From assembly GCA_009602735.1 (NCBI GenBank), contig WELA01002258.1, positions 140,746 to 204,745 of the forward strand: a DNA stretch of 64,000 bases. The letters are read 5' to 3'. The notes beneath the pieces were generated by a model that did no database searches, was not told where the DNA came from, and worked only from the letters and a program-made list of their open reading frames with translations. The position numbers were made by a program, and so were the translations under genes. Positions 1 through 64,000 of this stretch are shown here, in pieces. Numbering within the stretch: the first letter of the stretch is position 1; each line of letters opens with the position of its first letter. The stretch is from Mesotaenium endlicherianum (lineage: Eukaryota).

Positions 1-232
1 CACTAAATCACTTTTTGCCAATCACATAAAACATAGAGAGCTTAATAAATGCTAGATTACAATGATCTACATATTAAAAAGAGAATGAAAGATATTCGCC
101 ATCATACATTCTCAACCCGATTGCAAACTTGCATTATGTACAAAAAAACTACTAGAACACACAAAAGATACATTAAAAAAAACTGTCCACATCCCCATCA
201 CACACTCTCCCTCTCCCATCCTGCCCCCTCTA

Positions 233-285
<53 letters not shown>

Positions 286-354
286 ATATCTTCTCTCTCT
301 CTCTATCTATCTTCTCTCTCTCTCTCTCTCTATATATATATAGATATATATATA

Positions 355-406
<52 letters not shown>

Positions 407-450
407 CCCCAAGAGAGGAGGGGGGGGAGGAGGGGGGGGGAGGGAAAGTG
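1..450 (+). repeat. Dispersed repeat ending in a (CT)n/(AT)n microsatellite
   Basis: (CT)n tracts at about 226-402. The preceding ~220 bp (atcactttttgccaatca; cattctcaac..gattgcaaact.gcattat) recur inverted at about 16715-16935 next to a (GA)n tract. Confidence 0.75.
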
Positions 451-878
451 AATGACGAGTATTTGATAACTATTTTTTATGTATTTCTTGTGTGTTAATC
501 TTGTTTGATAAGCTCTACACCAGCCTTGGACCATCCTAGCAAAACTTGTGCCTTCGCACTATGGTGCGCGCGTTTGAAGCGTTCGACGTCACCTTCTCGC
601 TAGCATACGTTTTCTGCAGGCTATATGCGGCTTCTCAAGCTCTTACGCTCTCAGAGCTAGCTTGGATAAGAACACTAACTATAAATCTTGTAATGTTTGA
701 TCACACGTTTACTTCTGTTGACTAGCAAATCCTTGATGTACAATTGGAATTGGTATAGTTATAGCATTAATCTTTAAGAAGACGCTCGGAAGCTCTCATT
801 GTTGCAGGGTGGGCCGGGTTATTGAATGTGGGTTTCCATCAGTATGCATGAGTTTATGTATAATTTTAGTGGGTCGTG

Positions 879-1587
879 TGCGATGAATCAGTATATTGGT
901 AGATATAATATTCATTTAAATATAATTGCTAGTTAAATTCACCCAGGTGAACTTTAGTTAATAGTTAGTCTGCTGGAAATATTAACATTATCTGTCTAAT
1001 GACTCAGCCGGGAGAAGCAGGCTAAAGTCAACTTAGGTCAGCTTGCTGACACATTCTTTGATAGCCAGCTGACTTAAGTACTCGGTAGCAGCAAACCGCC
1101 TAGATATGCATCTAAGTGTGGTATGCTTGATGAATGGCCGAATGACATCCTTAGGATGGATGGCAATTCGGGACGATGGAAGATGGGGGTGGATTTGGTT
1201 AACCGAGGTCCTACCAACGTGGTTACCTCCCGGGTAGGCGGTGCCATCGCACTTGCCATTGAACAGTAAAATCATTCCATGTACATAGGCTAGGTATTGC
1301 TCTTGAGTTCGGCATTTGGAAACTCTCTTGGACAGCTTACTGAGAGGTATCTGAATCCAAGGCAAGAAGCCATTGATATGCACTGTCTTCTAGCCTTGCT
1401 TATGTATGAGTTTTCGATTGCATTATTGATGCTAGATTACTTGCATTTGACTTGCGAATATTGCCCACTGCTAGTGTGTTGTCTATTGCCGTTTAATCAA
1501 TTAACAGAAACTACCATAAAGATTACTCGCTAATATAAAGATTTTTATTAATTGCTAATCGCCTATTTGGTAAGTCAATTCATTTCA
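879..1587 (+). mobile_element. Solo LTR, family A
   Basis: TG(cg)ATGAATC...ATTCATTTCA termini; 5-bp TSD TCGTG at 874-878 and 1588-1592; homologous to the LTRs of A1 and A4. Confidence 0.93.
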
Positions 1588-1939
1588 TCGTGGCTGCTGC
1601 TGCTGCCAAGGCTTAAGCCAGGACCTCTACCTTTGGAAACTCACTTATTCGTGATTACTCTTTAGTCTCTTCTTTTATGTTCCGGAGCTTGCTTAGCTTC
1701 AAACGGTGTGATGTTGATTGTGCCTGATAAAAGACAACTCCATGCAACAACCACGGACTCTAGTGTTAGACAATGGACATGGAGGCTGGAGTGCGCAAAT
1801 TACAAGTTGCCATTGTATTGAAAATCTTACCCAAGCAATTTTAATTTCCCTTGCGTCCTTCTTTCATGCTCGGGCAGCACGCTTTCCTCATGATCAGTCG
1901 TGAGGTTCAAGGCGGCTGTCAAGACACCCTATTAGTCAA

Positions 1940-2087
1940 TCACTTGCATTTGACTTGTGAAAATTACTTGCGCCGGTTGTGTGGTATATTGCTCATAAGT
2001 TCACCAAAAAACACCATGAAATTTACTTCTTGTCATAAACATCCTTCATTAATTTTTGATCGCTTTTAAGTAAGTCAATTCATTTCA
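1940..2087 (+). mobile_element. Old 3' fragment of a family A LTR
   Basis: cttgcatttgacttg...gtaagtcaattcatttca matches the end of LTR A with many substitutions. Confidence 0.75.
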
Positions 2088-2320
2088 CCTTTCAGTCGAC
2101 CTCCACGAAATCGGCATAGACAAAAGCATCAGACTTAGACTATGAGTAGGTTGGTGATGCATGTAGTTTAATATATATCATTTTTAGTTTGACTATGTCT
2201 TAGGCAATTGACGAATCAATTTGACAATTTTGATTTGCCCAGATCCTAGCAATGTGGTTAATTCTCAAGTAGGCAATGCCACTGTGTTGCTGTCAAACAG
2301 TAAACAAATTTCATGTACAT

Positions 2321-2436
2321 AACTTTCAAGAAACCATCTCTCTTCCAAGAAGCTCCCACTTGTGTTCAAACCTCCTTCTTTTGAAAAACTTATGCATTCT
2401 ATTTTACTTAGTACTTTATTTATTTGTTAAATAACA
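2321..2436 (+). mobile_element. Degenerate fragment of a family B LTR
   Basis: aactttcaagaaaccatctctcttccaagaagc...cttagtactttat is the reverse complement of the first ~115 bp of the LTR at 39221. Confidence 0.75.
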
Positions 2437-2842
2437 CCAAACGCTCACATATAGCACACTTGTATGACCTTCTCAAAGTACTCCTTGCAAATGAAGGTAA
2501 TCTATGACTTTGCTTACCACTTGCAAAAATATTCAAGTGACTGGAAATCGACCAAGAAGACATCGGATTGCTTTGCATTGATAAGAGTGTGATCTACATG
2601 CATACGCTTGCTATAGTTTCTTATACTAATCACTTTAAATTAAGGGAGCTATGCAAAACGCAACTCATTGATTGATGTACCTATCCATATATATTCACCA
2701 ATCATGGAAATCTACATAAAACTGGTGGGTAAAACCATGTCTAACAAAAAGGAAAAGCTCATAGCTGATGACCTGTACATGTGAAAAGACTACTAGAAGT
2801 TCGGACTGGACGCTACTGGGCAGCTGTACAAATAATCACTCT

Positions 2843-3380
2843 TACATAAGCAAGGTTAGAAGACAGTGCGTATCAATGGCTTCTTGCCTTGGATTCAGAT
2901 CTCTCTCAGTAAGCTGTACAAGAGAGTTGGCCTCGTTTTTGAATGCCGAACTCGAGAGCAATGCCTAGCATATGTACATGGAATGAGTTTACTGTTCAAC
3001 GGCCAGTGCGATGGCACCGCCTACCCGAGAGTTAACCACGTTGGTAGGACCTCGGTTAACCAAATCCACCGCCATCTCCCATCATCCCGAATTGCCATCC
3101 ATCATAGGGATGTCATCTGGCCATTCATCTAGCCTATCACACTTAGATGCATATCGAGGCAGTTTGCTGCTACCGAGTACGGAAGTCAGCTGGCTGTCAA
3201 AGAATGTGTCAACAAGCTGACTTAAGTTGACTTCAGCCTGCTGCTTCCAGCTGAGTCATTAAACTGATATTATATATGAAATCCAGCAGACTGATCATTA
3301 ACTAAAGTTCAGCAGGTTAAACTTATTTAACTATTATATTTTAATTAATTTTATATCTAATAATATACTGATTCATTACA
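2843..3380 (-). repeat. 3' LTR of A1 (distal end missing)
   Basis: Ends ...GATTCATTACA at 3380, adjacent to the PPT (AAGTTGGAGGGGT on the minus strand). Homology stops near 2843. Confidence 0.88.
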
Positions 3381-3459
3381 ACCCCTCCAACTTCATTTGT
3401 TGTCGCCTCGACAACATTAAACTGCAGAAGTCTTAAATACTGACTGCCTCTTTAGCCTG

Positions 3460-5109
3460 TCACGTAGGGGGCCGTTCTGGGGCTCCAGGATCAGGAGACT
3501 GAGATCTGGACCTAGATCTGGACAGCCCTCTAGGTCTGTCAGTTGGCCTTTTAAAGAACCCCGTTTGCTCTACAGTTGGACCTCGAGGAGAACAAAGGAT
3601 GGTAGCCTGCTCTTCACCCACTTGGATGTTGATCCCCACATAGACAGGCATTCCAGTAGGATGCTGAAATACATTGGCAAGAGGTACATGTCCCTGAGCG
3701 AAGGGGGAGGCCGGCATACCTCTGACCCACCCGCGTGTCCCTCTTCTGGCACCCCTGTCCCCTGGGGATTTTTGTCTGTGTCTGCTGCCAAGTACAGCAG
3801 GTGGGCTGGGGGAGCGAATGCGGGGTCCAGTTGCCTCCATGACCGGGATCACGTTCCATATACCTGATCTAGGTTCCTTAGGAAGTGCCCCTGCCTGCTC
3901 CTGGGTCTCCTGAGTACCAGCTCCTGATGCTTCTCCTCTGCCTTGTTCTTCTTCCTCCTCCTCCTCATCCTCCTCCTTCAAAAGAGTTGCAGTCTCGTCC
4001 ACTAAGTCGTCCTGCTCCTTGGTAGACATGGAGTAGTCTACTGACCTCCCTTTCTTAGGGCGCGCTGGAGGTTGCTTGGCCTTTAGCCTGCTGATATCTA
4101 TTCGGCCTGCATTCTTCGCCCATTTGACGAAGGCATGCTTTCCCTTAGAGAAGCAGTCTCTCCCCCTCCTCCTGTGCTCTTTGGTCTCTGCATTCATATT
4201 GCTCAGGCAGCCATTCAGCCTGGGGTCCCAAGGGGCAATGTGAGGTGGTAGGATGAGGTAGCCGTCTAGGCCATAGTGGAAATCGTCTGGTTGGGCTCGG
4301 TCACACTCCTGCTTTTTGTTTGTGACGGTCATCCACCTCAAGTCTGTTGGCTGCTGGTAGTACTGGGGTCCATGCTCAGCCTTTCTCAGACATGGGAACC
4401 AGTGGGGAGACAACATCTGCTGTCCTGCTTCCTTGGCCAAGTACTCCCAGCTCCTTCTCTCAACTTCGTTGTAAGCTGGCAATAATGTGAGGTAAAATAC
4501 CGTATCCTTAAAGCTATCGGGCCGCATGCTCACCATCTTGATGAGTCTCTGATCTCCCACTATTCCCGGTATTGGGACTGGCTTGTTCTCTGAATCATCA
4601 GCAAGGTACCGAGCCTGCTCTGCTGTATAGCCCACCATCTTGGCATAATCCTCGTAGAGGACCACACCAGTGTGTGTCTCAATGTACCTATCCAGTGCTG
4701 CAGCTCCTTCCCTCTGTAGCAGTGTTGTCTGTTCTCGCTTGTTGATCTCCTGGGCTGCCAGCAATGCTTCCTTCAGGTTATCAAAGTTTTGGCCACCCAC
4801 CACAGTTTACCTGTAAGTGGCCAAGCTCTTCTGCCTGTCCGCTACAGCCTTTTTCCTTCTCTCCTCCTCTGCCGCTGCCGCTTCGTCTTGTTGTTTCTTC
4901 TGTCTCTCCTCCTCAGCCTTCCTGAGGTTTTTCGCTTCCTGATCTTTCTTCCTTTGTGCTTCTTCTGCCGCCTCTTGTTGTTTGCGGACCCTTTCTTGTT
5001 CTCTCTTGGTGAGGGACGTCGCCGCCAGCTCCTTGTAGTATTGCTCCATTGTCCTCCTGGCCTCTTCGGCCTTGCGCTTTCTGTCCTCCTTTTGTGTGGT
5101 GGGAGCCAT
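3460..5109 (-). pseudogene. ORF3 of A1: ~549-aa accessory protein of unknown function with one premature stop
   Basis: ORFs 4807-5133 and 3460-4803 are in one frame, split by TAA at 4807-4809 where the other copies have TAC (YRYTV). ATG at 5109. Charged coiled-coil-like N-terminus, conserved core, acidic tract, SP/RS-rich tail. Confidence 0.85.
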
Positions 5110-5499
5110 TCTGCACATACAACTAGGGCACAAGTTAGTAGGATATCGACCTTTGTCATAGGAGTTGTAGGAAGGGAGTAAGTTCGTATTAGTATGGTAT
5201 GTTCGTTCCTGTTTACCTCACAGGGTGATTGCTAGGAGTTGACGTAGTTGTGGTGCGCTAGACATAGACGTATGAATGTGTTTTCAGGTGTGTTATGTGA
5301 TGTATTGCTGTGCGAGGCCCCTGTTTCCTTCAGCCAAAGGTGCTTTATGTGGGTCAGGCTGTCCCCTCTGTCACTATGCTCACACTTAGGATTCACATAA
5401 CCGTCCCTTTCTCGCTCTCGCACACTAACTGTCATATACTTTCCCCTCCAACTTAAATGGAGACAGGACCTCCTGTCACCTGCCCTTGTCAACTGAAAT

Positions 5500-8400
5500 G
5501 TCTGTTAGGGAGGTGCTTCAGCCGCCCGAAGGTGGAATCGTTTCAACGCCCCTTTGGCATTAGTCAGATGGTCTTTAAATTCCCAAGTGTCCCCAGAGGC
5601 ATCGTAACCCTTCCATCGAATGAGGTACTTCATGACATATTTAGACGATCGACGAACCAAAGACGATCGACCCAGACAGGGCCAAGCTTTTTCTTGACCA
5701 CACCAGGGAGGTACAGGTGCTGAGAATGCAGTTTGACTATATCGCCCTTAGAAAATGTCAGCTCCCAACGGTGTTGATTGGCGTATTTTTGTTGGTTTTC
5801 TTGGGCTTTGTGCAGGGAATGTTGGACTTCTGACAGGGTGTCAGCAAACTCCTGAGTTAACTGGAGGGAAACGGGATTGTCAATCCCTTCAAAGTGAGTT
5901 AAAGACTCCCCTAGCACATCTAAAGGAGACTTAGGGACTCTACCCAGGCTGAGTTCAAAAGGAGTCTTGCCCGTTGATGCGTGCACCGCACTGTTGACCG
6001 CAAACTGAATTTGAGGCAACAAGTCATCCCAATTATCTTGTTTTTGGTTGATATATGCTCTCAGCACCTCTTGCAGAACTCGGTTAGTTCTTTCAGTCTA
6101 CCCATCATTCTGAGGGTGGTTAGCTGTGCTGAGCAGTTTTTTGACTCCCATTAACTCCATGTCATGATTTATTGAGTCGAGGTTGCCGCACGAACCCGAG
6201 CTACAAGCGTGTGAGCGATCAACCTCGAACGGGCACTTGCCTCTTTGCATTTGTGTGATTTAGTTTATTAAGTTGCTATGCTCGCATGCCTAGGGGATAG
6301 ATGCCACGTGACAAGTCAACACTTGTCACGTGCGCCAGACCTACTAGACGCACCAGAGGCACGGGTCGAATACCCGTCCAAAACTGGACGGTGGCACTTG
6401 ACTTGTTTTCATAGCCACTACAGGCCGCAGGGACCCAAGCGACAGCCCGAAGCAAAGGCGACAAGGGTCGAGGGGGGCCACGTGGAGCCACCGGAAGGTG
6501 GCGGGCTTCTGCGCTTGGCCCAGGCGCACCCGGCAGCCAGCCCGAGCACTTAATTGTGCTCGGCGCCAAGCGACGGGAGCCACCAAGGCCACGTGGCGCC
6601 ACCGGAAGGTGGCGGGCACCTTCAAGTGGCCCAGGGGCACTTAAATGCCCGTCACTCGGGCCCAGGCACTCTTAAGTGCCCGACACCCAAGTGGCGAGGC
6701 CACCAAGGGCACCCAGGGCCACCGACCGACAGCTGCAGCCCGTCGATTGGCCCATGCGCATTCGACCAAGATGTGCTCAGCCGACAGGAACCGTCACAGC
6801 CTGCAGGAGTACCACAGCTTAGCGGGAAACCGTCCGATTGCACAAACATAAGTGTGCAAGCTTGTCTTACAAGCTTAGCATGTGCTAAAGTGAGCTTGAC
6901 CTATCACAAGCATTTAGCATATTCTAGCATCTCGTTTTTGATTGGATTGAATAGTAACTAGCCTATTGGAGCGCTAGCACAATAGGTATATATGTGTGTA
7001 TGCAAAGGTAGATCTAAGATAAAGACTACATGCATTGCATCCGCGCCTAACCCGCCAGGTTTCCAGGAGTAAAAGTACTAGAGATGTCCCTAGAAGAGAC
7101 ATCTTTTAGAAGTCCATTATGCCAGGTGTAAGTAACAGAGATTATCAGTAAAGCTTACACTTTTATCTCTTGTGTTTTCAGGACCACTTAGTGACTCTCT
7201 TGTGAAGAGCAAGCCCTCCAGGCTTCCAGTCACTTGAAGAACTTCACAAGTGGTGAGCAAAGTCACAGCTTAAGCCCTTGCCATAGGACTACTCTGAAGA
7301 TCATGATGTGCTTCCAGTGATCTTTTGGGCCATACTTCATTAGTTGTTTTCCTACCAGATTACAGTCTTGAGGTGCTCACTCTGGATAGTACACTTCCCT
7401 TAATTATAACATTTGACGCTTGACTCCCTTTTATAAAGCCCCCTGTATTGTAAACTTCATTGCAGCAAAGCCTGCTTGCTTATTATGCATTGCTTGTGTC
7501 GATAGTACGCACCCGACCTCCAAGCGCACGACATCCATTAAAACTCTCCAGAACTTAGAGGTAAATTTTGAGTCTCTGTCTGAGATGATATTAGAAGGGA
7601 GCCCATGTTGGCATACTACATGGTTGTAGAACTGTCTCGCTGTTTCGAGTGCAGTTACTTTGACAGTTGTGGGGATAAAAATGACCATTTTTGTTAGTTT
7701 ATCCACGACTACCAGTATGGAATCATGCCCATTGGCGGTTCTTGGTAGTGTGACCACCCAGTCCATGGATATAGTTTCCCAGCGTCCAGCTGGGATGGGA
7801 AGTGGTTGCAAGAGACCTCTCGGTGGTGTGTGCCTAGACTTATTTCTTTGACACTGATCACGGGATTTCATATATTTCAAGACCTCCCGGGGCAACCCCT
7901 CCCAATGATAATGTTTTGCCAGTTTGCCAACAGTTTTGGCCTGCCCCAAATGCCCACCCAGTAAACTGTCACGCGCTTGACTCAGTAAGAGAGACCTTAT
8001 TTCCAAATAATTAGGAAGGACCAGCTTCAGCCTGCCTAAAGTGGTTTCAGTCACCCAGACCCCTCCCTTAAGCCGGTACCCGAGTGCAGTAGCACAACAC
8101 ACACCAGTAGTGGGGCTGGGCTCAAATGTTGGGTCCGAAAGGTAGGCTTTTCTAAGTTGTTCAAGGAAGGACTTTTTCACCTTTAGTGAAGTGAGTGTAC
8201 ACAAGACTTTATCTACAGCATGCTGACTAAAGTTCCTTTCTTGCAAGTCAAGTCTTCTAGAGAGTGCATCAGCAGGATTCAACTTCCCTGGTTTGTAGTC
8301 GATCTGGACTTGGAACTGCTCCAGCACCTGGCTCCAGCGGTTCTCCCTCCTCGACAGCTTGGACTTCTTCTGAAAGTGAGTCAGAGCTAGATGATCTGTA

Positions 8401-10480
8401 ATCACCTTGAAAACTTTACCATGTAAGTATGCTCTCCACTCTTTGAGCACATGAATGATAGCTAGTAGCTCTTTATCATGCACTGAGTAATTAATCTCAG
8501 CTGGATTAAATTTCATAGACTCGTACACCATTGGGTGCCACTCCCGCCGTACCTTACCATCCTTTGTGGTTTTGTCAGCAGGCTGCAACAAAATAGCACC
8601 CATGGCAAAGTCAGAGGCATCAGTGACCACCTGCACTGGTTTGCTGGGGTCATACACGGCTTGTACTGGGGCAGAACAAAGGGCATCTTTAAGGGTCTGG
8701 AAGGCAGCCTGCTGCTCTTCCCCCCACACATACTCGATGTCTTTCTTAGTAAGGTCAGTCAGTTTACTGGCCTTTGTGGAATAATTCTCAATAAATCTCC
8801 TATAGTAGTTAGCCAACCCGAGGAAGGATCTAACTTCAGAGACAGACTGTAGTACTGGCCAGTCCCTTATGGTCTGGACTTTCTTAAAATCCACACTGAT
8901 GCCTTCTTTACTGACAACGTGGGCTAAGAATTCAATACTTTCCTTAAAGAAATCACACTTGCTTATTATAGCATATAACTGATTTTTTCTCAAAATCTCC
9001 ATGACTGTCTTTAAGTGTTTAGCGTGTTGAGCTTCATCTCTAGAGAAAATTAAAATATCATCCAGGAAAACTTGCACAAATTTATCCAAATACGGCCTGA
9101 AAATGTCATTCGTAGCACCCATGATGGTCGCAGGAGCATTAGTCAGTCCAAATGGCATCACGTTGAACTCATAGTGTCCATAACGTGTGCGGAAGGCAGG
9201 CATGTGTTCATCCCCCTCAGCAATTCTAATTTGATGATAACCACTCTTGAGATCTATTTTACTTTAACACCCTAGCACCCGATAGGGTATCAAGCAAGTC
9301 CTTGATTCTTGGTAAAGCATACTTGTTCTTTACTGTAATCTTGTTCAGGGCTCTGTAATCCACACACATCCGCATACTGCCATCCTTTTTTTAAACAAAT
9401 AGGATGGGTGCGCCGTAAGGTGATTTACTGGGGGAAATATAACCATTTTCCTCAAGCTCTGCAATCTGTGTTTTCAACTCCTCGCTCTCCACATAAGACA
9501 AGCCGTAAGTGCGTTGCCATGGTGGCTAACTCCCAGGTAATAAATCAATCCTATGATCTACTTCCCTCTTAGGTGGTAGTCTCGGAGGCATATTAAAAAC
9601 TTCCGTGTACTGAGCAACAATCTTTGCAGCAGTAGGGTGCTCCGGAGGGCTTACCTTTTTCTCAACCACTTCTTCAGGTTGAGGAGGTACCTCTCTTAGC
9701 AGCAGACAGAACATTCTGTCTTCCTTCTGGTTCCAGCTTTTGACGAACTCCATTGCATTCAGCAACTTGCATCCTTCTGGAAGCCTCTTCTTTTCCTTCA
9801 TTTGCCATCCACACAGGACAAGAGGAAGAGCACTGGTGGGTGCCAAGTCAGTCTGCCCATCACTGGCTCCTCTCACTTTAACTGTACCTCTGCTCCAACA
9901 CACTTCAGCTTGATGTCTATTAAGCCAGGACCTGCCTAGCACGAGATCATAAAAGCCAGTGTTGAGTACCTCAAATGTAAGCGTTTCAGTTAGAACTGCA
10001 ATGCCAGAACCTAACTGGACCTCAATAGGCTTGGTTATAACTCCTCCCGGAATACTTGAGGCATCTCCAAGGAATATTTTTCTATTTGCTTGGGTGACAG
10101 TAGGCAGCCTTAGCCGCTTAACTAAGTCCTTATGGATAAAAGTATGTGACGCCCCTCCGTCAACAAATGCCCTCACCTTCCTACCTGCAATCATGCAATG
10201 CAGTAGGATAGGGGGGACTGTCTTTTCCTGACTTTCGCATTGTTCTCCTGACGTAGCGAAGAAATGTTGGACATCAGGTGGAACAAGAGCATCCAGAGTG
10301 TGCACTCTCTGGATGTCTATATTGCTGATGGTCTCCTTTATCTGGTTGTCAGGCATGCATAGTGAATCCAGTTCAGCAGGACCCATAATACCTGCTACGA
10401 GGGCAGCTAGTGACGACTCACTATCTCTAGCATCCTCACAGTCAATAGACTGGATTACTGACTGTTGCTGTCTTCTAAAG
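5500..10480 (-). pseudogene. pol: pol of A1 (PR, RT, RNase H, integrase, partial chromodomain), frameshifted and interrupted
   Basis: PR motif [45 protein letters not shown] and ISDRD; interrupted at 6160-7533; deletion near 5660. Confidence 0.92.
6160..7533. mobile_element. Putative solo LTR, family D (1374 bp), inserted in the A1 integrase
   Basis: TGTCATG...CACGACA termini; 4-bp TSD TCCA at 6156-6159 and 7534-7537; removing it restores the integrase sequence; no long ORF. Confidence 0.8.
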
Positions 10481-12880
10481 GCTGGTCTTTTCTATCGACC
10501 TTCGGAAGATGTTTGACTGGACACTGTTCTCTGTAGTGGCCCAATTGCTGACAATGGTAGCAAATGGATTTTGATGAGGCTGGTCTCGGCTTAGTCCTAC
10601 CGCCACCTCTTCCATGGCCACCTCGAGAGTAACCACCTCTCCCCCTAGATTGCATAGCATTATACTCATACTCGTACTCATCACCCTGATCATCCTCAGC
10701 CTGGTCTCCTCCAATTGCATTGTAGGAACCGTGGGGCTTTTTTACAATCTTAGACACCAAAGCTTTACTCTGGCGCTTGTGATTGAACTGTAACGATTTG
10801 AGCTTTTTAGGCGTATCTGGGACTTTTTCCCAATCACCTAAAATACGTTATACTATTTATCATAAGTTAATTGATAAAGAATTGCATCACATTGAATTAT
10901 TCGCCACACACGTGTGCGATGAATTCCCGGTCGATTGGCGAAACGACCGAGATCCTATTGCAAAAAGCGTCGTAACGTAATTCGACTAGTTCGCAAAAGT
11001 ACGACATAATTATTCATAAAGCTACTTTGAATAATTATGAGATGATAATTTAATTAATCATTGTTTGATTAAGTTATGTTGACTGTCATTATTACGAATA
11101 ATGGACAATCACAGGTTTCGGATTACGACTAGTCGTAATACGAAGAAACTAATACGAACAAACAGTCGTAATCATTAATACGAACAAACAGTCGTAAAGT
11201 CAAGCGAAACGAAATATGCGAAGTCGCTCTGCATCCGAGCGACTATCGTTTGAAACGTTCACACCTAACCGATTGGCCAAAGTAGCTTTTTAAACTACCG
11301 GTTCATGACCAAAGCATGTGTACGCGACTCCGTGATCAATCGCGACTTTTTCGGAAAGTCGCGAGAACGCGAAAACGCCCGTTTGGCGCGAAACGATTTT
11401 TCGGAACCCGTCGAAAAGTCTCCAAACGGCCAACTGCGCGTTTCGAGCATTCGGCCGAATGGTACACGTCCCTTCGACCGTTTTCGTTGAACATGAACCA
11501 GTGCCCTAGGTGGTGACTCGAAGCACTCCAGTGCCTCATGTTGTGCAGGTATTTATACCTGCAGAGTCATTGTGAGTGCAACTCTCACAAGCACACATTC
11601 TACGTTAGTTTTCACTTTCGCTCTTTCGAGTATTCGTCAATTTCCACAAGTATACAGGATTTCCTTCCACTTGAATTAAATATTCCTTGAATACCGAGGA
11701 AAGATCCTCTCGAAAAGCAGAAACGTCACATGAACTGCTGCTGATCCCAAGCATCAGCATCCTGGATCAAGTCAGCGAGTTTCTCATACTTCTTCTCAGC
11801 AAAATGACCAGAGACTTTGGATTTCAAGCCATACCTGAAGTATGCTATCCTATACCGTTCTGGCAAGTCTAACAGCTTCATCATGTTGTCTTGGAACTTT
11901 TGAGCAAACTCAGCATCTGAAGTGGTCTGCTTCAGTGTCAGGGAGATCATTGCATAGATAGCTTTCTCCTGCTAGTTGATGACATCAAACTTCTCATGCA
12001 ACTTCTCCACAAACTCTACCCACGTAGGGTCACCGAGTTGCTGAGTTTTACGCTCTCTTTTCTAGTATAACCACCAGTCTGCGGCACTGCCTTTCAGTAG
12101 CGCACCGGTGTGCCTGACCTTCTCGTAATCTTGCAGTTCTGGGTAGTTCTCCAGCCACTGCTCAACATCCGCGAGAAACTTGATCAGGTAATATTTTCTG
12201 TTTCCCTCAGAATCATAGTCCTGGGGAGGTTTTGGCTTGGGCTTACCTGGCCCTCTGCCACCACCACCAGTGGTTTGAGACCCCAGTTGGTCTCTGTCTC
12301 GCAGTAGAGACATTCTGATTCGTTTGTCCTCCTGTTGGGTCTGATACATGGTCGCCATTTGCGACTGCATTTGAACGAACAATGCTCCCAAGTCTACACT
12401 CTGGGGTAGTAGTCTAGCAAATGCAGCAGCAGCATTGGCATCTACTCGATGAGTAGTGTCCTCAACAGTCCCTCTCGCTCCTGCAACAGCAATTCCTGCC
12501 GCATTCAGCCGGTCACGTATTTGACCTAGGGGTACATTGAGTTGTACAGCAGGAGGTGGGTTCAGAACATTGGCCCTGGATGCCATAAGTTCCTCAACCG
12601 TACGCTCGTCAGCGGGCTGTCCTTCCCTCCTTTTTGTATCCTCAGCAGCCTTTGCTAATTGTTCAGCTTCTAATCTGGCTCTCTCCTCCTCAGCTTGCTG
12701 TGCTGCGACTGCGGCAATAGCAGCTGCCTCATCTGCAGCCTCTCTAGCTGCAGTATCTGCCACTGCTTCAGAATAGGTACGGGTTCCCGCTACATGGCTT
12801 TCCGCGTGGTTTTCCACATTCTCGTTATCCTGGTTCTCCATGTCTCGGGAGTTGCTAGTTTGAGACTTTGTCCTTACCAT
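10455..12880 (-). pseudogene. gag: gag of A1, interrupted by solo LTR E
   Basis: MVRTKSQ start; LKGSAADWW; CCHC knuckle CYHCQQLGHYREQC; in-frame stops near 12062 and 11972. Confidence 0.9.
10789..11730. mobile_element. Solo LTR, family E (942 bp, CpG-rich), inserted in A1 gag
   Basis: TGTAACG...CGTCACA termini; 5-bp TSD TGAAC at 10784-10788 and 11731-11735; gag resumes on both sides. Confidence 0.88.
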
Positions 12881-12901
12881 ACAAAGAAGACTGTGATAAC
12901 T

Positions 12902-12913
12902 GCTCCGATACCA
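12902..12913 (-). promoter_or_regulatory. Primer-binding site (tRNA-iMet type) of A1
   Basis: TGGTATCGGAGC on the minus strand, 1 nt after the 5' LTR. Confidence 0.9.
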
Positions 12914-12914
12914 C

Positions 12915-13326
12915 TGAAATGAATCGACTTACTAAATAGGNTAAATAGGCGATTAACAATTAATATAGATCTTTATATCAGCAAGTAATCTTTATGGTAA
13001 TTTTCGTTAACTGGTTAAACGGCAAAGGACAACACACTAGCAGTGAATAATAGGGATGTCATCTGACCATTCATCGAGCATACCATACTTAGATGCATAT
13101 CGAGGCAGTTTGCTGCTACCGAGTACGGAAGTCAGCTGGCTGTCAAAGAATGTGTCAACTAGCTGACTTAAGTTGACTTCAGCCTGCTGCTTCCGGCTGA
13201 GTCATTAAACTGATATTATGTATGATTTCTAGCAGATTGATTATTTACTAAAGTTCAGCAGGCTGAACTTAATTAACTATTATATTTAAATGAATATTAA
13301 ATCTACTAATATACAGATTCATTACA
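12915..13326 (-). repeat. 5' LTR of A1 with an internal deletion of ~300 bp
   Basis: TGAAATGAATC...GATTCATTACA. The junction gtgaataata|gggatgtc near 13052 skips the LTR centre seen in other copies. Confidence 0.88.
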
Positions 13327-14031
13327 GAAGGTGGACTTTATATTTTTCTAGCATTTTGTATGTATAGAGTGAGATTTTAGAAGAATTTTAATTTTTGTTT
13401 CAAGTCGTTTGGATAAGGATTGAGAAAGTTATAGGTTTGGAAATTTTCAGTGAGTTTTAAATGTCACATATTGAATTTAGTGACAAGGACAGATCTAGTG
13501 ACGAAAATTTCGGTTGGAGTCCAAGAAGTAGGACAATGAATCATGAGGATTCCAGAAAACTATGTACGATTACGTAGAGTGCCAAAGTGATCGTAAAAAC
13601 TCTAGAAGCTTCGTGAGGAGTTTGTGGATTGTGTAGTAGAATATTCTAGTGTGATTGTGTGCCTGTGAGTGTGCTAGCGTGTCCAACTAGGCAAGGTCAC
13701 CTACATGGAAGAAGCCATAGGAGAAGGTTCTGGAGGTACTTTGCTAGAGAGGACACTTAGAGTTAAAGCATAAATGGGAAGCACAAAGAAGTAGAGGGAG
13801 TCTAGTCTAGTCTAGTCTAACCTTCTTATCTTGTACACGACTTTTCTTAATAAAGTGAGTTCTTTTCCACTCCTCTCTCATGAAGCTCTCTTACTCTTAC
13901 AAGGGTGGCACACCACCAGGCCACTCCACCTTGTGTATGCAACTAGGAAAGGTCCTCGTGCATGCTTCCACTCGCGGGTGAGGGTGCTTGAGTGTGTGTG
14001 GGCGCACTCTTCGCACCTTTCTCCCCTTTCA
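13327..14031 (+). mobile_element. LTR-like remnant (family F), distantly related to LTR C
   Basis: Shares blocks with LTR C (gagaaagttataggttt, ctagagagga.cacttag) and the terminus cccctttca; AATAAA near 13849. Confidence 0.55.
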
Positions 14032-14224
14032 ACAGAGGATGGAGAAGTAGGAATCGTGAGGAACCCGGTAGGACAAAGCGTGTCGGTAGGACTTTTGGCT
14101 CGCAAAAACAAACACTATTCCAAACACTTGGAGGAGGGCTTCATAAACTCTAGTTGGATCCTCGAAAAAGTCGACATGCGAATAGATAAAGTTCTACCTA
14201 ATTCGGGAATCCATGCAGTATAAC

Positions 14225-14852
14225 GACTCAGCCGAGAGCAGCAGTCTAGTATTGGTCAGCTATTGGTTGAAGTCTACTATTAATCAGCTTGCTGACACAT
14301 TCTTTGATAGTCAGCTGACTGTCGTACTCGGTATTAATGAATTGCCTAGTTATGCATTTAGTGATATGCTAGATGAGTGGCCAGATGACACCCTTGGGGT
14401 GGATGGCGATGCGGAATGATGGCAGATGGCTGTGGATTTTCTTGACCGAGGTCCTACCGACGTGGTTAACTCCCGGGTAGGCGATGCCATCGCACTTGAC
14501 GTTGAACAGTAAACTCATTTCATGTACATAGGTTAGGTCATGCTCTTGAGTTCGGCATTTGGAAACAAGGCCAACTCTCTTGTACCGCTTACTGGGACTT
14601 GGGAGAGATCCGAATCCAAGGCAAAAAGCCATTGATACGACTGTCTTCTAACCTTGCTTATGTGGGAATTTGCTGATTGCACGATTGATGCTCGTTTACT
14701 TGCATTTGACTGGTGAGTATTGTAAAGCTAGCTGTGGAGTCTTTTGCTGATTTCTAAGTAAGCAGGACATACCATAAAGATTACTTGTTGATATAAATTT
14801 TAAAGGTCTTTAATTTATTGTTAATCGCCTATTGATAAGTCGATTCATTTCA
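14225..14852 (+). mobile_element. Diverged, 5'-truncated family A LTR
   Basis: gactcagccg...gtcctaccgacgtggttaactcccgggtagg...aagtcgattcatttca; not followed by a PBS. Confidence 0.85.
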
Positions 14853-15436
14853 TGACCTACCAATGTGAGAAGAACGTCCTTAGGTGGGTTAGCGATGTTA
14901 TGGCGGGCTTTGGTAATGAGACACTACCTATGAACGGATCCGTTGCGAATGAGGCTATGGTGATGCCTCACTAGGAAGAGTGAGGTAAACAAGCACGATC
15001 GTACAAGGAGGCCGGGAATAAGGTGTCAAAGAAAGTCATTATAGAAGCATGAATCGACATACAAATGCCAACACAGTAACAATGTTACCTCGCTACCTAA
15101 ATAGCATGGCCACGGGTGGCCAGCCCAACGTTAAAATGGTATTGAATGAACCTACCTAACTAAGTGACACGCTAATGCATCATCTCAAGAAAGGGTGACT
15201 CACTAACTAGAAATGTAATCAATGACATAAATTGAACTGGGACGTGCAAACCCGTACGACCACCTACTCTTTCGAACGTACCCATACACTCCCAAAACCC
15301 CTAGCAATCTCGTGGGCACATCCGGCGAGATTGCCTAAAGTACATGACGTCCAAGTCATGGGCGACTACAGCTCCCATTTGGTACCAGCGCCGACCCATC
15401 AAGGGATGGAACTCATGGGTCGACCTTTACACGTGG

Positions 15437-15938
15437 TGTAGTGAAACAGATAGATAAAGTACTTAGTAAAATAGAATACTTTATCTATCCAAGACGAGGA
15501 TCTTTGAACACAAGTGGTAGCTTCTTGAAGAGAGATGGCTTCTTGAAAGACAATATCTTTCTGGAATTTGGCAAGTACAAGAGTAAATCTGAAATGTCTT
15601 TCTTTGTTCTAGCTCTTGTTTATATACTTGCTACATAAGTAATTTCTAAGAAGGTGCATGTTGATATGTTGGCACCCAACACATCCAAAAACTTGCCACC
15701 TCTTTCTAGAATACTGTACACGTGTTTCTTTGACCTAAAAATGGCACATATGACTTTTGCCACATGGAGTTCTTCTAGGTCCTTCCTCTACCTTTGAAAA
15801 TGCCTTAGAAGATTCAAAGGACATGAACCGAGTCACTAGAGAAGCTATTCACACTTGACTCCACACAATACTACTCCAAATATATTCAAAAGCATTAAAA
15901 TATATGCAAACTAATATATTATAACTCAAATCACTACA
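15437..15938 (-). mobile_element. Solo LTR, family B
   Basis: TGTAGTGA...TCACTACA termini; TSD CGTGG at 15432-15436 and 15939-15943; homologous to 39221-39723. Confidence 0.95.
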
Positions 15939-16185
15939 CGTGGGGGCGACAGAACCACGTGTGAAGGTGAGGGGAAGGCGCTGAATCAAGGCAGAACCTC
16001 ACAGCTGCTCAATAGCAGAACCTCGTGAGCGATAGGTCCAAGTGTTTGCTGTAGCCGTTTGTGAGCTAGGCCGTCCTCACCTACAACTCTAATCCGACTA
16101 ACCACTAACCTATCAGCACTTACCACCCCTGACCACTGTGACCAGACACACCCACACACAGAGGACCTGACAGCATCAAGCACGA

Positions 16186-16188
<3 letters not shown>

Positions 16189-16256
<68 letters not shown>

Positions 16257-16673
16257 NNNNNNNNNNNNNNNNNNNNNNNNNNNNNNNNNNNNNNNNNNNN
16301 NNNNNNNNNNNNNNNNNNNNNNNNNNNNNNNNNNNNNNNNNNNNNNNNNNNNNNNNNNNNNNNNNNNNNNNNNNNNNNNNNNNNNNNNNNNNNNNNNNNN
16401 NNNNNNNNNNNNNNNNNNNNNNNNNNNNNNNNNNNNNNNNNNNNNNNNNNNNNNNNNNNNNNNNNNNNNNNNNNNNNNNNNNNNNNNNNNNNNNNNNNNN
16501 NNNNNNNNNNNNNNNNNNNNNNNNNNNNNNNNNNNNNNNNNNNNNNNNNNNNNNNNNNNNNNNNNNNNNNNNNNNNNNNNNNNNNNNNNNNNNNNNNNNN
16601 NNNNNNNNNNNNNNNNNNNNNNNNNNNNNNNNNNNNNNNNNNNNNNNNNNNNNNNNNNNNNNNNNNNNNNNNN

Positions 16674-16720
<47 letters not shown>

Positions 16721-16935
16721 AGGGGGGAGATGGAAGAGGAAAAGAGTGTGACGGGGATGTGAACACTCTTTTTTTTGATTTTTTTTGTGTGTTTTTGTAT
16801 ATAATGCGAGTTTGCAATTGAGTTGAGAATGCATGGTCACGAATAAGTTTTGTTTTCTACTTTACATATTGATATTTGTACCTTAACGTATAGTAAACTC
16901 CTATGTATACTATGATTGGCAAAAAAGTGATGTGT
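16189..16935 (-). repeat. (GA)n microsatellite spanning an assembly gap (N 16257-16673), plus the second copy of the microsatellite-associated repeat
   Basis: GA repeats flank both sides of the gap; 16715-16935 is an inverted homolog of 1-230. Confidence 0.8.
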
Positions 16936-18827
16936 TGGATATTGGCGATTCGTATTTTGTGAAATGTGGTGATTTGTGAAATGATTCACCTCACATATTT
17001 TGCCATTATAGTAGAGGATAATGTGATGATTTTGGGTGATCCATTCACCACTTTGAGTTGATTGTCGTTTGGGACGACCTGCATTGAGATATATGTTGAT
17101 GATCGTTGATGAAATTGCAAATGGTAACGTCAATATTGACAAAATACGTCGTTTTTCTTTTTTATAACAAATTCTTGTGGTGTCTTTCACAACTTTAATA
17201 TAGAAAGTGCATTTGGATGATCAATATTATGGGTTGGCAAAGTAAATTGGCCCTTTTGGTGGCTTCAACCAGTAACCGAGATGTTCAATATCTGTTCATA
17301 GTATGGAAGAAAGTTTGAGGTGTTGGTGACGTTTGCAGTGTCCAATTAGTGTTCTCTCTGCAAGTACCATGATATTTAACAATTGGAATGGCACCTCCTC
17401 CTTCAATGATGACCACAAGTAAGTTTGGTCAATTATGCCCCTATCTTAGATTCTGTATGAGAATCTCATTGTAATCTCATTTTTTCAATACAATGATATG
17501 GAAGTTTTATATGCACTTGTTATATAGTTTATGCTTGGTTGCATATTAACCGGAAATTTGTACTTTCCACGCTTGAGCGGACGTCGGTCTCTGGACTTCG
17601 CCACACGCTTCAGATGATGTGTAACACGCTTGCACGTTTTCTCCCGTCGCGACAGTGACGGGTCCTGACGGCAGTCCCCGGTTAAAGGTCTCTCGTGCTT
17701 GTAACGACCACGATTGACCACGATGCCTTTCGTGCCACGGCTGGACGCACGCTTTTGAACAATTTTGGTCAAATCGGTCAATTGCTCGTCGCAGCTCGTG
17801 ATGTATGCCGTCCGCTGGAGAGCGAGAGGTGCGAACCCTTGCATGAGTCGAGTGGGCAGCATGGCGACTGGAAGGAGGTAGGAGGGGCAGCGACGATTTT
17901 GAAGGTTTTTAGCGGGGGATTCGACCTGAAAAAGGGAAGCGGTTCGTCGGAGAAGCAGCCCACCTGAGCTGATCCACATCCTTAACACCAGGCGGCTCCC
18001 AAACTCCTGTGAGCGGAAGACTATATGGGTACCTTGCTTCGGCGGGCGCAGGTCGTCCCGAGGGGGCGTCGGTTAGGGTAATACGAGACCATATCACTCT
18101 TCGAGTCAACCTCTTACGTCACAAATGTGGAGTGGAGTCCGGACTCCGGACATCGAAAACTCGCATAGCAGTGGTAACCGCCCTTGTTGCTCTCTCACCG
18201 CCAAGATGACCGCTGAACGCAGTTATTATGATTCTTGTCAACGACAATTGTTGACTCAGCTGTTGTCAGAGACGTCTCATAGAGAGGGTTCTCAGCAATT
18301 GGATATCGAGGTCTCTGAGAAACAACGACCAGGATACTTCGAAACTGTGGGGGAATGCTCGGAGCCCTTTGAGACGACGCTCGAAGCCACTCAAAGCAGC
18401 TCAACGCGTTTAGGAAACTGACAAGATCCACCCTTGCACTGCTGGTTGCTAAAGTGGTCAAACCCGGGCTTCTCGGGATTTGAATTGGCAAGTAGTACAG
18501 GGTGGTACAGGGTCGCCGAGTATATCAAGTGCCATCCCGGCTGCAACCAGCGTCAACAGCAGAATCAAGACTGGTGGTCCTGGACCGGGAGCGTGAACCC
18601 GAAGTGTCAAGACAGGACTAGAGCAGACCAGAGGTGTAGAAGTGACTCGAGGGGCAGAGTATAGAGGAACAGTAATAGCCTATTATTGGAACATTAACAG
18701 CACCTGTGGGAGTGCTCAATATCTGCACTAGCCTCTAGGAGTTGGAAGTCTTCGAGCAGCTGGAGCACGCTTGCGAAGCCCGTCCAGTTATATTTTGTGA
18801 CGCTTGAAGGGTGCTCGTCAAAGCAAT

Positions 18828-21153
18828 ATGGCTCACCAGCAAGGTATGTTCTTTTTCCAAGTTACTACTTCAAGTGGTTTCAAAGCACTGGCAAGCGCAT
18901 CGTCTTTGACGGTCGTATAGCAAGTTAGTGTTGCTAATTTGAGTCAGAAGTACCGCGAGCTATATCTGCTCGGTCTTTGGTTGTGTCCTGTTAATTATCC
19001 TGTATCGGCTGCAAGCTTCAGACATTCTTGACTTTGGGAGTTCGTGATGCGCCGATACAATGTCCGTTCAGGGTTTGGAACTGAATAAACTAGGCCTCTT
19101 ACCATGTTTTTCAGATGCTTATAGAGTAATTGTCTTGGTCGTTTGCTGTAAATGTTACCCTTCAATGCGAAATAGGTCTTCCTTGCTAAAGGTGTAGCCG
19201 TGGGTGAAGCGTTAATTGCCCCTGTGTTGTAGTCTCGCTGTTAAATAGACGTTGTCAATGAATTATGTCTTGTACTGCCATATCCTGCCAGCACGCTCAG
19301 TCGTAAGGAGGCACTTGAATCTACCATGGGTACATGTCTATTATTTACACCTGCTCTTCTGCAATACTGGAACTTAGGAAGTCCTTCCAATATGTAACAA
19401 GTTCATGTTTGCTATCATCTAAGCCCAATTACTTGGTTTTCTTCCTATTTTTTTGTTCAGAGGGTCATCCTCCCCAGGGTTACCAGCCTCAGTATGCACC
19501 ACAGCAACCCCAATATGCTCCACAACCGGTACCTCAAGCCAACGCTCAGCCTTTTCCTGGTTATGCCATCCGACCTCCCTTCATGCCTCCCCAGCCAGGT
19601 CAAGTGGTGGTTTCCTACGAGATCATCCAGCCCGAGGTAAGCTACTCATCCGTACGTCGATCCTTATTCATTGATCTGGATTCCTAATTTCAATATTAAA
19701 AGTGGCTTTGGAAGCACTATGTATCATATTGAGTTACGAGGATGTCCCAATATTCCAAGCATGAGAAGCTTCGTCATGTGTGCGGTTCCAGCTAGGTCGG
19801 TCGTGTACATTACTGCTGAATGTATTTAGTAGTGAGAGTGTTGAACTCGTCTGTCAATCCCTACGTAATCTCTTTCTTCTCAAAGTATGCAAGTGCATGC
19901 TCTTTTATAGTTTAAGGACATCTTTTGTCTTTTGTCTGCGGCCAGTCTTTTGAAACGATTTGAGAGACTCACGGCCATGCTCCCCTCCCCGTGCCCTCAA
20001 ACTGGTAGTGTCTCACTTGTACCATGCTATTCTGGTGATGGTGCGGCAGGCTGGCTGCTGCAAGTGTGATGGACTGTCACCCCTGGGACTCGTGAGCATA
20101 ATCGTTCTCATTCTTGTCTTCTGGCCCTTGGCTTGGATCCCTTGCCTCATGCCGGAGTGCTTTGACGTAAGTTTCTGCTGCCTTTTCCCTTGTGCATGGC
20201 CTTTTTCCAGTGTTTGATGATTGAGGGTGAGATGGCCAGGTTTCTTACTGTAGTGCTCGTAGAGTTTAATAGGAATTTATATCACTTGAGATTTGGGCAA
20301 GACCAGGACTCGCATATACGGTGATGTTGTGACACAAATGAGAACCCGTGTGGAAGATACAGCGATGTTGCATAATATGATGGAGGGGGCGCTTGCTTGC
20401 GAGGTGCAATGGGGAAGGGAATTATAATGAGATGTTACTTGTGCAGTGCTATTATAACTGGGACTTGAGTGGAGACTGCTGTATTGCTGACAGAAAAAGG
20501 GGGGAATTTTACGTCTGAGATTGGAAACGATACAGGGGGTATATCTGTAACAAAGTTGTGCTGCAGTTCATAGTATGGTAAAATGATCTGTCAGTACTTG
20601 ACCCTGGAGTCCGAGGATGAGCCTTGTGCTGGGGCCCCCTTGAGCCTTTACACCCAGCTTCCCACGCTTCTCTGCCAGTTCAGAATTGCACCTACCAGAC
20701 CAGAGTTGTTGATAACTGTGGAGCCCCAGCAAGGTTCATTCTATATGGTCTTAGATGCGTCCCATCACCAGCCCCTCACTCTGCAGCCATGGTGCGGGGG
20801 TGGTAGCACGGCATGACAACTGGCGTAGATTGGTTGAAGTAGGGGGCTGAAGCAGTAGGTCATTTCTAGTCTGGGTATCCTCCATATGCTGTGCCACTAG
20901 GAAGGGGGATCATGGTTGATGTGCATGGCTGTGTTGTGCGTGAGTATTGTGTCACAACTCTCTTGTTAAGCTTTATGGTACCCTGTTATGTGATTGATTT
21001 TGGAGTTGTTGCCTCTCTTGTGCTCCCTTCTTGTGCTGTGTGCAGAAAGTGCAAAGACCAGTGTATGGTTACCCACAAGGGGGCATGCCTGCTGGACAGC
21101 CACCTCCCATGTATGCTCCCCCCACTGGTGCACCGCCTCCTGCCTACAAGTAG
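18828..21153 (+). CDS. Host gene 1: 138-aa Pro/Gln-rich protein with a Cys-flanked hydrophobic segment (LITAF/BRI3-like layout)
   Basis: Exons 18828-18843, 19461-19636, 20050-20166, 21046-21153, all GT-AG and in frame: MAHQQEGHPPQGYQPQ...GQVVVSYEIIQPE|AGCCKCDGLSPLGLVSIIVLILVFWPLAWIPCLMPECFD|KVQRPVYGYP...APPPAYK*. Confidence 0.85.
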
Positions 21154-23560
21154 AGCTGGAATGTGAAGGTCTCATGACTTCTTTGGATTGCACTGTACGG
21201 ACAACGACTACCCATTACAATAAGAAGAGCTATTCCTGAGTGCTTCTTGCGCTCGTTATTGTGCTGATGGTACATTGACAATATCACGACCGCTTGAAGT
21301 AAGGTCCCTTTTTGGACTAGTGCTTTTATGGAGTTATGGAGCTCGACACATTTGCACTGTGTCTTTGTACGACTTGCAGTCTTTCTGGTGTTCATTGCAA
21401 ATTCTACATCATAAGGTTGATGGCAGGTCTCTGCCAGATGGCATTCATAAGAATATATACAGGAGGACTTGATATAATGAGGTGCAATCGAGTTTGCCAT
21501 TCCCACACTAGAGAGTAGATGCTAGACATACAATACCCTTATAGTAAGTACCCATGATCTTATTAAAGGGTTGATTGCGGTTTGGCGTACAGTGGGGTTT
21601 ACATACTATGGAAGTAGTTGCTAAATTATGAGCCGGTGACTCTGAGCATAGGGCATGATTGTTGCATCATAACAGCATGCACTATAGGTTGTAAGGATGA
21701 AGTTTGAAGCTTGTACTCTAAGTGGACATGGAGCACTTTTTAGTGATGAACTATGACTTGTCCGAAGCGCATTTGTGCTTTTGGCTCTCTGAATGATATG
21801 CTAAATTGAAACGATATATTAGGTGTCATCAATATTGTCTTACTGAGATGTTTGACATGCGCCTTGCCTATGTCGTGACTTCACAATGCAACTAGGTTTA
21901 GTCCTTTAGTGAGACAAAGGCATTTTTTCAATAACTATGCTTGGAACGAATGCGTGCTACAAATGCTTTGTGGATGTTGGAGTTGTAAGACAAACATCAA
22001 AGCTTTTGTCTTTTGTAGAATGGATGAGCAGGGCCCTCTCTCATCTAGACTGCCATACTCGTTTGGCAGTGTGTCCTGAAAGTGTGGCGGAAGTGTGCTC
22101 TGTCTTCTACTGCTCCAAAATCTTGTACATCATTGCGTCGTCTTGACATTCTCGCCTTTGTCCAGGCATACACTAGAGCCATACTCAACTAATGACACTC
22201 TTGACGTTCGTAAAGATCAGTGTAAGGTGGGCCTGGGCGATGTGCAGATTCTTAAATCCGTTCTAACACCAAAGAAACCACTTGCACGATGAGTTTCGCA
22301 CACTGACATCTCAATAATGGTGTACGGAGGGTTCATAAATGTGGAAGAATTAGCATACTAAACGATAGAAAAACTGAATCCTCTTCTTGCCAATAGGACC
22401 TGAACTGACCTAATTTGATACTGCCTTCCTCCATGGTGAACATACCGTTGTGCTCATAAAAGAAAACCTCATATCTAAGTAGTGATGGAAGTTTGGGTCG
22501 TATTTTACACTACGTCCCAATGGTCACTAATGGCGCTTCATTGGATGCCACAAGTTTTGCTCATTTTCACTCTTCAGCAAGTCACTTCACATATCAGTTC
22601 TTTCAAATGCTTCGAGGGCTTTATTAGCAAAGAAAGACATTTGTCTGGACCAAAGCAGTATGTGCATTGTGAACCATGTCAGGCTGAGTGCAATCTATTG
22701 CTTTTAGATGCCGTGTGGAGCTCATGAAGTAGCCCCATAAGTCAGTATCATCAACAAGTGGAACCTGAAAATAAGGAGCGCAATTGTACCATCTCGGGCA
22801 GATCTGGGGCGGAAAAACAGCAGTCAGTAGAAGCCATGGTCCAAGGGGGAGGTCGAAAATTAAGGGCGACTTTTACCGACGACTTGATATTTCACACCCC
22901 AAATCCCACATTCTCGCACGAACTCTTTTCAGGGCAAAACTCTGTAGGTCCCGTAATAGTAGGACGTGTGCTATTTCTGAGTGTCGAGGGAGGGTATCGG
23001 TTAAGGGCAATATTTGGCTGTTATACGGGCTGATAGTACTGGATATTACCCCCCTCGGATGTTGTATTACAACAGAGTCAGTTGTACCTTGCGATTACAG
23101 AGCAGTCAGGAGTCAGGACTTAGAGTGGCAGCGAGCTTTATTGAGTACACGGCAGAACGTGGGAGCTGCAGATATATGAACCAGTATAACCTGGTATAAC
23201 TGAAAATGACATCAAGTCCAGAAAGTCAAATCACACGCTCTCAAAACAATTGTGCTCAGATTATTGACTAATAGTCTGCCACACGCTTTTGTCAGTGGCC
23301 AAACTTCCGACGCATTCCGGAGGTTTGGTCTTCGAACGATTTTGTGCCCGAGACATTCCAGAGGAGTTACGTCGACTTTCGTCACATGCTATTTAATGCG
23401 AGGACTTTCTTTGGAGACAGCGGAAAATTCTGGTGGACGCTACTTAGCCTCGTTTCTTGTAGTCGCATTCTGTTCCTGAGACTGTCTTTGTGTGTGTCTT
23501 CGATTATCGAAAGTCTCGTCGAAGGAAAATCATCACTTCTTAATCCAACTTGTCAGTAAT

Positions 23561-26500
23561 ATGGACGATGATTATACTTCTGATGATGGAAGGGGAGCCG
23601 GTGAGCATTTTCTGTAACTTCAGCCTTCCATAATAATGAGATGCCACTTGTATGTTCTAGCAATCTGAGTTCTATTTGGTCAGCCAAATTTGTCATATGT
23701 TATCCATGTTGGTACAATATTCTGCAGTATGGGAGCTATCGTGGAGGTGTAAAGGATATAGTACTGCCGCTTCCCTTAATCCATATTATAGTGTGCTGGA
23801 AAAGTTGACAACAACAGCAGTTGTGTTCACGAGTAGAGGAACTGATGATACCCATGCTTGGTGCTCGGAAATGTATTACGGGTGAAAAATGCCTTCTTTT
23901 ACTGGGTTTATCTTGTTGTTCTTTGCAAAATGATACTCCTGCGTTTTTAACGCTGTGCATTGGCATTCGTTTATTGCTCTCTTGTGACAGACACTCTGAA
24001 CGAGGGCTACGACACTGCACATGACACTTCTCACTATGACAATCCTGAACATTCAGGTCATGAAAATACTTATGAATCTTCAGGACACGACAACACTTAT
24101 GATGACCAGTCGTCCCCTTACGACCATCAGCAGTCCTCCTATGGCTCTCAGCAACCTCCACAGCAATCTGCTTATGAGCATGACCCTCAGCAAGCATACA
24201 ATGGGGCACAAGAGATCGCCACTCGCGAGGCACCAGATTTTTCGTCTCAGTCTCAGCAGGGGCATGATTCTGCAGCACCTGCAGGAAGTGAGAATATTGA
24301 AGCTTATCAAGAGCCTCAACAGGTGTCACATGCACAAGCAAATCAACCATCCTCTCACGACAACAACACACAGCCTGAGCAAGGAGGAGGAGGAGGAGGA
24401 GGAGGAGGAGGAGGAGGGTTTCAAATGCATATAAACCTGGACTCTGGGGGGGGTGACCAAGCCATGCAGCCTCCTGACAGGCAGAGGATGGTGCAGAGGT
24501 CCTTCCCCCCCCCAAGTGGTCAGGCTCCCCCAATGCCTAGCCCCACTTACCGAGGGGCTCCAGCTGGACAGTACCAGCAAGGGGCCCCAGCTCAAGCACA
24601 GCCGGCGTATCAGCCGCCCGCAGCACAGCCTGCGTATCAGCCACCGCAGCAGGCATACCAGCCGCAGCAGCCACAGCAGGCATATCAACCGCAGCTGCAG
24701 CAGCAGCAGCCACAGCAGGCATATCAACAGCAGCCGCCGCCACAGCAGGCTTATCAACAGCAGCCGCCACCGCAGCAGGCATATCAGCAGCCAGAGCAGG
24801 CATATCAGCCGCCGTCGCCGCAGCTGCAACCACAGCAGCAGGTATATCAACCGCAGCTGCAGCAGCCACCACAGCCGCCACAGCAGGCATATCAGCCGCA
24901 GCAGCCAGTGCAGCAGGCATACCAGCCGCAGCCACCGAAGCAGGCCCAGCAGGCATATCACCAGCAGCCCCTGCAACCGCCTCCAGCGCAGGTGTATCAG
25001 CCGCCGCCTACTTATGGTGCACCTGTGTATGCGACACCTCACCCTGTGCCGGGGGTCCCCGAGAGGCCGCCACCTGTGGCCCCACAACCCGGCCAGGTCA
25101 TTGTCAGCTATCAGATGGTCCACCCCAGCGTAAGTTGGCTTCCCCTCTGACGCATGCTAGACTCTATCCAATGAAGAGCACTTTCTTGCCCGGGTATCAG
25201 CGGGAGAGCCTTGGCACCATTGCAAGAAGCCATCAGGCGAGGCTGCCACTGGCAAATTCTAGTGGGACAATCCTTCTTTCAGCTCAAAAGTGCGCTTTCC
25301 AAGTCCTGTCCTTCTTTGGCAATGTGGCAGCCTGTGGCGGAGGATACGCGAGATGTAAAATGGAGGGGTAGGCATCAGCAGAGGGAGGTGGGGTGAGATG
25401 GGTGAGGTGGCGATGGAAATTTGCGTGGAAGTCTCCTGTCAACTCTTTCTCATCCTAGCTTCCCAGAGCCCCCTCCCCTCCCCCCTCGCATGCCTGTGCC
25501 TCCTGCCACTGTCCCGAGGCCGGGCAGCTTAAGGCATGCAACTCTGGCGAGATGCATGCATCTCCGCCTTTGCTCTTGCCACGAGTCGGCAGTGTTTGTG
25601 AGAAGGAAGCCTTGGGTTTTAGGAGCTGGTGCCTGCCACCTGGCGCACGGCCCCGAAGCCCTGAGTGTGCAAGCTGAAGGCTATGCATGGGGCTTCCTTC
25701 TACCCGGCGTTGCCAGCTGTTGGCAACAAGGGCTCGTAGAGGAGCGAGAGGCATGTGCGGCAAGAAGGCCATGCATGCGCCGCCGGAAGTGAACGTGCGC
25801 ACTCCTTTTTTCCTCCTTCCTGTATCTGTGCTGGGGGCGCAGACGGAGTGCTGCTCGTTCGACCTCAGCCCCGACGGGTGGTTCATGGTCACCATCCTGC
25901 TCATTGTGGGGCTGCTGTTTCTGGCGCCGTGCATCGCCTTCATCCCCTGCTGCATACCCACCTACCGTCAGGTGAGCCACACTCGCCCTCTCCGCTGCCG
26001 TCGGCACCTCCACAGCCAGCTCACGTCATTGCTGCCGCTGCCCAAGTTGGGTGCTCTCTGCGTTTGCGACATTTTGGCTTTCTGGGTGCTCATGGGGAAA
26101 TGAGGCACGTGTGCTTGCTGGGGCCGGTTTTAAGCGGGAATGTATATAATTTACTCGTATATGTATACATATACATGTGTATATATGTAACATATATATG
26201 TACATATTTATGTGTGTGTGTGTGTGTACATATGTATTTTGAAAAAAAAAAATCTTCATCATTACATTGGCAAAAGGGAGGCTGCTGACTAATTGAGCAG
26301 CCTGGAGAGGGGCCTTGCGCAGAGGTTGCAGTGATAGGAGCGATGTGTCTGCTGGCTTGTCTGGTTGTTGTGTGCTGCCAAGCGCTCAGTGCATGGCTGG
26401 CAGAGTGGGGGGAGTGAGAGGGAGGCAAGAAGCTCCGCGGACATGTGGCAAGCAGTGGGAGTTGCACATAACATAGGACTCAATGGGTGGCTTCTGCTGC

Positions 26501-26762
26501 ACGCGGTCCTGCCTAATAGGTCAACTGCTACGCGCAATATGTCTAAAATACTCCAGTGGTTGTCTCTGTTCAAGGCCCTGCCTTTCACCACAGATGGGTA
26601 TGCATCCTTTTGCAATTCTGGGTTTTGAGACAGCGCAAAGAGCTGACCATTTGTAGTTGACTTTTGCAGAAATATCAAGTACCCGTGTACGGGAACCCGG
26701 GCCAGGCACAACATGCTGCTCCGCCTGTGGGAGCACCTCCTGCAGCATATGCGTATGCGTGA
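23561..26762 (+). CDS. Host gene 2: 466-aa paralog of gene 1 with a long low-complexity N-terminal expansion
   Basis: Exons 23561-23600, 23991-25129, 25843-25971, 26670-26762 with the same intron phases (1,0,0) as gene 1: ...PQPGQVIVSYQMVHPS|TECCSFDLSPDGWFMVTILLIVGLLFLAPCIAFIPCCIPTYRQ|KYQVPVYGNP...YA*. Confidence 0.85.
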
Positions 26763-28608
26763 GCACCACAGTTTAGTTAGCTGTAGTATAAGAACGTAGC
26801 TTGCATAGCTAAGTAATATATTGAAAGGTTGCCTACCTTGACCTCCTACAATTCAAGAAGTGTAAGGAAGGGGAATTTGTGTGGAGAGTGAATATAGGAT
26901 GTGCTGAAGCCCAGAGCTGCTCTTGATCTGTGCATTTTTAGGTTCGGGTTTGTACTGTCTAAATTATAAGGACAACAAAAGGACCTAAAATGTACGGGTT
27001 TCTTTGACAAGCTTGGCATTGTAGAATATCAGGCCATGCGCGTGCAGCTTCTACAATCAACAATATGCAAATTACGCGTTTTCCATATGAAGTCCATCAC
27101 AACATAGAGGACTCTCTTATACTTCAAAGTGGCATTACTCTCGGCATAAGTCGTTGTCAAATAATTTCTTGTGCATTTCACTCATTCACTTCATGATACA
27201 CTAAGTGAAGCACACAAGAAACTCAAGATTAGTGGACCTGTGCACAAGAATCCAGATTGCATATGTGTGGGTACCAGGTCTTATTTGTGCATCCACATTG
27301 GCATGTTCACACCTCCGTCGGCAGATCAGCGTACACTTCACACTGCATTCTGTTTCTTTGAGCACGTCCAACAAGGAGGTCTCCGGAGTGTCCCCCTCAT
27401 AGTGTGCTTTACTGGCGCCTTATAATCTCGTGGCAAAGAGTGTAGGTGTAATAGTGTCTACCATCCCTGTCCATAGCTACGTGAATATTCTTCGCCTCAC
27501 ACACCTCTCGCACCCTGTCATAGAAGCAAATAGGATACCCCACGATGAAGTGTGTTATACCGTACTCCGGTTTTGCCACGTACTTGACTATGCAGACGTC
27601 TTTAACGAGAAGACCAGTTTTCTCATCACAAAGTGAGGTGTGGAAAATTGATGCATATTGGCACAGTCAATTAGGCGTTTTTTCTGAAAGTTCCCTGACA
27701 AGTCTCATCGACAGTTTTGCATATTTTGCATTCTGAGGTGTGGTAGGAGGAGCCCTTTTTATTGCAGGGCCTCTTTCGGCCATATTTTGAGGTGAATGTT
27801 GACTGGAATGAAGGTAACTGTAGGCAGAAGGAAGAATGTGGGAGTGGATGCCACCGGTGATTCAAATGGTAACTGAGAAGGGGCATTTTTAAAAAAGATG
27901 GAAGCCGGTGAACCCGTTTTGCATCCATTGTGTAAATCAAGTTATGCTCAATTGTCTCCTTGCATGTCGCGTTCAGGCCGAGGCCTTCGTATGAGCTTTG
28001 CCACTCGTGGAGCTCGAGGCACACCAGCCATGTGGGATCCTACACAGCACGATTAAATTGAATGCAAAACTCAATGACTGACAAGTACCTTGTTGTCATG
28101 ATTATCTCGAAAAGGTATTTAAGTTAAGTGTGAACCAAAGTCTGTTGGATTCTTCGTATCTCGTTGAACATCGTTAACGTGCCAAGGTGTCTTCATGGAT
28201 CGGCTGGTTTGTGTGTAACCCCTGAATGCCTCTTTGGTAGCCAATGCCGACGAGACGTTAGATTTCATGAGGTACAGCTCGCAGCTGTCGATAATACACC
28301 GTGGACTGCAACGTACTTCATCATCCTTCATTCGAAGCCTGCATTTCATTGCTTGCATTATGGCCAAAACTGTCTTAAGCTACACCAATGCCGACGCTCC
28401 TCGGAAGACGATTAACCTACGATTCTACAAGCTTACTTATGCCAATAAGCGCAGTCCTGTTCAAGATGTATTCATGCGCATTGAAGCATACTAAAGCTGT
28501 GCATACCTTACGTCGAATAATTTTTGAGAGCAAGAAGGTAAATCTTATTCATCTCTTGCAAGCTGTATTGATTATAGCGTGCATGTTAGTGTGCTGTTAG
28601 ATAAGAAA

Positions 28609-29010
28609 TGTAATGAATCAATGTATTTTTGGATATAATATTCATTTAAATATAATAGTCAATTTGGTTCAGTCAGCTAAACTCTAGTTCAATATTAAGT
28701 CTGCTAGATAGTAAGTTATACTTGTTAGACTCACTCAACCGATGGCAGCAGGCTGAAGTCAACTTAGGTCAGCTTGCTGACACATTCTTTGACAGTTAGC
28801 TGACTGCCGTAACCGGTAGCAGTGAACTGCCTAGATATGCATCTAAGTGTGATATGCTAGAGGAATGGCCAGAGGACACCCTTGGGTGGATGGCGATTCG
28901 GGATATCATGGAAGATGGCTGTGGATTTGGTTAGCCGAGGTCCTACCGACGTGGTTAACTCCCGGGTAGGCGGTGCCATCGCACTTGTTTGTTGAACCTC
29001 ATTCCATGTA
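28609..29010 (+). mobile_element. 5' part of a family A LTR (3'-truncated)
   Basis: Starts TGTAATGAATCA and follows LTR A to ctcattccatgta. Confidence 0.88.
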
Positions 29011-29175
29011 TCACTTGTATGGACCGATTGACCGATTTGTTTTTGATTTATAGTCAATTTATATCACCGACGCTCACGTATTCCGACGTATTCTAACGTA
29101 CAATTTTGACAAACCCGTATATACGTATCTGTACAGGCCGTATCCGTACATGCCGTATCCGTATTTTAAAACTAG
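29011..29175. mobile_element. Possible DNA-transposon (hAT-like) terminus with CCGTA[TC] subterminal repeats
   Basis: Clustered ccgtat/ccgtac ending in ttttaaaactag; unrelated to the flanking LTR and pol sequence; no partner end found. Confidence 0.35.
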
Positions 29176-29893
29176 GAATTAAAGTGAGAGAGACCAGTGA
29201 TGGGCAGACTTACTTGGCACCAACCAGTGTCTCTTCTCTTGTCCTGTATGGATGGCAATGAAGGAAAAAGAAAGGCTTCCAGGAGGATGCAAATTGCTGG
29301 ATGCAATGGAGTTCGTCCAAAGCTGGAACCAGAAGGAGGACAGAATGTTCTGCCTCCAGCTTAAGGAGGAACCTCCTCAACCTGAAGAAGTAAATGAGAA
29401 AAAGGTAAGCCACGTTGTCACTAAGGCAGGCATCAGTGTGGACCCCAAAAAAGTCCACACCATAAGGGACTGGCCAATACCTCAATCTGTCTAAGAAGTT
29501 AGATCATTTCTCGGATTGGCTAACTACTACACGAGATTCATTGAGAATTACTCCACTAAGGCCAGTAAATTGACGGACCTTACCAAAAAGGACATAGGAT
29601 ATGTGTGGGGGGAAGAGCAGCAAGCTGCCTTCTAGACCCTTAAAGATGCTCTGTGCTTTGCCCCAATTCTTGTTGTATTCTACCCCAGCAAAACCGTGCA
29701 AGTGGTAACTAATGCTTTTGACTTTGCCATGGATGCTATTTTGTTGCAGCCTGCTGAAAAAACCACAAAGGATGGTAAGGTAAAGCAGGACTGGCACCCT
29801 GTACTGTATGAGTCCATGAAGTTCAATCTAGCTCCGACAGATTATTCTGTGCATGATAAAGAGATGTTAGCTGACATACATGTTCTCAAAAAG
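29176..29893 (+). pseudogene. pol: Family A pol fragment with the RT core deleted
   Basis: The PR-RT linker (EKKVS) is joined directly to the RT end (HVVTKAGISVDPKKV) near 29409, followed by RH; contains stops. Confidence 0.85.
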
Positions 29894-30014
29894 TGATTCA
29901 TTACAATCCCTCCAACTTAAATTGTTGTCAACTCGACAATTCTTCTATTATTGTTTACAACAAAGTAACACACATACATCACAACCAACTGAATCTAAAA
30001 CAAAGACAACACCA

Positions 30015-31519
30015 AACTAAGTACCAGGGGCTCGGTCTTTTGGGGAGCGAGTCCTGGTACCGGATCTCCTTCTCCAGTCTGATGGTCTCTTGAAACCTGG
30101 GGGCTCAGATCAGGGTGAACCAAGGGGTGAACACAGCAACTGGACAGCCTACTCTTGCACTGTCTGCAAGTTGATGGAGACCGCTCTCTCTTGTGCAGCT
30201 CTCAAACTGACAGGGACATACACTGGCATACCGAAGGGGTGCTGCATGACATGGGCTAAGACTACATGCCCTCTATGAGAGGGGGATGCTCTGTCTGACT
30301 GAGTCTCACCTCCTGGGGTGAGACTCCTCCTGCTGAAACTCCCCAGCCACAAGAGATCTGGGTCTCTTGGTGGGCTGGTATCCCCAAGCTGCTGCAAGGC
30401 TGCCTGTGCAACAGCACTTCCAGTCTGCTGTAGAGTGGGGGATGTAGCGCGGGTCTATGCCTCAGCAGGAGTAGACTCCTCTTCAGCGCCTTCCTTCTCT
30501 TTGTCCTCCTGTTCCTCTGAGACTTCTAGAGTCTCTCTGGTCATCTCCTCCAGCCGTTCCCGAGAAAAAAAGTATCCCACTGACCTCCCCCTTTTGGGTG
30601 CAGGTGGGAGGATGCTGGGTCCAGACAGCATACAGGTCTTTCTCCCCTTGCTTACTTGCCCATTTGGCATAAGCATGCTTCCCCTTAGAGAAAGAACCTC
30701 TAGCCCTGATTCTATCCTCCTGTGTCTCCTGACTCATGCAGTCCCTGACTCCATCCAACCTTGGGTCCCATGCTGCAATATGAGGTGGCAGCACTATCTT
30801 CCCCTGCAAATCTGCCAGGAAATTATCTTCTGCAGCTCTGTCATTTTGCTGGTCCTTCATTGTGATGGTCATCCAGCGCCAGTCAGTGGGCTATAGAAAG
30901 AACGCAAGATTCGTCCTCTTTAAAGTGCAGGGATACCAATGACCTCAAAAACCCAACTGACTGGTCTTCCTTGCCAAGAACACCCAGCTTTTTCTCTCCA
31001 CCTCGTTATACATGGCCTTGAACCGGTTGTGGGAAGTGGTATCCTTGAAGCTGTCTGTATGCATAAGGATCAACCTGATGACCTTGTCTGTGCCCCAGAT
31101 CCCAGGTATTGGCACCATTTCAGATTCACCTATCTGGGCCAATGCTTTGGCCTCCCGGAGTGTATATCCCACCATCCTGGCATAGTCATGGTGTAGTAGA
31201 AGCCCTTGCCCATCACCGTGTAGCGGTAGCTTTTGATTCTCCTCTGTTCCTCCTCAGCCTGTTGCTTCCACCTCTCCTCAGCCAACCTTTGTTCCTCCGT
31301 CTTCTTGGCTTCCTCTGCAGCCTCTTTGTCCTGCTCCTCCTGTCTTAGCCTGGCCTGTTCTTCCTCCTCCTTCCTCTTTTGAGCCTCCCGGTGCAGTCGG
31401 AGTCGCTCTGATTCTCGAGAAGAGATGGAGGATGATTCGATGTCGTTATGGAACTCCTTGTACTCCGCCTGCGCCTCGTCCGCCCTTCTTTTCCTCTTGA
31501 GTTTAGACAATTTTGTCAT
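30015..31519 (-). pseudogene. ORF3 of A2 (fragmented)
   Basis: Pieces 31130-31528, 30945-31175, 30483-30872, 30455-30676 and 30149-30397 carry VGYT, DSFKD, YNEVERKS, LPPHIAAWDPRLDG, FSKGKHA and GHV..QHP..PVYV. Confidence 0.85.
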
Positions 31520-31949
31520 CCGGCTCATTCATACCACAATGAAGTTAGTGTAGTCACAATATCATGCACAGGATTGAGTACTTTGACAGGGAAGAACGTA
31601 GTAGAGGGAGTTAGAGCATGCAATACATGGTGTAAGTAAATTGAAAGTGCGAGCGTGCTTGAGAGGAAAGTGAGTGTGAGCGCAGTTGAGTGTGGAGGAT
31701 AAATATGCGAAGGAAATCGGCAATCGGCTAGTTTCTGAGATGTTTATCCCACTCCCTCCAACTTTATGCATAGGTGGGTTGCCTGTTTCAACTGTCACTG
31801 GGCTGCTTGTCACAACTGTCACTCCCTGTCAACTACTGTCACTTTCTGTCACTAACTGTCACTTTAGGCCACGTTTGGCCACATTTCCCCTCCAACTTCA
31901 ATGGAGACAGGACCTCCTGTCACCTTCCCTTATCAATCGAAATGACAGT

Positions 31950-33926
31950 TACGGGGGTGTCCCAGCCTCCCGAAGGTAAAATCGTTTCATCGCCTCTTTT
32001 GCATTGGTCAAATGGTCCTTAAATACCCAGGTGTCCCCAGAGGCATCGTAGCCCTTCTATCAGACCAGATATTTTGTTACATATTTAGATGATTGACGGA
32101 CAGAGCGAGCTTTTAAAATCTCTTCAACCCCATATTCCTCAGGTTCACCTTTTTGGACAGTGGGGACCGGTCCCGGTTGGACAGGTAATCGACCTGTGAA
32201 TAGTGTGTCACCTTTGATGTATGGTTCCAGGAAAGAGACATTAAAGACTTGGTGACCCTTGTATTCCGCTGACATGTTCAATTTGTAAGCATTCTGACCG
32301 ACACGGCGCACCACCAAACATTGACCGACCCACATTGGACCAAGCATTTTCTTGACCACACAAGGCAAGTACGGGTGTTGAGAATGCAGTTAGCCCAGAT
32401 CGCCCTTAGAAAATGTCAGCTCTCGACGGTGTCGATTAGCATACTTTTGTTGATTTTCTTGGGCTTTGTGCAGGTTCTGTTGGACTTCCGACAGGGTGTC
32501 ATCAAACTCCTGAGTTAACTGGAGAGACACCGGGTTGTCAATTCCCTCAAGATGAGTTAAAGACTCTCCTAGCACATCTAAAGGAGACTTGGGGACTCTA
32601 CCCACAATGAGTACTGAAGGAGTCTTTCCCGTTTACGCATGCACCGAACTGTTGACCGCAAACCGAATTTGAGGCAACAGGTCATCCCAATTATCTTGTT
32701 TTTGGTTAATATATGCTCTCAGCACCTCTTGCAAAACTCGGTTAGTTCTTCCAATCTGCCCATCAGTCTGAGGGTGATTTGTTGTGCTGAGCAGCTGTTT
32801 GACTTCCATTAATCCCATTAAAGCTCTACAGAACTTAGAGGAAAACTTTGAGTCTCTGTCTGAGATAATATTAGAGGGTAGTCCATGTTGGCAAACTACA
32901 TCGTTGTAGAACTGTCTCGCAGTTTTGAGTGCAGTCACCTTGACAGTGGTGGGGATGAAAATGACCATTTTTGTCAGTTTATCCACAACTACCGGGATAG
33001 AACCATGCCCATTGGCAATTCTTGGTAGTGTTACCACCCAGTCCATGGATATTGTCTTCCAGCGTCCAGTTGGGATAGGTAATGGTTGTAATAGCCCCCA
33101 GGGTGGTGTGTGCCTAGACTTATTTTTCTGACACTCATCACAGGACTTCACATATTTCAAGACCTCCCGAGGCACCCCTCCCAGTGATAATCTTTTGTCA
33201 ATTTGCCAACAATTTTGGCCTGCTCCAAATGCCCACCCAGTAAACTGTCATTTGCTTGACTCAATAAAAGTGACCTTATTTCCAAGTTATTAGGAATGAC
33301 CAGCTTCAGCCTGCTTGAAGTGGTTTCAGTTACCCAAACCCCACCCTTAAGTCTATACCCGAGTGCAGTAGCAGGACACACACCATCAGTGGGGTTGGGC
33401 TCAAATGTTGGGTCAGAAAGGTAGGCTTTCCTATGTTGTTCGAGGAAGGACTTTTTCACTTTTAGTGAAGTGAGTGCACAAAGGACTTTGTCTACAGCAT
33501 GCTGACTAAAGTTCCGTTTTTGCAAGTCAGGTCTTCTAGAAAGTGCATCACCTGGAATCAAGTTCCCTCGTTTGTAGTCAATCTGGACTTGGAACTGCTC
33601 CACCATATGGCTCCAGCAATTCTCCCTCCTCAACAACTTGGACTTTTTCTAAAAGTGAGTCAGAGTTAGATGATCTGTAATTACCTTAAAAGATTTACCA
33701 TGTAAGTATGCTCTCTACTGTTTGAGAACATGAATGATAGCAAGCAGCTCTTTCTCATGCACAGAATGATTAATTTCAGCTGGATTGAATTTCATAGACT
33801 CATACAGCACAGGGTGCCAATCCTGCTTTACCTTACCATCCTTTGTGGTTCTATCAGCAGGCTGCAACAAAATAGCATCCATGGCAAAGTCGAAAGCATC
33901 AGTAACCACCTGCACAAGTTTGCTGG
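31950..33926 (-). pseudogene. pol: A2 pol 3' part (RH, integrase, chromodomain)
   Basis: CDECQKNK, ISDRD, HPQTDGQ, EEYGVEEIL..KYLV. Confidence 0.9.
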
Positions 33927-34699
33927 TGAAAGGGGAAGAGTGCCCTAGTGGAAGCGTAGTGACTCACGAGGAAAAGGACTACTTGCAATCATATTAAAGA
34001 GTGCAGCGGCATATCACTAAGAAAGCTAAGGAAAATTACTCAGCATTTTGAGTAGCAAGAAATGTGCTTACAAATGGACTAGGATGAAAAACCTTGTCAT
34101 TACAAACCCGTAGAAATTTACAGAAGTGAAAATTGATAGGCAGAAAACTATAGATAGGCATGACTTCTTCAATTCTTAAGTGCTCCTCTCTAGGAGGAAG
34201 CTACGGTATTTCCTAAGTGTTCGTCAATTCGTCCCTTCCTGAATATTCGTGAAAATACCATATCAGTCTCATGTGACGTTTTGGGTCGAATTGACGTCCA
34301 TATGCATGCATTGACATTACTACAATATTCTATCTTAGGAGCGCTAGGCTAAATTGAAACTTCTAGGTACATCGACCTAGTCGGCACTCCTCGTCAGCCA
34401 AACTTACGTGAAGGTTCGAGTTCACTCTAACGGGCTTGATTGCTCGACGCTGTCGGTCAATCCGACGGTCGCGCTCACCACGAGTCATCAACCGACCTCA
34501 AAACTAATTAAATTTCGGAAATCCATAACTCTCTCACCACTTAACCAGATTTGATGAACTTTGTATCAAAATGACCACAAAAATAAACTATACACTACTA
34601 TGCAATCAGAATATACTTTTAAGGAACTCAAAAATGCACTTTATAAAGCTATGACCTTACATCATCCCCTTCCTCAAGATGCGACGTTCTTGACGCATT

Positions 34700-37600
34700 C
34701 TGCAGATAACGCCTCAACTTACTCTTACAATGAGTCAAGTTGGCCTCTGGCTCCCAAGTGTTGTCGTCCGCATGGTAGCCTTTTCACTTGACCAGATACT
34801 CTTGAACAAATCGTTGACCTCGCTTGACTCATCGATCGCCAACAATGGCCTCCACTTCATACTCCAATACATCATCGATCTCAACCGGTGGTGGCGGTGT
34901 AGGTAGTCGTCCTAGATGTCCTTCATTCGGGTCAACGTATGGCCGCAAACAATTGATATGGAATTATCATGGATACGCCAATGTGAAGGAAGCTCCAACT
35001 TGTAGGCCACTGGATTCACCTGCTTGAGCATCGAAAATGGACCTGTAAATCGTGCCCGCGATTTCCTCTTACCTGTGAAAGGTAGGTTCTCTGTTGACAA
35101 GAGTACTTTGTCACCCACATGGAATGTCACTTCCCTCCTATGCTTGTTAGCATGCTTAACCTGCTCTTCTTGTGCCTTCCGAATACACGTCTTTGCCATA
35201 TCCAAGTGTTGGCCATCTGCTCCATAAAAGCTTGTGTACTAGGAACCTGAGTCTCCTTGGCCTTCTCCACCAAGATGTTCCTTGGATGATATACTTCTCT
35301 CCCATAAACCATGGTGAATGGTGATTGCTTGGTCGATCCCTGCATGCTGTTGTTGTAGGCAAACTCCAATCTTGGCAGCTTCCTGTCCCACTCTGAAGGG
35401 TCTTCCATAGTGAAACTTCTGAGCACCTCTTGCAAAATTCTGTTGAGCCTCTCACTCTGCCCGCCCGTCTGAGGATAATAGGAAGTGCTCATACTCAGCT
35501 TGGTCCCCATCAAAGTAAACAATGACCGCCAGAAGTTGCTAGTAAACCTTGAATCCCGATCTGAAACAATCACCTTCGGCAACCCATGTAGCCTAAAAAT
35601 ATGATCAAAGAATAGCCGTGCCACATCTGCTGCCGTAGAAGTCTCCTTCATGGGAATGAAGTGAGCCATCTTGCTGAGCCGATCAGACACAACCCAAATT
35701 GCATTGTGCGCTTGACCACTCATTGGTAACGACGTGATGAAGTCATAGCAATCTGCTCCCAAGAATACTCTGGAATAGGTAGGGGTTGCAAGGTACCTCC
35801 CTTCTTTTGATTTAGTGTCTTGTTCCGCTGGCACGTATCGCAACTTCTGATCCACTCCTCAATGTGCTTGTCCATATTTCTCCAATAGTACTCCCGCTTC
35901 AGCACACTTGTCGTCTTCTCGCTTCCAAAGTGTCCAGCATATAAGCAATCATGATGCTCCGCAAGTAGTAGGTCGCGTAGCTCCTTGATGTCAGGTACCA
36001 CCACTGTAAGGTCATAGGTTTATAAAGTGCATTTTTGAGTTTTATGAAAGTATGTTTTGATTGACTAGTAGTGTAGAGTGCATTTTTGTGATCATTTTGA
36101 TATAAAGTTCATCAAACTTGGTCAACTATTGAGAGAGTTATGGATTTCCAAAGTTTAATAAGTTTTGAGGTCGGTTGACGACTGTCCTTAATTCGCGGTG
36201 AGCGCGACCGTCGGATTGACCGACAGCGTCGAGCGATCTGGCCCGTTAGAATGGACTCGAACCTTCACGTAAGTTCGGCTGACGCGGAGTGCCGGCTAGG
36301 TCGATTCACCAAGAAGTTTCGGTTTAGCCTAGCGCGTCTAAGATAGAATATTCTAGTAATGTCGATGCATGTATGTGGACGTCAATTTGGCCCGACATGT
36401 CAGATTAGATTGATCTGGCTTACTCACAAATATTTTGGAAGGGACGATTTGACAAACACTTAGGAAAATCCGCAGCTTCCTCCTAGAGAGGAGCACTTAG
36501 GCAGAAAATTATGAATAGGCATAACTTCTTTGTTTCTTATCAATTTTCACTTCTGTAAATTTATACGGGTTTGTAATGACAAGGCCTTTCATTCTACATC
36601 ATTTGTGAGCAGTTTCTTGCTATTCAAAATGTTGAGTATTTTTCCTATGCTTTGTTAGTGATATGCCACTGCACTCTCTAGTATGATTGCAACTAGTTCC
36701 TTTCCTCGTGAGTTACTACGCTTCCACTAGGGCACTCTGCCCCTTTCAACCACTCTCTTGGAATCACCATAACACTATATGCCGTCCTTCTTCTACATAC
36801 TCGAGTTGGACTCAGCTGCTCCACCACTAGCAAATTTTGGGTCTTTCTCAGAACCTCTCTGATACTTCTCCTTGAAGTCCACACTCTCCTTGATGACTGA
36901 GACAGCTGCAAGGTCACACCTCTTGGATAAAGCGTCTGCAGGGTTGATCATCCCAGGTAAGTACTCAATCTTGTGGTCGAACTATTGCAGAAACTCCAAC
37001 CATCTTGCCTGTCTTGGTGTCAACGTTGGCTGCATCATAAACTTCTTCAAGCTCTTGTGGTTGGTCTTGATGAACACCTTCCGGCCGTCCACATAAATCG
37101 CCAAATCCTCAAAGCCTGGATGATAGCCAACATCACCCGCTCGTGTGCTGCATAATTCTGCTCAACAGGACTCAACTCCCTGCTCTCATATGCCACAGGT
37201 TGTAATCCCTTGCCTTGGTCTTGGAGAAGAATGACTCCCACTGCTAAGTTTGATGCGTCCGTGATGATGGTGAAAGGAAGCTCTAGACTGGCAGTTGCCA
37301 ACACAGGTGCTTGTGTCAACAACTCCTTAATGTTCTCCAACACCTGCTGCTCATTGTCACCACATAGCCACTTCTCCTACTTCTTCAACATGTCCGTGAG
37401 CGGTACACACACCTTGGCAAATCCTTCATTGAAACGTCAATAATAAATCGCCATGCCAAGGAAACTCCTGAGTTGATGAATATCAGCAGGTAGCAGCCAA
37501 TCTCTGACTGCTGGCACCTTCTCCTGCTCCACCTTGACTCCTTCAGCTCCCACTATGTGCCCAAGAAACTCAACCTCCTTGAGACAGAACTCGCACTTGC

Positions 37601-39015
37601 TCATTTTCCCATATAACTTCTGATCTCTCAAGACCTCCAACACCTTCCTCAGATGCTCCACATGCTCTTCCAAGGACTTCAAATAGATCAGGATGTTGTC
37701 CAAAAATACCACCACAAACTGGTCCAAATAGGGTTTGAAAATACTATTCATGAGTCCCATGAATGTAGCAGGTGCATTAGTCAGCCCAAAAGGCATGACT
37801 GTGAACTCAAATAAACCATAGCGAGTCCTGAAGAAGTCTTCTGAACATCTCCTTCCGCAATCTGTACCTGGTGATAGCCACTCCTCAAATTGATCTTTGA
37901 GAATTACTTTGCTCCAACAAGCCTGACAATCAACTCGTCCACTCGTGGAAGTGGGTACCTGTTCTTGATGGTGACCTTGTTGAGTGCCCGGTAGTCCACA
38001 CACATCCTCATAGTCCCATCCTTCTTCTTCACAAATAAGAATGGCGCTGCAAATGGAGACTCGCTGGGTCGGATGAATCCTTTTTCCAATAACTCTGTCA
38101 TCTGCTTCTTTAACTCATCCAACTCCGCAAACGATTGACGATAGGCGGATTTCACTGGTGGCTTGCTCCCTGGTTCCAACCCAATCTTATGCTCCATAGC
38201 TCTCTGTGGAGGTAATCTTGCAGGTAGCTCCTCAGGAAAAACGCACTTGAACTCCTCCAACAACGCCTTAATTTGGACAGGCATCTCAGCAGGCTTCTTC
38301 TCTTGAGCAGTTGGGCTCTGCTCCTTCTGTGCAAGGGGATCACACACCACTACTTGCTCCTCCGGCAATATACATTGGCCGAGGCTGTTAGGATTCACGC
38401 TTGCTCCATCTGATGACCTGGCGAGGGCCACCAAAACAAGGTACATCTCCTTCACCTGATTTGTCCTGCATAGCTTCTCAACTTGCAGGCTCAACAGAAG
38501 ACAGTTACTTGTGGTCGTGTCTACCTCCACCTGTTTTGCTGTCTCCATTTGACCATCACGCCCTTGGACCTTCACTTGTCCCCGTGCTCCAGTGCACTTC
38601 AGGGTTGGCTTTTCTTAGCCATGCTCGGCCCAATATCACCTCATGATGACCCAACTCTGCATGCTCCATAACTTCCTTACTCCGGTGGCCCGCTACTTCC
38701 ACGTGAATAGCTTCCGTAGGTGCACCACACTTGAGACTCTGCCCATTCGCCAAAATTGCCTCCTTAGGCTCATAATGTTTATGCACAGGGATTCGCCACT
38801 CTTTCACCAGCTTCTTGTGCACAAAGTTTGCACTTGCGCCACTGTTGACCATACACTTCGCCTTGTTGCCGTCGACTACTCCTTCCACGATGATAGGCTT
38901 GTCAACGTCTCGTCCTTTGCTTCTCGGCAGGCTTCTGGGGATAACCTCCTTGTGAGTTTCCTTCTTCACGCCAGTAGACACCCCAGAACGACTTACTGGC
39001 GTCCTCCTTTTTCCT
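34700..39015 (-). pseudogene. pol: pol of element C
   Basis: PR (MVNSGASANF), RT ([19 protein letters not shown]), RH (TDASNLAVG), IN (GHFG..CDTCQRNK, VSDRD); frameshifts and stops. Confidence 0.9.
36005..36748 (+). mobile_element. Solo LTR, family C, inserted antisense into element C pol
   Basis: TGTAAGG...CCTTTCA termini; TSD ACCAC at 36000-36004 and 36749-36753. Confidence 0.94.
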
Positions 39016-40492
39016 GTTGCTGAGGTTGCTTCGCCTTCACACGACAGTCTTGAGCCAGATGTCCAAGCTTGCCGCAATTATAGCAGGGTCCTCTCGGCTT
39101 GTAATTTTGTTGCCTGCGCTGGTTTTGGACAAGTCCCAACTCCATAGGTACTGGACCTTGACCACTTGTGCTTGGCACTTGAGAACCAAACTGTCAATGT
39201 TCTCAAAAGTTGTGGCTGCCTGTAGTGAAACAGATAGATAAAGTACTTAGTAAAACAGAATACTTTATCTATTCAAGACAAGGATCTTTGAACACAAGTG
39301 GTAGCTTCTTGAAAGAGAGATGGCTTCTTGAAAGTTAATATATTTCTGGATTTTGGCAAGTACAAGAGTGATTCTGGAATGTCTTTCTATGTTCTAGCTC
39401 TTGTTTATATACTTGCTACATAAGTAATTTCTAGGAAGGTGTATGTTGATGTGTTGGCACCCAACACATCCCAAAACTTGCCACCTCTTTCTAGAATAAT
39501 GTACACATGTCCTTTTGACCTAAAAATGGCACATCTGACTTTTGCCACATGGAGTTCTTCTAGGTCTTTCCTCTAACTTCGAAAATGCCTTGGAAGGTTC
39601 AAAGGACATGAACCAAGTTACTAGAGTACCTATTCACACTTGACTCCACACCATACTACTTCAAATATATTTGAAAACATTAAAATATATGCAAACTAAT
39701 GTATAATAACTCAAATCACTACATCACCCCCCCCATAGAAAAAGCGACGTCTCGGCGCGTCAAGTTAGGTCGTACACATGTGGAGCAAACTAGTCAACAG
39801 TTTCAAGTCAGATGCCACACATGTAAAGAGGACTAGTCAAAAGCGCCAAGTCAGGTGCTACACATGTAAGGTAGACTAGGCAATGTCGTAGGTGGTGTGA
39901 CCTTATTGGCTAGCCTACTCCTTAATGATAAAGAAAATTGTACAAGTTGGCCAAAAATCTGGCACAAATTCAAAAATTCATAGCGGCCACAGAACTGCTC
40001 CAAATCTGAAAATTGGAGTGCCAGACGGACCGCGTCAGAGAACTCTACCGGGTCACCAAATTTGAGAGCATTCTCATTTCTGGAGTGTCGTTGAGAGCTG
40101 AGAGAGTAGGCACTCCTCCAAATCTGTGCAGAAACTTCTGAAAATCATAAGTCCTTCTATACTTCTCCAACTTCTGCAAACTAAGTCTCAAACTGGGCGT
40201 TGTAAGATGTTCTACCAGAGTCTTGAGTTTCAGAGCATTCCAAGTTCAGGGGAAGGCACAATGTCAGAAGGCATATTCTGTCCTAACAATGCCAGCAGCC
40301 TGACCCCCTTCTACTTAGAGCATCATATCTCTCTCACCAGTGCTCCAAATTGAGCAAACTTGGACTCTAAATGACCGGCTACTCATGGACTACAGCCAGG
40401 TAAATTTTCAGAATTTATTATGCAGAGACCTATTACCAGTAGCAGTTTTAGTTTTCTGTCCAGAAACTGCGAGAAGAGAAGAGTGTCTAATG

Positions 40493-43400
40493 TCAATTTT
40501 TCCTCTTTCTTGTTCTTGCAGGCTGCCTCCAAGGGGTCTTCTGCTGCTTCTTGATGGTGGCAGGCTGCCTCCCTGAAGTCTTCGGGCTTCTAGTAGAGAG
40601 ACTTGGGGCTGGTCCAAGATGGGGGTTGGCGGCATGGAAGCGCTTCAACTTTCTCTGAACTTTGTCAAGGTAGTGCGCCGCCACCCAACTATTCTCCGAA
40701 TCTGGATATCCTTTCCACTTGATCAAGTATTGCTGCTGTCTCCTGAAATTTCTCATAGCCACTATGTCTTCCACTTCGTACTCCAAATGATCATCCACTA
40801 TTGTTGGGGCTGGTGGGGTTGTCACACGTCCTGGGAACTTGTTGTCGGGTTGCACATATGGCTTGAAGAGGGAAGCGTGGAATACGGGGTCGATGTGCAT
40901 AGTCTGGGGAAGTTCTAGCTTGAAAGCAACGGGGTTGACTTGCTGGATAATCTTGAAGGGTCCCAAATACTTGGGAGAGAACTTGCTGCCGGCAGGCCTG
41001 TTGTTCAGGGAAATGTTCTTGGATGATAGTAACACGTTGTCACCCACTCTGTACGTAATTTCTCTTCTGGATCTGTTCGCCACTCTTGCTTGAGCATCTT
41101 GCGCGTGTTGTAGAGCTTTCTTCGCTGCTGTAAGGGCTGCTTCTAATGTCTCCATAAAATCTGTGGCTGCAGGTACTTCATCATGGCCAGCCGTGAAGCT
41201 CAGTGGCGTGGTCGGATGGAAGCCATAGTTGAGGAAGAATGGGGACTCTTGGGTAGAGGCCTGCGTAGTGTTGTTGTAGGCAAACTCGAGGGGGGTCAAG
41301 TACATGTCCCAGTCTTGCTCGAGGGTAGACACGTAGGCCTTTAGAGAGGTCTTTAGGGTACGATTCATACGCTCGGTTTGCCCATCTGATTGTGGGTGGT
41401 AGGCAGTAGACATATCCAGCGATGTACCCAAGTTCTTGAAGAGATTTTTCCAGAAATGGCTTGTGAATCTTGGATCTCTATCTGACACAATTCTTGATGG
41501 TAGTCCATGGAGTCGGAAGATGTTGTCAAAGATGAGTCTTGCAAGTTGTGGTGCTGTAGCCTTAGTCGTCGTGGGAATAAAATGAGCCATCTTGGTAAGT
41601 CTGTCCACCGCCGTGAGTATTGCATTATGGCCTCGAGGTGTCACGGGCAAGTCCACGATAAGGTCCATTGAGATGTCCGTCCATTGTCTTTCGGGGATTG
41701 GTAGTGGTTGGAGGAGTCCTCCCGCCTTTTGCGATGATGGCTTGATTCTTTGGCATGTGTCACAGCTCCTGCAGTACTCCTTGACTTGCTTAGACATGCC
41801 TGGCCAACAATAAGTCCTAGCTAGAACGCCCGTGGTCCTTAGGATTCCAAAGTGTCCTCCAAGAGGGTTGTCGTGTGCTTCTCGTAGAAGCAAGAGCCGG
41901 AGGTCTAAGTCATTAGGAACACATCTCTGGCCCGTATCTTGCCTCACCCAATAATTGCCTTCTTGCTTCTTGCATGGGTCCAAGGCTGCTTCTCCGTTCT
42001 TGTAGTAAGGGTCTCTTTCATAGGCGGCTGAAAATCGAGCTTCCAGATCTGTCTTCAGGGATACCATCACTGCATTTAATTGCAGTCTTGAGAGGGGGTC
42101 AGCCGGGTTTGTCTTGCCGGGCTGGTACTGAATCGTGATGTTGTATTGTTGCAAGTATCCGCTCCATCTTGCTTGTCTCCTTGAGAGATACGGCTGCGTT
42201 TGGAGGTGCTTTAACGCCTCGTGGTCCGTGGTGACCAGTACTTTGCGTCCTTCAACGTAGCAGCGCCAAACCTTCAAGGCATGTACAATCGCCAATGCCT
42301 CTCGCTCCGTGGTTGTATAATTTTGCTCGGCTGGATTTAGCTTCCTTGACTCGTAGGCGATGGGCTGCAGTCCCTTGCCTTGGTCTTGAAGCAGGATTGC
42401 TCCTATTGCATAGGAAGATGCATCGGTGATGACGTGGAAGGGCCAATCTGGGTTTGGACTTGGGAGTGTGAGCACCGGGGATGTGGTCAATCTTCGCTTT
42501 AACTCTTGAAATGCCTCTTCCTCTTTCTCGGTCCATGTATATAGCCTGTCCTTCTTGAGTAGATCTGTCAGGGGGGCTGCTATGTGCGAGAAGCCTTGGA
42601 TGAATTTTCTGTACCAATTGGCAAATCCCAAGAATGACTGGAGTTCTTTCTTGGTCGTGGGGGTTGGCCATTCCTCCACCACCGTGGTCTTCTTGGGGTC
42701 TATCTTGATGCCATCAGCAGTCACGTGGAGACCTAGGAACTCCACTTCTTGTTTGGCAAACTCGCATTTTGACTCCTTCGCAAACAGCTTGTTTTGCTTC
42801 AATACTTCAAGGACTTCTTTCAAGTGTCTCGCATGCTCTTCAAGGGTCTTGCTGTAGATAAGGATGTCATCGATGAATACCACCACAAATCTGTCCAACA
42901 TGGGCTGAAATATGGTGTTCATCATAGTCATGAAAGTTGCTGGCGCGTTGGTGAGTCCAAATGGCAGGACCATGAACTCAAAATGTCCATATCTTGTCCT
43001 GAATGCCGTCTTCTCTATGTCCGGTTCTGCGATGCGAATCTGGTGGTAGCCGCTCCGTAAGTCAATCTTCGTGAAGTACTTGGCTCCAACCAGCCGGTCC
43101 ATGAGCTCATCCATGCGCGGCAGCGGGTATCGATTCTTGATGGTGATCTTGTTGAGGGCGCGATAGTCCACACACATCCTCAAGGTACCATCTTTCTTCT
43201 TGACAAATAGCACCGGGGCTCCAAATGGCGACTTGCTAGGTCGAATGAAGCCATGCTCCAGTAGCTCCTTGATTTGCTTCTTGACTTCGTCTAGCTCCGT
43301 GTATGACATTTTGAACGTAGGCCGAGAGATGGGCTTGCTTCCGGGCTCCAACTCTATCTTGTGGTCTACGAATCTTTTGGGGGGTAGGCCCTTGGGCAAT

Positions 43401-44158
43401 TCCGGGGAGAACACTTCTTTGTAGTCCTCTAAGACTTCTTGTATCTCCTTGGGAACGGGGCTGCCTTCTTGACTCTCGATGTCTTTCTTGATGTCTTTTG
43501 GCGTGATCAAGGCCAAAAGAAGCTCGTGTCCCTTCCTCACAAGTCTCTTGAGTTGGAGGGCGGACAATAGTATCTCGTGTGCCGGCTTCTGGATGTCTTG
43601 GGTCTGGATATTCTGGATTGCGCGCAAAATACAGATTCTTGAAGTGATGTCATTCTTGATCTTGATAGTACCGGTCCTCCAATCAACTTGGGGGTTGTGC
43701 TTGGTCAACCAAGGCGTCCCTAGGATGACGTCGTACTTGCCCAATTGCATGGGGGAGAACACTACTCTATCCTTGAAGGACTTGATAGAGAGTGCCAAGG
43801 GGTACGTCTTCTTGGAAGGGGTAGTATAGGAGAATCCATCGGGCATCATAATCTCCTCGTCGTGGTCAAGAGTTCGCATAGTAATACCGTGCTTGGTGGC
43901 AAAATCTGCAGCAATGAAGTTGCCTTGAGCTCCGCTATCCACCAAGATGTGGACCTTCTCTCCTCCAAGGTAACCTCTCAAACTCATTGGGGCTGGAACG
44001 TCGTCTTCAACGGGGGTCTCCACCTCACTTGGCGTGTTGCCTTCTCGTGAAGTGGGTCTTGGGGTGGTAGGCTCCTGGCCTACCGGCGCTGTCCGTTTTT
44101 TGACAACTTTTTGGGGCATGAAAGTGCACGATGGCCCTTTTCCTTGCAATAAAAGCAT
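40493..44158 (-). CDS. pol: Pol polyprotein of B1 (PR-RT-RH-IN-chromodomain), in the -1 frame relative to gag
   Basis: [41 protein letters not shown], and chromodomain [19 protein letters not shown]; uninterrupted 1221 codons. Confidence 0.96.
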
Positions 44159-45360
44159 AGTCCAGCCGTCATGAGAGCTTCTTTTTCAGCCGGGGAGAGT
44201 CTTGCTTTCACTCCTTGCTGGTTTCTTGCATCATAAGTGTCATTGGAGGGTCTTCCACTCTTCCGGGCAGCCGCGGGGTCCCTTTTAATAACTCCGATTT
44301 CCATGGGTGTGGGTCCAGATTCGGATGTGGAAGGGGCTGCGTACACCCGCGTCGTCGGTACCCGTGAAGATGAAGGCACGGAGTGCTTGAAATCCAAGGT
44401 ATCCACCTTTTGGGCCACTTCAATGATCTTTGAGAAGTCCGTCAAGTCGCGTAACTCCACTTCCTTTGCCACCTTGGGTTTGAGGCCAAAGATGTAGCGG
44501 TCAATCTTCTCCTCGAGAGACATGTTGGGGATCTCAAGAGTGAGGGCGTGAAATCTGGATGTATACTCTTGAACGGACGTCGTTTGCTTGAGATGGTGGA
44601 GCTTTCCTCGGGCAATCTTCTCCGCATTGATGGGCATGAATTGCTTCTTGAGGGCCTCACGAAAATCTGCCCATCTTGCATATGATGGTGGGGGCTCTTG
44701 GCCGAGCATGGGGTGCGCCATAGCTTGATATATAGCCGCTTGATAGTTACGCCACCATGATGTTGCTGCTCCTCTAAGTAAGGTAACGGCAAAGGGAACG
44801 TAGTCCTCCTCGGGTACTTCAAGGAATGCGAGGTACGTCTCCACTTGGTAGAGCCATAAATTCAGGTTGGCACCTTTCCCGGGGTTGAAAGTGTCGGGTT
44901 TGCCGGGCTTGATGAGTTTCCTTGCTCTCGTTGGCTCTTGTGGAGGCGCTTGAGCCGGGGCTGGATTTTGAGCATTGCTCGCAATAGGGGCAACCATGGC
45001 AGCCATAGCTTCTCTTGACGCTTGCACGGTTGCTTCATAGGTGGCCAAGCCCACTTGGTTGTGGACGGTCATTAGGAAGGCTGCCCACTCATTTGCGGGA
45101 ACTCCTTGTGGTGGGGTCAACTTTGCTATAGCGGCTGCCACGGGATTTGACGGTGCTCCTCCTTGTGGTGCTTCTTGTTGTTGGAGATTTCCTTGAGTAG
45201 GCTCTCCCATCGACGCTGGAGGAGGGTGTGCTCCTCCTTGTGGTGCTTCTTGTTGTTGCAGATTTTCTTGAGTGGGCTCTCCCATCGGCGCTGGAGGAGG
45301 GTGTCTTGGAGAGGAAGGGCTTCCTTCGAAAGCTTGCTGTTGGTCTTGAGGATCGGCCAT
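44080..45360 (-). CDS. gag: Gag of B1 (426 aa)
   Basis: [41 protein letters not shown]; begins ~25 nt after the PBS. Confidence 0.95.
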
Positions 45361-47475
45361 CTTCTTGTGCTACCAAAGTGCCTAGCTCCGATACCACTGT
45401 AGTGAAACAGATAGATAAAGTACTTAGTAAAACAGAATACTTTATCTATTCAAGACAAGGATCTTTGAACACAAGTGGTAGCTTCTTGAAAGAGAGATGG
45501 CTTCTTGAAAGTTAATATATTTCTGGATTTTGGCAAGTACAAGAGTGATTCTGGAATGTCTTTCTATGTTCTAGCTCTTGTTTATATACTTGCTACATAA
45601 GTAATTTCTAGGAAGGTGTATGTTGATGTGTTGGCACCCAACACATCCCAAAACTTGCCACCTCTTTCTAGAATAATGTACACATGTCCTTTTGACCTAA
45701 AAATGGCACATCTGACTTTTGCCACATGGAGTTTTTCTAGGTCTTTCCTCTAACTTCGAAAATGCCTTGGAAGGTTCAAAGGACATGAACCAAGTTACTA
45801 GAGTACCTATTCACACTTGACTCCACACCATACTACTTCAAATATATTTGAAAACATTAAAATATATGCAAACTAATGTATAATAACTCAAATCACTACA
45901 CTGCCCCACTGCCTCTGACTATACTCCACAGCGTCGACCCTGGTTGCCAATGTCATCATTTCTCCAACACTGGTAGGGTCCTTGAGCGCCACTTCCTTGG
46001 CCACTGTTGGCTTGAGTCCCCTCTTGAACTTGTCCATCATCTCCGACTCGTGCATGGATGGACATTGAAGCACCAGCTCGTTGAAGCGCGATATATACTC
46101 TTGAATGCTTCCTCGTTGACGAAGGCGCACCAATAGATCTCGAGCGGTAGCCTCGGGTGCAATAGGTTAAAATTGCCTCTTCAAGCCTTCAAATAGCTGA
46201 TCAACAGTAGCAGGAACTCCAAACAGCTGCTCTTCTAAGCTCCAGCACTCTTCTTCAACAAAGTAATCACAAAGGCGACTTGCCTGTCGGGTGTGCGCGC
46301 AGAATACTCCATAAATTTCTTTACTCCAAAAATCCATTGATGAACAGGCGGCGTTCCACGCTCTCCAGCATACACTTCAGGCTTAGGTGCACGCACTCCG
46401 GATGCGGGTGGAACAACTGGTTGCACCACTGGTTGAACATGGATAGGAAGCATAGCAGGTGCAGGTGCCGAACTCGTTGAAGCGGCGTTCCAACCACAGC
46501 TCGCACCATTCTCTCCCCCTCTCGACGCATATTTTGTTGAAATTGTGTATAGACTTCTCCTCCAATTGCGTTTGCCATCTGCCTCCACACCGCCTGCATC
46601 TCTTGTTGCACCCTTGACAAAGGTGGTGCTGTCTGCTCCACGCAATCAACATGCTCGACATGTTCGCCTCCTCGTGTTGCCGACTGCGACTCCATAATAT
46701 AATATGCAAACTAGCCCAGCTCCGATACGAGATAAAAGGGGCAGAGTGCCCTAGTGGAAGCGTTTTGACTCACGAGGAAAAGAACTACTTGCAATCATAC
46801 TAAAGAGTGCAGCGGCATATCACTAAGAAAGCTTAGGAAAATTACTCAGCATTTTGAGTAGCAAGAAAGTGCTTACAAATGGACTAGGTTGAAAGGCCTT
46901 GTCATTACAAACTCGTAGAAATTTACAGAAGTGAAAACTGATAAGAAATGAAAAAATTATGTATATTTATAGTTTTTGCCTAAGTGCTCCTCTCTAGGAG
47001 GAAGCTACGGAATTTCCTAAGTGTTCGTCAATTCGTCCCTTCCTGAATATTTGTGAGTATGCCACCTCAGTCTCATTTGACGTGTTGGGTCGTCTTGACG
47101 TTCACATACATGTATCGAAATTACTAGAATATTTTATCTTAGGCGGGTTAGGCTAAATCGAAACTTCTAGGTGAATCGACCTCGTCAGCACTCCGCGTCA
47201 GCCGAACTTACGTGGAGGTTCGAGTTCACTCTAATGGGCCAGATGGCTCGACGCTGTCGGTCAATCCAACGATCGCACTCACCGCGAATTAAGGACAATC
47301 GTCAACCAACCTCAAAACTAATGAAACTTTGGAAATCCATAACTCTCTCAACACTTAACCAAATTTGATGAACTTTATAACAAAATGACCACAAACATGA
47401 ACTCTACATTACTATGCAATCAGAATATACTTTCAAGGAACTCAAAAATGCACTTTATAAAGTTATGACCTTACA

Positions 47476-50143
47476 GTTGGGGTCATACACAGCTAAGATT
47501 GGGGCAGAACAGAGAGCATCTTTAAGGTTCTGGAAGGCAGCTTGCTGCTCTTCCTCCCACACATACCCTATGTCCTTCTTAGGAAGGTCAGTCAATTTGC
47601 TGGCCTTTGTATAATAATTCTCAATGAATCTTCTATAGTAGTTAGCCAACCCAAGGAAGGATCTAACTTCCGAGACAGACTGTGGTACTAGACAGTCCCT
47701 AATGGTCTGGACTTTCTTAGAATCCACACTAATGCCTTCCTTTCTGACAACGTGACCCAAAAATTCAATACTTTTCTTAAAGAAATCAGTCTTGGTCATT
47801 TTGGCATATAACTGATTTCTTCTCAGAGTGTCCATGACTGTCTTGAAGTGCTCAGCATGTTCAGCTTCAATTTTAAAGAAAATTAAAATATCATCCAAGA
47901 AGACTTGCATAAACTTATCCAAGTAAGGCCTGAAAATGTCACTTATAGCACCCATGAAGGTTGCAAGAGCATTAGTCAATCCAAATGGCATCACATTAAA
48001 CTCATAGTGTCCATAACGTGTGCGGAAGGCAGTCTTGTGTTCATCTTCCTCAGCAATTCTGATTTGATGATAAACACTCTTGAGATCTATCTTACTGAAC
48101 ACTTTAGCACCAGCAAGTCCTTAATTCTAGGTAAAGCATACTTGTTCTTTTCTGTAATGCTGTTAAGAACTCTGTAATCCACACACATTCGCATACTACC
48201 ATCTTTTTCGTTAACAAATAGGATGGGTGCGTCATAAGGTGATTTACTAGGGGAAATATAACCATTTTCCTCCACCTTTGCAATTTGTGTTTTCAACACT
48301 TTGCTCTCCACGTAAGACAAGCCATAGGTGCGTTGCCAAGGTGGCTGACTCTCAAGTAATAAATCAATCCGAAAATCTACTTCCCTCTTAGGGAGCAATC
48401 CAGGAGGCATATTTAAAACATCAACATACTGAGCAACAATTTTTGCAGCAGTAGGGTGCTTTGGAGGGCTCACCTTTTTCTCAACCACTTCTTCAAGTTG
48501 AGGAGGTAACTCTTTTAGCAACAGACAGAACATTCTATCTACCTTCTGGTTCCAGCTTTCGATGAACTCCACTGCATTCAACAATTTGCATCCTCCTGGA
48601 AGCCTCTCCTTTTCCTTCATTTGCCATCCATACAGGACAAGAGGAAGAGCACTGGTGGGTGAAAAGTTAGTCTGTCCCTCACTGGCTCCTCTCACTTTAA
48701 TTGTACCTCTGCTCCAACACACTTCAGCTTGATGTCTGTTAAGTTAACACCTGCCTAGCACAAGATCATAAAAGCCAATTTTGAGTACCTCAAATGTAAG
48801 CATTTCAGTTAGAATTGCAATGCCAGAACCTTACTGGACCTCAATAGGCTTGGTTATAACTCCTCTCGGGATACTTGAGGCATCTCCAAGGAATATTTTT
48901 CTATTCTCTTGGGGGACAGTAGGCAGCCTTCGTTAACAAATGCCCTCACCTTCCTACCTGCAATCTTACAGTGCAGTAGGATTGGGGGGACTGACATTTC
49001 TTGACTTTCGCATTGTTCTCCTGACTTAGCAAAATAATGTTGGACATTAGGTGGAACAAGATCATCCAGAGTGTGCACTTTCGGGGATCTATATTGCTGA
49101 TGGTCTCCTTTATCTGTTTGTCAGGCATGCATAGTGAATCCTGTTCAGCAGGACCCATAATACCTCCTACAAGGGCAGCTAGTGACGACTCACTATCTCT
49201 AGCATCCTCACAGTCGATAGACTGGAGTACTGACTGTTGCTGTCTCTTAAAGGCTGGTCCTTTCTCTCGACCTTTGGAAGGTGCTTAACCGGACACTGCT
49301 CTCTGTCATGACCCAGCTGCTAATAATGGTAGCAAATAGATTTTGCTGAGGCTGGTCTCGGCTTAGTCCTACCACCACCTCTTCTATAGCCACCCCGAGA
49401 GTATCCACCTCTCCCTCTAGACTGTATAACATTATACTCGTACTCATACTCATCACCCTGATCGTCCTCAACCTCATCTCCTTCAATTACATTGTAGGAA
49501 CCGTGTGGCTTTTTGACAATCTTAGACACCAAGGCATTACTCTGGCGCTTGTGATTGAACTTCTTCTAATCCCAGGCATCAGCGTCCTGGATCAAGTGAG
49601 CCAGTTTCTCATACTTCTTTTTAGCAAAATGACCAGAGACTTCAAATTTCAAGCTATACCTGAAGTATGTTATCCATACCGCTCTGGCAAATCTGGCTGC
49701 TTCATCATGTTCTCCTGGAACTTTTGAGCAAAGTCAGCAATTGAAGTGGTCTGCTTCAGTGTCAAGGAGATCATGGCATAGATAGCTTTCACCTGCTGAA
49801 TAATGACATCAAACTTCTCATGCAACATCTTGACAAACTCTACCCAAGTAAGGTCACCGAGTTGTTGAGCTTTACGCTCTCCTTTCCAATACAGCCACGA
49901 GTCTGCTGCACTACCTTTCAGTAGAGCACCAGTGTGCCTGACCTTCTCGTAATCCTGCAGTTCTGGGTGGTTCTCCAGCCACTGCTCAACATCAGCGAGA
50001 AACTTGATCAGGTAATACTCTTTGTTTCCCTCAGGATCATAGTCCTGGGAAGGTTTTGGCTTCAGCTTTTTAGGCCCTTCGCCACCACCACCAGTGGTTT
50101 GAGAATCCAGTTGGTCTCTGTCACGCAGCACTGCCATCATGAT
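47476..50143 (-). pseudogene. A2 RT, PR and gag (decayed)
   Basis: [16 protein letters not shown], gag LKGSAADSW; multiple frameshifts and a deletion in PR. Confidence 0.9.
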
Positions 50144-51533
50144 TGTAATGAATCGGTATATTGGTAAATATAATATTTATTTAAATATAATAGTTTGTTT
50201 AGTACATTGGTAGACTTAACATTCGATTAAATATGATAGTTAGTTAAGTTCAGCCTACTGAACTTTAGTTGATATTCAGTCTGCTAAACTTTATCAGTTT
50301 AATGACTCAGTCGGGAGCAGCAGGCTGAAGTCAACTTAGGTCAGCAAGCTGATACATTCTTTGACAGCCAGCTGACTTCCATACTCGGAAGCAGCGAATT
50401 GCCTAGATATGCATTCAAGTGTGGTATGCTAGATGAATGGCCAGATGACATCCTTGGGATGGATGGCGATTCGGAATGATGGAAAATGGCGGTGGATTTG
50501 GTTAACCGAGTTCCTACCAACGTGGTTAACTCTCGGGTAGGCGGTGCCATTGCACTTGCCGTTGAACAGTAAACTCATTCCACGTACATATGCTAGGTAT
50601 TGCTCTCGAGTCCGGCATTCAAAAATGAGGCCAACTCTGTTGTACAGCTAACTGAGTCGACTTACCAAATAAGCGATTAATAAATAATAAAGATCTTTAT
50701 ATCAGCAAGTAATCTTTATGGTATTTTCTGTTAATTGATTAAACAGCAAGGGACAACACACGAGCAGTGGGCAATACTCGGAAGTCAAATGCAAGTAAAT
50801 TAGCATCAATAATGCAATCAGGAAACTCATACTTAAGCAAGGCTAGAAGACAGTGCATATCAATGGCTTCTGGCCTTGGATCCAGATATCTCTCAGTAAG
50901 CAGTACAAGAGAGTTGGCCTTGTTTCCGAATGCCAAACTTGAGAGCAATCCTTGCATATGTATAATGAGTTTACTGTTCAACGGCAAGTGCGATGGCACC
51001 GCCTACCCGGGAGTTAACCACGTTGGTAGGACCTCAATTAACCAAATCTACCGCCATCTCCCATCATCCCGAATCGCCATCCATCCAAAGGATGTCATCT
51101 GGCCATTCGTCTAGCTTACCACACTTATGTGCGTAACTAGGCAGTTTGCTGCTACCGCGTACGGAAGTCAGCTGGCTGTCAAAGAAAGTGTCAGCAAGCT
51201 GACTTAAGTTGACTTCAGCCTGCTGCTCCCGGCTGAGTCATTAAACTGATTATTTAATAAAGTCCAAAAGACTCAATATTAACAAAAGTTCAGCAGTCTG
51301 AACTTATTTAACTATTATATTTGAATGAATATTATATCTACCAATATGCTGATTCATTACAATCTCTCCAACTTAACAGGTTGTCGTCTCGACAACACTA
51401 ACACTGGGTACACGGTTTTCCCTAACTGAAAGTACTGATCTCTCTCCCACCGCCTCTTGCTCCAACGTTGATACTCAACGGTGGGGATCACTAGTAACAG
51501 CGTGCAGTGTCTTTTGCCCTCAGCCTACTGCCA

Positions 51534-53176
51534 TTAGGAGGGAGATGTCCCTGGGGCCCTAGGGTCAGGGGAGTGTGACCTCCTCCTGTCTTGGGGTCTC
51601 CTGAAGCCTGGGGGATCCGTGTAGAGATCCCGCGGAGAACGCAATAACTGTGCTGTTTCCTGCTGTACAGTCTGAAACTGAATGGAGGCAGCCTTCTCTT
51701 GGGCAGCCCTCAAACTGACAGGTACATATACCGGAATCCCAGATTGATGTTGCATGACATGAGCTATAGGCACATGCCCTCTCTGCGAGGGAGATGCTGG
51801 CAGGCCTCTGGCTATTTCTCTAGCAGCCCTCCTGTCTGCCCTGTCTGACTGGGTCTCCGAGCCTGGAGATGGGCACTGTCCTCTGGCAATTTCCAGCCAA
51901 GTGGAATCTTCCTCTCCAGCGAGCTGATGCTGGGCCAACCCAGTCTTCTCCCTTAGAGGGGATGTGGCAAGCGTCAGGATCACAGCGGGGCTAGTGTCCT
52001 CCTCCTCGCCTTCGATCCCTCCTCCTCTCCGTCCCCTAGTTCCTCTGAGACTGCTAGGGTCTCTTCTGTCAGCTGCTCCAGCTCTTCCCGAGAAAAAGAA
52101 TATCCCACTGACCTTCCCCTTTTGGGTGCTAGTGGGGGCTGTTGAGTCCGGACCCCATACAGGTCCTTTTCTCCCTGCTTGCTTGCCCAGTTGGCATAAG
52201 CGTGCTTTCCTTTAGAGAATGACTCTCAGGCCCTGCTCCTGTTCTCCTGCATTTCCTGGCTCATGCAGTCTCTTACTCCATCCAGTCTTGGGTTCCAAGC
52301 TGCAATGTGAGGAGGCAACACTATGTTCCCCTGTAGGTCTGTTAGGAAGTGTTCCTCCCTTGCCTTGTCATTTTGCTGGTCCCTCATGTTGATGGTCATC
52401 CATCGCCAATTGGTGGGCTTCTGGAAGAAGGCAGGGTCTCTCCTTTTGAGAGTACAAGGGTACCACTGCCCTGCAAATTCCAGCTGACCAATTTCCCTCG
52501 CCAAAAATCCCTTGCTCCTTCTCTCCACCTCATTATACATGGCCTTGAACCTGTTGTGGGATGTGGAGTCCTTAAAGCTGTCCGCGTCCATGGGGATCAT
52601 CCTAATGACCCTATCTTTCCCCCAGATACCTGAAATTGTTACAGCTCCTGCTTTGTTCACCTGGGCCATTGCCTTGGCCTCTCTGACCGTATATCCTACC
52701 AACCTGGCATAATCGTGATAGAGGAGGAGTCCTGTGCTGACCTCTATATACTTGTCAAAGTTTTCAGATGTTTCCCCTTCCCTCTGCAGGAATTCCTTTT
52801 GCGACTCACTGCGACTTCTCTGGGCATATTTGAAGGCCTCTTCCAGCAGATCATAGCCCTCGCCCAACACTGTGTAGCGGTAGCTGCTGATTCTCCTCTG
52901 TTCTTCTTCTTCAGCCTGCTGCTTCTGTCTCTCCTCGGCTTGCCTCTCCTCTTCCGCCTTTTTGACCTCCTTTGCAACTTTTTTGTCCAATTCTTCCTGC
53001 CTCATCCTGGCCTGTTCCTCCTCTTCCTTCTTCTTTTGTGCCTCCCGTTGTTGTTGAAGTCGTTGTGATTCCAAAGCGGAGATGGAGGATGATTCGATGT
53101 CGCCACAGAATTGCAAGTATTTTGCATGTGCCTCTTCCGCTCTTCTCTTCCTCTTAAGTTCCGACTTCTTGGTCAT
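51534..53176 (-). pseudogene. ORF3 of A4 (one stop, one frameshift)
   Basis: ATG at 53176; open to TGA at 52226; continues in frame (ESFSKGKHAY..PKRGRSV); frameshift near 52040; C-terminal part 51534-51983. Confidence 0.87.
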
Positions 53177-53549
53177 CCTGCTCAATCATAAACACAATGC
53201 ATTCAGTAAAGTCATGATACTTTGCCGCTACTGAGTGCCCGTGGTGAAGAAGAACGTGATAGGGAGAGTCCCTAGTGCGTAGTACCTTGTGTGAGTGAGT
53301 ATAAGAGAGAATTGAGTTAGAAAGAAAAAGTGAGTATGAGCGCAGGTTGAATGTGCAGAATGGTTATAAAATTTGCCTGGCTGATCTCGAAACGGAACAC
53401 ACTCCCTCCAACTTAATTTTAAAGGTGGGCTGCCTGTCACAATTGTCACTTCCGGTCACTAGCTGTCACATTCCCCTCCAACTTATATGAAGACAAGACA
53501 TCCTGTCACCTGTCCGTGTCCACTGAAATGACAGTTAGGGAGGGGTGCC

Positions 53550-56500
53550 AGCTGCCCGAAGGTGGAACCATTTCAACGCCCCTTTGGCATTGGTCAACTG
53601 GTCTTTAAATTTCCAAGTGTCCCCGGAGGCATCGTAACCCTTCCATCTGACCAGGTACTACATGACATATTTAGATGATCGACGGACAGAGCAAGCGTCT
53701 AAAATCTCCTTGACCTCATATTCCTCAAGGTCACCATCCCGAACAGCGGGGACCGGTCTCGATTGGACAGGTGACCAGCCTGTGAACAGTGTGTCACCTT
53801 TAATGTACGGTTCAAAGAAGGAGACATTAAAGACTAGGTGACCCTTGTATTCTGCTGACATGTTCAGTTTGTAAGCATTCTGACCGACACGGCGCACCAC
53901 CAAATCTGGAGCGACCCAGACAGGACCAAGCTTTTTCTTGACCACACCAGGTAGGTACAGGTGCTGAGAGTGCAGTTTGACCAAATCGCCCTTAGAAAAT
54001 GTCAGCTCTCGACGGTGCTGATTAGCGTATTTTTGTTGGTTTGCTTGGGCTTTGTGCAGGTTCTGTTGGACTTCTGACAGGGTGTCAACAAACTCCTGGG
54101 TTAACTGGAGGGAGACCGGATTGTCAATCCCTTCAGGGTGAGTTAAAGACTCCCCTAGTACATCTAAAGGAGACTTAGGGACTCTACCCAGGCTCAGTTC
54201 AGAAGGAGTCTTGCCCGTTGACGCGTGCACCGCACTGTTGACCGCAAACTGGATTTGAGGCAACAAGTCATCCCTATTGTCTTGGTTTTTGTTAATATAT
54301 GCTCTCAGCACCTCTTGCAGAACTCGGTCAGTTCTTTCAGTCTCCCCATCAATCTGAGGGTGGTTTGCTGTGCTGAGCAGCTGTTTGACTCCTATTAACC
54401 CCATTGAAGCTCTCTAGAACTTAGAGGTAAATTTTCAGTCTCTGTTCGAGATGATATTAGAGGGTAGCCCATGTTGGCATACTACATGGTTGTAGAACCG
54501 TCTCGCTGTTACGAGTGCACTTACTTTGACAGTTGTCGGGATGAAAATGACCATTTTTTGTTAGTTTATCCACGACTACCAGTATCGAATCATGCCCATT
54601 GGCAGTTCGTGACAGTGTTACCACCCAGTCCATGGATATTGTTTCCCAGCGTGCAGCTGACATGGGCAGCGGTTGTAAGAGATCCCCCGGTGGTGTGTGT
54701 CTAGACTTGTTTCTTTGACACTGATCACAGGACTTAACATATTTCAAGACCTCCCGAGGTAACCCCTCCCAATGATAATGTTTTGCCAGTTTGCCAACAG
54801 TTTTGGCCTGCCCCAAATGCCCACCCCGTAAACTGTCATGTGCTTGACTCAGTAAAAGGGACCTTATTTCCAAGTTATTAGAAATGACTAGCTTTAGCCT
54901 GCCTGAAGTGGTTTCAGTCACCCAGACCCCTCTTTTAAGCCTATACCCAAGTGCAGTAGCAGGACACACACCATCAATGGGGCTGGGCCCAAATGTTGGG
55001 TCAGAAAGGTAGGCTTTCCTAAGTTGTTCAAGCAAGGCCTTTTTCACCTTTAATGCAGTGAGTGCACAAAGGACTTTATCTACAGCATGCTGACCAAAGT
55101 TCCTTTCTTGCAAGTCGAGTCTTCTAGAGAGTGCATCAGCAGAATTCAACTTTCCTGGTTTGTAGTCAATCTGGACTTGAAACTGCACCAGTGAAATGAA
55201 TCGACTTACCAAATAGGCGATTAATAATTAATAAAGATCTTTATATTAGCAAGTAATCTTTATGGTATTTCTCGTTAACTGGTTTAACGGCAAAGGACAA
55301 CACAATAGCAGTGAATAATACTCGTCAGTCAAATGCGAGTAAACTAGCATCAATAATGCAAATCGGTAAACTTATACATAAGCAAGGTTAGAAGACAGTG
55401 CGTATCAATGGCTTCTCGCCTTGGATTCAGAGTTCTCTCAGTAAGCTGTACAAGAGAGTTGGCTTCGTTTCCGAATGCCGAACTCGAGAGCAATGCCTAG
55501 CGTATGTACATGGAATGAGTTTACTGTTCAACGGTCAGTGCGATGGCACCGCCTACCCGGGAGTTAACCACGTTGGTAGGACCTCGGTTAACCAAATCCA
55601 CCGCCATCTCCCATCATCCCGAATCGCCATCCATCATAGGGATGTCATCTGGCCATTCATCTAGCATATCACACTTAGATGCATATCGAGGCAGTTCGCT
55701 GCTACCGAGTACGGAAGTCAGCTGGCTCTCAAAGAATGTGTCAGCAAGCTGACTTAAGGTGACCTCAGCCTGCTACTTCCGGCCTGAGTCAGTGAATTGA
55801 TATTAAGTATAAAGTCCAGCAGACTGATTGTTAACTAGAGTTCAGCAGGTTGAACTTATTTAACTATATTATTTAAATGAATATTATGTCAACCAGTGTA
55901 CTGATTCATTACATCCAGCATCTGGCTCCAACGGTTCTCCCTCCTTGACAGTTTGGACTTCTTCTGAAAGTGAGTCAAATCTGTAATCACCTTAAAGGCT
56001 TTACCATGTAAGTATGCTCTCCAATGCTTGAGCACATGAATGATAGCTAGCAGCTCTTTATCATGCACAGAGTAATTAGTCTCAGCTGGATTAGATTTCA
56101 TAGACTCATACAATACAAGATGCCACTCCTGCTTTACTTTACCATCTTTGTGGTTTTGTCAGCAGGTTGCAACAACATAGCACTCATGGCAAAGTCAGAA
56201 GCATCAGTAACCACCTGCACAGGTTTGCTGGGGTCATACACGGCTTGCACTGGGGCAGAACAAAGAGCATCTTTAAGGGTCTGGAAGGCAGCCTGCTGCT
56301 CTTCCCCCCACACATACCCTATGTCTTTCTTAATAAGGTCAGTCAGTTTATCGGCTTTTGTAGAATAATTCTCAGTAAATCTCCTATAGTAGTTAGTTAG
56401 CCAACCCAAGGATGGATCTAACTTCGGAGACAGATTGTGGTACAAGCCAGTCCTTTATGGTCCGGACTTTCTTAGGATCCATACTGATGCCTTCTTTGCT

Positions 56501-58057
56501 GACAACATGGCCTAGAAATTCAATACTTTCCTTGAAGAAATCACACTTGCTCATTGTAGCATACAACTGGTTTCTCCTCAGAGTGTCCATGACTGTCTTT
56601 AAGTGTCCAGCATGCTGAACTTCATCTTTAGAGAAAATTAAAATATCATCGAGGAAGACTTGCAAAACCTTATCCAGGTAAGGTCTGAAAATGTCATTCA
56701 TAGCACCCATGAAGGTTGCAGGAGCATGAGTCAGTCCAAATGGCATCACGTTGAACTCATAGTGTCTATAACGTGTGCGGAAGGCAGTCTTGTGTTCATC
56801 CTCCTCAGCAATCCTGATTTGATGATAACTACTCTTGAGATCTATCTTACTGAACACTTTAGCACCAGACAGGGTATCAAGCAAGTCCTCGATTCTGGGT
56901 AAAGCATACTTGTTCTTTATTGTAAATTTGTTAAGAGCTCCGTAATCAACGCACATCTGCATACTCTCATCCTTTTTCTTAACAAAGAGGATGGGTGCGC
57001 CATTAGGTGATTTACGAGGGAAAATGTACCCATTCTCCTCAAGCTCTGCAATCTGTGTTTTCAACTCTTCGCTCTCCACATAAGACAAGCCATAAGTGCG
57101 TTGCCAGGGTGGCTGACTCCCAGGTAATAAGTCAATCCTGTGATCCACTTCCCTCTTAGGAGGTAGTCCTGAAGGCATGTTAAAAACATCAGTGTACTGA
57201 GCAACAATTTTTGCAGCAGTAGGGTGCTCCGGAAAACTTACCATTTTCTCAACCACTTCTTCATGTTGAGGAGGTACCTCTCTTAGCAACAAACAGAACA
57301 TTCTGTTTTCCTTCTGGTTCCAGCTTTCGATGAACTCTATTGCATTCGGCAATTTGCATCCTGCTGGAAGCCTCTTCTTTTCCTTCATTTGCCATCCATA
57401 CAGGACAAGGGGAAGAGCACTGGTGGGTGCCAAGTTAGTCTGCCCATCACTGGCTCCTCTCACTTCAACTGTACCTCTGCTCCAACACACTTCAGCTTAA
57501 TGTCTATTAAGCCAGGACCTGCCTAGCACGAGATCATAAAAACCAGTGTTGAGTACCTCAAATATAAGCGTTTCAGTTAGAACTGCAATGAACTGGACCT
57601 CAATAGGCTTGCTTATAATTCCTCTCGGGATACTTGAGGCATCTCCAAGGAATATTTTTCTATTCCCTTGGGTGACAGTAGGCAGCCTTAGCCGCTTAAT
57701 TAAGGCCTTATGGATGAAAGTATGTGACGCCCCTCCGCCAACAAATGCCCTCACCTTCCTACCTGCAATCATGCAATGCAGTTGGATAGGGGGGACTGTC
57801 TTTTCCTGACTTTCGCATTGTTCTCCTGACTTAGCGAAGAAATGTTGGACATCAGGTGGAACAAGATCATCCAGAGTGTGCACTCTACGGAGATCTATAT
57901 TGCTGATGGTCTCCTTTATCTGGTTGTCAGACATGCATAGTGAATGCAGTTCAACAGGACCCATAATACCTGCTATGAGGGCAGCTAGTGACGACTCACA
58001 ATCTCTAGCATCCTCACAGTCAGTAGACTGGATTACTGACTGTTGCTGTCTTTTAAA
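53550..58057 (-). pseudogene. pol: pol of A4
   Basis: PR, RT (FLDDILIFS), RH, IN and chromodomain (EEYEVKEIL..*YLVRWKGY) in broken ORFs. Confidence 0.92.
55192..55913 (-). mobile_element. Solo LTR, family A, inside A4 RNase H
   Basis: TGAAATGAATC...GATTCATTACA termini; TSD ACCAG/TCCAG (one mismatch). Confidence 0.92.
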
Positions 58058-59491
58058 GGCTGGTCTTTTCTCTCGACCTTTGGGAGGTGCTTCACTAGGC
58101 ACTGCTCTCTGAAGTGACCCGTCTGCTGGCAATGGAAGCAAACAGATTTTGCTGAGGTTAGTCTCGGCTTACTCCTACCACCACCTCTTCCATAGCCACC
58201 TTGCGAGGAACCACCTCTCCCTCTAGACTGCATAGCATTATATTCTTACCCGTATTCATCACCCTGATCATCCTCAACCTGGTCTTCCTCAATTGCATTG
58301 TAGGAACCGTGGGGCTTTTTGACAACCTTAGACACCAAAGCATTACTCTGGCGCTTGTGATTGATTTGCTGCTGATCCCAGGCATCAGCATCTTGGATCA
58401 AGTCAGCGAATTTCTCATACTTCTTTTCAGCAAAAATAACCAGAGTCTTCGGATTTTAAGCCATACCTGAAGTATGCTATCCTATACCGCTCTGGCAAGT
58501 CTGCTTGCTTCATCATGTTCTTCTGAAGCTTTTGAGCAAAGTCAGCAACTGAAGTGGTCTGCTTCAGTGTCAAGGAGATCATGGCATAGATAGCTTTCTC
58601 CTGCTGATTGATCACATTAAACTTCTCATGCAGTTTCTCGACAAAATTTACCCAAGTAGGGTCACCGAGTTGTTGAGCCTTACGCTTCCCTTTCCAGTAC
58701 AACCACCAGTCTACTGCACTGCCTTTCAGTAGAGCACCAGTGTGCTTGACATTCTCGTGATCTTGCAGTTCTGGGTAATTCTCCAGCCATTGCTCAACAT
58801 CAGCAAAAAACTTGATCAGATAACACTTTTTGTTCCCCTCAGGATCATAATCCTGGGGAGGTTTTGGTTTGGGCTTACTAGGCCCTCTGCCACCACCACC
58901 AGTGGTTCGAGAACCCAGTTGGTCTCTATCTTGTAGCAGAGGCATTATGATTCTTCTGTCCTCCTCTTGGGACTGATACATGCTCGCCATTTGCGATTGC
59001 ATTTGCACGAACAATGCTCCCAAATCCACACTCTGAGGTGGGAGTCTAGCATATGCAGCAGTAGCAGTGGCATCCCCTCGTCGAGTAGTGTCCTCAACAG
59101 TCCCTCTCGCCGCATTCAGACGGTCACGAATTTGACCTAGGGGCACATTGAGTTGTACAACAGGAGGTGGGTTCAGAATATTGGCCCTTGATGCCGTATG
59201 TTCTTCGACAGTGCACTCGTCCGCTGGCTGTCCTTCCCTCCTTTCTGTATCTTTAGCAACCTTTGCTAATTGTTCAACTTCTAATGTGGCTCTCTCCTCC
59301 TCAGCCTGTTCTGCTGCGACTACGACAATAGCAGCTGCCTCATCTGCAGCCTCTCTAGCTGCAGTATCTGCCACTGCTTCAGAATAGGTACGGGTTCTCG
59401 CTACATGGCTTTCAGCCTGGTTTTTAACATTCTTGGTATCCTGGTTCTCCATGTTTTGGGAGTCGCTAGTTTGAGACCTCGTCCTTACCAC
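58033..59491 (-). pseudogene. gag: gag of A4
   Basis: 354-aa ORF with a GTG start, frameshift near 58430, then CFHCQQTGHFREQC. Confidence 0.9.
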
Positions 59492-60524
59492 ACAAAGAAG
59501 ACTGTGATAACTACTCCAATACCACTGAAATGAATCGACTTACCAAATAAGCAATTAACAAATAATTAAGATCTTTATATCAGCAAGTAATCTTTATGGT
59601 ATTTTCTGTTAATTGGTTAAACAGCAAGGGACAACACACTAGCAGTGGACAATACTCGGAAGTCAAATGCAAGTAAACTAGCATCAATAATGCAATCAGG
59701 AAACTCATACTTAAGCAAGGCTAGAAGACAGTGCATATCAATGGCTTCTCGCCTTGGATCCAGATATCTCTCAGTAAGCAGTACAAGAGAGTTGGCCTTG
59801 TTTCCGAATGCCAAACTCGAGAGCAATCCTTGCATATGTACATGGAATGAGTTTACTATTCGACGGCAAGTGCGATGGCATCACCTCCCCGGGAGTTAAC
59901 CACGTTGGTAGGACTTTGGGTAACCAAATCCACCGCCATCTCCTATCATCCCGAATCGCCATCCATCCAAAGGATGTCATCTGGCCATTCATCTAGCACA
60001 CCACACTTAGATGCGTATCTAGGCAATTCGTTGCTACCGCGTACGGAAGTCAGCTGGCTGTCAAAGAATGTGTCAGCAAGCTGACCTAAGTTGACTTCAG
60101 CCTGCTGCTCTCGGCTGAGTCATTAAACTGATTATTTCATAAAGTCCAAAAGATTCAATATTAACTACAGTTCAGCAGGTTGAACTTATTTAAGTATTAT
60201 ATTTAAATGAATATTATCTCTACCAATATATTGATTCATTACACTGAGAGATATCTGAATCCAAGGCGAGAAGCCATTGATATGCAACGTCTTCTAGCCT
60301 TGCCTATGTATGAGTTTAGTGATTGCATAATTGATGCTAGTTACTTGCGTTTGACTTGCAAGTATTGTCCACTGCTTGTGTGTTGTCTCTTGCTGTTTAA
60401 TCAATCAACAGAAAATTCATAAAGATTACTTGCTGATGTAAAGATCTTCATTAATTGTTAATTGCCTATTTGGTAAGTTGATTCATTTCAGTGGTATCGG
60501 AGCTTTTATCACAATCTTCTTTGC

Positions 60525-63138
60525 ATGGTAAGGTCAAGGTCTTAAATTAGCAACTCCCAAGACATGGAGAACCAGGATAACGAGAATGTCAAAAACCAGG
60601 CTAAAAGCCATGTAGCGGAAATCCGTACCTATTCTGAAGCAGTGGCAGATACTGCAGCTAGAGAGGCTGTTGATGAGGCTGCTGCTATTGCCGCAGTGGC
60701 AACACAACACGCAGAGGAGGAGAGACTCAAGTTAAAAGCCGAACGATTTGCAAAAGTTGCTGCAGATGCAGAGAGGAGGGAAGGGCAGCCAGCGGAGGAG
60801 CGCACTGTCGAAGAACTTATGGCAGCAAGGGCCAATATTTTGACCTCACCTCCTCCTGTACAACTAAATGTGCCTCAAGGTGACCTTCGTGAGCGACCGA
60901 ATGTGGCAGGAATTGCTGCTGCAGGAGCAAGAGGAAATGTTGAGGATACTATACAGCGAGGGGATGCCATTACACTGCTACATTTGCTAGACTTCCACCT
61001 CAGAGTGTAGATATGGGAGCATTGTTTGTGCAAATGCAATCGCAAATGGCGAGCATGTATCAGTCCCAACAGGAGGACAGAAGAATCATAATGTCTCTGC
61101 TACGAGATAGAGACCAACTGGATTCTCAAACCACTGGTGGTGGTGGCAGAGGGCCTAGTAAGCCTAAGCCAAAATCTCCCCAGAACTATGATCCTGAGGG
61201 AAACTAAAAGTATTACCTGATCAAGTTTCTTGCTGATGTTGAGCAGTGGCTGGAGAACTACCCAAAACTGCAAGATTACGAGAAGGTCAGGCACACTCTT
61301 GCTCTACTGCAAGGCAGTGCAGCAAACTGGTGGCTGTATTGGAAAGGAGAGCGTAAGGCTCAACAACTCGGTGACCTTACTTGGGTAGAGTTTGTCAATA
61401 AGCTGCATGAGAAGTTTGATGTTATCAATCAGCAGGAGAAAGCTATTTATGCTATGATCTCCTTGACACTGAAGTAGACCACTTCAGTTGCTGACTTTGC
61501 TCAAAAGTTCCAGGAGAACATGATGAAGCAGCCAGATTTGCTAGAGCGATATAGGATAGCATACTTCAGGTATGGCTTAAAATTTGAAGTCTCAGGTCGT
61601 TTTGCTGAAAAGAAGTATGAGAAACTGGCTCACTTGATCTAGGACGCTGATGCCTGGGCTCAGCGGCAATTTAATCACAAGCGTCAGAGTAATGCTTTGG
61701 TGTCTAAGATTGTCCAAAAGCCACACGATTCCTATAATGCAATTGAAATAGATGAGGTTGAGGACGATCAGAGTGATGAGTATGAGTACAAGTATAATGT
61801 TATACAGTCTAGAGGGAGAGGTGGATACTCACGGGGTGGCTATGGAAGAGGTGGTGCTAGGACTAAGCCGAGATTAGCCTCAGCAAAATCTATCTGCTAC
61901 CATTGTCAGCAACTGGTTCACTTTAGAGAGCAGTGTCCGGTCAAGCACCTTCCAAAGGTCGAGAGAAAGGACCAGCCTTTAAGAGACAGCAACAGTCAGT
62001 ACTCAAGTCAATTGACTGTGAGGATGCTAGAGATATTGAGTCGTCACTAGCTGCCCTCGTAGGAGGTATTATGGGTCCTACTGAAGTGGATTCACTATGC
62101 ATGCCTGACAACCAAATAAAGGAGACCATCAGCAATATACATCCCCGAGAGTGCACACTCTGGATGATCTTGTTCCACTTAATGTCCAACATTTCTTTGC
62201 TAAGTCAGGAGAACAATGCGAAAGTCAAGAAAAGACAGTCCCCCCTATCCTACTGCATTGCATGATTGCAGGTAGGAAGGTGAGGGCATTCGTTGACGGA
62301 GGGGCGTCACATACTTTGATCCATAAGGACTTAGTTAAGCAGCTAAGGCTGCCTACTGTCACCCATGGGAATAGAAAAATATTCCTTGGAATTGCCTCAA
62401 GTATCCCGGGAGGACTTATAACCAAGCCTATTGAGGTCCAGTTAGGTTCTGGCATTGCAGTTCTAACTGAAACGCTTACATTTGAGGTACTCAACACTGG
62501 CTTTTATGATCTGGTGCTAGGCAGGTCCTGGCTTAATAGACATCAAGCTGAAGTCTGTTGAAGCAAAGGTACAGTTAAAGTGAGAGGAGCCAGTGATGGG
62601 CAGACTAACTTGGCACCCACCAGTGCTCTTCATCTTGTCCTGTATGGATGGCAAATGTAAGAAAAGAAGAGGTTTTCAGGAGGATGCAAATTGCTAAATG
62701 CAATGGATTTCATTAAAAGCTGGAACCAGAAGAAAGATAGTTATGTCTGCTGCTGAACGGGATACCTTCTCCACTTGAAGAAGTGGTTGAGAAAAAGGTA
62801 AGCCCTCGGGAGCCCTACTGCTGCAATAATTCTTGCTCAGTATGCTGAAGTTTTCAATATGCCTTCAAGATTGGAGGCAAGTAGATAATAGGATTGATTT
62901 ATTACCGGGGAGTCAGCCACCCTGGCAACGCACTTATGGCTTGTCTTATGTGGAGAGTGAAGAGTTGAAAACACAGGTTGCAAAGCTGGAGAAAAATGGT
63001 TATATTTCCCCCCGTAAAACACCTTATGGGGCACCCATCCTATTTGTTAAGAAGAAGGATGGAAGTATGCAGATGTGTATGGATTACAAAGCTCTTAACA
63101 GAATTACAGTAAAAGTTTGCTTTGCCCAGAATCAAGGA
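60525..63138 (+). pseudogene. gag, PR and start of RT of A3
   Basis: MENQDNENV.., [38 protein letters not shown]; many stops. Confidence 0.9.
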
Positions 63139-64000
63139 TGTAGTGAAACAGATAGATAAAGTACTTAATAAAACAGAATACTTTATCTATTCAAGACAAG
63201 GATCTTTGAACACAAGTGGTAGCTTCTTGAAAGAGAGATGGCTTCTTGAAAGTTTATATATTTCTGGAATTTGGCAAGTACAAGCGTGATTATGGAATGT
63301 TTTTCTATGTTCTAGCTCTTGCTTATATACTTGCTACATAAGTAATTTCTAAGAAGGTGCATGTTGATGTGTTGGCACCCAACACATCCCAAAATTTGCC
63401 ACCTCTTTCTAGAATAATGTACACATGTCCTTTTGACCTAAAAATGGCACATTTGACTTTTGCCATGTGGAGTTCTTCTAGGTTTTTCCTCTAACTTCGA
63501 AAATGCCTTACAAGGTTCAAAAGACATGAACCAAGTCACTAGAGTACCTATTCACACTTGAATCCACACAATACTACTCCAAATATATTTGAAAACATTG
63601 AAATATATGCAAACCAATATATAATAACTCAAATCACTACATCACCCCCCCGCCAGAAAAAGCGACGTCTCGGCGCGTCAAGTCAGGTCTTACACATGTG
63701 GAGCAGACTAGTCAACAGCTTCAAGTCAGATGCCACACATGTGAAGAGGATTAGTCCAAGGCGCCACGTCAGGTGCTACACATGTAAGGTAGACTAGGCA
63801 AGGTCGTGGGTGGTGTGACCTTGTTGGCTAGCCTACTCCTTGATGATAAAGAAAATTGTACAAGTTGGCCCAGAATCTGCCACGAATTCAAAAATTCATA
63901 GCGTCCACAGAATTGCTCCAAATCTAAAAATTTGAGTGCCAAACGGACCTTGTTAGAAAAACCTACCGGATCACCAAATTTGAGAGCATTCTAATTTCTG
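63139..64000 (-). mobile_element. 3' end of a second B element (B2): LTR 63139-63641, PPT and 3' UTR; runs off the window
   Basis: 503-bp LTR B followed by tcaccccccc and sequence homologous to 39724-40082. Confidence 0.93.

What the first reader, a model, noticed from the sequence alone, without database searches (positions are those of the whole stretch)
3460..5109. Chromovirus family A carries an uncharacterised ~550-aa third ORF in the env position
Seen: all three family A copies that retain a 3' region (3460-5109, about 30015-31519, 51534-53176) have a sense ORF between the chromodomain and the PPT. Shared motifs include VGYT, DSFKD, YNEVER[RK]S, PT..RWMT, LPPHIA.W[DN]PRL.G, FSKGKHA, PK[KR]GRSV and GHV..A.V.QH..G.PVYV. 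It has an E/K/R/Q coiled-coil-like N-terminus, basic NLS-like patches, an acidic tract and an SP/RS tail, with no signal peptide or transmembrane helix. Known: chromoviruses normally encode only gag-pol, and extra ORFs are better known from Athila/Tat/Ogre and errantiviruses. Inference: a soluble, probably nuclear accessory factor, for example anti-silencing, RNA processing or targeting. I do not recognise the family.
Basis: partly seen in the sequence, partly recalled or inferred. Interest (0 to 1): 0.88.

Follow-up and report, generated by a model that had tools for sequence, protein, structure and literature searches.

The report
Swappable orphan gene in a chromovirus
A family of jumping genes carries an extra gene with no known relatives that was kept by selection; its three copies here are far older than the rest of the element, so it was likely swapped between lineages as a cassette, and it is predicted to make a soluble, probably nuclear helper protein.

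Summary
The third ORF is real. It lies in sense between chromodomain and 3' LTR in 3 of 3 family A copies that keep a 3' end, though every copy is broken (stops, frameshifts). It evolved under strong purifying selection (omega about 0.14 in all three pairs, p<1e-27) and has no relative in any protein or profile library searched; structure models failed. It is not an envelope protein (no hydrophobic segment). So old ORF3 alleles were likely exchanged between lineages as a PPT-bounded cassette. Function and expression are not shown; a nuclear anti-silencing or regulatory role is my best guess (about 40%). Extra 3' ORFs (Tekay, 18%) and a second PPT (Bongo3) are already in print for chromoviruses, and this scan noted other, apparently unrelated accessory ORFs in this position in two other genomes. 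Verdict: new variant of a known kind.

The parts
3460..5109 (-). ORF3, copy 1 (allele type I), 549 codons, one in-frame stop at 4807-4809; possible start 9 nt further up at 5118
3381..3411 (-). Copy 1 terminal hairpin (TGTTGTCG-loop-CGACAACA) and PPT (motif 3383-3393); 3' border of the cassette
   Evidence: (z -3.9)
5110..5443 (-). Copy 1 non-coding spacer of the cassette; about 35-47% identical to copies 2 and 3; would hold a promoter or splice acceptor (untested)
5444..5454 (-). Copy 1 internal PPT copy, about 50 nt after the pol stop; 5' border of the cassette
5505..10491 (-). Copy 1 pol (PR-RT-RH-IN-chromodomain), broken, with a 1.38-kb insertion at 6156-7535
10455..12880 (-). Copy 1 gag with CCHC knuckle, overlapping the PR frame; 947-bp insertion at 10784-11730
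12902..12913 (-). Copy 1 primer binding site TGGTATCGGAGC (initiator tRNA-Met type; label recalled)
12915..13326 (-). Copy 1 5' LTR, internally deleted; GTAAGT donor-like hexamer at 12927-12932
2838..3380 (-). Copy 1 3' LTR, U5 end missing
30017..31528 (-). ORF3, copy 2 (allele type II), five stops and two frameshifting gaps
29908..29918 (-). Copy 2 terminal PPT; the 3' LTR is cut off after about 12 nt
31754..31898 (-). Copy 2 two internal PPT copies (31888-31898 and 31754-31764)
51534..53176 (-). ORF3, copy 3 (allele type II, dS 1.26 from copy 2), stop at 52226-52228 and one frameshift near 52000
51364..51374 (-). Copy 3 terminal PPT, preceded by the same hairpin
53404..53484 (-). Copy 3 two internal PPT copies (53474-53484 and 53404-53414)
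50650..60243 (-). Copy 3 whole element: LTRs 50650-51361 and 59526-60243 (93.4% identical), solo LTR inserted at 55192-55913, CTCAG on both flanks

Best explanation
ORF3 is a selected accessory gene of a chromodomain-bearing Ty3/Gypsy retrotransposon; it lies between copies of the polypurine tract, was likely exchanged between lineages as a cassette by template switching during reverse transcription, and likely encodes a soluble nuclear protein that would help the element against host silencing. Step 1 (shown, about 0.97): a protein-coding gene under purifying selection in the active lineages; the three copies here decayed after insertion. Step 2 (pattern shown, mechanism inferred, about 0.8): ORF3 alleles are much older than the shared LTR-gag-pol backbone, and the PPT copies are the last shared sequence on either side, so co-packaged RNAs of different lineages would recombine there. 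Step 3 (inferred, about 0.75): the protein is soluble and nuclear: a charged N-terminal helix, a conserved core of about 260 residues, a PK[KR]GR basic motif, an acidic tract, a short conserved C-terminal motif and a basic S/P tail. Step 4 (inferred, about 0.4): it acts in trans on element DNA, chromatin or RNA to keep the family expressed, and several old alleles persist because host silencing favours the rarer one. How it is expressed (internal promoter or splicing from the U5 donor-like site) is not shown.
For: Omega 0.140, 0.140, 0.138 for the three pairs over 455, 381 and 406 codons, likelihood-ratio p 1e-34, 2e-28, 5e-41; also low in N-terminus, core and C-terminus separately. Model-free: second positions differ 0.14-0.33, fourfold sites 0.53-0.71, p<1e-9. 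ORF3 dS 3.35, 3.38, 1.26 against pol dS 0.20, 0.30, 0.24, gag/PR 0.14 and LTR distances 0.07-0.125. Fourfold sites differ 62/87, 49/71, 62/116 in ORF3 against 49/275, 51/200, 39/181 in pol; transversions alone give the same result (p<=1e-7), so methyl-C deamination does not explain it. DNA identity of copy 1 to the others falls from about 0.8 to about 0.45 at the internal PPT and returns to 0.84-0.88 at the terminal hairpin-PPT. All 8 of 8 AAGTTGGAGRG matches in 64 kb lie at these borders; 0.15 expected. Copy 3-like ORF3 DNA is covered in all 11 ORF3 bins in a DNA run of organism A and of organism C, where pieces of 491 and 297 nt align without gaps at about 90%. Stop counts fit decay since insertion: 1 seen against about 3.0 and 1.8 expected. 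No hydrophobic segment. Nuclear location was shown for the Grande accessory protein (PMC7264820) and predicted for Tekay and Athila ones (PMC11728184). Recombination between co-packaged RNAs is described in PMC6894440.
Against: Only three copies, all broken; no genome was held, so no tree of many copies and no intact copy were seen. dS near 3.4 is saturated and only a lower-bound type figure. The 5' border is sharp for copy 1 but soft for copy 2 versus copy 3 (0.78-0.82 before, 0.53-0.88 inside). No homologue or usable fold supports any function. RNA gives little: copy 1-type ORF3 had zero depth in 2 of 4 runs, a trace in one and 0-3x on both strands in the fourth; copy 3-type had patchy sense reads over 52448-52909 only in one run and none over its 3' half, and no RNA joint was among the rows shown; only 6-13% of each run was read. 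The acceptor-like CAG before the ATG may be just an Arg codon: all three copies read x-[CS]-R-M there and copy 2 has CGG.
Confidence: 0.5

Rival explanations
1. Origin variant: the cassette is the remnant of a long U3. ORF3 once lay inside the LTR of an ancestor or donor, the internal PPTs mark former LTR starts, and the repeat boundary moved past the gene. Compatible with steps 1, 3 and 4 above.
For: 7 of 8 PPT copies are followed within 1-3 nt by TG, the usual LTR start; copies 2 and 3 hold two internal PPTs in series, as successive boundary shifts would leave. An unchecked note on another genome describes such a shift (e1-7509054).
Against: All family A 5' and solo LTR starts examined begin TGTAATG, the sequence after the terminal PPT; the spacers match nothing else in the window. 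The internal PPT of copy 1 is not followed closely by TG.
Confidence: 0.3
2. ORF3 is a particle-associated or movement protein (chaperone for the particle, nuclear import of the integration complex, or cell-to-cell spread) rather than an anti-silencing factor.
For: Env position; long charged helix and basic motifs; such roles were proposed for plant sense ORFs and for accessory proteins (PMC7264820).
Against: Alleles only 45% alike work with Gag and Pol that are 81-88% alike, which fits a host-facing protein better than a tight Gag or integrase partner. No movement-protein family hit.
Confidence: 0.25
3. The cassette is partly selfish or a copy-control factor: it spreads among family A backbones for its own benefit or restricts elements that carry other alleles.
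For: Own history, sharp borders, three different alleles in three copies.
Against: No cassette outside family A in the window; no enzyme or toxin match.
Confidence: 0.1
4. No exchange took place; the stretch between the PPTs simply mutates faster.
For: Copy 2 versus copy 3 border is soft.
Against: It would need a 5-17-fold higher rate, transversions included, with abrupt edges, while the LTR on one side and the chromodomain on the other stay at backbone level.
Confidence: 0.1
5. ORF3 is an envelope (membrane fusion) gene or a recently captured host gene.
For: Position and orientation only.
Against: No signal peptide or transmembrane stretch, 0-1 N-glycosylation sequons, 3-5 Cys; no homologue in 1.84 billion representatives; alleles diverged to silent-site saturation.
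Confidence: 0.04

Closest known systems
Sense additional ORFs between pol and 3' LTR (aORF-3S / eORF-3'F) of plant LTR retrotransposons: SIRE, Athila, Bagy2, Tat (PMC7264820, main text read; PMC6317226, passages, one section part, supplements 4 and 5)
   Same: Position, orientation, length over 250 codons, present in all copies seen, no known domain.
   Different: No transmembrane stretch; none of the listed eORF domains (PF03078, PF04195, PF10536, PF04094) matched; exchange of old alleles at PPT borders was not described in what I read.
Tekay chromoviruses with extra ORFs (PMC6317226 supplement 5: 33% 5'F, 18% 3'F; PMC11728184, abstract and passages: 402-aa 5' aORF, predicted nuclear)
   Same: Chromovirus with an orphan extra ORF that is partly disordered and has basic motifs.
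   Different: Tekay is limited to seed plants, whose chromoviruses lack the aromatic cage; family A keeps Y-W-Y and has overlapping gag and pol frames. The characterised Tekay ORF is 5' of gag. Tekay 3' eORF sequences could not be compared (supplements 1 and 3 too large to read).
Bongo3 chromovirus of Beta vulgaris (PMC3605345, passages)
   Same: Additional PPT just after the chromodomain.
   Different: No extra ORF is mentioned in the passages read ('additional ORF' 0 occurrences); here the PPT copies bracket a selected gene.
Bdelloid rotifer LTR elements with modular ORF3s (PMC5408684, abstract and passages)
   Same: ORF3 behaves as a module with a history apart from pol.
   Different: Those are recognisable enzymes or env genes shared across element types; here one orphan family is exchanged within one backbone.
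VANDAL/VANC anti-silencing proteins (one sentence in bioRxiv 10.64898/2026.05.21.726589; otherwise recalled)
   Same: Functional analogy only: an element-encoded factor that counters silencing.
   Different: DNA transposon proteins; no sequence match; activity untested here.

Membership tests
Chromovirus (Ty3/Gypsy) | PR-RT-RH-IN order with a C-terminal chromodomain | tested here: met
   Pfam hits in order; PF00385 E 1.2e-7
Chromovirus (Ty3/Gypsy) | LTRs, PBS, PPT, short target duplication | tested here: met
   CTCAG flanks copy 3, whose 3' LTR lacks its last bases
Chromovirus (Ty3/Gypsy) | RT placement in a named clade | tested here: inconclusive
   Best RT-RH identity 56%; quick tree of 56 of 122 rows leaves family A on a long unresolved branch; no reference set on hand
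Tcn1 clade | Self-priming, no tRNA PBS (83%) | tested here: not met
   tRNA-Met-type PBS one base after the LTR (label recalled). Cage and overlapping gag/pol do fit
Chlamyvir clade | gag and pol separated by a single stop (80%); no eORF | tested here: not met
   Overlapping frames in 4 of 4 copies; not grouped with Haematococcus rows (weak)
Tekay clade | Seed-plant clade whose chromodomain lacks the aromatic cage | tested here: not met
   Y, W, Y of the cage present in copy 3 and partly in copies 1 and 2
aORF-3S / eORF-3'F class | [quoted passage not shown] | tested here: met
   3 of 3 copies with a 3' end; genome-wide share unknown
aORF-3S / eORF-3'F class | Conserved by selection | tested here: met
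   omega 0.14
env / env-like | Signal peptide and transmembrane anchor | tested here: not met
   Hydropathy scan only, maximum 19-residue mean 0.63-1.07
env / env-like | Spliced subgenomic mRNA | tested here: inconclusive
   GTAAGT in 7 family A LTR ends; acceptor unclear; no RNA joint among rows shown
Known eORF domains (PMD, Transposase_28, Athila ORF-1, DUF390) | Pfam match | tested here: not met
Element-encoded anti-silencing factors (VANC-like) | Sequence-specific loss of silencing of own family | not testable with these tools
   needs expression and methylome data

The most novel reading that the evidence does not exclude
ORF3 is the founding member of a new family of retrotransposon counter-silencing proteins, carried on a PPT-bounded cassette whose ancient alleles are shuffled among young backbones and kept by frequency-dependent selection: an interchangeable accessory locus, like an allele system, inside an LTR retrotransposon.
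Probability: 0.25. Interest if true: 0.85.

Novelty: new variant of a known kind. Interest (0 to 1): 0.57.

Why it matters
The function of extra ORFs in plant LTR retrotransposons is an open question (PMC7264820). Here selection is measured, the protein family is new, and backbone and accessory gene have visibly different ages with defined borders. That gives a natural experiment: same gag-pol-LTR, different ORF3 alleles, so allele can be related to copy number, age, methylation and small RNAs. Such mosaics would also mislead dating and family definitions based on RT or LTR alone.

Tried and rejected
Homology, all blank for ORF3: Pfam, NCBIfam, PHROGs, PDB sequences (34; one E 0.67 row), 5.8-billion word search with the 448-aa piece, lengths 246-784 and with alignment A6, lengths 112-363, profile search of 1.84 billion representatives, viral and metagenome contigs, earlier notes by sequence. 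The host's repeats seem absent from these sets (pol best hits under about 55%), so the blanks do not show that relatives are lacking in kin species. The Atlas gave no answer. AlphaFold models had pLDDT 41 and 38; the Foldseek run on the second had no hit at E<=0.001 and is uninformative. No RNA holder listed. Summed contig depth over copy 3-type ORF3 was about 0.32 (X1) and 0.23 (X8) of pol bins by my arithmetic; the tool says this is no copy number, so it is only a hint that other alleles or ORF3-less copies exist. Splice acceptor at the ATG: downgraded (see best explanation). A hairpin before the internal PPT is not better than shuffles (z -0.1 to -1.5); the terminal one is in 2 of 3 copies. 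A deaminase reading of E...W[FY]PC (recalled motif) was dropped: no His, no second Cys. An adenine-methyltransferase reading has no support in Pfam. The N-terminal copy 1-copy 3 dS fit diverged and was ignored. The bacterial promoter scan (78) does not apply. Seven paper searches listed no description of this ORF or of allele exchange at duplicated PPTs; most subscription papers are not in the library.

Full report
Setting. The window is a nest of LTR retrotransposons around a host gene region at about 17-28.6 kb. No genome was held. Family A has 720-bp LTRs starting TGTAATG, a PBS TGGTAT[CT]GGAG[CT] (tRNA-Met type, label recalled), gag overlapping the protease frame in 4 of 4 copies, and PR-RT-RH-IN-chromodomain. 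The chromodomain keeps the Y-W-Y cage (residues defined in PMC3350952, passages), which in plants is limited to algae, mosses and club-mosses (PMC6317226). The best pol relatives are unnamed environmental proteins at 56% over RT-RH; a quick tree did not place the family. The host is therefore likely a non-seed green organism (inference). DNA runs of several coded organisms hold parts of the element.

Observation. ORF3 lies in sense about 400 nt after the pol stop and 80 nt before the 3' LTR in copy 1, and at the same place in copies 2 and 3. These are all three family A copies in the window with a 3' end. All named motifs are present. Each copy is broken at different places: one stop in copy 1; one stop and a frameshift in copy 3; five stops and two frameshifting gaps in copy 2. 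LTR pairs differ by 0.07-0.09; neutral decay over half that distance predicts about 3.0 and 1.8 stops where 1 and 1 are seen, so the breaks fit ordinary ageing after insertion.

Selection. Pairwise codon models give omega 0.14 for all three pairs with p below 1e-27 against neutrality; core and C-terminal parts give 0.09-0.18. Second positions differ far less than fourfold sites. Pol gives 0.26-0.43, higher because a larger share of its small divergence is post-insertion decay (inference). With three sequences internal branches cannot be separated, but decay can only push omega up.

Different histories. ORF3 dS is 3.35, 3.38 (saturated) and 1.26; pol dS for the same pairs is 0.20, 0.30 and 0.24; LTRs differ by 0.07-0.125. 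Fourfold differences and transversions confirm this without a model. In a sliding alignment copy 1 drops from about 0.8 to about 0.45 identity at 5450 and returns to 0.84-0.88 at 3411. Both borders carry AAGTTGGAGRG, the family's PPT; the window has 8 such matches, all at these borders, against 0.15 by chance. Copies 2 and 3 have two internal copies. The simplest reading is that old ORF3 alleles were moved between lineages by template switches between co-packaged RNAs, a process reviewed in PMC6894440 (passages), with the PPT copies as the shared landing sequence. That mechanism is inferred. An alternative origin, a former long U3 whose boundary moved, fits the TG after 7 of 8 PPT copies and was prompted partly by an unchecked note; I found no element with ORF3 in its LTR here.

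Spread and expression. Copy 3-like ORF3 DNA is covered end to end in a DNA run of organism A and in one of organism C, with gap-free pieces about 90% identical in the latter. RNA evidence is weak: copy 1-type was absent or nearly so in three polyA runs and at 0-3x on both strands in a fourth; copy 3-type had sense reads on one 460-nt stretch in one run, five starting at one place, and none on the 3' half. A donor-like GTAAGT is kept in 7 LTR ends, but the candidate acceptor before the ATG may be an Arg codon. Expression route is open.

Protein. Residues 1-100 are charged and helix-like; 101-360 are a conserved core with 30% hydrophobic residues; then an acidic tract, a variable linker, a short conserved GHV...QH..G.PVYV block and a basic S/P tail. 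There is no membrane segment. No library gave a relative and models were unusable. A nuclear, host-facing role is inferred from composition, from alleles of 45% identity working with near-identical Gag and Pol, and from analogy with Grande gene23 and Tekay ORFs. I put anti-silencing or transcription support at about 0.4, particle or movement roles at 0.25.

Comparison and novelty. It meets the tests of the aORF-3S class and fails those of env. Extra 3' sense ORFs are known in 18% of Tekay chromoviruses but in none of the other six chromovirus groups tabulated; a second PPT after the chromodomain is known from Bongo3; modular ORF3s are known from rotifers. New here are the orphan family, its place in a cage-bearing chromovirus, and the PPT-bounded exchange of old alleles, which seven paper searches did not list. 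Two large supplements of PMC6317226 with the eORF sequences could not be read. Earlier notes of this scan report other accessory ORFs in this position in two other genomes, with no sequence match to this one. Verdict: real, new variant of a known kind, interest 0.57.

Noticed in passing
window 39220-45900 (-): Family B chromovirus with 504-bp LTRs 99.8% identical, open gag (44080-45369) and pol (40493-44185): a very recent insertion. It also has a G-rich PPT-like run just after the pol stop and about 770 nt of spacer without a long ORF.
   Followed up: partly
window 23951-26103 (+) and 19319-19687 (+): Host gene pieces: a P/Q-rich repeat exon and an exon with a weak LITAF-like zinc-ribbon match (E 0.021, below cut-off); a similar P/Q exon end lies at 19319-19687.
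   Followed up: partly
window 33927-47483: A third Gypsy family with 750-bp LTRs splits copy 2; it holds an inverted LTR of its own family (35997-36746) and the family B element.
   Followed up: no
window 50201-50656, 60243-63138 (+): Copy 3 inserted into the 5' LTR of another family A copy; family A LTRs recur as insertion targets (also solo LTR 55192-55913).
   Followed up: partly
window 6156-7535 and 10784-11730: Two insertions in copy 1 with TG...CA-like ends and no other copy in the window; 7048-7401 has the highest RNA depth of the stretch.
   Followed up: no
window 8422-8582: A GT..AG joint skipping 159 nt in 3 reads of run X22 on the strand opposite to pol.
   Followed up: no
window 15986-16950: Low-complexity tract with a 417-base run of N (16257-16673), an assembly gap.
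   Followed up: no

Follow-up and report, generated by a model that had tools for sequence, protein, structure and literature searches.

How does a gene that lies behind gag and pol, at the 3' end of an LTR retrotransposon, come to be translated? The locus considered here raises this question, since a branch-point-like box and a candidate 3' splice site stand directly in front of the start codon of such a gene, ORF3, and the earlier note on this DNA had read them as the acceptor of a spliced subgenomic mRNA. Self-comparison shows that the window, i.e., the whole 64-kb stretch of DNA that was analysed, is a nest of LTR retrotransposons, and most of the family concerned (family A) is found on the minus strand. 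The features discussed below are collected in Table 1.

Table 1. Positions of family-A features in the window; a slash marks a putative exon–intron boundary.
Feature	Copy	Position	Strand	Remarks
Element	A1	~2838-13052	minus	
Element	A4	50650-60243	minus	solo LTR inserted at 55192-55913
ORF3	A1	3460..5109	minus	549 codons, one in-frame stop at 4807-4809
ORF3	A4	51537..53176	minus	316 open codons, then stops and a frame change
Integrase chromodomain remnant with pol stop codon (5505-5507)	A1	5505..5648	minus	
Primer binding site (PBS) TGGTATCGGAGC	A1	12902..12913	minus	inside the proposed intron
Extra polypurine-tract motif AAGTTGGAGGG just after pol	A1	5444..5454	minus	
Polypurine tract AAGTTGGAGGG before the 3' LTR	A1	3383-3393	minus	
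Branch-point-like box TACTAAC	A1	5140-5134	minus	
Candidate 3' splice site GCAG	A1	5114-5111	minus	CAG 5113-5111, A 5110, ORF3 ATG 5109-5107; context TGCAG/A; exon 2 would start at 5110
Box TACTGAA	A4	53208-53202	minus	
Candidate 3' splice site GCAG	A4	53181-53178	minus	CAG 53180-53178, G 53177, ORF3 ATG 53176-53174; context AGCAG/G
Box CACTAAC	A2	31550-31544	minus	
CCG at the position of the acceptor CAG	A2	31523-31521	minus	context GCCG/G, then ORF3 ATG 31519-31517; read in frame with ORF3, it belongs to the Arg codon CGG
Competing AG (CTAG, 5126-5123)	A1	5123..5124	minus	11-12 nt past the branch-type A
Additional in-frame ATG, 9 nt before the annotated ORF3 start	A1	5115..5117	minus	ATG also in A2, TTG in A4
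GTAAGT, candidate U5 5' splice site	A1	12927..12932	minus	TTA/GTAAGT, last exon base 12933
GTAAGT, U5 of the 5' LTR	A4	59538..59543	minus	TTG/GTAAGT, last exon base 59544, LTR positions 701-706 of 718
Gag start ATG/GTAAGG, second donor candidate	A1	12872..12880	minus	

On the minus strand, the pol region of A1 matches the Pfam families gag-asp_proteas/RVP_2, RVT_1, RT_RNaseH, Integrase_H2C2 and rve in that order, which is the Ty3/gypsy order of protease, RT, RNase H and integrase, and the SH3-like integrase end (SH3_Tf2-1) was detected in A4. In A1, a match to the Chromo family (PF00385) at 5508-5648 of the minus strand reaches 32.0 bits at a cut-off of 25.1; the chromodomain is complete, in a longer form, in A2 and A4, and is partly lost in A1, where about 214 nt are missing at this place. 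Since a chromodomain is present, family A is a chromovirus, i.e., a Ty3/gypsy element with an integrase chromodomain. The LTR copies of the family are about 715 nt long. The PBS TGGTATCGGAGC, which we take to match initiator tRNA-Met, begins 1 nt past the LTR end, and the polypurine tract AAGTTGGAGGG precedes each 3' LTR of the family. The nearest pol relatives are 31–56% identical (the value of 56% holds over just 37% of the query) and come from plants, green algae, fungi and metagenomes; among the relatives found by the pol search, there was no close family to name. A metagenome contig that had been picked up by a degenerate chromodomain pattern was set aside as an unrelated element without ORF3.

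ORF3 is a frame of about 550 codons, in the sense direction, between the pol stop codon and the 3' LTR of A1, A2 and A4. Each of the three copies is broken by at least one stop codon or frame change. Comparison of A4 with A2 gives dN/dS values of 0.12 (107 codons) and 0.05 (168 codons), with dS of at least 1.3; ORF3 is therefore a real gene that was long under strong purifying selection, and a real gene behind some 5.5 kb of gag-pol needs a message of its own. The protein is hydrophilic, and half of its first 100 residues are charged. The maximum Kyte–Doolittle mean over 19 residues is 0.73 in A1 and 0.63 in A4, with a usual threshold of about 1.6 for membrane segments, and since a hydrophobic segment is lacking, ORF3 is not a membrane protein of the env type. 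The proposal of the earlier note that ORF3 is expressed like retroviral env thus holds for the place of the gene behind gag-pol but not for an env-like product. No Pfam family matched ORF3, and relatives were found neither by a word-indexed search nor by an exhaustive profile search of 1.84 billion representatives, nor in scans of metagenome and viral contigs or in the ESM Atlas; the AlphaFold2 model was poor, with a mean pLDDT of 37.2.

A plant 3' splice site is characterized by a pyrimidine before the AG, ideally in the context TGCAG/G, by a CTRAY branch motif about 18–40 nt upstream and by a U-rich tract. The letters and coordinates that had been reported for the motifs of A1, A4 and A2 are correct to the base on the minus strand. 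In A1 and A4, the AG is preceded by a pyrimidine, whereas A2 reads GCCG/G. The branch-type A lies 24 nt (A1), 25 nt (A4) and 24 nt (A2) from the G of the AG, or of CG in A2, and of the 20 nt that precede the AG in A1, 60% are pyrimidines and 45% are T. The branch motif is CTAAC in both A1 and A2, while CTGAA in A4 does not fit CTRAY. That A2 has CG for AG and that the genomic box of A4 deviates from CTRAY count against a splice.

The box of A4 takes another form in RNA. Five public RNA runs with the same species label were aligned to A1 (85% likeness) and to A4 (80% likeness); X5, X6 and X11 behave as strand-specific libraries, X8 and X9 are unstranded, and X5 and X6 are polyA libraries. All RNA reads over this box show CACTGAC, not TACTGAA, and CTGAC fits CTRAY; in four runs, the change was carried at 53208 by 3/3, 18/18, 9/9 and 31/31 reads and at 53202 by 3/3, 15/15, 9/9 and 30/30 reads. 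With this read-derived copy added to the three genomic ones, CTRAY is found in three of the four copies seen. Among the variants listed, none falls at 53178-53180, though less-supported ones were kept, and because of this the read-derived copy appears to keep the CAG.

The same letters can also be read, no less simply, as part of the start region of ORF3. In the ORF3 frame, A1 reads TGC AGA ATG, A2 reads AGC CGG ATG and A4 reads AGC AGG ATG, where an Arg codon opens with the AG of the acceptor, whose A also supplies the purine at -3 of the start context. It had been claimed that the acceptor of A2 is mutated; A2 does have CCG for CAG, but in the ORF3 frame the change is also synonymous (Arg AGA/AGG/CGG). 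That the AG can be explained as a -3 purine or as an Arg codon at the start is a further observation counting against a splice. According to this alternative, there is no splice site, and ORF3 would be translated from an unspliced RNA that starts internally, in the ~360–395 nt between the pol stop codon and ORF3, downstream of the extra polypurine copy. It is consistent with the Arg codon standing at the AG in all three copies (AGA, CGG and AGG), with the ATG that A1 and A2 have in frame, three codons earlier, and with the frequency of AG before ATGs in general, as 519 of the window's 2333 ATGs, both strands counted, have an AG ending 0–2 nt upstream (22%). In addition, the sequence past the post-pol polypurine copy starts in an LTR-like manner and could be a promoter-bearing remnant, and a study of a 3' extra ORF transcribed from a promoter of its own is among the references of PMC11963269.

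An unspliced leader, however, would keep the upstream ATGs, namely one at -50 of the ORF3 ATG in A1, which opens an overlapping frame of 105 codons, and those at -39, -26 and -13 in A4. Only an acceptor within the last ~10 nt removes the upstream ATGs of A1 and A4. Moreover, no pile of sense read starts is listed between the polypurine copy and ORF3, where depth is near nil, and an unspliced start region leaves unexplained why the box ACTAACTT is conserved 30 nt upstream. In favour of an unspliced RNA, junction reads were not seen, at a sense depth of 0–1.1. On balance, an internal start at this place is somewhat unlikely. If the splice is not real, the arrangement is an ordinary coincidence of motifs at a start codon.

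How readily such a coincidence arises can be seen from the window itself. YAG stands just upstream of 216 of the 2333 ATGs (9.3%), and YAG together with an upstream CTRAY accompanies 21 of them (0.9%). A1 and A4, each about 10 kb long, contain 10 and 25 acceptor-like sites as well as 7 and 11 donor-like sites (at least 7 of 9 consensus positions), respectively. Each splice signal alone is thus common, and its placement at one chosen ATG is an event of about 1% that was noticed post hoc; the abundance of donor-like and acceptor-like sites counts against the splice.

Conservation is informative in a different way. Over the 120 nt before the ORF3 ATG, A1 and A2 share 32% ungapped identity, which is the random level, and yet the 8-mer ACTAACTT is common to both at an identical offset, 30 nt before the ATG, so that the earlier observation of a geometry kept in DNA that barely aligns is borne out. 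A match run of at least 8 occurs in 0.7% of 20,000 random window segments (p ~0.007), and against a homologous background of 40% identity (the last 70 nt), our own arithmetic gives p ~0.04 for the ACTAACTT run. Two lineages of ORF3 have kept the branch-type box, though not the sequence around it. The comparison of copies as a whole covered three genomic ones, all of them broken, and one read-derived copy, and this small number counts against the reading as a splice site.

As to donors, six of the seven family-A LTR ends that were aligned carry GTAAGT 18 nt short of their terminus, and the two donors that had been suggested, one near the 3' end of the LTR and one at the gag start, are both present in the DNA. 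Five of the LTR ends read TTG/GTAAGT, a strong, consensus-type donor sequence, and that of A1 reads TTA/GTAAGT, while the end at 14755 reads GATAAGT. The motif has no counterpart in family B, an ORF3-less chromovirus family of the same window. In 3/3 leaders, the codon at the gag start is immediately followed by GTAAGG; this codon is ATG in two of them and GTG in A4.

The place of the LTR donor relative to the transcript can be judged from RNA. The 3' ends of sense RNA pile up at LTR positions ~436–449 (window 2945/2946, 55465 and 55477), and reads of one direction in X5, X6 and X11 cover the first ~440 nt of the LTR; a second LTR family (13436-14025, plus strand, with the PBS next in the reads) shows the same pattern in mirror direction. 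This suggests that the first mate of these libraries is antisense to the RNA, that R ends near position 440 and that U5 measures about 270 nt. With a U5 of this size, the donor would lie well inside the transcript and far enough from the cap. It also lies upstream of the PBS, and a splice from there would accordingly remove the PBS, as had been pointed out before. A TATAAA at LTR position 665 was rejected as a promoter because the start must be upstream of the R end (~436–449).

Splicing could also proceed through other sites, with the CTAG 12 nt upstream or an AG still further away as acceptor, and with the gag ATG/GTAAGG or another GTAAG as donor. With the CTAG of A1 (5126-5123) as acceptor, the earliest AUG would come from the in-frame ATG at 5117, the gag-start GTAAGG occurs in every leader, and each element offers 7–11 donor-like sites to choose from. 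The competing AG of A1, so close behind the branch-type A, is an observation that counts against use of the GCAG. On the other hand, acceptors further upstream would retain upstream ATGs, and none of the joints expected from these sites has been seen in the RNA runs either. Joined to the GCAG, the gag-start donor would put an AUG in the wrong frame 1 nt ahead of the ORF3 AUG; this AUG would open an overlapping frame of 65 codons in A1 and 8 in A4, and the site was for this reason rejected as the main donor. A spliced RNA made through such sites is improbable.

The RNA runs contain few reads on which a junction could be found. No joints into 5110/5111 or 53177/53178 were found in the five runs, where sense depth is only 0–1.1 (X5, X6 and X11), and none at either candidate donor in the same five runs, with very low sense depth. 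The joints listed, 7 on A1 and 12 on A4, include none at the candidate splice sites, and among the loose ends listed, none lies at either acceptor. The bin that contains the A1 acceptor (5002-5418) has a depth of 0 in 3/4 runs, and at the A4 acceptor, the sense depth is 0.45 and 0 in X6 and 0.36 and 0.65 in X11. Coverage of the A4 site by X8 and X9 is continuous at ~11–19x, and reads that pass through it without a break amount to ~11–14x, both directions summed. The lack of joints at either acceptor and these uninterrupted reads of X8 and X9 count against the splice. Given a sense depth of 0–1.1 and the small number of reads at least 99% like the window, the RNA neither supports nor refutes the splice. 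Nor do the missing joints amount to the refutation that the earlier note had defined, because sense RNA of ORF3 is almost absent from these runs.

Some RNA signals in A4 and A1 probably have other origins. A block of reads in the opposite direction extends over 53100-54811, and its limits match a joint of the 'opposite strands' type at 53114/54776 (15 reads), which speaks against reading the block as unspliced sense RNA; it suggests a rearranged relative rather than antisense or unspliced sense RNA. Two loose-end strings from A1 reads had no match within the window. One of the two, which starts exactly at the LTR end (12915 / 55192), was considered as an exon and rejected, being the flanking DNA of one LTR locus.

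It might further be argued that the ORF3 copies are silent relics and that the motif is a chance feature of dead DNA without present function. Every copy is interrupted by stops or frame changes, most bins over ORF3 have a sense depth of 0 in X5 and X6, and only 2–23 reads per run are at least 99% like the window. However, the strong purifying selection shows that ORF3 long worked, so that signals found even in relics would be traces of a real expression mechanism, and different ORF3 lineages have preserved the box. That the motif is a mere accident of dead DNA is therefore quite unlikely.

When these points are weighed together, a spliced ORF3 message is, at less than even confidence, the most probable single mechanism. 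TACTAAC..GCAG is tentatively regarded as the putative branch point and 3' splice site of a U5-to-ORF3 subgenomic mRNA. In this mechanism, the TTG/GTAAGT donor in U5 would be joined directly to the GCAG before ORF3, and the resulting mRNA would consist of R and most of U5 fused to ORF3, with the PBS, gag and pol removed. The spliced RNA would serve as the ORF3 message and, being devoid of a PBS, could not be reverse transcribed.

If this proposal is correct, an accessory protein of a chromovirus would be expressed in the manner of retroviruses and of Athila/Bagy2, and the donor in U5 would yield a message unable to prime reverse transcription. Spliced subgenomic expression would extend to a group of plant retrotransposons that do not, as a rule, have 3' sense ORFs, as far as the accessible part of PMC11728184 goes. 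Attention would also be drawn to a protein that has been under selection and is entirely uncharacterised. A broader account, doubtful as a whole, would be that a chromovirus lineage captured an orphan non-env gene of ~550 codons in the stretch from a retained polypurine tract to the 3' LTR, that the gene was selected and exchanged as a module between sublineages, and that it is expressed through a PBS-discarding U5-to-ORF3 splice as a non-replicating message. In that case, genes would be expressed on a retrovirus-like plan in plant retrotransposons whose extra ORFs are otherwise known from the 5' side of gag.

This kind of mechanism, a spliced message for a 3' ORF, is already known from Athila, Bagy-2 and gypsy. 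In retroviruses and in Drosophila gypsy (errantiviruses), the env mRNA joins a donor in the leader to an acceptor before the third gene. Deltaretroviruses and foamy viruses have donors within R/U5 whose use eliminates the PBS, and most retroviral env acceptors sit farther than 1 nt from the ATG. The proposed ORF3 message resembles retroviral and gypsy env mRNA in leading from a leader donor to an acceptor just before the third gene, and it differs in that the acceptor of family A would lie 1 nt from the ATG and the product is no membrane glycoprotein.

Among plant elements, spliced messages without gag-pol have been reported for the 3' ORFs of barley Bagy2 (PMC7264820) and Arabidopsis ATHILA (PMC7197481), according to the accessible parts of these reports. 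As in family A, the host is a plant Ty3/gypsy element, and the ORF follows pol in sense orientation, ahead of the 3' LTR. Unlike ATHILA and Bagy2, family A is a chromovirus, its splice is predicted, and its ORF3 has no hydrophobic segment or detectable relative. Chromoviruses of the plant Tekay clade carry conserved extra ORFs (aORFs) with no function assigned and with predicted helices and disorder; in the accessible part of the report, aORFs are placed 5' of gag in chromoviruses, and 3' aORFs are assigned to Athila-type elements (PMC11728184). Like Tekay, family A is a chromodomain Ty3/gypsy element with a conserved extra protein; unlike the Tekay aORFs, its extra ORF lies 3' of pol, in sense.

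In Grande of maize, the 3' ORF is antisense, whereas ORF3 of family A is in sense. The 3' internal ORF of Grande has been reported to be transcribed from its own promoter, in a study listed among the references of PMC11963269. Like Grande, family A has an extended stretch from pol to the 3' LTR that codes for an extra protein, and Grande is the model for the internal promoter considered above for ORF3 (PMC11963269 and PMC7264820, as far as their accessible parts go). The proposed splice of family A differs from known spliced messages for a 3' ORF in its host element, a chromovirus, and in its orphan, non-membrane product.

Copies A1 and A4 of family A, a Ty3/gypsy chromovirus, share 86–92% identity in their gag-pol and LTR DNA (window self-comparison), with a pol dS of 0.275. 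ORF3, the orphan frame between pol and the 3' LTR, retains only 43% protein identity between the same copies (3460–5650 in A1 vs. 51537–53540 in A4), and its synonymous sites are saturated (pS 0.80); the DNA homology of A1 and A4 ends right 3' of the polypurine copy that follows pol. It looks as if sublineages have exchanged ORF3 as a module. Shortly 3' of the pol stop, A1 has a single copy of the polypurine motif AAGTTGGAGGG, and A2 and A4 have two each; a further copy lies immediately 5' of the 3' LTR in A1, A2, and A4. Since the motif is found both after the pol stop and before the 3' LTR, the ORF3 module is flanked by polypurine-tract copies, which could be a trace of the acquisition of ORF3 or could act as internal plus-strand priming sites.

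Features located in the window, with strand and basis or remark
Feature	Position	Strand	Basis or remark
Polypurine motif AAGTTGGAGGG region, A1	3383–5454	minus	
Polypurine motif AAGTTGGAGGG region, A2	29908–31898	minus	
Polypurine motif AAGTTGGAGGG region, A4	51364–53484	minus	
Third-family LTR	13436–14025	plus	reads continue past 14025 into PBS
Family B chromovirus	39220–45900	minus	LTR, frame and domain analysis

Both LTRs of A1 are partial: the 3' LTR (2838–3380) consists of the first ~540 nt only and the 5' LTR (12915–13052) of the last ~130 nt only, and the two breakpoints are at most ~50 nt apart in LTR coordinates. Among the public RNA runs with the same species label, reads joining 13052 back to 2838 were found in X5 (2), X8 (12), and X6 (14). 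The integrase region of A1 carries a 1.37-kb insertion (6160–7535) that A4 does not have, and nine reads join 6156 to 7535 across it. Immediately 5' of the U5 GTAAGT, the candidate splice donor, A1 contains a 9-nt direct duplication (12934–12942) that includes an N at 12941; these 9 nt are missing from most RNA reads (31/37, 45/51, 18/21, and 43/44).

In the stretch mapped around A1, RNA depth is by far the highest over the LTR of a third family, reaching 170–300 in X5, X11, and X6 and ~580 per direction in X8, and fragment ends accumulate within this LTR at 13791–13798. Another joint, 53767–54057, is supported by eight reads in X8 and seven in X9. The 289 nt that it omits are bounded by GT..AG when read on the plus strand, in antisense to A4; the joint reflects either an intron in a rearranged relative or a deletion variant. 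Separately, a long CT/TC-type simple repeat at ~150–400 on the plus strand translates as SLSLSL.

In family B, the second chromovirus (39220–45900), both ORF3 and the U5 GTAAGT are absent. Its LTR pair is 99.8% identical, the reading frames of gag (426 aa) and of the chromodomain-bearing pol (1221 aa) are open, and the element looks like a young insertion.

What the first reader, a model, noticed from the sequence alone, without database searches (positions are those of the whole stretch)
51534..53176. ORF3 diverges far more than gag/pol/LTR between sibling elements: swappable cassette or arms race
Seen: A1 and A4 gag and pol align almost residue for residue (by eye about 80-90%), yet their ORF3 cores match at only roughly half of positions and the DNA hardly aligns. 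A2 and A4 ORF3 are closer but still distinct. Conservation is restricted to motifs, which points to selection on the protein rather than decay. Inference: ORF3 alleles are exchanged by template switching between subfamilies, or they evolve under diversifying selection from host defence.
Basis: partly seen in the sequence, partly recalled or inferred. Interest (0 to 1): 0.72.

Follow-up and report, generated by a model that had tools for sequence, protein, structure and literature searches.

The report
Swappable orphan gene in plant-type retrotransposon
Sibling copies of one retrotransposon share nearly the same replication genes but carry very different versions of an extra gene of unknown family, most likely because old versions of that gene were swapped onto a common backbone by recombination rather than driven apart by an arms race.

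Summary
Observation confirmed. 51534-53176 is a sense ORF3 between pol and the 3' LTR of a Ty3/gypsy chromovirus (copy A4, 50657-60243, minus strand); sister copies A1 and A2 also carry it. A1 vs A4: gag/pol 82-91% amino-acid identity, ORF3 core 44%. Synonymous sites are saturated in ORF3 (pS 0.78 vs 0.17 in integrase), omega is 0.13, the closest pair flips (A1+A4 in integrase, A2+A4 in ORF3) and proportional branch lengths are rejected (LRT 99, 2 df). So ORF3 has an older, separate history under purifying selection: cassette exchange is supported, positive selection is not seen (three copies only). In all three pairs identity falls just behind an extra PPT copy after pol; A1/A4 identity resumes about 30 nt before the true PPT. 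A4 has a target-site duplication and mutually closest LTRs; A1- and A4-type ORF3 both give very deep contig coverage. ORF3 (about 550 aa, basic motif, charged helical stretch, no membrane segment) has no relative among 1.84 billion proteins. Function is inferred only: likely a nuclear accessory regulator. Known kind of process, new gene family.

The parts
50657..60243 (-). Chromovirus copy A4 (5' LTR, PBS, gag, pol with chromodomain, ORF3 cassette, 3' LTR); decayed by stops and frameshifts
   Evidence: Self-blast; Pfam Ty3_capsid, protease, RVT_1, Integrase_H2C2, SH3_Tf2-1; LTRs mutually closest at 93.5% and 5-bp duplication CTGAG at 50652-50656 and 60244-60248
51534..53176 (-). ORF3 of A4: basic KRKRR motif, E/K/R/Q-rich helical stretch, conserved core of about 277 aa, acidic stretch, C-terminal motif and R/S/P tail; one in-frame stop (52226-52228) and one frame change near 52000
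53177..53471 (-). Non-coding spacer of the cassette: TGACA repeats, second PPT copy (53403-53414), TATA-like and splice-acceptor-like motifs before the ATG (motif reading from own knowledge, untested)
53473..53484 (-). Internal PPT copy just after the pol stop; 5' edge of the divergent cassette (change point 53471)
51362..51406 (-). 3' edge of the cassette (change point 51406), short hairpin and the LTR-proximal PPT
50657..51361 (-). A4 3' LTR (terminal 9 nt missing)
59526..60243 (-). A4 5' LTR, followed by a Met-tRNA-type PBS at 59514-59524
   Evidence: tRNA type from own knowledge of the plant TGGTATCAGAGC motif
55192..55913 (-). Solo LTR of the same family inserted in A4 pol
3460..5109 (-). 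ORF3 of copy A1 (549 codons in one frame, one in-frame stop at 4807-4809); the most divergent type
5443..5454 (-). Internal PPT of A1 (change point 5441)
2838..13326 (-). Copy A1 (3' LTR cut short at 2838, two unrelated inserts)
30020..31519 (-). ORF3 of partial copy A2 (internal deletion near 31203, stops, frame change); third type
31753..31898 (-). Two internal PPT copies of A2 with an array of TGACA repeats between them (change point 31886)

Best explanation
This is a chromovirus family in which one gag-pol-LTR backbone carries at least three deeply diverged versions of an orphan ORF3 under purifying selection, likely brought together by recombination between co-packaged elements, and ORF3 is predicted to be a nuclear accessory regulator of the element rather than an envelope. 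Shown: ORF3 has a much older and differently shaped history than the adjoining integrase, with sharp edges at the PPT copy after pol and just before the 3' PPT. Inferred: during reverse transcription, template switches can only land in the conserved flanks (pol end/internal PPT and 3' PPT/LTR), so spacer plus ORF3 travels as one block while the backbone is homogenised across types. Inferred, weaker: spacer and ORF3 travel together because the spacer holds the signals that express ORF3 (internal promoter or splice acceptor) and perhaps the site the protein acts on.
For: pS A1-A4 0.78 [0.68-0.87] in ORF3 vs 0.17 [0.13-0.22] in integrase; A2-A4 0.62 [0.52-0.72] vs 0.25 [0.20-0.31], while A2-A4 pN is 0.12 vs 0.09. 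omega 0.13 vs 0.36. Site patterns A1=A2/A1=A4/A2=A4 are 53/100/46 in integrase and 55/49/193 in ORF3, chi-square 92; unlinked branch lengths beat proportional ones by 2dlnL 99 on 2 df. Transversions at four-fold sites 0.39 vs 0.055. Change points at the same spot in 3 of 3 pairs. All 8 matches of the PPT motif in the window lie at these cassettes, 5 of them internal; 0.015 expected in shuffles. A4 inserted as one unit. Summed contig depth in run X1: A1-type ORF3 0.62 and A4-type 0.34 of the adjoining pol depth. No hydrophobic segment (highest 19-residue mean 0.73); basic motif in 3 of 3 copies.
Against: Only three ORF3 copies, all decayed, and no host genome to mine: an unrooted three-taxon comparison gives branch lengths, not a topology, so donor and order of events are unknown. 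Synonymous-only codon patterns in ORF3 are nearly even (16/9/19), so the flip of the closest pair rests mostly on replacement sites. The integrase omega is inflated by decay after insertion. Edges at conserved PPTs are expected under any model in which flanks are constrained. Contig depth is not a copy number, and X1 was found with the A4 cassette. RNA reads over ORF3 were few (bin means up to 7.5, mostly 0 in the poly-A run) and showed no listed splice joint, so expression and function are not shown.
Confidence: 0.78

Rival explanations
1. Arms race: ORF3 shares the history of pol but was driven apart by positive selection from host defence.
For: pN A1-A4 is 0.35 in ORF3 vs 0.06 in integrase; charged N-terminus and tail vary in length.
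Against: Synonymous sites diverged far more than replacement sites; omega 0.13; A2-A4 pN hardly exceeds that of integrase while pS more than doubles. Frequency-dependent upkeep of old types is not excluded, but that is not dN above dS.
Confidence: 0.05
2. Local mutation hotspot: the region behind pol mutates faster (methylation, error-prone copying), with no exchange.
For: Spacer and 3' UTR are also highly variable; long variable 3' regions are common in plant elements (own knowledge).
Against: A rate change would scale all branches alike, which is rejected; A2 has the long branch in integrase (0.29 vs 0.13 and 0.15), A1 in ORF3 (3.3 vs 0.68 and 0.45); excess includes transversions; CpG depletion is similar in A4 ORF3 and RT (0.34 vs 0.30).
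Confidence: 0.05
3. One-off chimeras made after insertion (gene conversion, ectopic recombination, or assembly error) rather than replicating recombinants.
For: The window is a nest of broken and nested copies; A1 and A2 lack a testable target-site duplication.
Against: A4 has a 5-bp duplication, mutually closest LTRs and sits inside one interrupted LTR; contigs of run X1 cover both ORF3 types at summed depths of 1e5 to 5e5 where listed single contigs have 50-165; together the two types add up to about the pol depth, leaving little room for a separate pol partner above 85% likeness.
Confidence: 0.05
4. One ORF3 type came in by horizontal transfer of a related element from another species, followed by a single recombination, as for Ty1 gag and grass CR elements.
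For: Saturated synonymous distance fits long separation; precedent in PMC7055915 and PMC4079200 (abstracts seen).
Against: Three types at two depths need at least two events; GC at four-fold sites in ORF3 (0.46-0.51) overlaps that of pol and gag (0.34-0.49); no donor was found. This is a variant of the best explanation in the source of the alleles, not in the mechanism.
Confidence: 0.07

Closest known systems
Plant chromoviruses (Ty3/gypsy; Chlamyvir, Galadriel, Tcn1 and kin; PMC6317226, passages seen)
   Same: gag-PR-RT-RH-IN-chromodomain order, Met-type PBS, aromatic-cage residues in the chromodomain, 5-bp target duplication, TG...CA LTRs
   Different: Carries a conserved sense ORF3 of about 550 codons; best RT matches are only up to 66% identical and the RT falls outside the seed-plant clade in an unresolved group, so no named clade is assigned
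Sense extra ORFs of Sireviruses, Athila and Calypso (env-like; PMC2829016 passages, PMC7264820 first third of the text, PMC6317226 passages)
   Same: Sense ORF between pol and 3' LTR, highly variable between elements, extra PPT copies in the linker, repeated motifs upstream of the ORF
   Different: Different lineage; no membrane segment; no sequence match; extra PPTs lie upstream of the ORF, whereas 89% of Sirevirus ones lie after it; here divergence is shown to be old and under purifying selection
Retroviral env swapping (PMC10536682, abstract) and Ty1/Ty1' gag exchange (PMC7055915, abstract); recombining retrotransposon clans (PMC6894440, passages)
   Same: One gene with a separate history on a shared backbone through recombination
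   Different: The exchanged gene is an orphan without envelope features, and the exchanged block is bounded by PPT copies
VANC anti-silencing proteins of VANDAL transposons (PMC5735166, abstract)
   Same: Element-encoded accessory gene that differs between sibling families, next to non-coding short repeats that vary in number
   Different: VANDAL is a DNA transposon; no Pfam match links ORF3 to it; no binding or methylation data here. A lead only
Bdelloid LTR retrotransposon ORF3s (PMC5408684, abstract)
   Same: Modular third ORFs shared or exchanged among retroelements
   Different: Those ORF3s are recognisable enzymes or fusion proteins; these are homologous alleles of one orphan gene

Membership tests
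Chromovirus (Ty3/gypsy) | Domain order gag, PR, RT, RH, IN | tested here: met
   Pfam hits in order along A4 and A1
Chromovirus (Ty3/gypsy) | Chromodomain at the integrase C-terminus | tested here: met
   YEV...Y(L/I)(V/I)RWKGY...TWE motif at the pol end of A1, A2, A4, next to SH3_Tf2-1; read from the sequence, the A-family chromodomain itself was not scored by Pfam
Chromovirus (Ty3/gypsy) | LTRs, PBS, PPT, target-site duplication | tested here: met
Tcn1 clade | Self-priming instead of a tRNA PBS (PMC6317226) | tested here: not met
   TGGTATCGGAGC follows the 5' LTR in A1 and A5, a two-letter variant in A4
Seed-plant chromovirus clades (Tekay, Reina, CRM) | RT placement and loss of the aromatic cage | tested here: not met
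   A4 RT lies outside the supported clade of seed-plant hits in a tree of 27 rows (25 of 120 hits chosen by hand); cage residues Y, W, Y are present
Chlamyvir or Galadriel | RT placement with named reference elements | not testable with these tools
   No named reference set was on hand; the relevant part of the tree is unresolved
Env / env-like ORF | Sense ORF between pol and 3' LTR | tested here: met
Env / env-like ORF | Transmembrane segment or signal peptide | tested here: not met
   Highest 19-residue hydropathy 0.63-0.73; 0-1 N-glycosylation motifs
Env / env-like ORF | Spliced subgenomic mRNA | tested here: inconclusive
   Acceptor-like CAG directly before the ATG in A1 and A4, changed in A2; no RNA joint listed, coverage very low
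VANC-type anti-silencing system | Sequence or domain homology | tested here: not met
   No Pfam family at its cut-off for any of 7 ORF3 pieces
VANC-type anti-silencing system | Binds own non-coding repeats and lowers methylation | not testable with these tools
   Only the TGACA repeat cluster is seen (18 in 508 nt, 1.5 expected, motif and region chosen after looking)
Positively selected viral antagonist | dN/dS above 1 | tested here: not met
   Gene-wide omega 0.13-0.14; site-level tests not possible with 3 copies

The most novel reading that the evidence does not exclude
The PPT-bounded block is a self-contained, exchangeable specificity module: the internal PPT primes plus-strand synthesis and so promotes exchange of exactly this block, and each old ORF3 type encodes a nuclear trans-acting regulator (anti-silencing or copy-control) matched to cis repeats in its own spacer, with several types kept side by side at high copy number by balancing selection on one shared backbone.
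Probability: 0.15. Interest if true: 0.8.

Novelty: new variant of a known kind. Interest (0 to 1): 0.5.

Why it matters
Surveys of plant LTR retrotransposons leave open whether the very variable extra ORFs evolve fast, were acquired many times, or have any function (PMC6317226, passage seen). This family gives a clean case for a fourth answer: one homologous gene under strong purifying selection whose variety comes from old alleles moved onto a common backbone. Because gag, pol and LTR are nearly the same between types, the family is a natural comparison for what an extra ORF does, using copy ages, insertion sites, methylation and small RNAs by type. It also means that classifying or dating such elements by RT alone misses their history.

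Tried and rejected
Homologue searches for ORF3, all blank: word-indexed protein search with the 448-aa A1 piece and with the 3-row core alignment, both limited to near lengths; full HMMER scan of 1,835,955,588 representatives, 0 hits at E 0.001; Pfam (only sub-threshold hits), PHROGs, PDB sequences (best E 1.3); ESM Atlas twice (best 0.83, not usable); DNA scans of viral, metagenome and prokaryote contigs. These collections hold few eukaryotic repeats and not this host (best RT match 66%), so the blank does not show that relatives are absent from related hosts. Structure prediction failed (mean pLDDT 36), so no fold search was run. A metagenome scan with integrase gave 65 distant loci; none matched ORF3 (best E 0.66), and the one downstream ORF compared by profile was unrelated (probability 2%). 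No whole genome is held. No RNA holder was listed for the cassette. An overlapping reading frame as the cause of low synonymous divergence in the protease region was rejected (all five other frames hold 4-25 shared stops). A foreign base composition for ORF3 was not found (the A1 GC3 value was out of frame and is superseded). Three look-ups of earlier scan notes returned nothing. Paper searches listed no report of this family or of ORF3 allele exchange in a chromovirus; the library lacks most subscription journals, and the supplements of PMC6317226, which list extra ORFs by element, were not read.

Full report
Setting. The window is a nest of LTR retrotransposons from a eukaryote for which no genome is held. 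Self-comparison shows five related pieces of one family (A1 2838-13326, A2 29880-33926, A3 47478-50144, A4 50657-60243, all minus strand, and A5 60243-63138 plus strand), many lone LTRs, and an intact-looking element of a second family B at 39220-45900. Pfam places capsid, protease, RT, RNase H and integrase domains in gypsy order. The pol of family A ends in a chromodomain motif with the three aromatic residues, and the 5' LTR is followed by a Met-type PBS (tRNA type from my own knowledge). By passages of PMC6317226, the aromatic cage is limited to non-seed plants among plant chromoviruses, and Tcn1 self-primes. The RT has no match above 66% and falls outside the supported seed-plant clade in a tree of 27 rows (25 of 120 hits picked by hand). 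The host is therefore likely a non-seed plant or alga; this is inference.

The observation. The finding's coordinates are a sense ORF behind pol in A4, with one stop and one frame change. A1 holds it as 549 codons in one frame with one stop; A2 holds it with a deletion, stops and a frame change. A1 and A4 share 82-91% of residues in gag and pol and 89-90% of LTR bases, but 44% of residues and 55% of bases in the ORF3 core; A2 and A4 share 75% there.

Codons were paired through tblastn alignments, leaving out stops and gaps. For A1/A4, 62 of 110 codons for the same amino acid differ in ORF3, at the level expected for saturation (0.59), against 48 of 371 in integrase (p 4e-19). For A2/A4 it is 67 of 161 against 77 of 405 (p 6e-8). 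Bootstrap intervals of pS do not overlap between the two regions for any of the three pairs, and A2/A4 pN is nearly the same in ORF3 (0.12) as in integrase (0.09). A codon model gives omega 0.13 for the ORF3 core and 0.36 for integrase, the latter raised by decay after insertion (the two LTRs of A4 differ by 6.5%). The closest pair is A1+A4 in integrase and A2+A4 in ORF3 (site patterns 53/100/46 vs 55/49/193), and proportional branch lengths are rejected (2dlnL 99, 2 df). Against over-reading: synonymous-only patterns in ORF3 are nearly even (16/9/19), as saturation would give, and three sequences have no rooted topology. Positive selection is not seen at gene level and could not be tested by site.

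Edges. Identity drops from 0.80-0.87 to 0.48-0.55 at the same place in 3 of 3 pairs, directly behind a copy of the PPT about 45 nt after the pol stop (A1 5441, A4 53471, A2 31886); for A1/A4 it returns at 3424/51406, just before a hairpin and the true PPT. All 8 matches of the PPT motif in the window lie at these cassettes: 3 at the LTR and 5 internal (0.015 expected in shuffles). The spacer holds TGACA repeats that vary in number (18 in 508 nt, 1.5 expected; chosen after looking), and an acceptor-like CAG precedes the ATG in A1 and A4. Extra PPTs and repeats beside extra ORFs are known from Sireviruses, Athila4 and Calypso (PMC2829016, passages), so the layout has precedent. Whether the internal PPT causes the exchange or is only the last conserved landing site cannot be told here.

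Replicating types, not accidents. A4 has a 5-bp duplication, its two LTRs are each other's best match (93.5% vs at most 90.1% to others) and it interrupts one older LTR. In contigs of run X1, which include thousands of records at 99% likeness or more, summed depth over the ORF3 bins is 0.62 of the adjoining pol for the A1 type and 0.34 for the A4 type at 85% likeness. The tool warns that this is no copy number and X1 was found with the A4 cassette, so I take it only to show that both types are highly repeated and together roughly match the pol pool.

The protein. About 550 residues: a basic motif near the N-terminus in 3 of 3 copies, a stretch of about 100 residues that is 57-60% E/K/R/Q, a 277-residue core conserved throughout, an acidic run, a short conserved motif and an R/S/P tail. 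There is no membrane segment, so it fails the env test. No relative was found in any search, including 1.84 billion representatives, and folding failed. Purifying selection over a saturating distance shows that it mattered to the element. I commit to a nuclear accessory regulator as the likeliest role (about even odds), by analogy with the nuclear extra-ORF proteins and retroviral accessory factors discussed in PMC7264820 (first third read) and with VANC (PMC5735166, abstract); this is inference from composition and layout only.

Expression. Three RNA runs with the same species label (6-24% of each read) gave low cover of ORF3 (bin means up to 7.5, mostly 0 in the poly-A run), more over the pol end and LTR, almost no reads at 99% likeness and no listed splice joint. 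This neither shows nor excludes expression in other tissues.

Comparison with what is known. Recombination between sibling LTR elements is well documented (PMC6894440, passages; PMC4079200 and PMC7055915, abstracts), as is env swapping (PMC10536682, abstract) and modular ORF3s (PMC5408684, abstract). Very variable extra ORFs of unknown function are common in some plant lineages (PMC6317226, passages). Seven paper searches listed no account of this family; supplements listing extra ORFs were not read and may hold related cases.

Verdict. Real, correctly observed, and best explained by exchange of old ORF3 cassettes on a shared backbone (0.78; 0.85 with the horizontal-import variant). The process is known; the gene family, its deep alleles and the PPT-bounded edges are new to these searches. 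New variant of a known kind, interest 0.5.

Noticed in passing
window 57350-58100 (A4) and the same region of A1, A3, A5: The protease region is almost free of synonymous change among four copies (4 of 167 same-amino-acid codons differ for A1/A4 vs 47 of 218 in RT, p 5e-9). No overlapping open frame explains it. A recent sweep of this segment by recombination or an RNA-level constraint are both open.
   Followed up: partly
window 39220-45900: A young intact-looking chromovirus of a second family (LTRs 99.8% identical, 429-aa gag, 1230-aa pol with chromodomain, Met-type PBS) with only about 770 nt between pol and the 3' LTR and no ORF3; further pieces at 15437-15938 and 63139-64000, a decayed relative at about 37100-39080.
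   Followed up: partly
window 50201-50656 and 60244-60490: A4 sits inside the LTR of A5, in the opposite orientation, and itself holds a solo LTR in pol (55192-55913): repeated insertion of the family into its own copies.
   Followed up: partly
window 53400-54450 and 5391-6160: In two apparently stranded RNA runs the first mates over the pol end lie on the minus strand, which by the usual convention means antisense RNA ending or starting near the spacer; fixed differences suggest one or a few other copies as the source.
   Followed up: no
L001:5768-7342, L009:5589-7031, L031:1626-2618, L014:6134-8080, L015:8389-9273: Distant metagenomic chromoviruses also carry long sense ORFs behind pol; those of L001, L009 and L031 look related to each other by eye, have no Pfam family at cut-off and do not match this ORF3.
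   Followed up: partly
window 23950-25370: GC-rich stretch of imperfect 15-nt repeats coding Q/P/Y-rich frames on the plus strand; not examined.
   Followed up: no
window 6160-7535 and 10790-11731: Two inserts in A1 with no long match elsewhere in the window; the first holds a 54-nt internal repeat.
   Followed up: no
window 16257-16673: Assembly gap of 417 N flanked by simple repeats.
   Followed up: no
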